Shown piece by piece: positions 1-64,000 of a stretch of DNA of 64,000 nucleotides. The first letter of the stretch is position 1; each line of letters begins with the position of its first letter. Both the position numbers and the translations under genes were made by a program. The notes beneath the pieces were generated by a model. That model was given only the letters and a program-made list of their open reading frames with translations, made no database searches and was not told the origin of the DNA. The stretch spans positions 372,001 through 436,000 of the forward strand of contig JASTWF010000070.1 of the NCBI GenBank assembly GCA_030390025.1, written 5' to 3'. This DNA is from Squalus acanthias (lineage: Eukaryota).

Positions 1-1009
1 ATATGTACAGGCAGTGAGTGGCGTGAAACATGACAGATGTCGCTCAATGTGGGGGAGTGTGAGGTAATCCACTGTGGATCTGCTCCTGTTCCTGTGCTCC
101 TAGATCAGCAAGTGAGGATTCTGAATATGGTTAATCATACATGTGAAATATCCAGAGAACACTGGACAGAGAATGTCGCCAATGAGCATGTGCAAGGCTG
201 GTGGGGGAGGCGGGGCTGCGAGTAGCATACGTCAGCACCAACGAGCTTACATATGGGACACAGCTTTAAGGTTTTGGACAAGAAATTCAGGGGGAATGTG
301 AGGAAAAAGTTTTTTACGCAACGAGTGATGAGGACCTGGAAATCGCTGCCGACGGAATTGGTGGAAGCAGACACACTCTATGTTTTCAATGGGAGACTGG
401 ATAGGCACTTGAGAGAAATAAACTTGCAGGGCTACGGGGATAGAGCCGGGGAATGGGACTGACTGGATTGCTCTACAGAGAGCCGGCACGGACTTGATGG
501 GCCGAATGGCCTCCTTCTGTGCCGTTATGGCTCTATATTAACCCTGCGTGTGTACGTAATAGCCACACGTACTATGAACGTGCTGACGTACGAGCACCGT
601 TCTTATTTTGCATAATTAAATAGATCTGCTTGTGAGTACAGTTGAGGTTATTCTCATAGCACTGTAGGTGCTAAGATTGTATAAGTGTATTGATAAATAA
701 AGATTATTAATCTCTCTATCTCTTAGGTCCACCATCATATATTAAAGTGACGGATAAGGATTATTCCGACAGCACCCATCACGTGGTTTGAATTCCAAAC
801 CATAAGCTTGTGTAGATCGGTGGTGAGAGCAGATGTGTCACTTTGGCGGCTTAGCTTCAAAAGCGAAATTGATCCATTGCAGGCCATTCATTAAAGAGCG
901 CCACGCATGATTCTGAGATTAGATTACGAAAGAGATTGCTAAAACTCAGTCTGGTTCCGTTGTTCTCTCAAGTATTGAAAGGGGACATCATCCAGGTCGG
1001 AAAATCACA

Positions 1010-2430
1010 GATAATGAGCCCGCGCATCGAGTTTCCCGGTCAATTGAAAAAAGCGAGTCAGGTTACGTCATTTGATGCTGCGTCGGTGTTCTTAAAGGGA
1101 CCATGCGCAAATATACATTGAAATTTGTGCTGTTCGTGTCCTACAGCATTGAGGTGCTGCAAACATTGACAAGCACTTCACAGAGGTGCACGGCTGCACC
1201 CAGGCTCTCCCATGACTCCCTCCAGAGCACGTAGGGAGCTTAATTTCCCTTCCAAAGAGACCTCCCCAGGAGACCAACGCAGCCTGGTTGCACAATGCAC
1301 AGGAGGTCCCAAGCAGGGATATCGTCAAGAAGACCAGGCTTCAGTGGCGCAAACGTTTCAATGATCTCAGTAGAACACGAAACGTTAATGCAAAGCCACT
1401 CTCAACCTCATCCTGCTGTGCCACTCATCACATCCCCATGACTCTGTTTTTCCTATCCTACTCCTGCATATCCTTACACACAACAACTTACCATGCACCT
1501 CCACCCATCCTCCTCTATCTATATTCTCACTTCCCCATCTCACTAGCCACCCGTCACACTCACCATTATCCCAGTCCAGTCATACCAACTAACAACACAC
1601 AAGTTTAGGAACTTGTGTGTTTTAGCTGATGTTCTTTTGAAGTATCTGCTAATGTGCTGTCAGACATTGAAATCTTTTTTTCCAACACTTTACGTTCTTC
1701 GACAGTTTGGTGTGCACCTTTGAAAGTGGCTTAATGAGTTGCAGTGAATGGTGAAGCATAATCGTAACCCCCACCCCCGCAATTCGGATGAGTGATAAAG
1801 GAATGGCTTGTACATTGTAGGGAGGCTTTATGTTGTTGGTGTGGGGTGGTGCCAACCTGGCTCATCATGTGGCAGCCATATGGGTGTGGAACGTGAAGTG
1901 AAGTAAATCTGGCCACAGTGAGGACATCCCTGGTGTCCCGGGCAGCAATGTGGTCGGGTGCTGATGCCCTCTGTCCTGTGCAGCACCAGGTGATTGTGCA
2001 GAAGGTTGGTGTTGTTGTAGGTGCTGCTGGTGTGCCTGGTGATGCTGGTGTTGCGGCTGATCGTGCTCAGATTCTGAGGATCAAGGTGAGAGAATATAAA
2101 CCATACCCATGCTGATGGAATAGTTGGCAGGTGAACTTGAGATGAGAGAAGGAATCTGTCAATGGTGAAACAGGTTGTTCTAATGAGGTGACACTTGATA
2201 GAGAGTTTTCTCCAAACACTTGCAACATGCATAAAGCTCAATCTCTCCTCCAAATACAGTAAGGAACAGCTTTTGTGCTTCGAAAGTGAACAGCTGTGAG
2301 ATGGGTGCTTTTATGGCACATTTCTAGATGACAAGTAATGAGATGATTCCATGGACATTCAACTCCCGCCCAGCTTAACAGTCGTGATGCCCCAGCAGCG
2401 TGGACCCCGTTGGCGAGCTGGTAAATTCGA
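1010..2430 (+). mobile_element. Degenerate PIF/Harbinger-like DNA transposon (Myb/SANT-like ORF remnant)
   Basis: 1190-1380 encodes AAPRLSHDSL...RPPQETNAAWLHNAQEV..RDIVKKTRLQWRKRFNDL, resembling the Myb/SANT accessory protein of Harbinger elements. Confidence 0.6.
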
Positions 2431-3509
2431 GTGGGGGGTTAAATATAACAATGGGGTAACGCCACACCAACCCACCGCAAAAAGCTCCTGCAGCCATATT
2501 TAAGGTCTCAGGCGGGAAACCTCATTATGATATTGAAATCAGTTTCCCACAATGCAGTTGGGAGCCTGACTTATGTTTAACGGCTGCGAGCCTTGTTTCC
2601 CGCTGCTCAGGAAACCCAGCATCGAAATCTCCCCTTATCCTTCTCTGCTCTAAGGAGAACAATCCCAGCCTCTCCAGTCTCTCCACATAAGTGAAGTCCC
2701 TCATTCCTGGTACCATTCTAGTAAATCTCCTCTGCACACTCTCCAAGGCCTTGACATCCTTCTTAAAGTGTGGTGCTCAGAAATGGCCTCAATACTCCAG
2801 CTGAGGCCTAACCAGTGTTTATTAAGGTTTAGCATAACGTCCTTGCTTTTGTTACCTATGCCTCTATTTTAAATGTTTTCGCAACTAGTCCTGTGACATT
2901 CAAAGATTTGTGTCCCTGAACCCCAGGTGTCTCTGTTCCTGCCCCCACTATACTAACTGAAATGGAGCTATAAACAATGTCAACATGTTTCCAGAAAGCC
3001 GCACTTTACTCGTTATAATTAATAATTCTTCACGTTTCCTTCTTTCAATATTAATTTCCGGTTGTGATGATTTAGTACATGCCCACTTCCCCTTTGCTAC
3101 ATTTCTCCTGCACAATTTACTTCTATGTGAGTAGACGTGATGTATTCAGCTGAAATATGGCACTGGGTAGTCTGATAAATACTGTCAAACATTAATAGTG
3201 TAAAAAAAGAAATACTCCTCTGGGTAACACCTAAATATGTAACAGTAACCTTTTTTACTCACATAATTTGTATTGTGTCACTATCACTGCATTTTGCGGG
3301 AGAAATCACCCAGCTTTTACCGGAAGAGGTTGCTGTGGATTCGGTCATGAGTTCTGTTTGCTGTAGTTCGAAGCGACTCTTTTTAAATAGACTCTGTAGA
3401 CTGTTTGGTGTAATGCGCTATTTAAATAGAATCTGTTTGCTGAGTAAATATAGTTTGTTTGCTGTAAGATAGACTGTTTGCTGTGAGTCCTGTCTTAAGC
3501 CCCGCCCTG

Positions 3510-3980
3510 CCTCCAACAGCAACAACAACAATAACTTGTATTGATATAGCCCATTTAACGACCACTGGACATCCCAACGCGCTTCACAGCCAATTAATTA
3601 CTTTTTGAAGTGTAGTCACTGTTGCAGTGTTGCAATTGCGTTAGCCAATTTGCACAGAGCAAGCTCCCACAAACAGCAATGTGATAATGACCAAAGCATC
3701 TGTTTTAGTGATATTGATTGAGGGATAAATATTGGCCTCAGGACACCGGGGAGGTATCCCCTGCTCTTCTTCGAAAAAGTTGCTGTGGGTTCTTGTACAT
3801 CCACGGCGCCTCGATTTAACGTTTCATCTAAGAGACGGCACCTCCGACAGTGCAGCGCTCCCTCAGTATTGCACTGGGAGTGTCAGCATGGATTTTTGTG
3901 CTCGAGTCTCACGGAGTGAGCACTTGAACTCCCAACTCTCTTGACTCAGAGGCAAGGGTGCGACCCTCTGAGCCACAGCG
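3510..3980 (-). mobile_element. tRNA-derived SINE with Deu-like core
   Basis: tRNA-like head (GTGGCTCAG..GAGTTCAAG) and core CCAATATTTATCCCTCAA..TTGCTGTTTGTGGGAGCTTGCT, shared with the other copies. Confidence 0.75.
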
Positions 3981-4234
3981 TCAACGGATCACCTTTAACT
4001 TCATAATACTTGACAAAGTGCTTCACAGGAACGTCATCTAATAGGACACTGAACCACATAAGGAGACATTAGGACAGGTGAACAAAAGCTTGGTCAAGGA
4101 GAAAGGTTTTGAGGAGCTTCTTAAAGGGGGAAAGGCAGGTAGAGGGGCAGAGACGTTCCAGAGCTTAGGGCATTGATAACTGAAAACTCGGCCGCCAATG
4201 GTGGAGCAAATAAAATCGGGGAGAATTGGAGGAG

Positions 4235-4505
4235 ACCCTCTTCGGAAGAAATCGGCTCGGGATCGGCCACTCTGTCCTGCCTGGTGAGTCGCTTTAAGCC
4301 GGGCTTGGTTGGCCAAGAGACAGAGAGCGGGGTGACGACAGGCGCCGTGTCCCCGGACAGCGATCAAACCTACAGCCTGAGCAGTTACCTGAGAGTCCCC
4401 GCCGCCGCCTGGAACAAGGGCTCCAGCTATTCCTGCAGCGTCAGCCACGGCTCCCTGAGCTCGCGTCTTCTCAAGACCATCAGCGCCTCCTCGTGTTCAG
4501 ACTGA
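4235..4505 (+). pseudogene. Ig light chain C-exon relic (5'-truncated, internal 21-nt deletion; no V/J or promoter)
   Basis: PSSEEIGSGSATLSCLVSRFKPGLV-GQET...SCSD*. Lacks RLRWSVD (conserved Trp) and the splice acceptor; fused to an L2 fragment; 3'UTR with AATAAA at 4816-4821 retained. Confidence 0.92.
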
Positions 4506-5704
4506 GGCGGTGCGAGTTGGCAGTGGAGTTTGATTTTTGCTAGTGTTTAATATAATGAAATAGATCATTCGATGTGTGCAGTCCGCCTTTTTCTGCAATG
4601 TAATCGCTGTAGCAATTTCAGTTTTTGGTAAACAATGGGAATGTTAAATAATATCAGAAGTGAGTGAAATGATTCTCCAGCTTTGTGAGATGGAACTTTC
4701 TGTACAACTGTCCCCAATATCTTGTGTGTAAACTTTCGCTGTGTGTAGAATGGGGACAGATTTCCCTTTAGTCTGTGACCGTATTGTGTTTGGGAACTTG
4801 TGTAACACAGCTCTTAATAAACATGAAATGCTGCTACCAACTTAAAGTGATCCGTCTTTCGGCAGATTTTAATTCCGGTTTTATTAAATCTATTTGTGGC
4901 TGATTAAATTATTAAAATCTTAAACCTTTAATTTACAAATGTTTAATGTCCAATTGGAGTTTCTGTTCAGGGAATGTTCCAAGATTTCGAAGATTTTTAA
5001 TTTTAATGAATATTTGGTCTGTGTTCTACCCCAGAAAAATCAGCGGCGGATTGTAGAGATACGGATCAGCTGATGCACTTCGGCCGGAATCGTTCTGATA
5101 ACGCGCTGTTATTCTCTGATATACTGCATCAGATTTAAAAATAATCTTTCCCCCTAAAATACATATTTCATAATTGACTTACGTCCGTTTCTCTAAATCA
5201 GAATCAAGACAACACTGGATTTGTCAATCCCCTTAAAATTGGGGTTTCAATTGATAAATATGATTTGGGCTTCAGTCTGTAAATACATTTCTGATGCGAA
5301 TATTCCTGAGGGGCACTAAAGCGCTAATTAGATAAATTGTTAATTATTGGGTTGTCTCGAGATATTAGCGTCAATGGAATAATATATTTTGTTTAATAAA
5401 TATCTGAATTGTGTATCTGTGAAGTTCGGTATTCCCCTGTTCCTTAGAAAAACACACAGAGCGGCCGGAGGGATTCTCGCCCCCTGGAGTAGCCGGCACT
5501 GAATTCGGGCAGGGATTGGTTCTCACCTGGACAAGGGGCTTTTCGGTGAACCCCAGTTTCTTGGTTCTGTTTCTGCGCTTGAACTGATCACTGATTCCTC
5601 TGGTCTGTTAGAATTATTAAAGGGGCTTTGCTGCTGTGACTGGAGCTGCTCGCTCAACCTTGCACAGGGACCGAGAGCTTTGTCACTGCTGACACTGACA
5701 CGGC

Positions 5705-6475
5705 TCTTCGGTCTCCGCCACAAATTCCGTTCCCTCACCACCAACTCCATCCCTCTCCCTGGGAAATGTCTGAGACTGTTGGCAACCATGGTGTCATATC
5801 TGACCTCGACATGAGCTTCCGACCACATATCCGTGCCATAAGTAAGACAGCCTATTTCCACCTCCATAACATCGCCTGACTCAACCTTGCCTCAGCTCAT
5901 CAGCTGCTGAAACCCTCATGCGCACATTTTTTACCTCTAGTCTTGACTATACCAACACACACTTTTGGCCGGCCTCCCACTTTCTAGCCTCCATAAACTT
6001 GAGACCATCCAAAACATGCACCAAGTCTCATCACCCCTGTGCTCGCTGACCTAAATTGGCTCCCGGTTAAGTAACACCTCAATTTTAAAATGATCATTCT
6101 TGTTTTCAAATCCCTCCATGGACTCACCCCTCCCTATCTCTGTCATCACCTCCAGCCCGACAACATTCCGAGATATCTGCGTTCCAGCAATTCTGGCCTC
6201 TTGCGCATCGCTCCACCATTGGTGGCAGTGCTTTCAGCTGGCTAGGCCCTAAGTCTGGACTTCCCTCGCTGCACATCTCTGCATCTCTACCTCTCTTTCC
6301 GCCTTTAAGACACTCCTTAAAACCTGCCTCTTTGACCAAGTTTTTGGTCATAGGCCTTAATATCTCCTTATATGGCTCGGAGCCAAAGTTTTTTGAGAAC
6401 ACTCCTGTGAAGCAACTTTGGACGTTTTACTACATTAAAGGTGCTATATGAATACAAGTTGTTGTTGTTGTTGGA
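5705..6475 (+). mobile_element. L2-clade LINE 3' fragment
   Basis: Degenerate ...AETL.HAF.TSRLDY..ITPVLADL.WLPV.. motifs; (GTT)n tail; paralogous to 21640-22585 and 63290-64000. Confidence 0.75.
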
Positions 6476-8314
6476 GGTGGGACGGGACTATAGGCAGGAT
6501 TCACATCGAACAGTCTACCTTACAGCAAACAATCTCTATTTATTCATCAAACCGTGTCTATTTAAGCAGCGTATGACAGCAAACAGTCTACAGGGTCTAT
6601 TTAAAAAGAGCATGTACAAACTACAGCAAACAGAACTCATGACCGGAACTAAACAACTTCACCCGATAAAAGCTGGGTGATTTCTCCAGCAAAATGCAGT
6701 GAGTCGAGAATCCTTAGAGAATACAAATTATGGGTGTAAAAGGCTACAGTTACATAATTAGTTGTTACACAGAGGATTTTTAGCTTTTTTTGCAGTATTT
6801 AACATACTACCTAATGCCATAATGCAGCTGAACACATTTCATCTACTTACATAGAAGTAAATTGTGCAGGAGAAATGTAGCAATGGGGAAGTGGGCATGT
6901 ACTAAATCATCACAACCGGAGATTAATATGGAAAGAAGGAAAGGTGTGGAATTATTAATTTTTACTAGTAAAGTGCGCCTTTCTGGAAACATGTTGACAG
7001 GGTTTAAAGCTCCATTTCAGTCAGTGAAGTGGATGCAGGAACTGAGAGACCTGGGGTTCAGGTACACCCATCTTTGAAGGTTGCAAGACAAGTTACGAAG
7101 GCTGTTAAAATAGAGGTATAGATGACAAAACAACGGCGTTATGCTAAACCTAAAGGGATGAGGGACTTCACTTATGTGGAGAGGCTGGGATTGTTCTCCT
7201 TAGAGCAGGGAGGGTTAAGGGGAGATTTCGATGCTGGGTTTCCTGAGCACCGAGAAACCCGGCTTGCAGCCGTTTAATTCAAGTCAGGCTCCCAACTGCA
7301 CTGTGGGAGCCTGATTTAAATATTATAATGAGGTTTCCTGCCTGAGAGCTTTGATATGGCGGCAGGAGCTTATGCGGTGGGTTCAGGTGGGGTTACCTCA
7401 TTTTTTATATGTAACACACCTCCACCCTTTCCCGCCCATCTTATTCCCATCCAATCCCCCAATACAGCATTCAGGTCCTATTGGGTTCAGGAATGAATTG
7501 CTGGGTCAATAAAGTATTCTAAGAGCACTGTATGTAGGTTACAGAGCACCAACAACAACGTGTTTTTATGCAGCGCCTTTAACGTAGTAAAAGACCCAAG
7601 GTGCTTCACAGGAGCGATTATCAGACAAAATTTGGCACCGAGCCACATAAGGAGATATTAGGACAGGTGACCAAAAGCTTGGTCAAAGAGGTAGGTTTTA
7701 AAGAGGGTCTTAAAGGTGGAGAGAGACGCGGAGAGGTTTAGAGCAGGGCTTGGGACAGATTGGGATCCACGCAGTTTCGCAACCTGCAGTTCAAATTTGA
7801 AATGTTCAGAAATTTGTGGGTGAATAGAACAGGTGGAGCACTTTAAGTGACAGGAGTGTCATTCCGCCGGATTCACACTTCCCGGATTGTCCTTTCGCTT
7901 TGGAGTCAATGCCGGATGTTTGCTTACCTGGGCGGGTCCGGTGCCGGCGGTGGTCATGCCGGGTCGCGACCCCGCTGCTGGCTCCATCCCGCTGTGGAAA
8001 ATGAACTTACCTTAATTGAGCCCGCCCAGCGCCTTGTCTTGCCCAATGAGATGGAGCGGGTATAGTGACGTTATTGAACCGCGACCTTTAAAGGAACCAT
8101 GGCCACATCACAGTTGAAGTTTAATCTAATATAGTGCTGCCGGTGCACGAAGGGGCATGGGGGCGAGATGACAGTTCGATCCTGACCCGCTCCCAAAATA
8201 ATAACTTTCCCACCCGACCCGGCACCGATCTCGCCCACTATCACCCTGGAAAATTCTGACTGGGCCTGTACCTTGTTCTAACCCACTCCAAAATAAAATC
8301 TAACTGCACTCTTT

Positions 8315-11300
8315 GGGGGGAATTTTCCTGGGGTCAGCGAGCGGGGTCTGTGGCGGGTCAGGAGGGAAAGTGTATTTTTACAGTGGTCGGGACCCCGCTG
8401 TCAACCCGCCACCACGTGCCTTTACCAAATGTCGGGCCTGTCAGCGCTGAGCAGACCCGACGCGCAGTGGCGGGTAAGGCAATTCAGGTCATGATGACCT
8501 TGTTAACAGAGGAGTAACAACAATTGTGAGCTCGTCTTTCGAATTTACCAGCTCGCCAACGGGGTCCACACTGCTCGGGCATCACGTCTGTTAAGCTGGG
8601 CGGGAGTTGAATGGCCATGGAATCATCTCATTACTTGACATTTGGAAATGTGCTATAAAAGCACGCATCTCACAGCTGTTCACTTTCCAAGCTCAGAAGC
8701 TGTTGCTTACTGCATTTGGAAGCCAGATTGAGCTTTATGCAGTTTGCAAGTGTTTGGAGCAAACTTTCTATCCAGTGTCACCTCATTGGAACAATCGCTC
8801 TCACCATTGACAGATTGCTTCTGTCATCTCACATTCACCTGCCATCTATTCCATCAGCAAAGGTACGGTTTATACGCTCTCAACTTGGTCCTCAGAATCT
8901 GAGCACGATCAGCTGCAACACCAGCATCACCAGGCACAGCAGCAGCACCAACAACAACACCAACCTTCTCGGCAATCACCTGCCCATGCTGCCCAAGACA
9001 GATGGCATCAGCACCCGACCACATTGCTGCCCGGGACGTCAGGAATAGGATGACCTCACCATGGCCAGATTTACTTCACTTCATGTTGCACACCCTGGCT
9101 GCCACATGATGCGCCAGGTTGGCACCACCCCACACCAACAACATAAAGCATCCCTACAAAGCCCAAGTCATTCCTTTCACAGTTATCAGCTTTGCGGTGG
9201 GTACCGTTATGTATCACCGTTCACTGCAACACTCTTAGCCACTTCCAAAGGTACACACCAATCTGTCGAAGAATGGAAACTGTTGAAAATAAAGATTTCA
9301 ATGTTTGACAACACATTAACAGAAACTACAGTATTTGTAGGGAAATGGTGTTAGGGAAATTGACGGCATTAAACGCCGATAAATCCCCAGGGCCTGATAA
9401 TCTACATCCTAGGGTACTTAAGGAAGTGGCCCTAGAAGTAGTAGATGCATTGCTGGTCATATTCCAAAATTCTATAGACTCTGGAACAGTTCCTATGGAT
9501 TGGAGGGTAGCTAATGTTACCCCACTGTTCAAAAGTGGTGGTAAAGAAAAAAAGGGGTCAGGGTAAGCCTGACATCAGTTGTGGGGAAAATGCTAGAGTC
9601 CATTATATAAGATGTAATAGCAGAGCAATTGGAAAACAGTGACAGGATTGGACAAAGTCAACATGGATTTACAAAAGGTAAATCGTGATCGACTAATCTA
9701 CTGGAATTTTTTGAGGATGTAACTGATAGAATAGATAAGGGAGAACCAGTGGATGTGGTGTATTTGGACTTTCAGAAGGCTTTCGATAAGGTCCCGCATA
9801 AGAGATTAGCGTGTAAAGTTAAGGCACATGGGATTGGGGGCAAGGTACTGAGTTGGACAGAGAACTGGTTGGCAGACAGGAAGCAAAGAGTTGGAATAAA
9901 CGGGTGTTTTTCCGAGTGGCAGGCAGTGACTGGTGGGGTTCCGCAGGGATCAGTCCTAGGACCCCAGCTATTCACTATATATATTAATGATCTAGACGAG
10001 GGAACTAGATGTAATATCTCCAAGTTTGCAGATGACACAAAGCTGGGTGGGCGTGTGTGCTGCGAGGAGGATGCCGATAAACTCCAGTATGATTTGGACA
10101 GGTTGGGTGATTGGGCAGAAGCATGGCAGATGCAGTATAATGTGGATAAATGCGAGGTTATCCACTTTGGTGTCAAAAACAGAAATGCAGATTATTATCT
10201 GAATGGCAATAGATTGGGAGAAGGGGAAGTGCAACGAGACCTGGGTGTCCTTGTGCACCAGTCGCTGAAGGTAAGCATGCAGGTACAGCAGGCGGTTAAG
10301 AAGGCAAATGGTATGTTGGCCTTCGTAGCGAGAGGGTTTGAGTACAGGAACAAGGATGTCTTGCTGCAGCTGTACAGGGCCTTGCTGAGACCACACCTTG
10401 AGTATTGTGTGCAGTTTTGGTCGCCTTATCTGAGGAAGGATGTTCTTGCCATGGATGGAGTTCAGAGAAGATTCACCAGACTGATACCTGGGATGGCAGG
10501 AATGACGTACGAGGAGAGATTGGGTCGATTGGGCTTATACTCGCTGGAGTTTAGAAGAATGAGAGGAGATCTCATTGAAACTTATAAAATTCTAACAGGG
10601 CTAGACAGACTGGATGCAGGAAGAATGTTCCCGATGGCGGGTGAGTCCAGAACAAGAGATCACAGTCTAACGATAAGGGGTACGCCATTTAGGACAGAGA
10701 TGAGGAGGAATTTCTTCACCCAGAGAGTGGTGAACCTGTGGAATTCTCTACCACAGAAGGCAGTTGAGGCCAAGTCAGTAAATATATTCAAGAAGGAGTT
10801 AGATATATTTCTTAAGGCTAAAGGTATCAAGGGATATGGGAGAAGGCAGGGACAAGGTACTGAATTTGGATGGTCAGCCATGATCTCATCGAATGGTGGA
10901 GCAGGCTCGAGGGGCCGAATGGCCTACTCCTGCTCCTATCTTCTATGTTTCTATGTTTCACATGAGCATTGGCTAAAACACGCAATTGCCTATCTTTTTG
11001 TGTTGTTAGTTGGTATGATTGGACTAGGCTGAGGATGAGTGTGAGGGGTGGCTAGTGAGATGGGGAAGTAAAAATATAGATACGGAAGGATGGGTGGAGG
11101 TGCAAGGTGAGAAGGGGTGCGTAAGGGTGTACAGGAGTAGGATAGTGAAGGCAGAGTGATGGGGATATGATGGGTGGCACAGCAGAATGAGATTGAGTAA
11201 GGCTTTGTAGTAACGTTTCCTGATCTACTGAGATCATTGAAAGGTTTGCACCAGTGCAGCCTAGTCCTCTTGACGACATCCCTGCTTCTGCCCTCCTGCG

Positions 11301-11720
11301 CAATGTGCAACAGGGCTGCGTTGGTCTCCTTGGGAGGTCTCTTCTGCCCATTTTAAGGGAAGCGAAACTCTCTGCATGCTGCAGAGAGAGTCATGGGAGA
11401 GCCTGGGTAAAGCCGTGGGCCTCTGTGCCGCGCTTGTCAGTGTTTGCAGCACTTCAGTGCTGTAGAACACTGACAGCACAAATGTCAAAGTGAATTTACG
11501 CATGGTCCCTTTAAGGAAACCATTCAAAGGATGACGCGTCATCAATTGACGTCATCAGACCCGGCTCATTCAGTTGGCCGGGAAACTCGCTGGGCGGGCT
11601 AAACAAGCCCAAACAGGGGAAGGTCATGTCGCAGGCCGGGCTTGAGCCAGCAGCGAGGCCGCGACCCGCCACCGACCCTGCCCGCCACTGACACACCCAG
11701 GTTGGGGAAATCGCGGCCTA
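8315..11720 (-). mobile_element. Second, inverted copy of the Harbinger-like element, interrupted by the CR1 at 9340-10960
   Basis: 8530-9320 and 10990-11600 are reverse complements of 1620-2430 and 1010-1620; ORF 10990-11310 HIAQEGRSRDVVKRTRLHWCKPFNDLSR. Confidence 0.6.
9340..10960 (+). mobile_element. CR1-clade LINE, 5'-truncated (reverse transcriptase ORF2)
   Basis: ORF 9749-11032 with YLDFQKAFDKV, GVPQGSVLGP, FADD and RPHLEYCVQFW; 3' (CTATGTTT) repeats. Confidence 0.95.
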
Positions 11721-14107
11721 CGTATCTCCACAGGGATTCTTTGGCACCGTTCTGCTATACTGTGTGGGAAATGTTCATCTTTTCCTCTTTTGCTGTCCTG
11801 CGTGTAGTTCATTAGCTCTCCTCCAATTACTCGTTCACAGCCCAGCCCAAAGTGCCTGATTAAACTTTCATTATCTGTGCTTTTCCGACCTGGATGATGT
11901 CCCCTTTCAATACTTGATTGAGCAACGGAACTAGACTGAGTTTTAGCAATGTCTTTCGTAATCTAATCCCAGAAGGATGCGTGGCGCTCTTTAATGAATG
12001 GCCTGCAATGGATCGATTTCGTTCTTGAAGCTAGGGCGCCAAAGGTGACACATGTGGTCACAGCACCGATCTACAGAAGCTGAAGGTTTGGAAATCAAAC
12101 TGCCAGGTGATGTGTGGTGCCAGAATAATCCTTAACCCTCACTTTAGTACAGGCTGGAGGACTCAAGAGATAGAGAGATTAATAACCTGTATTTATCAAT
12201 ACCCTTATACTAATTTAGCACCTGCTGTTCTATGAGAATTACCTGAAATGTACCCACAAGCACAACTATTTCATTATGCAAGGTAAGCGTGGTGCTAGTA
12301 CGTCAGCACGTTCATAGTACGTGTGGTTATCACGTAAGCACGCAAGTTTTAATATGTAAGTGCGTTAGTGGTGACGCAGCCTCCACGCCCCTCTCCGTTC
12401 CCCCACTAACATTGCCCATGCTCATTGGCGAAACTATCTGCCTATTGTTCTCGGGTCTTTTCACATGCATGATTAACCATATTCAGAATCCTCACTTCGT
12501 TATCAAAGAGCACAGGAACAGGAGCAGATCCAAAGTGGATTACCTTACACTCCCATACGTTGAGCTACAGCTGTCATATTTCAGTCCACTCACAACCTGT
12601 GTACATCCGCTTGTAACTTCCTGCTTCCATGTACACAAGTAACTGAGCCTCCTAACTTAACGCCACCTGCAAACATGGATATACAACGTTCGATTCCTTC
12701 ATCCAAGTCATTAATTAATATAGAGGACATATTGAGGCCCCAGAACTGATCCCTGGGGAACTGCACTTGTCACATCCTGCCAATCTGAGTACCTACTCTT
12801 TATACCCACTCTCGCTCTCCTAATTCCCAACCAAACTCCAACCCAAAGCAAAAGGCCACCTCCCATTCCATGCGGTCTCATTTTTGCCAATAATCTTTTG
12901 TGTGGAACCTTATTGAATGCCTTCAGGGAGTCCATATAGCTAACATCCATAGACACTCCTTTGGCAATCTGATTAGTGATTTGCTCAAGAAATGCAACTA
13001 CATTAGTCAGATATGAGGTAACCTTAACAAAGCCATGCTGGCCCCCTTTGATCCGCTCATATTTGCTTCAGTGTTCAGTCACTCTTTCCTTAATGACAGA
13101 TTCTAGAAGCTTCCCCATTGACGTTAAACTGACAAGCCGGTAGTTACCTGCTTTCTCTCTCCCACCTTTCTTCAATAATCCAGTGTCTGGAGCACTGAGT
13201 ACATTTCAGGTCACCGCACCTCAGAACGGATATATTGGAAGGAGTTCAGCGGAGATTCACCAGAATGTTACCAGGGTTACAAGGTTTAAATTATGAGAAG
13301 AGATTACAAAACTAGGCTTGTAATCCCTGGAACACAGAGTGTTCAGGCGTGATTTCATTGAGGTTTTCAGGATTTTGAAAGGAATTAATCGGGTCGATGG
13401 AGATACATTACTCCTCTGGTGTGGGTCGTCCAGAACAATGGGGCATAACCTTAAAATAAAGAAAGTCCGTAGTGAATTCAGGAGAAACCTTTCATTCCCA
13501 GAGAGTGCTGAGAATGTGGAACTCACTACCATATGGAATAGTTGACTCGAATAGCAGAGAAGTATTTAAGGGGAAGCTCGATAAGTACATGAGGGAGAAA
13601 GGAATAGAAGGATATGTTGATGGAGTGAGATGAAATAGGTGTGGGAAGAGGCTCGAGTGGAGAATAAACAGCGCCATAGACTGATTGGTCTGAAAGGCCT
13701 GATTGTGCTGTACATTCTATGTAATCCACTCAATGTCCCTTTAAGTGCTGAGTAAAGACGGACCACTTTAAGCTCGTGACAGCATTTCATGTTTATTAAG
13801 AGCTGTGTTGCACAAGTTCCCAATCACAATATGGTCACAGACTAAAGGGAAATCTGTCCCCATTCTACACAAAGCGAAAGTTTATAGACAAGATATTGGG
13901 GACAGTTGTACAGAAAGTTCCATCTCACAAAGCTGGACAATGATTTCGTTCTCTTCTGATGTTATTGAACATTCGGGTTATTTACGAAAAACTGAAATTG
14001 CTACAGCGATTACATTGCAAAAAAAAGGCTGATTGCACACATTGAATGACCTGTTTCATGACATTAAACACCAGCAAAAATCCAGCTCCACTCCAACTTG
14101 CACCGCC

Positions 14108-14436
14108 TCAGTCGGAGCACGAGGAGGCGCTGATGGTCTTGAGAAGAGGCGAGCTCAGGGAGCCGTGGCTGACGCTGCAGGAATAGCTGGAGTCCTTGTT
14201 CCAGGCGGCGGCGGGGACTCTCAGGTAACTGCTCAGGCTGTAGGTTTGATCGCTGTCCGGGGACACGGCGCCTGTCGTCACCCCGCTGTCTGTCTCTTGG
14301 CCATCCACGCTCCAGCGGAGCCGCACCAAGCCCGGCTTAAAGCGACTGACCAGGCAGGACAGAGTGGCCGATCCCGAGCCGATTTCTTCCGATGAGGGAG
14401 GGAGAAGAAGAACCGAGGGGCTTCGATCCTCGCTGC
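14108..14436 (-). CDS. IgL: Ig light chain gene 1, constant (C1) exon
   Basis: Acceptor ACAG at 14437; in frame with J: SSEDRSPSVLLLPPSSEEIGSGSATLSCLVSRFKPGLVRLRWSVDG...YSCSVSHGSLSSPLLKTISASSCSD*. C-terminal interchain Cys; AATAAA at 13792-13797 (-). Confidence 0.95.
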
Positions 14437-17400
14437 CTGTGTGTGGGGGCAGGAAAATTCATTAGTTTATGGAATCCGTCAGCAGTGGGACGCTCTGATC
14501 TAAAATCAAAGACAAAGAACCCCCGAACAACATTCACTTTAAAATAAATTACTGATTAATACAGGAGTTCCAATAAATTCTTAAATCTCTAATTCCTCTG
14601 CTCCTCTGCCAATTCTTTTGCCTACATTACAAAATTTACTTGGTTCAAAAGTATTACATTGGCTATAAAGCGCTTTGGGACCTCCTGAGGTCGTGAAAGG
14701 AGCTGTAGAAATACAAGTCTTCCTTTCTTTCTTTGTCACTTTCCTTCAACAGAAAATGCTGGAAATACAGACCGGGTCAGTCAGCATGTGTGAGGTGGAA
14801 AGATCAGTAACTGACCAGTTTAGGTGCAGGTTACACCCCCGGAACCGCACTAACCTGTCTGTTCCCGTTACAGACACTGACCGACCGGCCGTGTATTCCC
14901 AGCATTTTCTGTTTTTATTTGATTTTCTATAATTGCAGGATTTTTCCTTTTTACTTGAATAAAATAAAGCTTTTGATTGTCTTAAAATGCGGTCAGTGTT
15001 TAAAGTGGTGAATTCAGGGAGCTGTGACCCGCTTTTCACCGAGAGTCCACATATGTTCTGATACCTCAAACTGATGCAGCCCTTTCAAAGAGCCGCCACA
15101 GGCACGATGGGCCGAATGGCCTCCTTCTGTGCTGCATCATTCTATAAGATTGCGGAAGTTTTTTTTACAATTCATATTTTTTTTAGAATTCCGAGTTAGA
15201 TTCTGATCAGCTTTAAATGTTGCGGCGATGATAATTGAGCCGGGTCAGTTACCAGGTATTGAAGAGCTCACTGAATAAAGAGAGGACATTGTACACGGGC
15301 TGAGAATTAATGTAGTGACTCTGCCTAACACTATTGTAAATTATTGTAAATTATTTATACAGAATTACACAGAATATACAGCACACAAGCAGTTAATTCG
15401 GCCCAACCAGTACATGCCGGTGTTTATGCTCCACTCGAGCCTCCTCCCATCCTTTCTCATCTAACTCTATCATCATAACCCTCCAAACCATTCTCCCTTA
15501 AATGCATCTATACTATTCCCCTCAACCACTCCCTGTGATATCGAGTTCCACATTCTCGCCACTCACAGGGTAAAGTATTTTATCCTGAATTACCTATTGG
15601 ATTTCTTTTTGACTGTCTTATATTGATGGTCTCTAGTTTTGCTCTTCCCCACAAGTGGAAACATTCTCTCTGTGTCTACTCTATCAAAACCTTTCATCAT
15701 TTTAAAGACCTCTATTCGGTCACCCCTCAGCCTTCTCTTTGATGAAGGTTTTTCACGTTTTAATATTTCTAGTAAAATGAGGAACAAGGATTGTAAAAAA
15801 TTCTTGCTGCAGAGGCAAGTAAGGATTCCTCCCCGCGCGGGTGAACTGATTTGTCTCTCGGGATCAGCTCAATCTCGCTGATCCCGGAGCGATCCGTTCA
15901 ACACTGGGCGGTAGCGGCACCCGACAGATCAACCCAGGAGAATCGGCGCTATCCCCGGGGGGACACTGGACAGGGAGAGTCAGCAGACACAGCCTGGGGG
16001 AGGGGAGAGGGTCAGCAGCGAGAGAATGAGGTGGAGAGAAAGTTCCCTTCAACAAGCATCACCCAGTCTCACTCACACACACGGGGCTGGTCAGTGATTG
16101 TCACTGCGCCGCTCCATGTTAAAGCGTGGGTTCTGCTCCATAAACAGCGGGGAGATTGCGGATAATAAACTCAGACAGATTAAATATCGCAGCACGAAAT
16201 TCAGAATAAAACCGGTCCCGTCAAACGAATACAAGCCCGACTAGTCCCAGTGTTGCTGGCGCCAGGGAGTCGATCCAACCGCTTGTGTGCTGGGACAGCG
16301 GGTCTCGGGAGGGTCCTCTCTCTCTCTCCCAGCCCAGAGCCGGACACCCGACGGCTGCGGTCAGGGGGACAATACGCCACAGGAATAAAACCAGCAGCAA
16401 TATTGAAAGTTGCAAATGACGATAATTGGGTTGGGGTTCCCCCGGGGGCTCTCCCGCCGGCTCCGGGCAATCTTTCTAAAATCGGGCGGTGTCGACTCTG
16501 GACAATAGGAATAAATACACATACACAAAGAGAAGAAGTGAGGGACAGCATAGAATCATACATAACAGAAGGAGGCCATTCTGCTCATCGTCCCAGTGCC
16601 GGCTGTTTGAAAGAGCTCTCCAATAAGTCCCACTCCCCTGCTCTTTCCCCAGAGCCCTGCAATTTTCTCCTTCTCTCAGTGTAACATAGTGACATATTCA
16701 GTGTCCACTGTCAGAACTTCACAGTGTAGCTCACAACTTTCCTCTCTCTTTCTCCCGAATGATACCGGCGCTTAGAGGGTTAAATTACGAGGCCGGGTTG
16801 CATAAACTTGGTTTGTATTCCCTTGAGTTTAGAAGATTCAGGGGTGATCTGATCGAGGTGTTTAAAATGTAAAAAAGGATTCGATCGGGTAAACACAGAA
16901 ATACGATTTCCTCTGGTGGGGGAATCAAGAACCAGGGGACATCAACTTAATATTAGAACCCGGCCATTTAGGAGGGAAGCACTTTTTCACACAGACTCGA
17001 GTGGCTGAATGGCCTCCTCCTGCTCCTCTGTCACCATTTTATCAATCAGTGCTCCTCTGAGGGCATTGAAACCATCGTGCCTGTGCCGGCTCTTTGAATA
17101 GAGCTATCCAATTATTCCCACTCCCCTGCTCTTTCCCCAAAGCCCTGCATTTATCCTTTTCAAGTATTTGTCCAATTCCCTTTTGAAAGTCAATATTGAA
17201 TCTGCTCCCACCGCCCTTTCAGGCAGCGCATTCCAGATCACAACAATTCGCTGCGTAAAAAGAACTCTTCTCCTCATCTCCCCTATTGTTAGGAGCATTA
17301 AATGGTGTCAAACTTCATTTCAGCTGAGTATTATTCCCCGAGGCGCTTCAACAATTCCAATGCTGATCAGTTTAACATTTTTTGGGTATAAATAGATCCA

Positions 17401-17508
17401 ACATCAAAATTCACTGAATGGAGATTTCTCTTCCGCCCGGGATTTAAAGCGACTGTAAATTAATAATAATTGAAACAATGTAAACGATAGAATGAGAGAG
17501 TCACTTAC

Positions 17509-17862
17509 TCTTTATACTCAGGGCGGTCCCCGGTCCGAAGATGAATCCCGAGTCCCAGACAGCACAGTAATAGACGGCGGAGTCACCGGGCACCAGGGTT
17601 CCGATGGTCAGAATGTAACTGTTACCGGAGGCGTCTCTGGAAGGTTGAAAACTGTCTGTGAAGCCGGTGCCTCGGTTGATGCTGCCCCCGGTACCGTGAT
17701 GGAGCACCCACACCGGAGCTTCCCCGGGTCGCTGTCGGTACCACCACACATCCTTGCTGCCCACAGCCCCGTTCTCCATCGCACACTGTAACCGGGCGGT
17801 CTGACCCGCGGAGACAGGATCGAATATTGGGGACTGATTGAGGACGGGAGCCGCCAGGACAC
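17509..17862 (-). CDS. IgL: Ig light chain gene 1, germline-joined VJ exon
   Basis: AG acceptor and GTAAGT donor; 354 bp open frame: VLAAPVLNQSPIFDPVSAGQTARLQCAMENGAVGSKDVWWYRQRPGEAPVWVL...DSAVYYCAVWDSGFIFGPGTALSIK. V runs straight into an FGxG J motif with no RSS. Resembles my recollection of shark NS5/type I V regions. Confidence 0.95.
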
Positions 17863-18014
17863 CTTCAATAAAAGAAAAAAATCAACCCATTCAGAGACTT
17901 GGAGCTAATAAGACGTTAATGCTTCAATAAACACGGAGAGAAAACCGCTCGATTCTCGGTATTGAACCGATTTAGTTGCAGATAAACCCGTGACTAAAAC
18001 CATCCGTCTCTCAC

Positions 18015-18063
18015 CTGTTAAATGGATCAGTAGAGCCCACAGGAGATGCATCGCTGGAGCCAT
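18015..18063 (-). CDS. IgL: Ig light chain gene 1 (type I/NS5-like, sigma-cart), leader exon
   Basis: ATG at 18063; MAPAMHLLWALLIHLT-G; 49 bp, phase-1 donor GTGAGA; lies just downstream of an octamer/TATA promoter. Confidence 0.92.
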
Positions 18064-18180
18064 TTCGTCCGGAGAAGCGCCAAAAGCCACCGCTCAAATT
18101 TCCGACTGAACCGTGCGCTGTTCCTGTAAACTCCGTGACCCGGTCCGGTTACAGTGTCTGCAAACCCGAGACTCCGGGTC

Positions 18181-18203
18181 TATTTAATACCCGGTATGCA
18201 AAT
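18181..18203 (-). promoter_or_regulatory. IgL gene 1 promoter: octamer ATTTGCAT plus TATA-like box
   Basis: ATGCAAAT on + at 18196-18203 (ATTTGCAT on the coding strand, the light-chain orientation); TATTAAATA just downstream; ~130 bp above the ATG. Confidence 0.85.
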
Positions 18204-19501
18204 GGCTGGGAGGGGCCAGGAAAAGGAAGGAGGCAGATTTTTAATGCGAGTATTTTTATTTAAATCTATTTGTGCCTGATTAAATTATTACAATCTTAAA
18301 CCTTTCATTTAAAAATGTTTAAACTCCAATTGGATTATCTGCTAAGTGAAAGTTCCAAGATTTCGAAGATTTTGGCGTTTAATTAATATTTAGTCTGCGT
18401 TCTACCCCAGAAAAATGAGGGGCGGATTGTAGGGATACGGAATCGTTCTGATAACGCGCTGTTACTCCGATATACTGCATCAGATTTTAAAATAATCTTT
18501 TCCCCCGAATATATATATTTCATAATAGACTGACGTCCCTTTCTCTAAATCAGCAGCAAGACAACCCTGAATTTGTCAATCCCTTTAAAATTGGTGTTTC
18601 AATTGAGAAATATGATTGTGCTTCAGTCTGAGAATACATTTCTGATGAGAATATTCATGAGGCGGAGTAAAGAGCGAATTAGATGAATGAGAAAGAGGGG
18701 ACGAAAGCGGCATTTTACACACTGCCCCGGATTAAAGAGAAGTTGTTCTATTATAGTCTGAGTCGCCCCATTTAAAACTCAGGAGGACAAATAAAACTCG
18801 GCACAATATTAATAAAATGACACCTTGCCTTTAATTTCCTGCGGGTCCGATTAATGCGCGCAGTTCCCGTTTTAAACCCTGTTCCAGTTGAATTATTAAG
18901 CGGCGGGGTCAGCTGTTTCTGGGGCTCTGTGATGTTGAACATTTCCCCTGTTTAGAGTCAATCCCGAACTCCCCACACTGAGTCTTGGTTCATGTTTTTA
19001 AAAGTCAGGTTGAAACTGGTTGGTGTCAGTTACTTGAGGGCGAAAGAAAATGCATTAAATTGTTAATAAATGGGTTGTCTCGAGATATTAGCGTCAAAGG
19101 AATAATATTTTGTTCCATAAATAAATATCTGAATTGTGTAACTGTGAAGTTAGATATTTCCCTGTTCCTTAGAAAAACACACACAGCGGCCGGAAGGATT
19201 CTCGCCCCCGGGAGTAGCCGACACTGAATTCGGGAAGGGATTGGATCTCACCTGGACAAGGGGCTTTTCGGTAAAGCCCAGGTGCTTGGTTCTGTTTCTG
19301 CGTTGGAACTGATCACTGATTCCTCTGGTCTGTTAAAATTATTAAAGGGGCTTTTGTGCTTTGAATGGAGCTGCTCGCACAACCTTGCACAGGTCCCCAG
19401 AGCTTTGTCACTGCTGACAGTGACACGGCTGACTGGAGAACCAATCATTGCAGAGCACTGGCCACGCAGCGCACTGCATCTTGGGAACTGTAGTTCCACA
19501 T

Positions 19502-21600
19502 AGAATGCAACAGTTATACATTCCTTTCTGGCGCAAATACACAAAAGGAAAAGCGGCCCAACCATGGCTAACAAAAGAAATTAAGGATAGTATTAGATCT
19601 AAAGAGGCTCATATAAAGTTGCCAGAAAAAGTAGCAAGGCTGAGGATTGGGAACATTTTAGAATTCAGCAAAAAGGGACCAAGAGATTGATTAAGAGGAG
19701 AAAAATAGAGTATGAGAGCAAAATTGCAAGGAACATAAAAGCAGACTGTAAAAGCGTCTACAATTATGTAAAAATAAAAAAGATTTGTGAAGACAAATTT
19801 AGGTCCCTTACAGTCAGAAACGGGAGAATTTATAATGAGTAACAAGGAAATGGAAAGCAACTAAACAAATACTTTTGTTCTGTCTTCACGGAAGAGGACA
19901 CAAATAACTTCCCAGAAATGCTAGGGAACGAAGGGTCTCATCAGAAGGAGGAATTAAAGGAAGTTAGTATTCGTAAAATAATAGCGCTGGGGAAATTAAT
20001 GGGACTGAAAGCTGATAAATCCCCAGGGCCTGATAATTTGCATTCCAGAGAACTAAAAGAGGTAGCCATGGAAATAGTGGATGCATTGTTTGTCATCTTC
20101 CAAAATTCTATAGATTATGGAATCGTTCCTGCAGATTGGAGGGTGGCAAATGTAACCCCACTATTGAAAAAAGATGAGAGAGAGAAAACAGGGAACAACA
20201 GACCGGTTAGCCGAACATCAGTAGTAGGGAAAATGCTAGAGTCTATTATAAAGGATGTGATAACCGGACAATTAGCAAATATCAATGGGATTAGACAAAG
20301 TCAACTGGATTTATGAAAGGGAAATCGTGTTTGACAAACCTACTGGAGGTTTTTGAGGATGTAACTGGTAGAATAGATTAGGGAAAACCAGTGGATGTGG
20401 TGTATTTGGATTTTCAGAAGGCCTTTGATAAAGTCTCACATAAGAGCTAATGTGTGCAGAATTAAAGCACGTGGAACTGGGGGTAATACACTGGCATGGA
20501 TAGAAAATTGGTTAACAGAGATGAATCAGAGAGTAGGAATAAATGGGTCTTTTTCGGGGTGGCAGGCAGTGACTAGTGGGGTACCTCAGGGATCAGTGCA
20601 TGGGCCCCAGCTATTCACAATATATATCAATGATTTGGATGAGGGAACCAAATGTAATATTTCCAAGTATGCTGACGACACGAAACTAGGTGGGATTGTG
20701 AGTTGTGAGGAGGATTTAAAGAGGCTTCAAGGCGATTTAGACAAGTTGAGTGAGTGGGCAAATACATGGCAGATGCAGGTGGATAAATGTGAAGTTATCC
20801 ACTTCGGTAGGAAAAACAGAAAGGCAGAGTATTATTTAAATGGTGATAGATTGGGAAATGTTGATGCAAAAAGGGACCTGGATGTCCTCGTACACCAGTC
20901 AATGAAAGCAAACATGCAGGTGCAGCAAGCAGTTAGGAAGGGAAATGGTATGTTGGCCTTCATTGCAAGAGGATTTGAGTAAAGGAACAAGGATGTCTTA
21001 CGACAGTTATACTGGGCCTTGGTGAGACCACACCTGGAGTACTGTGTGCAGTTTTGGTCTCCTTGTCTAAGAAAGGATATACTTGCCATAGAGGGAGTGC
21101 AGCGAAGGTCCACCAGACTGATTCCTGGGATGGCAGGGCTGTCGTATGAGAAGAGATTGGGTCGACTAGGCCTGTATTCATTAGAGTTTAGAAGAATGAG
21201 CGGGGATCTCATTGAAACGTATAAAATTCTGACAGGGCTAGACAGACTGGATGCAGGGAGGATGTTGCCCCTGGCTGGGAGGTCTAGAACGAGGGGTCAC
21301 AATCTCAGGATACGGGGTAGGACATTTAGGACTAAGATGAGGAGAAATTTCTTCACTCCGAGTGTGATGAACCTGTGGAATTCTCTACCACAGACAGCTG
21401 TGGAGGCCAAGTCACTGAATATACTTAAGAAGGAAATAGATAGATTTCTAGACACAAAAGGCATCAAGGGGTATGGGGTGAGAGCGGGAATATGTTATTG
21501 AGATAGAGGATCAGCCATGATCATATTGAATGGCAGAGCAGGCTCGATGGGCCGAATGGCATACTCCTGCTTCTATGTTTCTATGTTCCTATGTTTCTAT
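19502..21600 (+). mobile_element. CR1-clade LINE, 5'-truncated, degenerate
   Basis: RT fragments 19918-21501 (KSPGPDNLH, GVPQGSV, YADD); absent at the paralogous site near 63268. Confidence 0.93.
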
Positions 21601-21639
21601 GGCCAACAGCCAAGTCAGCGCATCTATTGAAACCACTAT

Positions 21640-22585
21640 GTCAGATCTACCTCACCACCACCTCTTTCGACATTCCACTGTCTCTAAAGTGTCACACTGC
21701 TTGTCCAACATCGAGCACTGGATGAGCAGAAATTTACAACAACTAAATATTGGGAAGACCGAAGCCATGGTCTTTGGTCCCCGGCACAAATTCCACACCC
21801 TCGCCACGGACTCCATCCCTCTCCCTGGCAGAACCAGACTGTTCACAACCTTGTTGTCATATCTGACCCTGAGATGATCTTCGGACCACATATCTGCACC
21901 ATAACTAATACTGCCTATTTCCACCTCTGTAACATCGCCCATCTGCGGCCTTGCCTCAGCTCATCTGCAGCTGAAACCCTCATCCGTGCCTTTATGACCT
22001 CTAGACTTGAATATTCCAAAGCACTTCTGTCCGGCTTCCCACATTCCAGCCTACTTAAACTTGAGGTCATCCAAAACTCGGCTGCCCGTGTCCTAATTCT
22101 AACCAATACCTGTTCAATGATCACCCCTGTGCTCGCTGAACTACATTGGCTCCCGTTTAGGCAACACCTCGATTTTAAATGTCTCATCCTTGTTTTCAAA
22201 TTCCTCCACGGCCTCACTATCCCTATCTCTGTAATTTAATCCAGTCCCAGAAACCTCCGAGATATCTGTGCTCCTCTAATTCTGGCCTATTGGACATCCC
22301 CAATTATAATATCTCAAACATTGCCGGCTGTGCTTTCAGCTGCCTGTACCCTCATCTCTGGAAATCCCTCCCTGAACCTCTCCACCTCCCCATCTTTCTC
22401 TCCTCCTCTAACACGCTCTTAAAACCTGCCTCTGTGACCAAGCTTTTGGTTATCTGCCCAAATATATCGTTAGTTCTTACGTGGCTTGGAGTAATTTTTT
22501 TTTCTGAAAATGCTCTTGTGAAGCACCTTGCGACATTTACTACGTTAAAAGTGCTGTATAAATACCAGTTGTTGTTGTTGTTGGA
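21640..22585 (+). mobile_element. L2-clade LINE 3' fragment
   Basis: ORF 21874-22239 AAETLIRAFMTSRLEYS...IQNSAARVL...ITPVLAELHWLP. Confidence 0.8.
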
Positions 22586-22769
22586 GTTGGATCGGGACTT
22601 AAGGCAGGACTCACAGCAAACAGCCTATTTTACAGCAAACACACCTTATTTGCACAGCAAACAGAGTTTATTTAAGCAGCGCAATGTAGCAAACAGTCTA
22701 CAGAGTCTATTTAAAAAGAGTCTGTACGAACTACAGCAAACAGAACTCATGACCCAAACTACAGCAACT

Positions 22770-22793
22770 CTCTCTCTCACTGTGTCTCTCTGA

Positions 22794-22827
<34 letters not shown>

Positions 22828-22870
22828 TTCCCTCTCTCTCTCTGTCTCTCTCTCTTTCTCACTCTCTCTG
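22770..22870. repeat. (CT)n microsatellite
   Basis: Seen directly. Confidence 0.9.
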
Positions 22871-23594
22871 ATAGCTCAGCGAACATGCGCAGGAAGTACA
22901 ATGAGACATAGTTTACAATTCTGCTTTGATATTGTGATTCACACACATCTAAAAACTTAATCATGATTCTAGAAACAAAATTTGGGGAATAAGCATCATT
23001 CTATCAACAATGTTCACGACAACAAATTTTTCAATTAAATGCAAGCAATGGTTGCACACAAAACCATCATGAAATAATAGAAAGGGGTGTTTCGGCCATC
23101 AGGTAATGAATGCTAACCATATCCATTGGATGTAAACCTTCCTTTACAAACGCCAGTGATGCTAACTAACACATTTCAGAAGAAAAGATCTCTGGAAATT
23201 TCTCCTTAACTCCCTTACACCATCAAGCAAGCTCCAGCAGAACATGGTTACCAACAATTCCAATTATACTTAATATACCTTCGACTGACTGCAATGTGTC
23301 ATTACTGGATATTTCTTAAATTGTGGAATAGAATAGTTTTCTGCAACACTTTCTATTGCACAAAGTGTAGCTTGTCTTTAAACACACGCATTCATTTATT
23401 GTGGATTGCATTTTAATCACAAGAACAATTTTTAGAAAACTTCTCCCAGGTATCATCGGAGTGGTTCAGGCCTTCCCAAGTACGGCCTGGTGTTGGTCGG
23501 TTCAGTAGTGAATGTTCTGTCTTCAAATGGCCTTGTGGTTGAAATCTCTGTTTGGAGAGTGTGCAATTCAGCAGTTACAGAATATAACTACCTC

Positions 23595-24000
23595 TGCTGC
23601 TCGCCTCTGACTCAGAAGGTAGTGGGTTCAAGTCCCACTCCAGAGGCTTGAGCACATAATCCAGGCTGATAACCCAGTGCCAGTACTGAGGGAGCGCTGC
23701 ACTGTCGGTGGTGCCGCCTTTCGGATGAGACGTTAAGCCGAGGGGCGATCTGCCCTCTCAGGTGGACGTAAAAGTTCCCAAAGCCACTATTTTGAAGAAG
23801 AGCTGGGGTTCAGCTGGTTAAAATTTATCCCTCAACCAACATCACTAAAACAGATTATCTGGAAACCATAACGTTGCTGTTTGTGGGAGCTTGCTGTGCG
23901 TAATATGGCCGCAGCGTTTCCTATATTACAATAGTGACTGCACTTTAAAAGTATTGCCTAGTTTGTAAGCGTTTTGGGACATCCTGAAATCTGGACTGGG
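23595..24000 (+). mobile_element. tRNA-derived Deu-like SINE
   Basis: Same head and core as the other SINE copies. Confidence 0.75.
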
Positions 24001-25877
24001 AGTTGGACCCACAAACTTCCGAGTCAAAAGGCGAGAGTGCTAGCAACTGCACCATTGCTAACACCTGAACACGCAGTGGTTTACTTATCCTAGTTCAGTG
24101 TGAATCACTACTGTACTCTGGGGAAGAACACGGTTTCCCAATCTTTTATTTCAGAAATATAACGGGCGTGAACAAAACCTCTCAAGAAATAAGCAAAATT
24201 AATGTACCATTAATCAATCAGTCCCGTTTACTTAATTAGCCTAAGGTAAGTTGGTCAAAATGCACACTGCTCCGAATGGTGTTGCCTGGTTTTAATATGC
24301 ACTGAATGGAAACTCGCGACACAGCGCCCCTAGCGGCCAACATAAATATCTACTAAAATCAAGAACTTCTTTGAGGGACCTGCTGGCCAATTAGGAGGTA
24401 GGATGTTTGGACACATATTTCTCATATCCAGCATCAGCAATCCTCTTCTCATTCAAAAAATCAGGACGGAATCTAATTGCAAAATAACAATTGATCAATT
24501 CCAGGGATGAGGGACTTCAGTTACGTGGATAGACTGGAGAAGCTGGGTTTGTTCTCCTCAGAGCAGAGAAGAATGAGAGTAGATTTGATAGAGGTGTTCA
24601 AAATCATGAGGGATCCAGGCAGAGTAGATGCAGAGAAATTGTTCCCATTGGCGGAAGGGTCGAGAACGAGAGGACAGAGATTTAAGGTGATTGGCAAAAG
24701 AAACAAAGCGACAGAAGGAAAACGTTTTTTACACAGCGAGTGGTTAGGATCTGGAATGCATTGCTTGAAAGGGTGGTGGAGGCAGACTCAATCAAAGCTT
24801 TCGAAAGGGAGTTGGATAAGTTCCTGAAAGAAATCTACGGGGAAAGGGCGGTGGGTGGGACTAGCTGAATTGTTCTTGCAGAGAGCCGGCACGGGCTCCA
24901 TCGGCCGAATGGCCTCCTTCTGTGCTGTAACCATTCTATGGTCCGATGATTCTAAACTTCGAGTGCCTTGTTCTATTTTAGGAAAACTTTTTTAAATTTG
25001 CTTGCAGGAAGTTTACAACAAACTGGCCACTAACTGGTGCTACAGTCATAGTCATAGAGTCATACAGCACAGAAGGAGGCCATTCGGCCCATCGAGTCCG
25101 TGCCGGCTCTCTGTAGAGCAATCCAGTCAGTCCCATTCCCCTGCTCTATCCCCATAGCTGTGCAAGTTTATTTCCCTCAAGTGCCTATCCAGTCTCCCCT
25201 TGAAAACATTGAGTGTCTCCGCTTCCACCACTTCCGTCGGCAGCGAATTCCAGGTCCTCACCACTCGCTGTGTAAAAAAAATTGTCCTCACATTCCCCTG
25301 TATCTCTTGCCCAAAACCTTAAATCTGTGACCCCAATCCTTGTAGCACCAACTAGTGGGAACAGCCTTTCCCCGTCTAGCCTATACAGTGCCACTAGTCA
25401 AGGCAAAAAGTGCAGGAAAATACGAGACCAGAACGTCCTGGTTGTTTAATGTTAGTTGCACACTGCCATCGTACTGATACACTGGATTATCTTTATAATA
25501 CGCCAAGCGGTGTTTGAAAAAGCAATACCTTCTACGTAAATCCTGGCGAGCGCAAAGCGATAGGAACATAGGAACAGGAAGAGGCCAATCAATGAGATCA
25601 CGTCTGATCTGTACCTTAACTCCATCTACCCGCGCTGGTTCCTTAACCCTTAATACCCTTACCCAATAAAAATCTATCAATCTCAGTTTTGAAATTTTCA
25701 ATTGACCCCCAGCCTCAACGCTTTTTGGGAGAGAGAGTTCCAGATTTCCACTGCACCTTTTGTGAAGAAGTGCTTCCTCACATCACCCCTGAACGGCCTG
25801 ACCCTAATTTAAGATTATGCCCCCTTGTTCTGGACTCCCCCCACCAGATGAAATATTTGCTCTCTGTCGAAAAGGAG

Positions 25878-26345
25878 TCAGCTGTGGCCGAGTTGCTAGC
25901 ACCCTCGCTTTTTGAGTCTTAAGGTTTTAGTTTCAAGTCCCACTCCAGAGACACTTGAGCCCAAAAATCTGGGCTGACATTCCAGTGCAGTATTGAGGGA
26001 GCGCTGCACTATCAGAGCTGCCGTCTTTCAGATGAGGCCTTACACTGAGGCCCTGTCTGCCCTATTAGGTTGACGCAAAAGATGCAATGACAATAATTCA
26101 AGGAAATGCAGGGGAGTTCACGCTGGAGTCCTGGCCAATATCTATCCCTCATCCAGCATCAATGAAAAACATACGATCTGGTCATTATCACATTGGTCTT
26201 TGTGGGAGTTTTGCTGTGTGCAAATTGTCTGTTGCGTTTCCTACATTACAACAGTGACTACACTTCAAAAAGTACGTCATTGGCTGTAAAGCGCTTTGGG
26301 ACGTCCAGTGTTGGTGAAAGGCGCTATATAAATGCAAGTCTTTTT
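25878..26345 (+). mobile_element. tRNA-derived Deu-like SINE, full length
   Basis: Head, core and tail ending GGCGCTATATAAATGCAAGTCTTT. Confidence 0.78.
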
Positions 26346-26384
26346 ATTTTCTATCAACTTTAATCATCTTAAGCTCCTTAGTTT

Positions 26385-26610
26385 GAGATAGTTTAGGTGT
26401 TTGTTGAGAGTCTCTGTGGCTTAACATTGCAAGTAAAATGACTGTTTCCGCCTGCTGTGGATTCTTTCGTAAATCTAATGGATCCCATTCGAGTTCGCGT
26501 CTCTTCCCCGCCTTCTTTTTTGATGACATTTTCAATGCAGCAAAATCCGCCGATGTGTCGAGTCTGGTCACGCAGGCCTCCCCGAGCCTGGAAAACATAT
26601 TAAAACAAGG
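26385..26610 (-). pseudogene. Relic copy of the gene A terminal (ITIM) exon and 3'UTR
   Basis: Reverse complement aligns with 38113-38345 (shares GACCAGA...TTTGCTGC...GTCATCAAAAAAGAAGGCGGG and CTAAACTATCT); acceptor CTCAG changed to CTCGG; Tyr codon lost. Confidence 0.75.
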
Positions 26611-27194
26611 AAATATGTAGATATTTAAATCGTGTTTATATCAGCTTACTCGTTCTCCATCAGACCCGGATCTGGCTTACTGTTTATCGGCAACAGTAGA
26701 CGGATATTAATCATAAATAATCTCAAATTAGAAACCAACAAGAATCATTTTAAAATCAAAGTATCCATTCAGACAACTGCACTGTTTGATTTGTTCACAC
26801 GTCCACCCAATCCAATCAGCCGTTTCATCATACGCCATCTGCCAGGAGAAGTGTTTCCAGGGTCAAGGGGCATAGTTCCGAATAATGGACCCAGGTCATT
26901 GGTTTAGGAGAATGGAAACTGCGGCTATGGCGCCCCTGCCGGCAAGCGAAGAGTCTGCGTGTGCCTGGGGCCTCAATGAAAAAGCTGTTTGCCAGTTCGG
27001 AGGGCCAAGCTCGCTGCTTACTGGCGTAGACAGATAGAAGCAGCTTCTCGACATAGCACACAGAAATGTACACATAAAAAAACACATACACCCACTTACA
27101 TGCACACATACATACACACAAACACATACACACATACATACACAGAAACACAAACACACTTACACACAAACACCTACACACATAAACATACGCC

Positions 27195-30180
27195 CAGAAG
27201 GACAAAGGCAACAGGCGCATGGGAACACCACCACCTCCAAGTTCCCCTCCAATTCACACATCCTGACGTGGAAATATATCGGCCGTTGCATCATCGTCGC
27301 TGGGTCAAAATCCTGGGACTCCTTCCCTTACAGCACTGTGGGAGCACCTTCACCACAGGGACTGCAGCGGTTCAAGAAGGCGGCTCACCACCACCTTCTC
27401 AAGGGGCAACTAGGGATGGGCGATAAATCCTGGCCTTGCCAGCGACGCCCACATCCCGTGAATAAAGAAAAATACTCTCACTCACACATACATATACACA
27501 CGTATATATACACACACATACAGACAGACACAGACGCACTCCAATATAAACACAATCACCAAATATAAACACAGACATACACACGCACATAAATGTATGC
27601 TTAAGTCTTGCATATCGACTTCGCATGGAAGCCATTTAGGAACATAGTTTGAGTTATCTTCAAAATTAACCAGGATTGTTGTCGCATTTCTGCATCTCTA
27701 CAATAATTCCTGTGGCTAAAGTATTCAAATCAATCACCCCACAGGGGGCCGGGGCGGGGGTTCCTCGACTCCCTGTAGAGATAACAAAACTACTTTAAAA
27801 TCTGGCTATCAGAAATACAAACAAAAACTGGTTTTGATACAATGCTGGAAAGCTACCACAGGGAGTGACTGAGGCGAATAGCATAGATGCAATTAAGGGG
27901 AAGCTAGATAAACACATGAGGGAGAACGGAATAGAAGGATATGCTGATGGGGTGAGATGAAGAGGGGTGGGAGGAGGCTCGTGTGGAGCATGAACACTGG
28001 CATGGACCGGTTGGGCCGAATGGCCTGTGTCTGTGCTGCACATTCTGTGTAATTCTATGGAAGGCGCCTATAGAATCTATGTCAAGGGTTTCCATTATCA
28101 GAAGAATGAAGCGGTATGGAAACTGGGAGCTAAGAGAAAGTTACATTAAAGTTAATTTTAGAATGAATTTCTGGTAGAACTGGTTTTGAGTTGAGCAGGC
28201 CATTTAATACCTTACTGAATTTCTGAACAGCGATGCGGAAATGCCTGACCTCAACTGACAAAGAAGCGAGACTGAGCTTGAAGCAGAGAGGGGGCAGCTC
28301 GTTGACAGCGAAGAGGCGCTTTGAATGTGACCGCGCCTGTTGCTCTGAATACCACAGCTCACGCTGCTCGGGCCGCTTGCGAGGAGATGTGCAAAGTGCA
28401 GCGAGTTGTGGAAACGGCTGGCCGAGATTCTGACTTGAGCTGGAAAATAATGGCCGAGCTAGAAGCTCTCTGTGGTTTTCCTGTTTCTGCATCTTAGCCG
28501 CTCACACACAGAAAGGTCAAACAGTGAGGCGCCATGTTCAACCGCACACAGAAGACAGTTGACACCCATGGTAGATTCAACTGAACAGAGAGAAGACTCG
28601 AGTACATTGACCTCAATTACAGCCTCCCCTTCCATGTGACACCGCGTCCTGTTTATGTGCATTGCCTAGTGTTTGCACAGGAGTAATTGATCCTATTCTG
28701 ACCCTCAATATCTTTCATTAAATATCCACTCCCTCCACCACCGGCGCACCATGGCTGCAGTGTGTACTATCTCCATACAGGCTGCACTGCAGCAACTCGC
28801 CAAGACTTCTCCGGCAGCACCTTCCAAAACCCGCGACCTCCACCACCAAGAAGGACAAGTAGAGCAGGCGCATGGGAACACCACCACCTCCAAGTTCCGC
28901 CCTCCAAGTAACACACACCAACCTGACTTGGACAAATATCGGCCGTTCCTTCATCGTCGCTGGGTCAAAATCCTGGAACTTCCTCCCTGACAGACCTGTG
29001 GGAGTACCTTCACCACACGGACTGCAGCGGGTCAAGTAAGAAGTCCACCACCACCTTCTCAAGGAAAATTAAGGGTGGGCAATAAATGCCGGCCTTGCCA
29101 GCGATGTCCACATCCCACGAACGAATAAATAATAAACGACCAGGTTCTTACTTTGATCAAAAGTTAAAGAAAAGTGTGTTTACATCAAATTCTTATAAAC
29201 TTTGCACCCACCGTCCCTCGGTTTCATTCCTCTAAGGATTTTCCAAGTGCAGATTCTCGGAGATTTGCTCTGTAGGGCAACTGCTGAATTTCCTCTGATA
29301 AGTATTTCCGGTGAAATCGCAAGCCAGCTCTTTCTGGAATACCTTTACGGTCCAATAGTAATAGCGACCATAAGACATCCTTATTCACGATGCTGTTGAC
29401 AGATTGCAGCCAGGGTTCAATATCCTTCATTTATTCGGTGTATGGAAACGCTTCCGTGTCGTGACTACTTTTGGATTACATTCTGAACTTCTGGCTTTCA
29501 CCTCCCAATCCCGTGACCACCACCACCTAGAAGGACAGGGGCAGCATGTGAATGGGAACACCACCACCGCCAATTTCCCCTCCAAGTCACACACACAGAA
29601 TCACAGAATCATAGATTTTTTGCAGCACAGAAGGAGGCCATTCGGCCCATCGAGCCCGTGCCGGCTCTCTGCAAGAGCACTTCAGCTAGTCCCACTCCCC
29701 CGCCCTTTCCCCGTAGCCCTGCATTAATTTCCCTTCACATACTTATCCAATTCCCTTTTGAAAGCCACGATTGAGTCTGATTCCACCACCCTTTCAGGCA
29801 GTGCATTCCACATCCTAAATAATTGCTGTGTACAAAAGTTTTTCCTCATGCCGCCTTTGATTCATTTGCCAATCACCTTAAATCTGTGTCCTCTGGTTCT
29901 CGGCCCTCCTACCAATGGGAACACTTTCTCTCTATCTACTCTGTGTAGACCCCTCATGATTTTGAACCATCCTGACTTAGAAATATATCGGCCTTACGTT
30001 CATCGTTGCTGGGTCAAACTCCTGGAACTCCCTCCCTAACAGCACTGTGGGAGCACCTTCACCATACGGGACTGCAGCGGTTCAAGAAGGCGGCTCACCA
30101 CCACCTTCTCAAGGGCAATTTGGGATGGGCAATAAATGCCGGCCTTACCAGCGACGCCCACATCCCGTGAATGAAATAAA
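27195..30180 (+). mobile_element. Three copies of another LINE-type 3'-end repeat (27195-27470, 28715-29135, 29500-30180)
   Basis: Shared CATGGGAACACCACCACC...CACCACCTTCTCAAGGG...GCCAGCGACGCCCACATCCC..AATAAA; the third copy holds a nested inverted CR1 piece. Confidence 0.65.
28248..28490 (-). pseudogene. Relic promoter/leader homologous to the gene B 5' end (ATG->ACG)
   Basis: AAGCGCCTCTTCGCTGTCAACGAGC vs gene B AAGCGTCTCGGTCGCAGACAATGAGC; GTCAG donor retained; upstream GAGATGTG..GCAG..GGAAA block shared with 49250-49300. Confidence 0.55.
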
Positions 30181-30535
30181 TACAATTCTCAACTTTAACT
30201 GCCAAAATTAAAATACAGAACAATGACAAATGCGCACATCCATACCATAACCTTTCACTCACCCTCTCCGAACTATAATCGAAAGCACTTTATGTCCACT
30301 CTGCAATTTACATTAGACTGACCGCTGTGATGCACAGACACTGCCCACATGTAAAATACATGAGGCGTGGGATGCAACAGGATACTGCACCCAACGGCTT
30401 AGCTCGTAATAGTTTCCAACGTATCTGAAGGGGGTGTAACCAACTTTGTGTGCGCTCGGGTCACTCGGCGCCCACTCCGAATGTAGAATGTTGAGAGCAA
30501 GCACGGGAATAACTGAGCGCGGTGCCGGCCTCAAG

Positions 30536-30590
30536 ATGTTAAAGGAAGCTTTTTCCCTGATCCTCATTGTTCACGTGTTCTGGCCTTACG
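30536..30590 (+). pseudogene. VJ-C1-TM-ITIM receptor gene A, leader exon
   Basis: MLKEAFSLILIVHVFWPY-G; 55 bp; phase-1 donor GTGAGT; an in-frame upstream ATG at 30488 also exists. Confidence 0.75.
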
Positions 30591-31218
30591 GTGAGTGAGA
30601 CACGGTTGCGAGCTCCTAAATGGAATCAGCCAGAAACAATAGACTCTGTTTACTAAGTTGAAAATGTGACCCAGCTAACAGCTTTTGGGCTGCTATTTTC
30701 GCCCATTACCTATCTCTGTAACCTCCTCCAGCCCTGCTGCTCTCCGAGATCTCTGCGCACCTTCAATTCTGGCCACTTGAACAACCCCGATTTTAATCGC
30801 TCCAGCATTGGCGGGCCGTGCCTTCAGCTGCCTGATCCCTAAGCTCTGGAATTCCCTCCCTAAACCTCTCCACCTCTCTCTCCTCCTTTAAGACGCTCCT
30901 TAAAACCTACCTCTTTGACCAAGCTTTTGGTCACCTGTCCTAACATCTCAGTTTGTGGTTCGGAGTCAAATTTCTGTAAAGCGCCTTGGGTCGTTTAATT
31001 ACGCTAAAGGCGCTGTATCAAAGAAAGTTGTTGTTGATAATGTTGGCTTACTTTCTGGTCCTCCTATAAGGCGAAGTAAAGGCAATCTAGAGAATGGATA
31101 TAACAAGCAATAACTAAAGGCAATAATTATGCTGTTCTTAAATTACAGGCGAGGTGTTTCAACGCGGCTTCTTTCTATCGCTCAATAATCAGTTATAATG
31201 TAACAGTAATCCCTCTAG

Positions 31219-31550
31219 TTGCAGAGTCCCAGCCCTTTCTGGCTCGGAGCCCCTTCACAGTTACAGCCAGAGTCGGCCAGTCGGTTGAATTGGAATGTCA
31301 CCAGAATTATGAAGTGGAATTTGTGAATAGCTATTACTGGTACAAGCAGCGTGTGGGTGAAGCCCCGAGACTAATCGATATCCCATCCTGTAATCGGACT
31401 GATTGCAAGTTTACTTCTAAAAGAGGACACACCGAAAAAATACTGATCCTGAAATCCGCAATTTGCAGGTGGCTGACACCGGCTCCTATTACTGTGCTGA
31501 TAGGGATAGCAATGCACCGCTCGGGAATGGATCCACACTGCTGGTTGGAG
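31219..31550 (+). pseudogene. Gene A, VJ-type V-set exon with 1-nt frameshift
   Basis: AESQPFLARSPFTVTARVGQSVELECHQNYEVEFVNSYYWYKQRVGEAPRLIDIPSCNRTDCKFTSKRGHTEKILIL / (shift ~31450) EIRNLQVADTGSYYCADRDSNAPLGNGSTLLVG. 332 bp, one short of frame; GTAAG donor. Confidence 0.88.
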
Positions 31551-31640
31551 GTAAGAGCGAAACCAAATTGAATTCAGATCATGCACAGCAATATGATTCG
31601 GTGTAAAGTAAGAGTTAACTTTGTCCCAATCCCTGTCCAG

Positions 31641-31955
31641 ACAGTTCCACACCGGCTGTGCTGGTGTTTGCTCCGCCGGGGGAGCCGCATTTAAGGGACA
31701 CCGTCCCCTTGGTGTGTTTGGTCACTGGCGTCTCCTCGAACCAGATTGCTATTTACTGGAACGTTACCGGACAGTTGACCGAGGGACGGAGCGATTCCGG
31801 TACACTGGACCCGGACGGGACCTACAGCATCAGAAGCCATGTGATGGTCCCGAGGGAAGCCTGGAGAAGCGGCGGGGTCTGCACCTGTATTGTTGAGCTG
31901 GGTTCCAAGGACAAATCTTGGGCCAAGAGCGTGTCGCGCCCCAATACAGTGGCAG
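31641..31955 (+). pseudogene. Gene A, C1-set exon
   Basis: 315 bp open, CAG/GTGAGT sites: DSSTPAVLVFAPPGEPHLRDTVPLVCLVTGVSSNQIAIYWNVTG...DGTYSIRSHVMVPREAWRSGGVCTCIVELGSKDKSWAKSVSRPNTVA. C1 pattern (LxCLV, W, DGTYS). Confidence 0.9.
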
Positions 31956-32419
31956 GTGAGTCGGTGATCTGTTTAGCGACGGTTAGTTTCAGCTTTAGCG
32001 TCAGTTGGAGTAGTTCACTCGCTCCTAAGCGCCTCGCGTCTGTAAATAAAGCAACACCACGGGATGAGCATGAATATCTATATATCAGGAAAAATAGTGC
32101 GATCAGTCTGTTAAAAACTACATTGAAATAAGCTACGGTTACCCTCCGTCCCAGGTCTTGTAAATACTTTCTCCACTCTTGGCTGACTTTAGATTTCTGT
32201 GTGTCATCTTAGAATCATGGAATGATACAGCACAGAAGGAGGCCATTCGGCCCATCGTACCTGTGCCGGCTCTTTGAAAGATCTATCCAAATAATCCCAC
32301 TCTCCGCTGCTCTTTCCCAACAGCCCTTGCAAGATTCTCGCCTTCAAGTATTTATCCGGTTCCCTTTTGAAAGTTATTCGTGAATCAGCTTCCACCGCCC
32401 TTTCAGGCAGCGCATCAAC

Positions 32420-33060
32420 AACAACAGCAACTTGTATTTATATAGCGCCTTTAACGTAGTATAAAGTCCCAAGGAGCTGCTCAGGAGTATTTTAAGACTA
32501 CACATTTGACACTGATCCACATAAGGATAAATTAGGCCAGGTGACCAAAAGCTTGGTCAAAGAGGGAGGTTTTAAGGAGCGTCTTTAAGGAGGAAAGAGA
32601 GGTACAGAGTTTTAGGGAGCGATTTCCAAAGCTTAGGGCATTGGCAACAGAAGGCACGGCCACCAATGGTGGAGCGATTATAATCAGGAATGCTCAGGAG
32701 GGCAGAATTAGAGGAGCGCAGATATCTCAGGGGGCTGTAGGGGCTGGAGGAGATTACAGAGATAGTAAGGGGCGAAGCCATGGAGGGATTTCAAAACAAC
32801 GATTAGAATTTTGAAATCCAAGTGCTGCTTAACCGGGAGCCAATGTAGGTCAGCGAGCACAGGGGGTGATGGGTTAACGGGACTCGGCGCAAGTTGGGAC
32901 ACGGGGGCAGCAGAGTTTTGGATTACCTCAAGTTTACGTAGGGTGGAATGTGGGAGGCCAGCCAGGAGTGCGTTGGAATAGTCAAGTCTAGAGGTAACAA
33001 AGGCATGTATGAGGGTTTCAGCAGCGGATGAGCTGAGGCAAGGGCAGAGACGGGCGATGG
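32420..33060 (-). mobile_element. L2-clade LINE 3' fragment in the gene A C1-TM intron
   Basis: ORF 32708-33103 AETLIHAFVTSRLDYSNALL...LADLHWLPV. Confidence 0.8.
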
Positions 33061-33309
33061 AATGGATTGGAGTGAACGCGCTTTCTGACCTGACGCTGGT
33101 CAAGAGATGCGGTGAAATAGTTGGCTGAACGCGTCTGCTGGGATCAGACGCTCGCTCATTTCCAGCCGTTTATTTTCTCCTTTCCAGTTTTAAAGACCCG
33201 AACCACACTTATCAATCCCCATTTTCCCCGTGAAATAGATTTTCGTTTAATCGGGTTATGAAGCTTCACTGAAATTGGGTAATTGTTCCAGTTTATCACT
33301 CATAAAACA

Positions 33310-34015
33310 TGGGGGTGTATGTGCACAAATCTTTGAAGGTGGCAGGACAAGTCGAGAAGATTGTTAAAAAACATATGGACTCTTTGGCTTTATTAATAGA
33401 GGAATAGAGTACAGAAGCAAGGAAGTTATGCTAAACCTTTATAAAGCAATGGTTGGGCCACAGCTGGAGTATTGTGTCCAGTTCTGGGCACCACACTTTA
33501 GGAAGGATGTCAAGGCCTTGGAGAGGGATGCAGAGGAGATTTACCAGAATGGTACCAGGGTTGAGGGACTTCAGTTATGTGGAGAGACTGGAGAAGCTGG
33601 GATTTAATTCCTTAGAGCAGAGAAGATTAAGAGGAGATTTAATAGAGGTGTTCAGTCATGAATCATGAAGGGTGGTGATAGAATAAATAAGGAGAAACTG
33701 TTTCCAGTGGCAGAAGGGTCGGTAGCCAAAGGACACAGATTTAAGGTGATTGGCAAAAGAATCAGAGGGGAGATGAGGAAACATTTTTTTACGCAGCGAG
33801 TTGTTGTGATCTGGAATGCGCTGCCTGAAACGGCGGTGGAAGCAGATTCAATAATAACTTTCAGAAGAGAACTGGATAAATACTTGAAGGGATAACATTA
33901 ACAGGGCTATGGGGAAAGAGAAGGGGGGTGGGTCTAATTGGGTAGCTCCACCAACGAGCCGGCACAGCCGCGATCGGTTGAATGGCCTCCTTCTGATCTG
34001 TAATCATTCTATGTT
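33310..34015 (+). mobile_element. CR1 LINE 3' fragment
   Basis: QRRFTRMVPGLRDFSYVERLEKLG..RLRGDLIEVF; FFTQRVV. Confidence 0.8.
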
Positions 34016-34287
34016 TCAGTTTTCAAATAGTATGTTTTCATTGTGTATTATTAAAATTATGGGGCATAACTAAGAGTGCCGTCTGTCAATTTGTCTCAAC
34101 CACCAAACTGGTGCAATGTATTCCAATATGAGCTTTCACTTGTCCAATATGCGTCGCATTGGCTGATTTGACTTTCACACCCCGGGTTTGATGCTCCTGC
34201 ATTGTAACTGGATCAAGTTTCTCATAAGAGAATCCTAGAAATTAATGATTTGACCCAGATGCATTTTCTAAGTGTTTCTCTCTGTAG

Positions 34288-34389
34288 GGTGGTGCATTCT
34301 GACCCTTCCCTTTGCCATAACTGTCTCGGTGAGCCTGGTTCTGGTATTGATCCTCATTTCCATTTGGAATCATAAAAGCGGCAGATCAG
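34288..34389 (+). pseudogene. Gene A, transmembrane exon
   Basis: TAG acceptor and GTGAG donor; 102 bp, phase 1: GWCILTLPFAITVSVSLVLVLILISIWNHKSGRS; uncharged TM with membrane-proximal Cys. Confidence 0.8.
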
Positions 34390-34741
34390 GTGAGAATTTA
34401 CGTTTATCAGGAATATTTGAATAAAAGTTTGTTTAATGTGTCTCCCTTCTCGAAGCGTTAAATACTTATTACAGTTAATTGTTTCAGAAGAACGAGTCAA
34501 GAGACCCCACAATGAAAGGTGAGTAACTGAACCATTTACAAAGTTCATCAGTAACAGTCTCACTGTATTTAACACTGTGTCAAACCCAATTAACCGCGAC
34601 TCCAATTTAAACATTTTCCACGTTCTTTTAAGATTGAATCAAAGTCCATTCCGCAATTCTGTTTTCGATATTTATGGCATGTGACCAAGGATTTACAAGA
34701 AGTAATGTTTGTTTAACATTTTTGTTTGCATATAGTTTTAG

Positions 34742-34788
34742 TTTCACAGAGAGAACGATAAGAGCCGGAAGAAATGAACAACACTCAG
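34742..34788 (+). pseudogene. Gene A, cytoplasmic exon 1 (contains TAA)
   Basis: Phase 1->0 reading VSQRER*EPEEMNNTQ, strong CAG|GTGAG donor; stop at 34759-34761. Acceptor choice is ambiguous (34735, 34741 or 34749). Confidence 0.6.
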
Positions 34789-34984
34789 GTGAGCTGGATT
34801 GAAATGTTGGTTGAGTGAGAACATCAATTGTGGGTTATTTCAAAGATCAATAAGTGCATTTCCCGCCATCAAAATGTCCTGCCATCATTCCCCTGTCTGC
34901 CAGATATACAGAAAGGCAAATTATTGGTTATTAATGCTAACAAATATGTATCAGATGGACAATAGACGCCAGACACCGGGGGTG

Positions 34985-35330
34985 GATCATTCATGTCCAT
35001 CCATTGGTGTATTGGGATACCATTAGCGTAGTGGCGGATAATTGGCATAATGGGGGAACATTGACCTATTGCGGTACCATTGAAATTGGTGGACCATTGG
35101 CTTATTGTGTGATCAACGGACTTTTGGGGTACCATTAACGTATTGGCGTACCATTGTCGTTATGCTGGACCATTGTCGTATTGGTGGACCATTGGCATAT
35201 GGGTGGACCATTGGTATATTGGGGTACCATTGGCATTTTGGGGTGCCGTTGGCGTATTGCTGGACCATTGTCGTATTGCGGTACCATTGGCATATTGCTG
35301 GACCATTGGCGTATTAGGGGACCATTGGCG
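34985..35330. repeat. Degenerate minisatellite (GGACCATTGGCGTATTG-like units)
   Basis: Many diverged ~19-21 bp units containing ACCATTGG in the gene A intron. Confidence 0.85.
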
Positions 35331-35991
35331 CATGCTGCATCTATAATTAAATATAGATTAGCCAGAATTCATCATATTTAAATTCATATTCTTAACTGTT
35401 AATACACAGGTGACACCCATCAAATAGAGGCGAAGCGGACACATCAGGGTGCAACACATGTAAGTAAGTTCATTGAACCTGTTGGAATAATATACAGGAA
35501 CTTGGTGATTTCTGGGATGGGTGCAATGCGCCACATGCGGGATATTACACGCGGTTGGCATTGAGCAGGTCATAGTCCAGATCATTTTAATTTGCAGCGA
35601 ATCCCACTCGTTGCTCCAACTGGAAACAGAACATATCCCGCAGCCCTCTTCCCATCTGCTAATAGAAAGAACAGGTTAATGTTCCGGGTAGAATGCCTTC
35701 AACAGACTTTACTGCGGATTTCCAGCAGTTTCAGGTTCTATTTCAGATTTCCAGCTTTTTGCTATTTTCTATTCTTTTTATATCTACATTGAGGCAATGT
35801 CCGATCCCCCGACAATCCTCCGCCTCCTCCCATCAGGCGGAGATGCTGTTTTTGATATATTAGCAACGTTATTATTATGAAGATTCAGAAATAAGATGAC
35901 ACCCAGAATAGTTTCACAGATAAGTCAAAATATGTTTCTATGATAAGTCGTCAAAGATAGAATAATTTTGGAGAGAATGTGATTGTGTTTT

Positions 35992-36168
35992 NNNNNNNNN
36001 NNNNNNNNNNNNNNNNNNNNNNNNNNNNNNNNNNNNNNNNNNNNNNNNNNNNNNNNNNNNNNNNNNNNNNNNNNNNNNNNNNNNNNNNNNNNNNNNNNNN
36101 NNNNNNNNNNNNNNNNNNNNNNNNNNNNNNNNNNNNNNNNNNNNNNNNNNNNNNNNNNNNNNNNNNNN
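35992..36168. other. Assembly gap / masked N run
   Basis: N run flanked by TG-rich sequence. Confidence 0.99.
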
Positions 36169-36346
36169 GTGAGAGTGTAAGTGTGTGTGCGTATTGGAAT
36201 GTGTGTGTTTCTGTTAATGTGTTTGTGCGTGTGAGAGTGTTTGTGGGTGTGTGAGTGCGTGTGTGTGTGTCTGTGAGTGAGTGTCTGAGAGAGTGAGTGT
36301 GTGTGTGTATGTATGAGATTTTGTGAGTGTGTAAGTGCGTCTGATT

Positions 36347-36950
36347 ATCAGCCGTGGCTCAGTGGGTAGCACTCTCGCCTCTGCGTCAGAAGGTCATGGG
36401 TTCAAGTCTCACTCCAGAGACTTGCGCACAAAAATCTAGGCTGACGCTTCCAGTGCAGTACTGAGGAAGCGCCGCACTGTCGGAGGGGTATACTGAGGGA
36501 GCACTGCAACGTCAGAGGGGCAGTAATGAGGGAGTGCTGCACTGTCGGTGGGGCAGTACTGAGGGAATGCTGCACTGTCGGAGGGGCAGTACTAAGGGAG
36601 TGCTGCACCGTCGCAGGTGCCGTCTTTGAGATGAGATGTTAAATTGAGCCCCATTCTGCCCTCTCAGGTGGACGTAAAAGGACTCACGCCACTATCTCGA
36701 AGAAGAGCATAGGAGAGTTCTCCCTGGTGTCCTGGGCCAATATTTATCCCTCACCCAACATTATTAAAAAAACAGTTTATCTGGACATTATCTCATTGCT
36801 CTTTGTGGGAGCTTGCTGTGCGCAGACTGGCTGCCACGTTTCCTACATTACAACAGAAACTACAATTCAAATGTATGTCATTGGCTGTAAAGCGTTTGGT
36901 GCGTGCTGAGGTCATGAAAGATGCTGTGGAAATGCAAGTCTTTCTTTCTT
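36347..36950 (+). mobile_element. tRNA-derived Deu-like SINE with internal ~33-bp tandem expansion
   Basis: A/B-box-like head; repeated GCACTGTCGGAGGGGCAGTACTGAGGGAGTGCT at 36455-36610. Confidence 0.78.
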
Positions 36951-36954
36951 TTAG

Positions 36955-37325
36955 GACGTGTGATGGCGTGTGATTCTGTCTGGGTATGATTGATTGTGTG
37001 TGTGTCATTGAGTGTGAGTGTATTTGAGTGTGTAATTGAGTTTGTGTGTGCAATATTCTGTCTGGGTATGATTGGTTGTGTGTGTCTGTGAGAGATTAAG
37101 TGTCTGTGTGTGTGTGATTATATCTGGGTATGATTGATTATGTGTGCGTCATTGAGTGTGTGAGTGCGTGTGATTATGTCTGGTTATGATTGATTGAGTG
37201 TGTCTGTGAGAGATTAAGTGTCTGTGTGTGTGTGATTATATCTGGGTATGATTGATTATGTGTGCGTCATTGAGTGTGTGAGTGCGTGTGATTATCTCTG
37301 GGTGTGATTGATAGTGTGTGTGTGC

Positions 37326-37365
<40 letters not shown>

Positions 37366-37368
37366 GTG
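36955..37368. repeat. TG-rich compound tandem repeat
   Basis: Repeated TGATTATATCTGGGTATGATTGATT units plus (TG)n(AG)n. Confidence 0.8.
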
Positions 37369-37369
37369 A

Positions 37370-38060
37370 TTGAGTAAGGAAGTCTTGCTGGAATTGTACA
37401 GTGCCTTGGTGAGACCACACCTGGAGTACTGTGCACCGTTTTGGTCTCCTTATCTAAGGAAGGATGTACTTGCCTTGGAGGCGTTGCAACAAAGATTCAC
37501 TAGATTGATTCCTGGGATGAGAGGGCTGTCTTATGATGAGCGATTGTGCAGATTGGGCCTATACTCTCTGGAGTTTAGAAGAATGAGAGGTGATCTCATT
37601 GAAACATACGAAATTCTGAAGTGGATTGATTGAGAGGGTAGATGCTGAGAGGTTGTTTCCCCTGGCTGGCATGTCTAGAAGTAGGGGGCATAGTCTCTGG
37701 ATAAGGGGTAGGCCATTTAAGACGAAGATTAGGAGTAATTTCTTCACTCAGAGGGTTGTGAAACTTTGGAATTCTCTGCCCCAGAGGGCTGTCGATGCTC
37801 AGTCTTTGAGTATATTTAAGACTCAGATAGATAGATTTTTGGACTCTAGGGGAATCAAGGGATATGGAGATTGGGTGGGAAAGAGGAGTTGAGGTCGATG
37901 ATCAGCCATGATCTTATTGAATGTCGGAGCAGGCTCGAGGGGCCGAATGGCCTACTCCTGCTCCTAATTCATATGTTCTTATGATCTTTCAAAGAGCCAG
38001 CACAGGCACGATGGACCGAATGGCCTGCTTCTGTGCTGCATCGTTCTATGATTCCATGAA
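37370..38060 (+). mobile_element. CR1 LINE 3' fragment
   Basis: LVRPHLEYCAPFWSPYLRKD...RMRGDLIETY. Confidence 0.85.
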
Positions 38061-38138
38061 ACGCGACTGAAGGACGGGTAGTTTGACCTGCCTTCAAATA
38101 TCTTGAAATACAATGTTTAATATATTTTCCTGTCTCAG

Positions 38139-38225
38139 GGCGGCCCGCAAGACCAGATACTTTACGCCTCTCTGGAATTTGCTGCCTCGGAAAAGTCATC
38201 AAAAAAGAAGGCGGGTCGCGGATGA
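38139..38225 (+). pseudogene. Gene A, terminal exon with ITIM
   Basis: Pyrimidine tract plus TCTCAG acceptor; phase 0: GGPQDQILYASLEFAASEKSSKKKAGRG*. ILYASL fits I/V/L-x-Y-x-x-L. AATAAA near 38559. Confidence 0.75.
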
Positions 38226-38679
38226 GAATCCGAAGGGTTTCTATCCGATGGATGCGGGCAGAGACAGGACTTACAAAAGAACCCACAGCCTGCTCGAAAA
38301 AGAATGGAGCCACGGAGAATCCCGTCAAACATCTAAACTATCTGCCTGCACTCGGCAGAGTTTGCAAAAACTCTTTCATTTCAATGTAACGAACGTGCTT
38401 TGAGTATTGTAAAGATATTCCACTGTATTAGTGTAATTCAAGTGTGAGACAAACATTAAGAGCAGGAACTTCTCGGTTTGGTGTTTCTCTGAACCTTTCC
38501 TGCGCATCCTGCAGCTCCAGTTAATAACAAGATTTTTATTTGCAAATGCTTGTGTATTAATAAAATAAATTTTTCTCCGAATTTAAAGATGCACGAGAGG
38601 TTCCTATCGACCAATACTTCACTTATATTTAAATGTGATCAGGATAAAACTTCAACGACTATTGAGATGACAATATCGG

Positions 38680-39320
38680 TTTATTGCAAGGGGGTTGGAG
38701 TATAAAAGCAGGGAACTCCTGCTACAACTGTACAGGGTATTGGTGAGACTGCACCTTGAGTACTGCGTACAGTTTTGTCTCCTTAGTTAAGGAAGGATAT
38801 ACTTGCATTGGAGGCAGTTCAGAGAAGGTTCACTAGGTTAATTCCAGAGATGAGGGGTTGACTTATGAGGAATGTTGAGCAGGTTGGGCCTATACTCATT
38901 GGATTTTAGAAGAATGAGAGGTGATCTTATTGAAACATATAAGATACTGAGGGGGGGCTCGACAAGGTAGATGCAGAGAGGATGTTTCCCCTCGTGGGGA
39001 AGTCTAGAACTCGGGGGCAGAATTTCAGAATAAAGGGTCGCCCTTTTAGAACTGAGATGAGGAGGAATTTCTTCTCTCAGAGGGTCGTAAATCTTTGGAA
39101 TTCTCTTCCCCATACAGCCGTGGAGGCTGGGTCATTAAATACATTTAAGGTGGAGATAGACATATTTTTACAAGATAATGGAGTGAAGGGTTATGGGGAG
39201 AGGGCAGGGAAGTGGCTTTGAGCCCAAGATCAGCCATGATGTTATTGAATGGCAGAGCAGGCTCGAGGGGCCAAGTGGCCTATTCCTGCTCCTATTTCTT
39301 AAGTTCCTTTGTTCTTATGT
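38680..39320 (+). mobile_element. CR1 LINE 3' fragment
   Basis: FRTEMRRNFFSQRVVNLWNSLP. Confidence 0.85.
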
Positions 39321-41139
39321 CCTGACTTGAGATACTTTTAGTGGCGATATCCTCTGTCTGAGAAGCGAGATGCTTAATTCATTTACAGACTAAGAACACA
39401 ACAGGAGAGATTCGCGGACAGAGATGCGGGGAATTGTGCCTGGTTCCATTTTACCTTTGGGGTAGTGTGTTTTGTTATGTGTAGTAATGTCAAAACTGCA
39501 TGTCAGAGACAGATGGTGAGTGTAGCGTGGCTTGGGAGGAATGAGTGACTTTGGACCTGTGGTTTCCTAAAGCTCTCCACCACTGGAGCTTTGCTCACGT
39601 CAGGTCTGCGTCTGTTGCAGACTCGTGGATAGGAATGGATTGCCATGACAACCCCATTATCATTGTATCATGCGATTACCAGGATGGTAGAAGGTGAACT
39701 CGGTGCACCTTGGCCTTTTCTCGTCTAGCAATTCCTATGTTCAAGATCCCAGGTATGCACAGTATTGGGCGAGAATATTCAACCAGAGACAGTATTTCAC
39801 CATAGATGGTTATATTGCTTTATCCATCAGAGTCAGATCAGTCTAAGTATTCCCATTCTGATTAGATTGGAATCAGCATGTACAACCGAATGAGATTCAG
39901 GAGCAGCAAAAACTGTTCCTGGCAAAGACGCTTTCAAATCCATCTCCCAGTATCTGTCCAATAAATCATATGAGGATTTGAATAAATTCCTAACAACTGT
40001 GTTCTTCTTAATGTTAGTTTATACTGTAGGGTTCTATAAAGCAGATCTAAGTTCACCAGGGCGATACGGGGGCAAAGAGGGTTACATTCTAAGGACAGGT
40101 TGCATAGAGTAGGCTTGTGTTATTTTGAGTTTAGAAGATTAAGTGTGAACTAATTGAGATGTTTAAGATGATTAAATGATTCGATAGGGTAGATAGAGAG
40201 AAACTATTTCCTCTGGTGGGGAGAGTCCAGAACAAGGGGGCATCTCCTTAAAATTAGAGCCAGGCCGTTCAGGGATGATGTCAGGAAGCACTTCTTCACA
40301 CAAAAGCTAGTGGAAATCTAGAACTCTCTCATCCAAAAAGTTGTTGAGGCTGGGGGTCAATTGGAAATATCAAAAGTCAGATTGATAGATTTTTGTTGGG
40401 TAAGGGTATTAAGGGTTACGGAACCAAGGCGGGTAAATGGAGTTAAGATACAGATCAGCCGTGATCTAATTGAATGTTAGATCAGTCTCCAGAGGCTGAA
40501 TGGCCTCCTACTGTTCCAATGTTCCTGTCGCCAGTCGGATAATTAGTTCGGACGACTAAAAGGCAAATTGAAGACTGATTTTTGGAGGTTCATCACACAA
40601 AGAGTGAGCAGCACATGGAATGGTCCTCTGGGTGGGGCGGTGTGAATGAAAACCCCTGGAGTCATTTAGGAAACAGTTTGGCTGCCCTGATGGGTGAGAA
40701 GGTCAGAACCTTTCTGGATTCCTGAGCTAAGTTTGGCAGAATGACCTTTTTCACGTGCAGTGATCTTGTGACAAGTGTCTCCAAATACGCTTTGCAATAA
40801 CTGTGCAGAATATTTTGACAGCAGAATATTGTTAATTTCGGCTAGTTTCTATCCCCTCGGTACATGAATTACAAGAGATTCTCGATGAGATCAGAGCCTA
40901 ATAACCAGCTCCATTATCCATTAATCACCACACCAACGGCCTCATACCCAGCTTTTAAATGTGTATGAAATCGAAGGTGTGCCCGAAAAATATCACAGCA
41001 TCTCGGCGAAACAGCCTTTGAATCTTACTCTTGTATTTGACCGATTTCCTAATGTGAAGAGCGAATTGTGTTACCGCTGCGAATTATTAGCATCACCAGC
41101 AAATCGCTTTCAGTCACAGCCGAAGGGTTCTGCTTTACA

Positions 41140-42445
41140 AAGTTACAAAGTGCTCAGAGCACAGAAACAGCCCATTCGGACCCACTGTTCCGTGCCGGGG
41201 TTTCTGCTCCACATGAGCCTCCTCCCACCCCTCTAACATCTCACCCCATCAGCATATCCTTCTATTCCTTTCTCCCTCATGTGTTTATCAAGCTTCCCCT
41301 TAAATGCATCTATGCTATTCGCCTCAACCACTCCCTGTGGCAGCGAGTTCCACATTCTCACCACTCTCTGGGTGAAGAAGTTTCTGCTGAATTACTTATT
41401 GGATTTATTAGTGACTATCTTATTTTTATGGCCCCTAGCTCTGGTCACTTCACAAGTCAAAACAACTTCTCTTCTTATCAAACCCTTTCATAATCTTAAA
41501 GGCCTCTCTCAGGTCACCCCTCAGCCTTCTCTTTTCAAGAGAAAAGTGCCCCAGCCTGATCAACCTTTCCTGATGTGTATAACGCCTCAGTTCTGTATCA
41601 TCCTTGCACATTTTTTTACACCTTCTCCAGTGCCTCTATATCCTTTTTATAATAAGGAGACCAGAAGTCTGCACAGTGCTCCACGAGTGGTCTAACCAAG
41701 GTTCAATACAAGTTCAACACAACTTCGATGCTTTTCAATTCTATTCCTCTAGAAATGAACCCCAGTGCTTTGGTTTGCTTGTTTTAATGTCCTTGTTAAC
41801 CTGTGTCGCTACTTTTAGTGATTTGTGTACCTGCACCCCAGATCCTCTACCCCATATCAAAACGTATTTTCTGAGAACTAATAGAAACTAATAGTGGGTA
41901 AAAGCCACCATAAATTTGGTGACGAAATCACTTAACTGAATTATTAAAAAAGAGCAGATAGATTTAAAATAATCTACTTTCAATTATAAATGTGACAGAG
42001 TTCACTCCCAGGACAGAAGCAGAGAACGTTCGGGGTCCAGTTACACAAGAACATAAGAAATAGTAGCAGGAGTAGGCCAAGCAGCCCCTCGAGCCTGCTC
42101 CGCCATTCAATAAGATCATGGCTGATTTTCTACCTTATTTCCACTTTCCTGCACTATAGCCGTATCCCTTGATTTCCCTGGAGTCCAAAAATCTATCGAT
42201 CTCTGTTTTGAATATACTCAACGACTGAGCCTCCACAGCCCTCTGAGGTAGAGAATTTCAAAGATTCACCACCCTCTGAGTGAAGAAATTCCCTCCTCAT
42301 CTCGGTCCTAAATGGCCGACCCCTTATTCTGAGACTGTGACCTCTTGTTCTGGACTCCAAAGCATGCTCCCAGCATCTACCCTGTGAAGCCCTGTAAGAA
42401 TTTTGTATGTTTCAATGAGTTCACCTCACATTCGTCTAAACTCCA
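41140..42445 (-). mobile_element. Two CR1 LINE 3' fragments
   Basis: Reverse complements of CR1 3' ends at 41140-41840 and 42050-42445. Confidence 0.7.
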
Positions 42446-42839
42446 GCTTTAATATCAATGCAGCCTAAATCCGGAGGCAGTGCCTGAGCTGCCCAGTCGG
42501 TCCTGAGCCCCACTTTTGAACCGCATACATTTACTCTATAAATGTGCATTGTAAATCGGCGTTAGAGATACACTGAGCGCATCTGGACTGAACGATCAAA
42601 GGGCTGGAATCACAGACACAATGCTGGAGTTTGAAAACCTGTTTTATTGCGTTTGTAACTCGGACACTGATGCACTCTAAAGATTATTTGAATTATATCG
42701 TGCACACATACAAAGACGCGAAATGAAACTAAAAATGCCAATACAGGACAGGAGAAACATGTCGAGATTGAACCGAAGCTGCAGGCGATGTGTCATCTTA
42801 AGAGTAGCGGTCGATGTGTAAGAGAGAATTTAAATATGT

Positions 42840-43203
42840 TTAGAATTTCCGCTTTGGGCTGAAATTTCCCATTTGCAAAATCCGCTTGAAATTGCGTCGG
42901 TTCTGTTCGGCGTTAAGACTCTCCAGTAGACGATACGCCAGTTCTGCATTGGTCAGTCTGTCTTCCGAGTAAGTGTTAATTATTGATAATTGTTCATCAA
43001 GTCTGTCAGTGAACGTGAGATCACCGCAGTGGGACGTCAATTAAGATAGCAATTGAACCCTTCAGCTGCACGCCAGTGCTTCCAATAGTCGGATTTCTGC
43101 GGTGCTTTGGAACTTGAACCCGGCGTATCAAAGTCTCTCGGAAGGGTTCACACCTTAGGGCACTACTGCGCCGGTTAGTTTTCTGAATGAGATTGCCAAT
43201 TTC
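42840..43203 (-). pseudogene. Gene B, probable degenerate cytoplasmic exons
   Basis: 50-bp candidate exon 43154-43203 (GNWQSHSEN*PAQ*CPK, phase 1->0); downstream ORF segment ...EDRLTNAELAY...; AATAAA at 42643-42648 (-). The splice phase of the last piece does not fit cleanly. Confidence 0.4.
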
Positions 43204-44346
43204 CTGTCAATGGAACCCAAAAGCACGCGGAAGCGGCACACAATTGAGAAACAGGAGGTTTGAATTGTTACTGAGCATCGTGTCTTACTGATCCCACAAT
43301 GAGAGCAAAGCAGAGGGAACTTTCCACAAACGTCATATCCGGCAGGCACTCGCTTTCCTTTCCCGTCAGAGGGTCGGAAACGCATTAAACGCCAGGTGGG
43401 CGTAAAGAGTATATGAGAGAAAACAGAAACCATTATCATGACCCACATCATCATCATAGGAACAGAGGGACAGGAGGAGGCTGTTCAGCCCCTTGAGCCT
43501 GTTCCGCCATTCAATGAGATCATGGCTGATCTGTATCTTAACTCCATCTACCCGCCTTGGTTGCCTATCCCTTAATCCCCTTACCCAACAAGAAACTATC
43601 AAAAATCTCACAGTTTTGGAATTTCCAAATGACCCCCAGCCTCGACAGCTTTTTGGGGGAGAGAGTTGCAGATTTCCACCACCCTTTGTGTGAAGAAGTG
43701 CTTCCTGACATCACCGCTAAACGGCCTGGCTCTAATTTTAAGGTGTTGCCCCCTTTGTTCTGGGCTCCCCCCACCAGAGGAAATTGTTTCTCTCTATCTA
43801 CCCCATCGAATCCTTTAATCATCTTAAACACCACAATTAAATCACCCCTTAATCTTCTATACACGTTGGAATACAAGCCGAGTATGTGCAACCTGTCCTC
43901 ATAATTTAACCCTTTTAGCCCCGGGTATCACTCTGGTGAATCATCATTCTGCAATTTAAAATATCCAGATCTATAATTTTTTAATCTACGTTCGCATTTT
44001 TACATAAAAGGAAATCAGTGCTATCCTGTAGTGCTCACTATGCAAAGTTTTATGGACTCATTAACTATGAATCTTAAACATTGGATTAAAATCAGTGCAA
44101 GGTATCGACATGTGTTGAGCAAAAACAATTCTTTTCATATCTACCTCCTTGTCTTGTGCACGTGGTCTCGAATCGGTCAATTTCTGATCGCTGTTCGTGT
44201 TGCCTGATATAAAGACAAAATTAATCTAAGTCTAAATGCGCACATTTCACACTGAACCGACCCACTAACATGTAATGAGCCAATGACACAATAAATGGAT
44301 TGATTAGGAGCGCCGTGGAGTTGGAGCGTCTCCCGGCAACCGCTAC

Positions 44347-44463
44347 CTGACCGCCGGTTCCTGCAGCTCCTTCCCGCGGCAACAATAACCAACAGCAGAA
44401 GGAGAAGCGCCGCCGCTGAAGTTCCGTAAAGCAGTAATCTGCAGTTGCTTTGTAGCGGGGACA
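44347..44463 (-). pseudogene. Gene B, transmembrane exon
   Basis: Polypyrimidine tract plus CAG acceptor; 117 bp, phase 1: VSPLQSNCRLLLYGTSAAALLLLLLVIVAAGRSCRNRRS; ends TCAG|GT like the gene A TM exon. Confidence 0.8.
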
Positions 44464-44648
44464 CTGAAGAAAGAAAAAACACTTTTTATTTTTTTTAAAC
44501 TCGTAACCCGAGCCTTCCGGTTCTCGCAGAAGGTTCAAGGAGGCCCACCACCAACTTCTCAACCACTAGGGATGGACAATCAATGCCAGACTTACCAGCG
44601 TCACCCACATCACGAGAACAAATTAAAAATGTTGCCTAAAATAATTAG

Positions 44649-45389
44649 NNNNNNNNNNNNNNNNNNNNNNNNNNNNNNNNNNNNNNNNNNNNNNNNNNNN
44701 NNNNNNNNNNNNNNNNNNNNNNNNNNNNNNNNNNNNNNNNNNNNNNNNNNNNNNNNNNNNNNNNNNNNNNNNNNNNNNNNNNNNNNNNNNNNNNNNNNNN
44801 NNNNNNNNNNNNNNNNNNNNNNNNNNNNNNNNNNNNNNNNNNNNNNNNNNNNNNNNNNNNNNNNNNNNNNNNNNNNNNNNNNNNNNNNNNNNNNNNNNNN
44901 AGAGAGATGGAGAGATAGATAGACAGATAGATAGATAGACAGATAGATAGGTAGACAGAGATAGACCGATAGAGAGATAGATAGACAGATATAGAGATAG
45001 AGAGATGGAGAGATGGATAGAGAGAGAGAGAGATNNNNNNNNNNNNNNNNNNNNNNNNNNNNNNNNNNNNNNNNNNNNNNNNNNNNNNNNNNNNNNNNNN
45101 NNNNNNNNNNNNNNNNNNNNNNNNNNNNNNNNNNNNNNNNNNNNNNNNNNNNNNNNNNNNNNNNNNNNNNNNNNNNNNNNNNNNNNNNNNNNNNNNNNNN
45201 NNNNNNNNNNNNNNNNNNNNNNNNNNNNNNNNNNNNNNNNNNNNNNNNNNNNNNNNNNNNNNNNNNNNNNNNNNNNNNNNNNNNNNNNNNNNNNNNNNNN
45301 NNNNNNNNNNNNNNNNNNNNNNNNNNNNNNNNNNNNNNNNNNNNNNNNNNNNNNNNNNNNNNNNNNNNNNNNNNNNNNNNNNNNNNNNN
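44649..45389. other. Two N runs (44649-44900, 45035-45389) around a (GATA)n-like repeat
   Basis: Seen directly. Confidence 0.99.
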
Positions 45390-45589
45390 TATAATCATTA
45401 ACCTATCGAAGGGTAGCGCACAAAAAGAGACTCTGAGGCGCTCCATATTTGTGCCGGCTTTTTGGTAGATAGAGCCAAAACTAATCCCATTACCTGGCTC
45501 TACCTCGATATTCCTGTATCAGTCCAAAACTAATCCCAAAACCCACTCGGTCCCCTGGAAAGCAGCACTTCTAACCCTTCGCCAATCAG

Positions 45590-47150
45590 AGGAATACCCA
45601 TTTACCCTATCTCCTTATGTCTTGTCTGTCATCTAACTTTCCATCCAGGCTGCCACATCTCCTTCACACCATACCTCTAAATTGTTTCCCAACAGCCCGC
45701 TTGTGCGACACCTTATCAAACGCCTTCTGGAAATCCATACACGTTACATCTACTGCAATCCCTTTAACTATCCAATCGGTCACTTCTACAAAAGCTCTTT
45801 TAAATTTGTTAAACACGACTCCACTTTCACAAATCGCTGCTGGTTGTCCTTAACTAGCCCAGCCATTTAGAAATGCTCACCACAGTCAGTTCAAATTACG
45901 GATTCTAAGTGTTTGTCCGCAACTCATCTAGTCTATGGTAGCCCAAGTGACACCTTTCTCCTCTCTTAGATGAAACGTTAGATAGAATCCGTTTGGGTCG
46001 GAAGAATAAGGAGGCCACATACTCCTTGGAAAATAAGTGTCTAAATGGAATAGAGGAGCAGCGGGATCTGGAGGTACAGATACACAAACCACTAAAAGTA
46101 GCGACGCAAGTTAATAAGGGCATAAAAAAGCAAACCAAGCACTGGGGTTCATTTCTAGAGGGATAGAATTGACAAGCAGAGAAGTTATGTTCAATTTCTA
46201 TAGAACCTTGTTTGGATCACCTTGGAATACTGTGAACATCTCTGGGCTCCAAATTATCAAGAGTATATAGAGACACCGGAGAAGTTACAAAAAGATTTAC
46301 TAGGATGATACCTGAATTGAGACATTATACCTATCAGGAAAGATTGAACAGGCTGGGGCTCTTTTCTCTACAAAAGTGAAGACTGAGAGGTGACCTGATA
46401 GTGGACTTTAGATTATGAAAAGATTTTCATAGGATTACATAGGATATATGGCACAGAGACAGGACATTGGGCCCAACCAGTCCATGCCGGCGCTAATGCT
46501 CCACTGGAGCCTCCTTCCGTCTTTCCTCATCTAAATCTATCACCTTATCCCTCTATTCCCTACTCCCTCACATGCTTGTCCAGCCTCCCCCTTTAAAAGC
46601 ATCTATACAATTCGCTTCAAACACTCCCTGAGGTAGCGAGTTCCACATTCTCACCACTCTCTGGGTAAAGAGGTTTGTCCTGAATTCCCTATTGAATTTC
46701 TTGGTGACTATCTTATATTGATGGCCTCTAGTTATGCTCTTCCCCACACGTTGAAACATTCTCTCTCTATCTTCTTTATCAAAACCTTTGATCGGGTCGA
46801 CGTGGAGAAGATCTTTCCACTTGTGGCGGGGGAGGGGGGCGCTTGGAATCAGAACTAGGCGCCATAATATAAGATAGTCACTATTAAAGCCAATTGGGAA
46901 TTCAGGAGAAACTTCTTTACCCAGAGAGTGGTGCGAATGTGGAACTCGCTACCACAGGGAATGGTTGAGGCGAATAGTATAGATGCATTTAAGGGGAAGT
47001 TCGAGAAACAGATGAGGAAGAAACGAATAGATGGATATTGATGGGTTTATACTGAAGTGGGGTGGGAGGGAACTCGTGTGGAGAATGAACACCGGCACGG
47101 ACCTGCTGGGCCGAATGGCCTGTCTCTGTGCTGTACATACTGTGTAATAC
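45590..47150. mobile_element. Nested CR1 fragments in the gene B C1-TM intron
   Basis: CR1 3'-end motifs in both orientations; inverted copy at ~46435-46790 inside a + copy. Confidence 0.7.
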
Positions 47151-47459
47151 AGATACCTACATACAGGCATCGAGAGAGAAAGTGATAAACTGGAAATGGC
47201 AATTATATTTTCCAATTTTACCCATGGACAGCTCAGACCGAGACATTCTCTCCCACCATATATGTACGGCCGAGCTGGACAGATAGACTTTATATTTCAG
47301 AAAGCTCAACACTGCAACATCGAGAGAGGTAAATGATTGGGTAATTCTGCATGGACACGCAGAAAGGGAGAGACTTTGAATGTATAAAGTGATATTGCTA
47401 ACAATTAACTCTTACATCAGCACGGAAGATATTAGTGAAGGGTCACTGCCACTAGTTAC

Positions 47460-47762
47460 CTCTCTGAGATGAGACACTTTAACTGATCAGATCCCCAGTG
47501 GAGTTGATTGGAACGGCGCAAATACAGACAGCGCCGCTGCTCCAAGTTTCCGCCGAGACGCTGACGTGACTCCTGACAGTGTAGGTCCCGTCCGGGTCTA
47601 TTGTCCCGGAATCGCTCGGTTCCTCGGTAACCTTTCCGGCATCATTCCAGCGAATGGGAAGGGAATCGGGAGACAGGCTTTTCACCAAACACATCAATGG
47701 GACCCTTTCCAGCGAGAGAATTTCATCCGGTGCCGGGGCTAAGAGATAGATTTCCGGAGACC
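47460..47762 (-). pseudogene. Gene B, C1-set exon with late nonsense codon
   Basis: 303 bp: GSPEIYLLAPAPDEILSLERVPLMCLVKSLSPDSLPIRWNDAG...DGTYTVRSHVSVSAETWSSGAVCICAVPINSTGDLIS*SVSSQR. TAA at 47479-47481 where gene A has K (KSVS). Confidence 0.9.
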
Positions 47763-48128
47763 CTGGGAGTTTGGAGGTTAAGATACCATTATTACTCTAC
47801 GGAAATTCGTCGTTATTTATGATAAACTGAGTGAAACATAGAAACATAGAAACATAGAATCTAGGAGCAGGATTAGGCCATTCGGCCCGTCGAGCCTGCA
47901 CCACCATTCAATACGATCATGGCTGATCATTCAAATCCAGTACCCTGTCTCTGCTTTAATCCCCACAGTACACATATCCCACCAACCCCCGTAACCCCAT
48001 GTATTTAATTCCCCCTAACATATCCCATCACCCCACATATTTAATCCCCCCCTAACACTAAGGGTCAATTTATCATAGCCAAATCAACCTAACCCGCACA
48101 TTTTTGGACAAACAAACGCAATTCTTAC

Positions 48129-48467
48129 CTGCAATGAACAATTTCGAGCCGTTTCCGAATATCAAGGGCATTCCGCTCGATTTCTTAGCTGCGCAGTAAT
48201 ACACCCCCGCATCATTCCTCTGGACATCTTTCACAATCAGAGAGTAAATACTGGATTCGTTGATAACCTGTCCGGAAAATCTTCCTTCAGGCGGCATGTG
48301 CTTCCACACGGTGTAAACTAGCTGTAGATGCTCTCGGTGCTGCCGCTTATACCAGTGCACAGCTCTAGCTGCTAACCAACCCGAGTGACAATCCACCTTA
48401 AAGATACTTCCAACGGAGACAGCCTGAACCGGCGGATTCTGGCGGAAAACTTCCTGAGAGACAATAA
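48129..48467 (-). pseudogene. Gene B, VJ-type V-set exon (open)
   Basis: 339 bp: VIVSQEVFRQNPPVQAVSVGSIFKVDCHSGWLAARAVHWYKRQ...EGRFSG...YSLIVKDVQRNDAGVYYCAAKKSSGMPLIFGNGSKLFIA. FGxG J motif in the same exon; GTAAG donor. Confidence 0.9.
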
Positions 48468-48649
48468 CTGAGAGAACAACATATTCACAAGAGGGTCTGT
48501 TACACGGCAGAAATAAACACCGCTTCCTAAAAAGAAACGGGTACAGCAGTAAATTGTGAATAGCACCATCCCATCATTAATGATCATGGATACTAATATC
48601 TAAATGAGTCAAATGATGGGGGTTAAAATTTAGCCTGTAACAGGAGAAA

Positions 48650-48970
48650 GAATGGAAGGAAGGAAGAATGAAAGAAAGAAAGAATGAAAGAGAGAAAGAT
48701 AGAAAGCAAGAAAGAAAGAAGGAACGAAAGAAAGATCTTTACAGCCAATGAAATACCTTTTGCGGTGTAGTCACTGTTGTAATGCAGGAAACCCGGCAGC
48801 CGAATTGCGCACAGCAAGCTCCCACAAACAGCAATATGATAATGACCAGGTAATCTGTGATGTTGATTGAGGGATATAATATTGGCCCCAGGACACCGGG
48901 GAGAACTCCCCTGCTCTCCTTCCAATAGTGGCCGTGGGATCTTTTACCTCCACCTGAGAGGACAGACGGG
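48650..48970 (-). mobile_element. Deu-like SINE 3' part with (GAAA)n tail in the gene B leader intron
   Basis: Reverse complement of the SINE core. Confidence 0.7.
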
Positions 48971-49146
48971 ACATCCAATAGATGGAAAATATTGACATTT
49001 GGTCTAATTTCATTCGCCTGATATAATCCAGTCCATCAACATGACACTAATATTACAGAATACAGCGCGCTCTCTTCTACTTGTCTGACTAGCTCAATGA
49101 TCATACGCTTGAACTCCGCCATGTATTAGAAGCACATAAGACTGAC

Positions 49147-49189
49147 CTGGAAAGAGATGGAACAGCGCGCAGGGAGTTAAGAAGCTCAT
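49147..49189 (-). pseudogene. VJ-C1-TM receptor gene B, leader exon
   Basis: MSFLTPCALFHLFP-G; 43 bp; phase-1 donor GTCAGT. Confidence 0.65.
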
Positions 49190-49864
49190 TGTCTGCGACC
49201 GAGACGCTTGCTGTGAGCTGCACACTGAACACTTTGCTGGGATATCTTTGCGCTGGGCCCGGCTCGCAAGAGATGTGAAAGGCAGAGCTGCGGAAATTGC
49301 GTGCTTGCGTTTTAAAAATAGCAACGCTGGAAAATACTCGCTGCGGGTTTCCTGTTGACACATTAAACGCCCACGCGCAGGTCTGCCTGCAAAGGACAAT
49401 GCATTCCAGCTCGTGTTAAACAGGCGTGAAAGGCGGCGTGCAGTGCAGGCTGATTAAACTGTGAACTGAAGGCAGGCAGTGCTGAATTGCACCCACCGGA
49501 CTGGTTGTGTCATTCGTGTGGGCGCGAGGACATGATTCTATTCCGAGTGTTGCTTTTTATTGGTCCAGAACGCGTTCATTCATGCACCCTTACTTGTATC
49601 AACAAAAATAGACCAGATTGAAGAAAGGTGCAATCATCTGTTATTATACCAACCGCGGCTCAGTGGGCAGCACTGAGTCAGAAGTTCGTGGGTTCATGAT
49701 TCCAATCCAGAGACTTGAGCACAAAAATCTATGCCGACACGCCAGTGCCAGTATTGGGACGTGCTATAAGAGGTGACAGTCTTTCTTTCTTCAACTGTTT
49801 CACCCAGTATCTGAATGCCGCCTGTCTCTTTGTTGCAGGATTTGATTCTGTTACTTATGTTGTG

Positions 49865-50410
49865 TCAGCCGTGGCTCAGTGGTCTCGCTTCTGAGGCAGC
49901 AGATCAGAGTTTTGTTCAGGTCCCGCTCAAGAGTTTGGACGCCGCACTGTCGGAGGGGCAGTACGGAGAGAGTGCCGCACTGTCGGAGGGGCAGTACTGA
50001 CGGAGCGCCGCACTGTCGGAGGTGCCGACTTTCGGATGCAACATTAAACCGAGGCCCGATCTGCCCTCTCAGGTGGCTGTGAAAGATCCCAGGACCACTA
50101 TTGGAAGAAGAGCAGGGGTAGTTCTACCCGGTGTCCTGGGCCAATATTTATACCTCAATTAACATCAACAAAAGAGATGTCCTGATGATTATCACATTGC
50201 TGTTTGTGGGAGCTTGCTGCGCAAAAAATGGCCGCCGTAATCACTGCATTACAACAGTGACTACAGCTCAAAAGTACTTCATTTTCTGTAAACTCTTTGG
50301 GACGTCCTGAGGTCGTGAAAAGAGATTCTTAAAAGCAATTTCTATCTTTCTTTCTTTCTTTGGGACGTCCTGAGGTGGTGAAAGACGCTATAGAAATGCA
50401 AGTTCTTCCT
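49865..50410 (+). mobile_element. tRNA-derived Deu-like SINE
   Basis: TCAGCCGTGGCTCAGTGG head, 33-bp repeats, core and duplicated tail. Confidence 0.75.
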
Positions 50411-51327
50411 TACCTCTTTCCCCAGGTTTTACTCCGGCGTGCTATTAACCAAACCTCGCCGCCGGGTGAGCATCATTTATGGGCACTGAGTGTGATTTTG
50501 GCCGCGCTCCTGTTCTTATTTACACGCTCAGCCTCCTGGTTCCTGGATTCTGCGCCCCTCTCATCGCCGCTGCAACCTAAGGCGCAATTCACATCTTGAT
50601 TGCATTCAATGTTTCGCAATTTCATTCTTGTTGTGTCACATACTGTGTCTGAGCAGTCAAACACTGCATTAATATAGAATACCTTCACTTTGATAAAGAT
50701 TGAAGCAAAGTTGACCATATTATATTTGGTGTATCAAACAATAATGATGTTTGAACCTTTGGTATTTTGCACATAGGTAACTGAAATTTTTTTCCGTTGC
50801 ATTCAAAAGCAATCAATTAAAAAGACTTGTGTCCATCGGAGTCCCTTGCAATGGGAGTGAATGCGGGGAAGGGTCGCTCCCTTTGAATTCTGCACATGTA
50901 AAATGAGCAGCAAGAGGGCTTGTGTGTTCAGGTTCTATATAATTACAACGAATGGACAGTTTGTTAATTAAATTAGAGTCAGGCCGTTCAGGGGTGATGT
51001 CAGGAAGCACTTCTTCACACAAAAGGTAGTGCCAATCTGGAACTCTCTCCCCTAAAAAGCTGTTGAGGCTGGGGGTCAATTGAAATATCAAAACTGAGAT
51101 TGATGGATTTTTGTTGGGTAAAGATATTAAGGGTCACGGAAACAAGGCGGGTAGATGGATTTAAGATACAGATCAGCCATGATCTAACTGAGTTGTGGGA
51201 CAGGCTCGAGGGGCTGAATGGCCTCCTCCTGTTCCTATGTTCATGGACTTTAATCTTTGTATCAAACATGTACGGAGTCGGCAAGAAAGTAACAAAACCT
51301 CAGTACTGCAATTTCAAAGTTTATTAG

Positions 51328-51590
51328 AAGGACACAGTCTCCTTACTGTGTTTTGTCAGTGGCGTTTCCTCAAACCGGATTGCTATTTTCTGGGATGTTT
51401 CCGGACGGGCTAACAGAGCGACGCACCGATTCCCGGTACAATAAACCCGGACGGGACCTACGGCAACAGAAGTCACATCAGTGTCTCGGTGCAAGCTTGG
51501 AGCAGCGGCGCTGTCTGTAATTTGTGCTGTTCCACTAGACTTCTCCAGCTAAAATATGGAGAAGAGCGTGTCGGGGAAAACTGTAGAGAA
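51328..51590 (+). pseudogene. Orphan C1-exon relic of the VJ-C1 receptor family
   Basis: KDTVSLLCFVSGVSSNRIAIFWDVSG../..GTINPDGTYGNRSHISVSVQAWSSGAVC/ICAVPLDFSS*NMEKSVS; several frameshifts and a stop; homologous to the C1 exons of A and B. Confidence 0.85.
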
Positions 51591-51649
51591 AGCCAGGAAA
51601 GAGTGAGAGATGTGCAAAAGACTCTTTCACTGCAATCCTTTCACTACAT

Positions 51650-52450
51650 CGAATTACATAGAATGTGCAGCACAGAAACAGGCCATTCGGCCCAACAGGT
51701 CTATGCCGGTGTTTATGCTTCACACGAGCCTTCTCCCATTCATTTTCATCTCACCCTATCAACATATCCTTCTATTCCTTTCTGCCTCACGTGTTTATCT
51801 AACTTCTCCTTAAATGCATCTATGCTATTTGCCTCAACCACTCCCTGTGGTAGCGAGTTCTACATTCTAAACACACTCTGTATATGAAGATTCTCCTGAA
51901 ACCCCTATTGAATTCATTAATGGCTATCTTATATTGAACTGACTGAAATGATTGTGTGCCTTTCTGAATTGGTCTCCCCCAGAAGTGGTAACATCTCCTC
52001 TATGTCTACCTTATCAAACACTTTCATAATCTTAAATACCTCAGTCAGGTCACCCCTCAGCCTTCTCTTTTCTAGAGAAAAGAGACCCAGCCTGCTCTAT
52101 TTCTGTAGATGCTGAGAGGCTGTTTCCCCCTGGCTGGATAGTCTAGAACCAGGGGTCACAGTCTCAGAATAAGGGGTCGGCCATTTAGGACTGAGATGAC
52201 GAGAAATTTCTTCACTCAGAGGGTGGTGAATCTTTGGAATCCTCCACCCCAGAGGGTTGTGGAGGCTCAGTCGTTGAGTATATTCAACATAGAGATCGAC
52301 AGATTTTTGAATATTACGGGAATCAAGGGATATGGGGATAGTTCAGGAAAGTGGAGATGAGGTAGAAGATTAGCTATGATCTTATTGAATTGCGGAGCAG
52401 GCTCAAAGGGAGGAATAGCCTACTCCTGTTCCTATTTCTTATGTTCTTAT
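51650..52450. mobile_element. Back-to-back CR1 3' fragments
   Basis: Minus copy 51650-52095, plus copy 52105-52450. Confidence 0.7.
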
Positions 52451-53359
52451 GTACCACGCTGTAATCCACAAACTCCCACCATCAAAGTACTTGAATATTT
52501 CATAATAACAATGTGAAACAACATTCATTTTAACGCTCTGACATCCCAACGACTCATTAACTATTTCCAGTCAATTAGTTTCAAAACAGATTAATGATTC
52601 AATTTTTATATAGCTGAAACTTGGACCTGAATGGTGTGGTTTACTTAACCAAACGCCCCCTGGAGGCAACATGTGATAAGGGTCTGTGTGTCTGATGGCG
52701 CTTCTCTATCACCCCCTGGCGACTCCTTTTCATACTTTAGAGCTGAGGTTTGGAAGCAGCGTGAGCACCACTTCCTTCCTGTGACTCCCAGATATCTTGC
52801 AATGTTCAAGGAGAATTATACCCACAATGCACAGTCAATTCACGACTTCAGTGGAGCCCGGAGTGGTAGAGCGGTCGTTCGTGGTAATTGTTGTTCTGGG
52901 ATGCTGCTATCCCAGTCTCTGTAAAGGAGAATAATCAGGGGTGTAAACTCCGCTGGCCTGTATCCTAACTCGCACCAAATCCCGTTCACCCATCACCCCC
53001 TCTGCTCGCTGACCTACATTGGCTCCCAGTCCGGTAACACACCACTCCTCTCAGGGGTCCGGTTCCGCCATAATTCCCGATTGGTATTACAAGTTACTGT
53101 GAGAATGAAACTGATTCGTAGTCTGGCTAACTTTTGAGTATAGAAGCGCCCCATAACACGTGGGAGACATCCCAGCCCTAGACCAGCTTCAGAGTAGAGT
53201 GAAAAACCGTCAGGAGATGGAATTACCATTAAAGACTGGAGAAATCTGGAGCGATTGGAGTAAAATCACTCACTGTTGAGCCTATGCAAGCACATGCACT
53301 AAACGGCACAAGAGACCAAACCAAACGCTACTGCGGACAAAAAGTGAGAGTTGCACACA

Positions 53360-53900
53360 CTAGGCTAGAATCCCCTTGAGTACAGAAGATTAAGGGGTGA
53401 TCTAATTGAACTGCTTAAGATGATTAAAGGATTCGACAGGGTAGATAGAGAGAAACTATTTCCTCTGGTGGGGGGTGTCCAGAACAAGGGGGCATCACCT
53501 TAAAATTAGAGCCAGGCCGTTCAGGGATGATGTCAGAAAGCATTTCTTCACACAATAGGTAGTGGAAATCGGGAACTCTCTCCCCCAAAAAGCTGTTGAG
53601 GCTGGGGGTCAATTCCGAATTTCAAAACTGAGATTCATAGATTTTTGTTGGGTAAGGGTATTAAGGGTTACGGTCCCAAGACAGGTAGATGGAGTTAAGG
53701 TACAGATCAGCGATGATCTAATTGAATGGAGGAATAGGATCGAGGGGCTGAATGGCCTCTTCCTGTTCCTATGTAACAGGCTCGAGGGGCTGAATGGCCT
53801 CCTCCTGTTCCTGTGTAACAGGCTCGAGGGGCTGAATGGCCTCCTCCTGTTCCTGTGTAACAGGCTCCAGGGGCTGAATGGTCTCCTCCTGTTCCTGTGA
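53360..53900 (+). mobile_element. CR1 3' fragment with 4 tandem copies of its ~42-bp terminus
   Basis: AACAGGCTCGAGGGGCTGAATGGCCTCCTCCTGTTCCTGTGT repeated at 53735-53900. Confidence 0.8.
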
Positions 53901-55678
53901 TCCGAACTGGGAAAATAAGATGCACGATTCTCTGCCTGAACTATGGGTTGTGTTGATTCTGAGGCAATCTCTTATGTAGCACTGTTACCGTCTGTCGTGC
54001 GGATTATCTCACTGACCGTAACCGTATATGTCCCGGCGGGAGGGGTGAGGTGGGAGGGGTACCGATTAGTAACGCCTATACTGAGCTCTCCCCTAGACTG
54101 AATTGAAATAGCGCCAAACCGTTTGTAGCTGGGAAATACCAGGATGACCCCGCTCTGCTGGCTCCAGATCACATCTGGCTGAAGCTGACAACATCTGAAA
54201 GCGAGCTGGCCGAACTGGTCACGTGTACCTGAATGTGGTCTCCATGTACTGTTTTGGAACTTTATACCAGGGAATCTTTTCCCAGAGATAGCACTCTCTC
54301 GCCACAGACTCGCCACCCTCGCCCATTGATTCCACCCTCTTCCCGGTCTCAATCGACCCAGACTGTTCACAATCTCAGGGCCCTATTGCACTCATATCTG
54401 AGTTTCTCGGCCCATGATCTGTCCGCCTCAAAGGTCACCTACATTCAACTCACTAACCTTTCCTGCCTTCCCCGCTACCTTACTCCACCTGCCGTTAAAC
54501 CCTCAATCAAGCCTTTGTTACCTCCTAACGTGACTTGTCCAATGCTCGCGGCACCCCTACCTAAGACTCTTGGCAGTCTTGAGCTCTTCCAAATCTCTAC
54601 CGCCCGTAGCCCATCCCCCACAAGTCCCACTCACTCACCATTCACGGTCTTACTGAAATGCAGGGACTCCTCATCCCCCAAGGGCCCCAGTTTAAAATTG
54701 TCATCTCCTTGTTCAAATCGTTCATGCCTTCGCCATTCCCGATCTCTGTAACCCCCCCCCCTCCATCCCTATCTACCCCCAGCTCTCTGTGCCCCCCGAA
54801 TCTGGCACTAGAGAAGGTGCAATAAAAGATTTGCACGGATGATACAGAACTGAGAGGTTATAACTAACAGGAAAGATTGAACAGGCCTGAGCTCTTTTGT
54901 ATCGAAAGGAGTAGGCTGGGGGTGACCTGCTAGAGGTCTTTAAGATTATGAAAGGGTTTGATAGGGTAGACGTAGATAAGATGCTTCCACTTGTTGGGAA
55001 GACCCAGAACTAGGGGCCATCAATATAAGATAGTCACTAATAAATCCAATGGCGAATTCTGGAGAAACTTCTTTACCCAGAGAATGGTGAGAATGTGGAA
55101 CTCGCTACCACAGGGAGTGGTTGTGGCGAATAGTATAGATGCATTTAAGGGGAAGCTAGATAAACACATGAGGGAGAAGGGAATAGAGGGTTATGCTGAT
55201 AGTGTTAGATGAGGAAGTTGGCAGGAGGCTCGAGTGGAGCATAAACACCGGCATAGACCAGTTGGGCTGAAAGGCCTGTTTGTGCTGTACATTCTATGTA
55301 ATCCACTCAATGGCCCTTTAAGTGCTGAGTAAAGACGGACCACTTTAAGCTCGTGGCAGCATTTCCTGTTTATTAAGAGCTGTGTTACACAAGTTCCCAA
55401 TCACAATATGGTCACCGAATAAAGGGAAATCTGTTCTCATTCTACACACAGCGAAATTTTACACGCAAGATATTGCGTACAATTGTTCAGAAAGGTCCAT
55501 CTCACAAAGCTGGACAATCATTTCGTTCCCTTCTAATATTAGATAGCCTTCGGATTGTTTGCCGAAATATGACATTGCTACAGCGATTACATTGCATAAA
55601 AAGGCGGATTGCATACATTGAATGATTTGTTTCATGACATTAAACACGAGCAAAAATCCGCTGCCAACTTGCACCGCC

Positions 55679-56007
55679 TCAGTCGGAACACGAGGAGGCG
55701 CTGATGGTCTTGACATGAGGCGAGCTCAGAGAGCCGTGGCTGACGCTGCAAGAATAGCTGGAGCCCTTGTTCCAAGCGGCGGCGCGGACTCTCAGGTAAA
55801 TGCTCAGGCTGTAGGTTTCATCGCTGTCCGGGGACACGGCGCCTGTCGTCACCCCGCTGTCTGTCTCTTGGCCATCCACGCTCCAACGGAGCCGCACCAA
55901 GCCCGGCTGAAAGCGACTCACCAGGCAGGACAGAGTGGCCGATCCCGAGCCGATTTCTTCCGAGGATGGAGGGAGGAGAAGAACCGAGGGGCTTCGATCC
56001 TCGCTGC
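55679..56007 (-). CDS. IgL: Ig light chain gene 2, constant (C1) exon
   Basis: 329 bp as in gene 1; open frame SSEDRSPSVLLLPP...KTISASSCSD*; AATAAA at 55369-55374 (-). Confidence 0.95.
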
Positions 56008-57460
56008 CTGTGTGTGGGGAGAAAGAAAATTCATTAGTTTATGGAATCCGTCAGCATTGGGACGCTCTGATCTGAAATCATGACGACAAAGAACCCCGAA
56101 CAACTTTCACTTTAAAATAAATTACTGATTAATACAGGAGTTCCAAGAAATTCTTAAATCTCTAATTCCTCTGCTCGTCTGCCAATTCTTTTGCCGACAT
56201 TACAAAAGTGACTTGTTTCAAAATTACTTCATTGGCTGTAAAGCGCTTTGGGACGTCCTGAGGTCGTGAAAGGAGCTGTAGAAATACAAGTCTTCATTTG
56301 TTCCTTTCTTTCTTTTTTTGTCACTTTCCTTCAACAGAAAATGCTGGAAATACAGACCGGGTCAGTCAGCCTGTGTGAGGCGGAAAGATCAGTAACTGAC
56401 CAGTTCAGGTGCAGGTTACACCCCCGGAACCGCACTAACCTGTCTGTTCACGTTACAGACACTGACCGATCGGCCGTGTATTCCCAGCATTGTCTGTTTT
56501 TATTTGATTTCCTAAAATTGCAGTTTTTTCCTTTTTACTTGAATATAATGAAGCGTTTGATTGTCTTAAAATGCGGTCGGTGTTAACTTTAAAGCGGTGA
56601 ATTCATGGAGCTGTGACCCGCTTTCCACCGAGAGTCCACATTATGTTCTGATATCTCAAAATGATGCAGCCCTTTCAAAGAGCCGTCACAGGCACGATGG
56701 ACCGAATGGCCTCCTTCTGTGCTGCATCTTTCCATAAGATTCCGGAAGGTATTTTTGGGATTCATATTATTTTAGAATTGCGAGTTAGAAACTGATCGGC
56801 TTTAAATGTTGCGGCGATAATGATTGAGCCGGGTCTGTTACCGGGTATTGAAGAGCTCACTGAATAAAGAGAGGACATTGTACACGGGCTGGCAATTAAT
56901 GTAGTGACTCTGCCTAGCAATATTGTAAATGCTTTACGTAGAATTACACAGAATATGCAGCACAGAAACAGACAATGGTCCCAACCAATCCATGTCGGCG
57001 TTTATGCTCCACTCCAGCCTCCTCCCATCCTTCCACATCTAACTCTATCAGCATATCCCTGTGTTACCTTCTCCCTCATGTGCTTATCTAGCCTCCCCTT
57101 AAATCTATACTATTCTCCTCAATCAATCCGTGTTGTAGCGAATTCCACATTCTCACCACTCTCTGGGTAAAAAAATCCCTATTTGATTTCTTGGTGTTAT
57201 CTTATATTGATGGCTCCTAGTTTTGATCTTCCCCACCAGTGGAAACATTCTCTCTGTGTGTACTCTATCAAAACGTTTCATAATTTTAAAGACCTGTATT
57301 CGGTCACCCTTCAGCCTTCTCTTTCCCCGGTTTGATGAAGGGTTTTCACTGTTCGATATTTCTAGTAAAAAGGGAACCAAGGAATGTAAAAGATTCTTGC
57401 TACAGGGGCAAGTAAGGATTCCTGCGGGTGAATTGATTTCTATGTCGGGATCAGCTCAGT

Positions 57461-59712
57461 TATTTTACAACTTCCAAAAAAAATATATTCCACTGAAAAG
57501 AAAAGGGTGTAAAAGAAAGGACAGTCATCCGTGGCTAAGTAAAGAAATTAAGGATAGTATTCGATTAAAAACAAGGGCATATAAGGTAGCGAAATCTAGT
57601 GGGAGAACAGAGGATTGGGAAAACTTTAAAAGGCAGCAAAAAATAACAAAAAGATTGATTAAGAAAGGGAAGATAGATTATGAAAGTAAATTAGCAAAAA
57701 ATATAAAAACAGATAGTAAGAGTTTTTATAGTTATATGAAAAGATAAAGGGTGGCTAAAGTAAATGTTGGTCCCTTAGAGGATGAGACATGTAAATTAAT
57801 GGTGGGAAATATGGAGATGGCAAAAACACTGAATGAATATTTTGTATCAGTCTTTACAGTAGAGGACACTAAGAATATCCCAACACTGGACAAACAGGGG
57901 GCTATAGGGGGAGAGGAGCTAAACACGATCAAAATCTCTAAGGAAGTGGTACTCGGTAAAATAATGGGACTCAAGGCGGATAAATCACCTGGACCTGATG
58001 GCTTACATCCTAGAGTCTTGAAGGAAGTGGCGGTAGGGATTGTCGATGCATTGGTAATAATTTTTCAAAACTCCCTGGATTCCGCTAAGGTCCCGGCAGA
58101 CTGGAAAACTGCTAATGTAACACCCTTATTTAAAAAGGGCAGTAGACAGAAGGCTGGTAACTATACACTGGTTAGCCTAACATCTGTGGTAGGTAAAATT
58201 TTGGAGTCCATTATTAAGGAAACAGTAACAGGACATTTGGATAATCATAATTTAATAGGACAAAGTCAGCATGGTTTTACGAAGGGGAAGTCATGTTTGA
58301 CAAATTTGCTGGAGTTCTTTGAGGAAGTAACAAAAAGAGTGGATAAAGGGGAACCAGTGGATGTAGTGTATTTAGACTTCCAAAAGGCATTTGACAAGGT
58401 GCCAAACAAAAGATTATTGCTTAAGGTAAAAAATCACGGGATTGAGGGTAATATTCTGGCATGGATAGAGGATTGGCTCTCTAACAGAAAGCAAAGAGTT
58501 GGGATAAATGGTTCATTCTCAGACTGGCAATCAGTAACTAGTGGTGTTCCACAGGGGTCAGTGCTGGGTCCCCAACTCTTTACAATCTATATTAACGATT
58601 TGGAGGAAGGGACCAAGTGTAACATATCAAAATTTGCAGATGATACAAAGATGGGAGGGAAAGTAGTGAGTGAGGAGGACATAAAAAACCTGCAAGGGGA
58701 CATAGACAGGCTAAGTAAGTGGGCAGAGATTTGGCAGATGGAATACAACACTGGAAAGTGTGAGGTGATGCACTTTGGCAGGAAAAATCCTAGAGCAATT
58801 TATTATCTTAATGGCAAGAAACTGGAGAGTACTGAAGTGCAAAGGGATCTGGGGGTCCTGGTGCACGAAACTCAAAAGGTTAGTATGCAGGTGCAGCAAG
58901 TGATTAAGAAGGCAAATGGAATGTTGGCTTTCATTGCTAGGGGGATAGAATATAAAAATAGGGAGGTATTGCTTCAGTTGTACAAGGTATTGGTGAGACC
59001 GCACCTGGAATACTGCATACAGTTTTGTGTCCTTACTTAAGGAAAGACATCCTTGCTCTCGAGGCAGTGCAAAAAAGGTTCACTCGGTTAATCCCGGGGA
59101 TGAGGGGGTGGTCATATGAGGAGAGGTTGGGTAGATTGGGACTCTACTCATTGGAGTTCAGAAGAATGAGAGGCGATCTTATTGAAACATATAAGATTGT
59201 GAAGGGGTTGGATCGGGTGGATGCGGGGAGGATGTTCCCGATGACGGGTGAGACTAGAACTAGGGGACATAGTCTTAGAATAAGGGGCTGCTCTTTCAAA
59301 ACTGAGATGAGGAAGAACTACTTCACTCAGAGGGTGGTAGGTCCATGGAATATGCTGCCACAAAAAGCTGTAGAAGCTACATCATTAAATAAATTTAAAA
59401 CAGAAATAGACAGTTTCCTAGAAGTAAAGGGCATTAAGGGTTTCGGGGAGCGGGCAGGAATTTGGACATGAGTCTAGGTTCGGATCGGTCATGGCCCTGT
59501 GGGTAGTGGAGCGGGCCCAGGGACCGTGTAGCCTGATTCTGCTCCTATTTCGTGTGTGCAATTCTGTTAGATGCAGGAGATGGTTCTGTGATAGATAGTA
59601 GATTGGCGGTTAGGATCAGATCAGCCATGATCTTATTGAATGGCGGAGCAGGCTCGAGGGGCCGATTGGCCTACTCCTGCTCCTATTTCTTATGTTCTTA
59701 TGTTCTTATTTT
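57461..59712 (+). mobile_element. CR1-clade LINE inserted in the J-C intron of IgL gene 2, with target-site duplication
   Basis: ORF 57751-59040 carries RT motifs; flanked by CTCAGT at 57455-57460 and 59713-59718; empty site in gene 1 near 15868. Confidence 0.95.
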
Positions 59713-61258
59713 CTCAGTCTCGCTGATCCCAGAGCGATCCGTTCAACACTGGGCGGTAGCGGGACCCGACAGATCAACCCAGGAGAATCGGCGCTATCCC
59801 CGGGGGGACACTTGACAGGGAGAGTCAGCAGACACAGTCTGGGGCAGGGAGAGGGTCAGCAGCGAGAGAATCAGATGGAGAGAAAGTTCCCTTCAACAAG
59901 CATTACCCAGTCTCACACACACACACGGGGCTGGTCAGTAATTGTCACTGCGCCGCTCCATGGTAAAGCGCCGGTTCTGCTCTATAAACAGCGGGGAGAT
60001 TGCAAATAATGAGCTCAGACAGATTAAATATCGGAACAGGTAATTCAGAATTAAATCAGTCCCGTTAAACGAATACAATCCCGACTAGTCCCGGTGTTGC
60101 TGGCGACAGGGAGTCGATCCAACCGGTTGTGTGCTGGGACAGCGGGTCTCGGGAGGGTCCTCTCTCTCTCCCAGCCTAGAGCCGGACACCCGACGGCTGG
60201 GGGCAGGGGGACAATACGACACAAGAATAAAACCAGCAGCAACATTGAAAGTTGTAAATGACGGTAAATGGGTTGGGATTCCCCCGGGGACTATCCCGCC
60301 GGCTCCGGGCATTCTATTTCAAATCGGGCGGTCCGACTCTTTGAAAGTGCTATCCAATTAGTTCCATTCCACAGAGTCCTGCAATTTTCTCCCTTCAAGT
60401 CTCAGTGTAACATAGTGACATATTCAGTGTCCACTGTCAGAACTTCACAGTGTAGCTCACAACTTTCCTCTCTCTCTCTCTCTCTCTTTATCTCTTGCTG
60501 CACCAGAATGATACCGGGGCTTAGAGGGTTAAATTACGAGGACGGGTTGCATAAACTTGCCTTGTATTCCCTTGAGTTTAGAAGATTCAGAGGTGATCTG
60601 AGCGAGGAGTTTAAAATGTGAAAAAGGATTCGATCGGGTCAACACAGAGAAACGATTTCCTCCGGTCGGGGAATCAAGAATCAGGGGAGATCAACTGAAA
60701 ATTAGAGCCCGGCCATTTAGGAGGGAAGCACTTTTTCACACAGGCTCGAGCGGCTGAATGACCTCCTCCTGTTCCTCTGTCACGATTTTATCAATCAGTG
60801 CTCCTGTGAGTACATTCAGCCCATCGTGCTTGTGCCGGCTCTTTGAGTAGAGCTATACAATTATTCCCACTCTCCTGCTCTTTCCACGCAGCCCTGCATT
60901 TATCCTATTCATGTATTTATCCAATTCCCTTTTGAAAATTACTATTGAATCTGCTTTCACCGCACTTTCAGGCAGCGCATTCCAGATCACAACAACTCGC
61001 TGCGTAAAAAGAACAATTCTCCTCATCTACCCTACTGAATGGAAGCAGGAAATGGTGTCAAACATCATTTCAGCGCAGTATTATTCCCCGAGGCGCTTCA
61101 ATAATTCCAATTCTGATCAGTTTAACATTTTCGGGGTATAAATAGATACAACATCAAAATTCACAGCATCGAGATTTCACTGGCACCCGGGAATGAAAAC
61201 GACTGTAAATTAATAATAATTGAAACAATGTGAATGACAGAATGAGAGAGTCACTTAC

Positions 61259-61612
61259 TCTTTATACTCAGGACGGTCCCCGGTCCGAAGATGAATCCCG
61301 AGTCCCACACAGCACAGTAATAGACGGCGGAGTCACCGGGCACCAGGGTTCCGATGGTCAGAATGTAACTGTTACCGGAGGCGTCTCTGGAAGGTAGAAA
61401 ACGGTCTGTGAAGCCGGTGGCTCGGTATATCGATCCATCGGTGTTATATCTTAGCACCCAGACCGGAGCTTCCCCGGGTCGCTGTCGGAACCAATTCATA
61501 TCCTCGCTGCCCACAGCCCCGTTCTGCATCGCACACTGTAACCGGGCGGTCTGACCCGCGGAGACAGGATCGGATATTGGGAACTGATTGAGGACGGGAG
61601 CCGCCAGAACAC
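61259..61612 (-). CDS. IgL: Ig light chain gene 2, germline-joined VJ exon
   Basis: 354 bp, intact splice sites: VLAAPVLNQFPISDPVSAGQTARLQCAMQNGAVGSEDMNWFRQ...YYCAVWDSGFIFGPGTVLSIK; no RSS. Confidence 0.95.
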
Positions 61613-61763
61613 CTTCAATAAAAAAAAAATCAACCCATTCAGAGACTTGGAGCAAATAGGATGTTAATGCGTCAATAAACACGGAAAGAAAACAGCCCGA
61701 TTCTCGGTATTGAACCGATTTAATTGCGGATAAAACCCTTGACTAAAACCATTCGTCTCTCAC

Positions 61764-61812
61764 CCGTTAAATGGATCAGCAGAGCCCACAGGAGATGCAT
61801 CGCTGGAGCCAT
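61764..61812 (-). CDS. IgL: Ig light chain gene 2, leader exon
   Basis: Same peptide as gene 1 (MAPAMHLLWALLIHLT-G); 49 bp; GTGAG donor. Confidence 0.92.
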
Positions 61813-61928
61813 TTCCTCCGGAGATGCGCCAACAGCCACCGCTCAAATTTCCGACTGAACCGTGCGTTGTTCCTGTAAACTCCGGGACCCGGTCCGGTTA
61901 CAGTGTCTGCAAACCCGAGACTCCGGGT

Positions 61929-61952
61929 CTATTTATTACCCGGTATGCAAAT
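61929..61952 (-). promoter_or_regulatory. IgL gene 2 promoter: octamer plus TATA-like box
   Basis: ATGCAAAT at 61945-61952, same spacing to the ATG as in gene 1. Confidence 0.85.
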
Positions 61953-63289
61953 GGCTGGGAGGGGCCAGGAAAAGGAAGGAGGCAGATTTTTAATTCGGGA
62001 TTTTTATTTAAATCTATTTGTGCCTGATTTAATTATTACAATCTTAAACCTTTAATATAAAAATGTTTAAAGGCTAATTAGAGTTTCTGTTCAGGGAAGG
62101 TTCCAAGATTCCGAAGATTTTTGCGATAATGAATATTTAGTCTGTGTTCTACCCCAGAAAAATGAGGAGCGGTTTGTAGAGATACGGATCAGCTGTTGCA
62201 ATTCGGCCGGAATCGTTCTGATAACGCGCTGTTACTCTCCGATATACTGCATCAGATATTAAAATAATCTTTTCCCACTAAAATAAATATTTCATAATAG
62301 ACTGCCGTCCGCTACTCTAAATCAGCAGCAAGACAACCCTGGATTCGTCAATCCCTTTAAAATTGAGGTTTCAATTGACAAATATGATTTGGGCCTCAGT
62401 CTTTAAAGAATTTCTGATGAGAATATTCCTGAGGCGGTGTAAAGAGCTAATTAGGTGAATGAGAAAGAGGGAAAGAAAGCGGCATTTTACACCCTGCCAC
62501 AGATTAAAGAGAAGTTGTTCTGTTATAGTCTGAATCATCCCCTTTAAAACTAACGCGAGCAAATAAAACTCGGCACAATATTAATAAAATGACACCTTGC
62601 CTTTAATTTGCTGCGGGTCCGATGAATGCGCGCAGTTCCCGTTTTAAACCCTGTTCCAGTTGAATTATTAAGCGGCGGGGTCAGTTGTTTCTGGGGCTCT
62701 GTGATGTTGAACACTTCCCCTGTTTGGAGTCAATCACTAACTCCCCACACTGAGTCTTGGTTCATATTTTTAAAAGTCAGATTGAAGCTGGTTGGTGTCA
62801 GTTACTTGAGGGCAAAAGAAAAATGTAGCAATTTGTTAATAAATGTGTTGGCTCCAGATATTAGCGTGAATAATATTTTCTGTTTAATAAATATCTGAAT
62901 TGTGTATCTGTGAAGTTAGGTATTCCCCTGTTTCTTAGAAAAACACACAGAGCGGCCGGAGGGATCCTCGTCCCCTGGAGTAGCCGGCATTGAATTCGGG
63001 CAGGGATTGGTTCTCACCTGGACAAGGGGCTTTTCATTAAAGCCCAGGTGCTTTGTTCTGTTTCTGCGCTTGAACTGATCACTAATTCCTCTGGTCTGTT
63101 AGAATTATTAAAGGGGCTTTGGTGCTGTGACTGGAGCTGCTCTCTCAACCTTGCACAGTTCCCAAGAGCTTTGTCACTGCTGACACTGACACGGCTGACT
63201 GGAGAACCAATCATTGCAGTGCACTAGCCACACCGCGCACTGCACCTTGGGAACTGTAGTTCCACATTGGGCAATAGTCAAGATCAGCG

Positions 63290-64000
63290 TGTCTGTTGAC
63301 ACCACTGTGTCAGCTCTACCTCACCACCACCTCCTCGACTCCTCCAATCTCTCCAAACTGTCACACTGCCTGTCCAGCATCCAGTACTGGATGAGCAGAA
63401 ATGTCCTCCATTGCCTTTGGTCCCCGCCACAAATTGCGATCGCTCACCACTGACTCCATCCCTCTCCCTGGTAAATCTCTGAGGCTGAACCAGACAGTTC
63501 GCAAACTTGATGTCATATCTGAGATGAGCTTCCGACCACATATCTGTGCCATCACTAAGACAGCGTATTTCCACCTCCATAACATCGCCCAACTCCGTCC
63601 TGCCTCAGCTCACCTGCTGCTGAAAGCCTCATCCATGCCTTTGTTACTTCCAGACGTGACTATTCCAATGCACTCTTTGGACTCCTCCCACTTTCTACAC
63701 TCCGTCAACTTGAGGTCCTTCAAAACTCTGCTGCCAGTGTCTGAACTCGCACCAAGTCCCCTTCACCCATCACCCCTGTGCTCACTGCCCTACATTGGCT
63801 CCCGGATAAGCAACTTCTCAATTTTAAAAATCTGGTCTTTGTTTTCAAATCCCTCCATGATCTCGCCCCCCTCCCTAGCTCGGTAACCTCCTCCAGCCAT
63901 ACAACCCTCCGAGATCTCTGCACTCCTCCAATTCTCCCCGATTTTATTTGCTCCACCATTGGCGGCCGAGTTTTCAGTTATCAATGCCAAAAGCTCTGGA
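63290..64000 (+). mobile_element. L2-clade LINE fragment upstream of IgL gene 2
   Basis: Paralogous to 21640-22330; runs off the window end. Confidence 0.75.

Follow-up and report, generated by a model that had tools for sequence, protein, structure and literature searches.

The closest described systems to the locus presented here are immunoglobulin-like genes that do not rearrange. The PRARP pair, attributed to Fu et al. 2019, and Xenopus VJC1, attributed to Ohta et al. 2019, reportedly combine a non-rearranging single-exon VJ with a C1 domain, a transmembrane (TM) segment and a cytoplasmic ITIM- or ITSM-like motif. Clustered families with both ITIM members and charged-TM members are also formed by KIR and SIRP. 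In the available parts of the literature on the NITR and DICP of ray-finned fish, such a split marks inhibitory and activating forms of a clustered family; the likeness to the shark genes is in design only, and NITRs are V-I, whereas the shark genes are V-C1. In elasmobranchs, UrIg and UrIg2 likewise have a non-rearranging single-exon VJ with C1; in the accessible part of the source (PMC12227049), UrIg is secreted, MHC-linked and built with three C1 domains, UrIg2 lies in the IgH/TCR complex, and the word ITIM does not occur. Non-rearranging VJ-C1 genes are proposed to be the precursors of antibodies and T-cell receptors (PMC10751288, accessible part), and for this reason the family is of importance.

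The window analyzed here is a stretch of 64,000 nucleotides of the Squalus acanthias genome (C3553:372,001-436,000; contig labels such as C3553 and C24 are internal to this analysis). Besides repeats of the CR1 and SINE types, it carries Ig light-chain clusters joined in the germline, together with a convergent pair of V-C1 genes, named A (+) and B (-). As in PRARP and VJC1, two non-rearranging VJ genes with C1, TM and tyrosine motif are linked, and A and B alternate in convergent orientation. Unlike PRARP, there are about 20 tandem units instead of one pair, light-chain clusters are interleaved with them, some members have a basic TM residue and no tyrosine, and the J motif of gene A is degenerate. 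V-C1 relatives were found in lungfish, paddlefish, sturgeon, caecilian, frog, turtles and alligator, which is reportedly the range of PRARP as well. Judged by architecture and by this range, we lean towards placing genes A and B in the PRARP/VJC1 group. In a tree of 47 rows with midpoint root, in which no sequence is named PRARP, A and B form clades with support of 100 and 98, and the V-C1-YxxL proteins of bony vertebrates form separate groups.

Gene A has eight exons in the window. The leader exon (30536-30590, with ATG at 30536) is followed by a single VJ exon (31225-31550), a C1 exon (31641-31955, Pfam C1-set, E 4e-11) and a TM exon (34288-34389) with a juxtamembrane Cys, from which TM positions are counted, and Thr at position 10. 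Three short cytoplasmic exons of 31 nt (34488-34518), 47 nt (34742-34788) and 50 nt (35410-35459, phase 1 to 0) lead to the terminal coding exon (38139-38225). The frame requires the 31-nt exon, and the 50-nt exon had been overlooked in the first-pass annotation. Pfam finds V-set and C1-set domains in both A and B, and in both the V and J-like segments share one exon through the G strand (327 nt in A, 339 nt in B). The J motif is FGNG in gene B and a degenerate LGNG or LRNG in gene A. An extra Cys pair (CNRTDC) lies in the C'-C'' region of the gene A V and is kept in most of the shark and ray relatives.

The VJ exon of the window copy has 326 nt, being one base short at 31451-31454 with an early stop in C1, compared with 327 nt in 19 of 22 gene A copies. 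Because of this loss, the gene A copy of the window is probably a transcribed pseudogene. It is less probable, although still worth considering, that the gene is intact and that the missing base is an error of the assembly or is confined to one allele. The loss is the sole lesion found in this copy, its site is a short run (GG/AAA), and there is a spliced contig without differences from the copy. However, frameshifts are common in the array, some of them recurring in duplicates (a 320-nt C1 is shared by the copies at 10,892 and 234,215), and the neighbouring gene B carries two substitution lesions.

The stretch 38139-38225 (+) is a real, spliced last exon of gene A. An AG acceptor at 38137-38138 directly precedes it and an AATAAA is found downstream at 38559. 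The phase-0 reading of the exon is GGPQDQILYASLEF; up to 38225 it gives GGPQDQILYASLEFAASEKSSKKKAGRG and a stop codon, and it contains the hexamer ILYASL at 38157-38174. This hexamer fits the ITIM consensus S/I/V/L-x-Y-x-x-I/V/L (10.1101/2021.06.11.448072, available text) and lies about 50 residues past the TM segment on the correct splice path. It is important to note that the window contains 247 ITIM-like hexamers over six frames, 25 of them AG-anchored on the forward strand, so that by motif alone ILYASL would be a chance occurrence. What places the exon beyond chance is the agreement of its frame with named proteins of sharks and rays, together with a spliced contig that starts precisely at 38139. 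With the C1 of gene A as query, ten elasmobranch proteins were found (C1 identity 62-76%), and nine of the ten end with YASL, then EF, DF or DL and a basic tail; this homology settles the frame. The first-pass annotation, which had proposed a phase-0 terminal exon of gene A with an ITIM-consensus motif at this position, was right in this respect.

The splice path upstream of this exon is different from the one first proposed, in which the donor at 34788 joined 38139 across 3.3 kb. The upstream partner of 38139 is the 50-nt exon 35410-35459, located 2.7 kb upstream. The tails of relatives hold two further segments, which map to 34488-34518 and 35410-35459, and with exons of 102+31+47+50 nt the chain is in phase 0 at its end and stays open into the motif. 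The donor at 34788 does exist, but its supposed phase-0 match fails: with all exons it is in phase 1, and only skipping of the 31-nt exon 34488-34518 would put it in phase 0. The path 34389 to 34742 to 38139 reads VSQRER and an in-frame stop before the motif. Joining 34788 to 38139 with all other exons gives another frame of about 80 residues without the motif, which matches no relative's tail.

Four sequencing runs, which are guessed to be RNA, were compared with positions 38075-38420. One contig each was found in two of the four, with a depth of 2-4, and the terminal exon had no cover in the other two. Both contigs start at 38139 with a loose 5' end and carry the joint 35459 to 38139, where the first-pass annotation had expected the junctions 34389-34742 and 34788-38139. 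The loose end of one of them, contig X1, is the last 30 nt of exon 35410-35459. This contig has 0 differences from the window copy over 171 nt, while the next-closest copy differs from it in 3 places and is without exon 3. DNA would hardly yield a joint placed precisely at splice sites. When the same four runs were compared with 30400-38700, repeats dominated and no exon joint was present among the matches listed.

The genome contains 24 matches to the gene A C1 at a level of at least 85%. Gene models were built for 22 copies, 21 in C3553:1-1,416,000 and one on C24; the copies on C185, on C3349 and at 46.6 Mb of C24 were left out of the models. All eight exons (L-V-C1-TM-c1-c2-c3-last) are present in 20/22 copies. 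Twelve copies have open frames of 337 or 339 residues and ten are without a full one, and nine of the twelve intact copies encode ILYASL. These counts indicate that the motif is current and not merely ancestral. The earlier idea that the gene A product was ancestrally inhibitory is thus retained with respect to its ITIM-consensus motif, but not in its restriction to an ancestor.

Among 21 gene A terminal exons, 14 have ILYASL, one has IFYASL, two have PLYASL, two have HLYASL and two have His in place of Tyr. YASL is therefore present in 19/21, with Ile at position -2 in 15/21. In the aligned elasmobranch relatives YxSL is found in 12 of 16. The residue at -2 is canonical in three of these twelve, namely Val in Heptranchias, Ile in Mobula and Ser in Narcine, and it is Pro, which is outside the consensus, in the other nine; the sharks with Pro include horn, zebra, basking and smooth-hound. 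The retention of YxSL in relatives which differ at -2 suggests that the core of the motif is old and that residue -2 is variable. The database models XP_067878563/4 and XP_067878566 (Heterodontus), XP_067832007 (Heptranchias), XP_078095903 (Mustelus), XP_048381739 (Stegostoma) and XP_072139900 (Mobula), together with the gene B model XP_067878575, have the same domains, tail exons and YxSL. The RefSeq elasmobranch models are named Ig or TCR chain-like by similarity only; they have a TM segment and a tail, and their clades are apart from the IgL and TCR-like rows. In the horn shark isoforms P0001 and P0007 the TM exon is skipped and the tail is still in frame. A PDB search returned generic antibody chains only.

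The exon 38139-38225 is best read as the last exon of a non-rearranging V-C1-TM receptor, in which ILYASL would make the intact members inhibitory by docking SH2 phosphatases once phosphorylated. On the sequence evidence, we give this reading a probability of about 0.72. In the proposed mechanism the V loops would bind a variable ligand, and the receptor could dimerize through the juxtamembrane Cys as A-A or A-B. The motif tyrosine would then be phosphorylated and would dock SHP-1/2, with the dimer supplying two phosphotyrosines. Copies in which the membrane segment holds Lys or Arg and the tyrosine is missing may be activating partners that use an ITAM adaptor. The presence of one tyrosine motif per chain, in A as in B, counts against the inhibitory reading, and so does the Pro at -2 in nine of the twelve relatives with YxSL.

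Selection within the array was estimated from the gene A copies. The terminal exon has 7 synonymous and 25 non-synonymous changes within the genome, against 11/21 and 9/23 in the other two frames, which gives no purifying signal. This test did not single out the motif frame and was set aside as evidence for it. The lack of a purifying signal on the terminal exon calls for caution in reading much into each single copy. The pN/pS value is 1.85 for the terminal exon and 1.42 for the A-type C1; apart from c1-c3, all regions of A have values near 1 or higher. For 11 distinct intact V sequences pN/pS is about 3 or more in windows over the V loops, compared with 0.53 for the framework. Since the A-type C1 is also above 1, relaxed selection could explain a part of the V signal.

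These values bear on an alternative in which the array arose chiefly as a side effect, genes A and B having been carried along in the amplification of the light-chain clusters and left to neutral drift, so that the Lys and His variants represent decay and not activating partners. The pN/pS values outside c1-c3, the fraction of copies without a full open frame (10/22 for A, 8/17 for B) and the long recent duplications in C3553 are all as this alternative would have it. Nevertheless we regard it as unlikely. The change of Thr to Lys takes two base changes (ACT to AAA or AAG), two other sharks also combine a basic residue with a short tail, the changes in V are located in loops, and the horn shark likewise has many A copies.

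It is still less likely that the tyrosine motif is a sorting or internalization signal (YxxL), or that it docks some other SH2 adaptor and not an inhibitory phosphatase. Such a role would agree with the single motif on each chain and with the fact that only Tyr and Leu+3 are constant, position -2 being Pro in several sharks and His in two of the dogfish copies. It would agree less well with the canonical residue at -2 in 15/21 of the dogfish exons and in Heptranchias, Mobula and Narcine, or with the canonical motifs in bony-vertebrate relatives (for example, IIYAQL, ILYAHL, VTYAHL and LTYSAI). It also leaves aside that loss of the motif accompanies a basic TM residue. Two other identities were rejected: a rearranging TCR or Ig chain, by the joined VJ, the uncharged TM segment in most copies, the 70-residue tail and the position outside the IgL/TCR-like clade, and UrIg or UrIg2, by domain number, secretion and linkage.

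An inhibitory receptor is expected to have no charged residue in the TM segment. The residue at TM position 10 is Thr or Ile in 18/22 gene A copies, the window copy included, and all 18 have YASL; in the remaining four it is Lys. The tyrosine is absent in 3/4 Lys copies compared with 0/18 of the others (Fisher p 0.003, for copies which are not independent). The Lys copy at 868,688 has lost the motif exon, keeps the 3'UTR and AATAAA and has an open, short-tailed frame. Those at 1,316,386 (intact) and 1,200,034 (broken) have the same change of Tyr to His and probably share one origin for it, and the Lys copy at 1,095,705 keeps ILYASL. At position 10, the database models of horn shark (P0021) and sawshark (P0004/P0016) carry Arg, and they end before the motif; their short tails could be annotation truncations. 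The Lys or Arg falls inside the most hydrophobic 21-residue window in copies 868,688 and 1,316,386, horn shark P0021 and sawshark P0016. A rule for charged TM residues stands alongside the ITIM rule in the available text of 10.1101/2021.06.11.448072. The split between Lys or Arg and tyrosine in the gene A family may be the signature of paired receptors, which we rate as a lead at about even odds because the copies are not independent and the tails of the database models are possibly truncated.

A broader proposal is more tentative and in our estimate falls somewhat short of even odds. Sharks may keep an expanded and diversifying paired system of VJ-C1 chains resembling antigen-receptor precursors, with inhibitory A and B and activating Lys/Arg A, co-amplified in a single cassette with light-chain clusters of sigma-2 type. 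The ITIM exon by itself is ordinary. The interest lies in an array in which intact inhibitory-type members, candidate activating members and light-chain genes share a repeat unit, and which supplies actual genes with which the ligands and the signalling of such receptors can be studied. If the proposal is true, the array would offer a present-day model for signalling by TCR-shaped germline receptors before rearrangement, in both on and off versions. A literature search found no paper on such a family in sharks, and the three most relevant J Immunol papers may already mention one.

Gene B lies on the reverse strand and consists of a leader exon (49147-49189), a single VJ exon (48129-48467, ending FGNGSKLFI), a C1 exon (47460-47762), a TM exon (44347-44463), a cytoplasmic exon (44145-44203) and a terminal exon (43366-43410), which reads TLYAHLAFNAFPTL and a stop. 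The C1 of the window copy has an in-frame TAA, and the acceptor of its terminal exon is AT, where 16/17 copies have AG. The gene B of the window is a pseudogene. The horn shark orthologue ends ETLYARL and maps to the window tail ETLYAHL in the terminal exon 43410-43366, and the motif is TLYAHL in 15/17 gene B copies and TLFAHL in 2/17. Nine of the 17 copies are intact; these counts omit six rows with 65-66% V, which belong to another subfamily, and two 301-residue frames running into LINE sequence were scored as non-intact. The suggestion that gene B may have carried an ITIM was thus correct as to a tyrosine motif and misplaced as to its site, which had been taken to be LTNAEL (42940-42957, -). 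LTNAEL is located in the 3'UTR, about 400 nt beyond the stop at 43366, and as a decayed ITIM it is rejected, with Tyr in 0/16 mappable copies and an AG acceptor in 3/16.

Two gene B copies (C3553 1,214,701-1,216,149 and 1,331,042-1,332,490) have LINE-like sequence inside the V exon, and both carry TLFAHL. A third V-C1 subfamily with 65-66% DNA identity to the gene B V is found in C3553 at about 105,759, 131,691, 1,067,606, 1,227,849 and 1,339,887, with a further piece on C24.

Genes A and B and the light-chain clusters alternate in units of about 50-70 kb over 1.39 Mb, with about 20 copies of A. In the window, one germline-joined light-chain cluster occupies 14114-17848 (-), with V at 17848-17513 and C at 14434-14114, and a second occupies 55685-61598 (-). 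Among the light-chain V matches, 46/51 continue in frame into J. Sigma-2 is the likely isotype, as read from the adjacency of two accessions: XP_051901911 is IgL sigma-2 (PMC12227049, accessible part), and the sawfish B-type protein is XP_051901910. An orphan light-chain C exon at 4236-4499 (+) has a 21-base internal deletion and lies on the strand opposite to the other clusters of the window.

RRNAD1 is located about 215 kb to the right of the last light-chain gene. The right flank (L167:5954-8566 (+); L168:5563-6165 (+); L150, L152, L156, L157, L160) contains a single-ORF TLR (LRR and TIR) and RRNAD1/METTL25B, dermatopontin-like, perilipin and Ras-like sequences. In horn shark, Heptranchias, Scyliorhinus torazame, Narcine and a caecilian, the longest contig recorded for RRNAD1 has the same length as that recorded for the receptor relatives, which suggests an old linkage. 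In human, RRNAD1 is presumably at 1q23, in the CD1 region. A search for TLR18 together with RRNAD1 gave nothing.

Long near-identical direct and inverted duplications connect C3553 at about 4-48 kb with 227-272 kb and at 263-370 kb with 540-667 kb. With the same lesions at 10,892 and 234,215, they are either duplications of recent date or redundant haplotypes in the assembly. An inverted, frameshifted relic of an A-type terminal exon without the tyrosine is found at 26507-26604 (-). Such relics lie about 3-5 kb upstream of most A copies in C3553, some with TM, c1 and terminal exon and others with the terminal exon alone, and the TM of the relics mostly has Arg at position 17. A degenerate C1 fragment at 51316-51518 (+), head to head with gene B, is repeated in many units.

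Follow-up and report, generated by a model that had tools for sequence, protein, structure and literature searches.

Genes 1 and 2, two light-chain V genes of Squalus acanthias, differ at 17 of the 30 nucleotides of CDR2. We read this patch as the contrast between two deeply diverged CDR2 versions of about 25 bp, here called types A and B, which were likely spread from cluster to cluster by short germline conversion amid homogenisation, a reading to which we give a probability of roughly 0.7. The patch is real, yet it is no fresh burst of mutation.

Two joined light-chain clusters and their family

Feature coordinates refer to the window, the whole stretch of 64,000 nt that was analysed, unless a contig is named. 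Gene 1 (L017) and gene 2 (L001) comprise the following features.

61259..61612, minus strand: V-J exon of gene 2, germline-joined, open frame, AG/GT splice sites, Pfam V-set 1.8e-12
61425..61454, minus strand: CDR2 30-mer of gene 2, LRYNTDGSIY, type B, with the A/B-diagnostic core at 61427-61451
61494..61529, minus strand: CDR1 region of gene 2, MQNGAVGSEDMN
61764..61812, minus strand: leader exon of gene 2
61945..61952, minus strand: octamer motif upstream of gene 2
55679..56007, minus strand: constant exon downstream of gene 2, open to the stop, C1-set 7e-22
17509..17862, minus strand: V-J exon of gene 1, germline-joined, open frame, Pfam V-set 1.6e-11
17675..17704, minus strand: CDR2 30-mer of gene 1, LHHGTGGSIN, type A
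17744..17779, minus strand: CDR1 region of gene 1, MENGAVGSKDVW
18015..18063, minus strand: leader exon of gene 1
18196..18203, minus strand: octamer motif upstream of gene 1
14108..14436, minus strand: constant exon downstream of gene 1, open to the stop, C1-set 1.4e-22

Judged by their sequence, genes 1 and 2 are intact, germline-joined VJ-C clusters of the sigma-2 (type I/NS5) light chain. Each cluster has one V-J and one C exon, the latter lying 3.1 kb (gene 1) or 5.3 kb (gene 2) downstream on the same strand, and in gene 2 the V directly abuts the J with no spacer. The elements at 61945..61952 and 18196..18203 we take to be octamers from the familiar form of the motif. The nearest named proteins are type I chains of cartilaginous fish, one of which, P0049, is labelled Igsigma-2 light chain. 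The V is 70-75% similar to horn shark chains and 86% to P0002, and the C exon 97% to P0002, while a PDB search returned generic antibody domains only. Sigma-2, NS5, type I and sigma-cart are names of one isotype. According to the accessible text of two papers (PMC5192425, PMC5985310), its genes in skate are without exception joined and those in horn shark are split; the second paper gives its fixed CDR1 and CDR2 lengths as 8 and 7. Loop lengths here match 40 of 41 foreign type I-like domains (in a fixed layout, with one insertion-bearing protein dropped).

Genome searches yielded 51 paralogues for analysis, 47 of them on the window's contig; the family is larger than this sample, with at least five further close copies (L052-L056) and two divergent ones outside the statistics. 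All 51 are joined in frame, keep the leader intron and have no recombination signals between V and J. The CDR3 frame is 8 residues in every one, and a single copy has a 9-nt insertion elsewhere. That one junction frame recurs in 51 tandem copies, and again in proteins derived from cDNA, argues for joining in the germline rather than in lymphocyte DNA. Stops or deletions disrupt thirteen of the 51, namely 6 of the 19 type-A and 7 of the 32 type-B genes, and one more carries a 1-nt insertion. Six pairs are 0-0.4% apart (L004/L005, L018/L023, L024/L025, L036/L037, L040/L041 and L020/L021), two of them divided between contigs C24 and C3553. As such pairs may be uncollapsed haplotypes or very recent duplications, key tests were run on lineage representatives.

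Leader-V and J-C splice junctions of the family were seen in contigs from three runs, one of which contains a type-A CDR2. None of the contigs examined spans the exact CDR2 of gene 1 or gene 2, a result that speaks neither for nor against expression of these two genes. The V domain of L007 is identical to a cDNA-derived protein labelled Squalus acanthias. All 10 cDNA-derived proteins of the nearest cluster (P0002, P0026-P0034) are type B, and 8 of them are nearest to L007, which in this small and possibly primer-biased set hints at skewed use of the family. Between the light-chain clusters of the window two further V-J-like plus C1 genes face each other, at 31233-31936 (plus strand) and 47512-48474 (minus strand); they are 25-41% similar to the light chain, and the V of the former is frameshifted. 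A partial light-chain C exon at 4236-4502 (plus strand), inverted relative to genes 1 and 2, lacks its start and has an internal deletion of seven codons.

The patch between genes 1 and 2

The sequence-only reading had pointed to a burst of contiguous substitutions in CDR2, and its description of the two genes was borne out: the 30-mers it quoted, on the minus strand at 17675-17704 and at 61425-61454, are correct and have 17 mismatches in their 30 positions; 16 of the 120 V-J residues differ, 11 of them in or beside CDR1 and CDR2; the protein is identical from PSRD to FGPGT; and the codons TGG and AAT in CDR1, and AGC and TCG in CDR2, are as it gave them. Genes 1 and 2 share a duplicated block of about 2.9 kb, in which 257 of 2,879 aligned columns differ (8.9%). 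CDR2 is the densest 30-nt window of the block, the runner-up having 10 differences; in 2,000 shuffles of the block's differences the mean maximum was 8.3 and the highest 12, against the 17 observed. The V exon otherwise differs at 2/72 positions in FR1, 6/36 in CDR1 (all replacement), 2/39 in FR2, 3/111 in FR3, 1/24 in CDR3 and 1/30 in FR4, with 20/349 in leader plus intron and 34/299 downstream.

The pair is not exceptional in its family, as 17 or more of the 30 CDR2 nucleotides differ in 318 of the 1,275 pairs of paralogues. Private bases are few: 2 of the 17 in gene 1, and 2 of 17 in the three-copy lineage of gene 2. The 30-mer of gene 2 is found letter for letter in two other clusters and is 4 nt from L004/L005; that of gene 1, unique at up to three mismatches, is 5 nt from L013 and L033. 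The two private bases of gene 2 complete a 4-bp inverted repeat, CGAT-GG-ATCG, at 61431-61440 and could stem from one template-switch event; the repeat is too short for a test.

The two serine codons had been taken for a synonymous switch. They do differ, but the switch is not a direct one, since ACC prevails at this codon in type A (ACC 8, AGC 2, ACT 2 among lineage representatives) and GAT or GCT in type B (GAT 12, GCT 3, TCG 1 and three others). Nor do the codons point to a single event leading from one serine to the other: AGC is one step from the common ACC of type A, and TCG two private steps from GCT. AGC is also found at this codon among more distant V genes.

Two CDR2 types of different history from their frameworks

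The CDR2 30-mers fall into type A, with 19 genes including gene 1, and type B, with 32 including gene 2, the type being assigned by one CDR2 codon. Mean CDR2 distance is 0.26-0.27 within types and 0.56 between them, or 16.6 of 30 nt on average, a contrast that is partly there by construction, as the types are defined on CDR2 itself. In FR1, FR3, FR4 and the leader intron, A-B distance is no greater than within types (0.045-0.07). Eight sites differ in frequency by more than 0.7 between A and B, all of them at V-exon positions 170-193. Where CDR2 codons of the two types specify the same amino acid they are silently different in 565 of 798 comparisons (0.71), as against 0.052-0.084 for silent difference between types in FR1-FR4 and 0.12-0.16 for CDR2 within types (31 lineage representatives throughout); this signal of age draws on about five silent positions, and CDR silent sites may be under selection for mutability. 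The sequence-only reading had named two observations that would speak against it. One, old CDR2 divergence amid recently homogenised sequence, is what we found, frameworks and introns being homogenised. The other, stepwise intermediates, occurs within types, where genes 1 and 2 each have relatives 4-6 nt away, and not between them, where the smallest gap is 11 nt.

Type B is acidic and AT-rich, with a mean loop charge of -2.1 (type A, -0.3) and a GC3 of 0.21 as compared with 0.61 in type A and in FR3 (binomial P 0.012 for two or fewer of 10). Codons of the type-A-like form GGC-A(C/G)C are present in 12 of 15 more distant V genes, which suggests that type A is ancestral and that type B is derived and old; the two most A-like of the distant genes are GC-rich throughout (GC3 0.82-0.85), which counts against this view. 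A lone divergent joined V-J gene, L058 (G000:C24:46646994-46647323; 57% identity), has a GC3 of 0.82 and a type-A-like CDR2. A separate joined V-J array (L060-L066, L070 and L071, on G000 contigs C262, C2076 and C3676) is about 50% identical to sigma-2 V and has a very short CDR3 and N-glycosylation-like motifs. In L008 and L010 the type-B CDR2 looks like a degenerate run of GAT/xAT triplets, to which slippage may have contributed.

Within types, replacement divergence is 0.25-0.26 in CDR2 and 0.04-0.05 in FR1 and FR3. CDR2 pN does not exceed pS in either type (0.25 vs 0.31 and 0.26 vs 0.30), so that selection for varied loops is something we only infer.

Movement of CDR2 types among clusters

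On a tree of the 51 genes built from flanks and frameworks, without the CDRs and FR2, the type changes seven times, and three of these changes are forced by the starred branches. A single type-A clade was recovered in 0 of 200 bootstrap trees and was rejected (p-AU 1.7e-9). The same pattern was obtained from the upstream and downstream flanks analysed singly, with nine and ten changes, respectively. Shuffling the types on the flank tree gave 15.5 changes against the seven observed; type is therefore still clustered on the tree, and it is mostly by duplication that it is inherited.

L012, L015 and L029 are flank sisters (100/100), 2.7-3.1% apart on both sides, and include opposite types: L029 differs from L012 and L015 at 20 and 17 of the 30 CDR2 nucleotides. 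The CDR2 of L015 is identical to that of L006, whose flanks are 8.8% away. Compared with L029 and L006, L015 resembles its sister up to position 160, the putative donor over 161-238 and the sister once more at 239, which bounds the tract at 29-78 bp, although the comparison fixes neither the recipient among the sisters nor the direction of any exchange. A short tract whose genealogy differs from that of both flanks, the mark of germline conversion, is thus present in the L015/L029/L006 case and in the rejection of one type-A clade. In a copying model, gene 1 resembled L048 upstream and L013 over 128-330; the likeness of gene 2 to L004 was confined to 162-189. A paralogue resembling the donor is at hand for L015 in the identical CDR2 of L006, and for genes 1 and 2 only as relatives 5 and 4 nt off.

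Mantel tests covered 28 lineages, three having been dropped for flanks that were non-homologous or gappy. CDR2 distance was uncorrelated with that of the upstream and downstream flanks, FR2 and FR3, and weakly correlated with CDR1 (0.16) and CDR3 (0.10); upstream and downstream distances were mutually uncorrelated as well. A longest-run test of the GENECONV kind, which has low power for 30-bp tracts, was significant for 10 of 1,269 pairs, with no fragment over CDR2.

Alternative origins of the patch

Ongoing germline hypermutation of the shark type (AID, tandem substitutions), a kind of process that the sequence-only reading had offered as one of two explanations, is very improbable given that 15 of the 17 bases of each gene are common to other lineages. 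In recent duplicates (16 pairs, not fully independent, with dense tracts masked) the V exon has diverged no faster than its flanks (0.027 vs 0.026-0.031). Tandem bases do make up more of the changes in the V exon of these pairs (27 of 155, 17%) than in four flank zones (7-12%) or by chance (about 5%), with a Fisher P of 0.39 that is rough, coming from halved counts; far-upstream DNA likewise reaches 11%, and the somatic share in shark TCR-alpha is 38% in frameworks and 51% in CDRs by the accessible text of PMC5931798. Private doublets exceed a label shuffle in frameworks (21 vs 5.4) and in the J-C intron (20 vs 6.9), in rows that are partly misaligned. Changes at WRC/GYW show no excess in CDR2 (4 of 7 against 60% available), frameworks or introns, and a lean among private G/C changes in CDR1 (8 of 14, P 0.058, small counts). 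A faint contribution of hypermutation is possible, yet it cannot account for the 17 differences. Point mutation under plain diversifying selection in CDR2, with no cassette exchange and with similar loops arising by convergence, is improbable too, and for the A/B contrast it is largely refuted. It would fit the excess of CDR2 replacement within types over FR1 and FR3, the stepwise neighbours found in each type and the bias of replacement towards CDRs reported from the joined type I genes of skate (PMC2192082, accessible text). Selection on the protein leaves the linked silent differences (0.71) unexplained, however, as well as 17 changes between sisters 2.7% apart, one of them letter-identical to a non-sister, and private CDR2 changes per site (0.60) match those of the flanks (0.49-0.62; 0.49-0.67 for all regions outside CDR2, recurrent changes being undercounted at variable sites).

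A different kind of proposal is that one version, more likely B, arose in a single ancient event and then spread, the event being conversion from a distant or lost donor or an error-prone repair patch. We regard this as possible but unlikely; it concerns origin only and is compatible with exchange of cassettes. The low GC3 of type B (P 0.012), the sharp edges of the A/B difference with its gap of at least 11 nt and the resemblance of the 5' half of CDR2 in the L060 group to one type-B subgroup (12 of 15 nt, picked post hoc) speak for it, but long gradual divergence shielded from homogenisation would look alike, and matches to the type patterns are confined to the family. At up to three mismatches the two 30-mers match only the gene itself, plus two sister copies for gene 2; neither they nor the type consensus patterns have a match beyond the sigma-2 family among the best candidates scored. 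Of 15 distant V genes, taken from about 90 listed, none has fewer than 7 mismatches to type A or fewer than 12 to type B. The earlier suggestion of micro-conversion from a distant V donor is consequently supported as regards micro-conversion, with sibling clusters as the partners, and unsupported as regards the distant donor. That the mosaic clusters are assembly artefacts is exceedingly improbable. The several pairs 0-0.4% apart could be uncollapsed haplotypes that inflate the counts; against an artefact, one read is long enough to contain a tract shorter than 80 bp, L012 and L029 have changes of their own in their mosaic CDR2s (1 and 5 nt from the nearest) and both types are found in contigs from other organisms' runs.

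CDR2 types in other sharks and rays

A manta ray loop equals the L006/L015 loop at 10 of 10 residues, although its framework matches the family at only 55 of 74 residues on average, and whale shark and horn shark loops match at 9 of 10. A profile run on 31 distinct foreign CDR2s from other sharks and rays (protein only, one insertion-bearing protein dropped) scored 10 as type-B-like and 5 as type-A-like. Horn shark and bamboo sharks each have both loop types, while frameworks cluster by species. Against column shuffles the match across species is marginal (mean best 6.52 vs 6.28, P 0.085; three loops at 9-10 of 10, P 0.039). At the DNA level, both types are present in contigs of two other, apparently close organisms, and a type-A subgroup in a third. 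Sharks and rays split roughly 270-300 million years ago, and the CDR2 versions may predate that split; convergence may also explain the sharing of loops across species, known as it is at the protein level.

Discussion

Diversified CDRs in joined or uniform germline V genes have been described before. Skate type I has at least 89 joined clusters that fall into sequence groups, with replacement differences concentrated in the CDRs (Anderson et al. 1995, PMC2192082, accessible text), and the dogfish family shares its isotype (sigma-2/sigma-cart/NS5) and organisation. Unlike what we describe, the skate abstract does not feature a pair of CDR2 cassettes saturated at silent sites, or their exchange from one cluster to another; for the main text, 'gene conversion' is indexed two times and 'CDR2' ten. 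In pig, VH genes with near-identical frameworks 'mix and match' their CDR1 and CDR2 through gene conversion in the genome (Butler and Wertz 2012, PMC3384076, accessible text). These porcine genes resemble the sigma-2 genes in having CDR modules common to germline V genes and uniform frameworks, for which germline conversion is invoked, and differ in being rearranging mammalian heavy-chain segments, for which that text describes neither a deep dimorphism nor sharing across orders. CDR-biased replacement and germline mixing of CDRs are thus known, from skate and from pig VH, respectively. Somatic hypermutation in sharks likewise sends adjacent substitutions through the CDRs, but as far as the accessible text of PMC4279169 and PMC5931798 goes it is somatic and non-templated, in units of 2-4 bases that make up 38-51% of mutated bases, whereas the dogfish CDR2 differences are inherited, shared by paralogues and span 25 bp. 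We found no account of dimorphic, silent-saturated and exchanged CDR2 cassettes in shark light chains, although one may exist in older texts, in supplements or in subscription papers, such as the dogfish repertoire study of 2012 that PMC4279169 cites.

The process we favour, short conversion amid homogenisation, would work as follows. Near-identical FR2 and FR3 on either side of CDR2 would prime conversion, so that tracts of tens of bases move, while longer exchanges would hold frameworks and introns at 5-10% divergence. This homogenising exchange would fix neither version; both would persist, probably through selection for varied loops, as joined genes cannot vary CDR3 by rearrangement and varied binding loops may therefore be favoured. 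Short conversions would re-deal the versions among clusters, a pattern that is seen in the data and for which we propose non-reciprocal transfer. The peptide-binding exons of MHC genes carry trans-species motifs that are shuffled by micro-conversion. There too, short and old hypervariable stretches are moved among loci and outlast their flanks; MHC variants, however, are alleles of antigen-presenting genes, and those described here are paralogous, fixed antibody genes. Tentatively, and at less than even odds, the two types could be seen as a germline stock of CDR2 cassettes that antedates the divergence of sharks from rays, in which an AT-shifted, acidic type B of single origin and an ancestral type A are trans-species variants among paralogues. 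Micro-conversion would re-deal them, and fixed VJ genes would thereby gain a repertoire of CDR1, CDR2 and CDR3 combinations with no need of RAG.

Hypermutation is not the only reading of CDR differences that lie clustered between germline genes, and whole-exon V-gene trees and dN/dS values in such families blend two histories. How large arrays of pre-joined light-chain genes in sharks and skates obtain diversity in the absence of rearrangement has been an open question since the skate work of 1995. The sigma-2 family offers a measurable answer, in which germline reshuffling of old loop modules outpaces their mutation and tract sizes can be bounded. Should the silent sites prove common to rays, the types would represent a very old balanced variant maintained among paralogues, not alleles.
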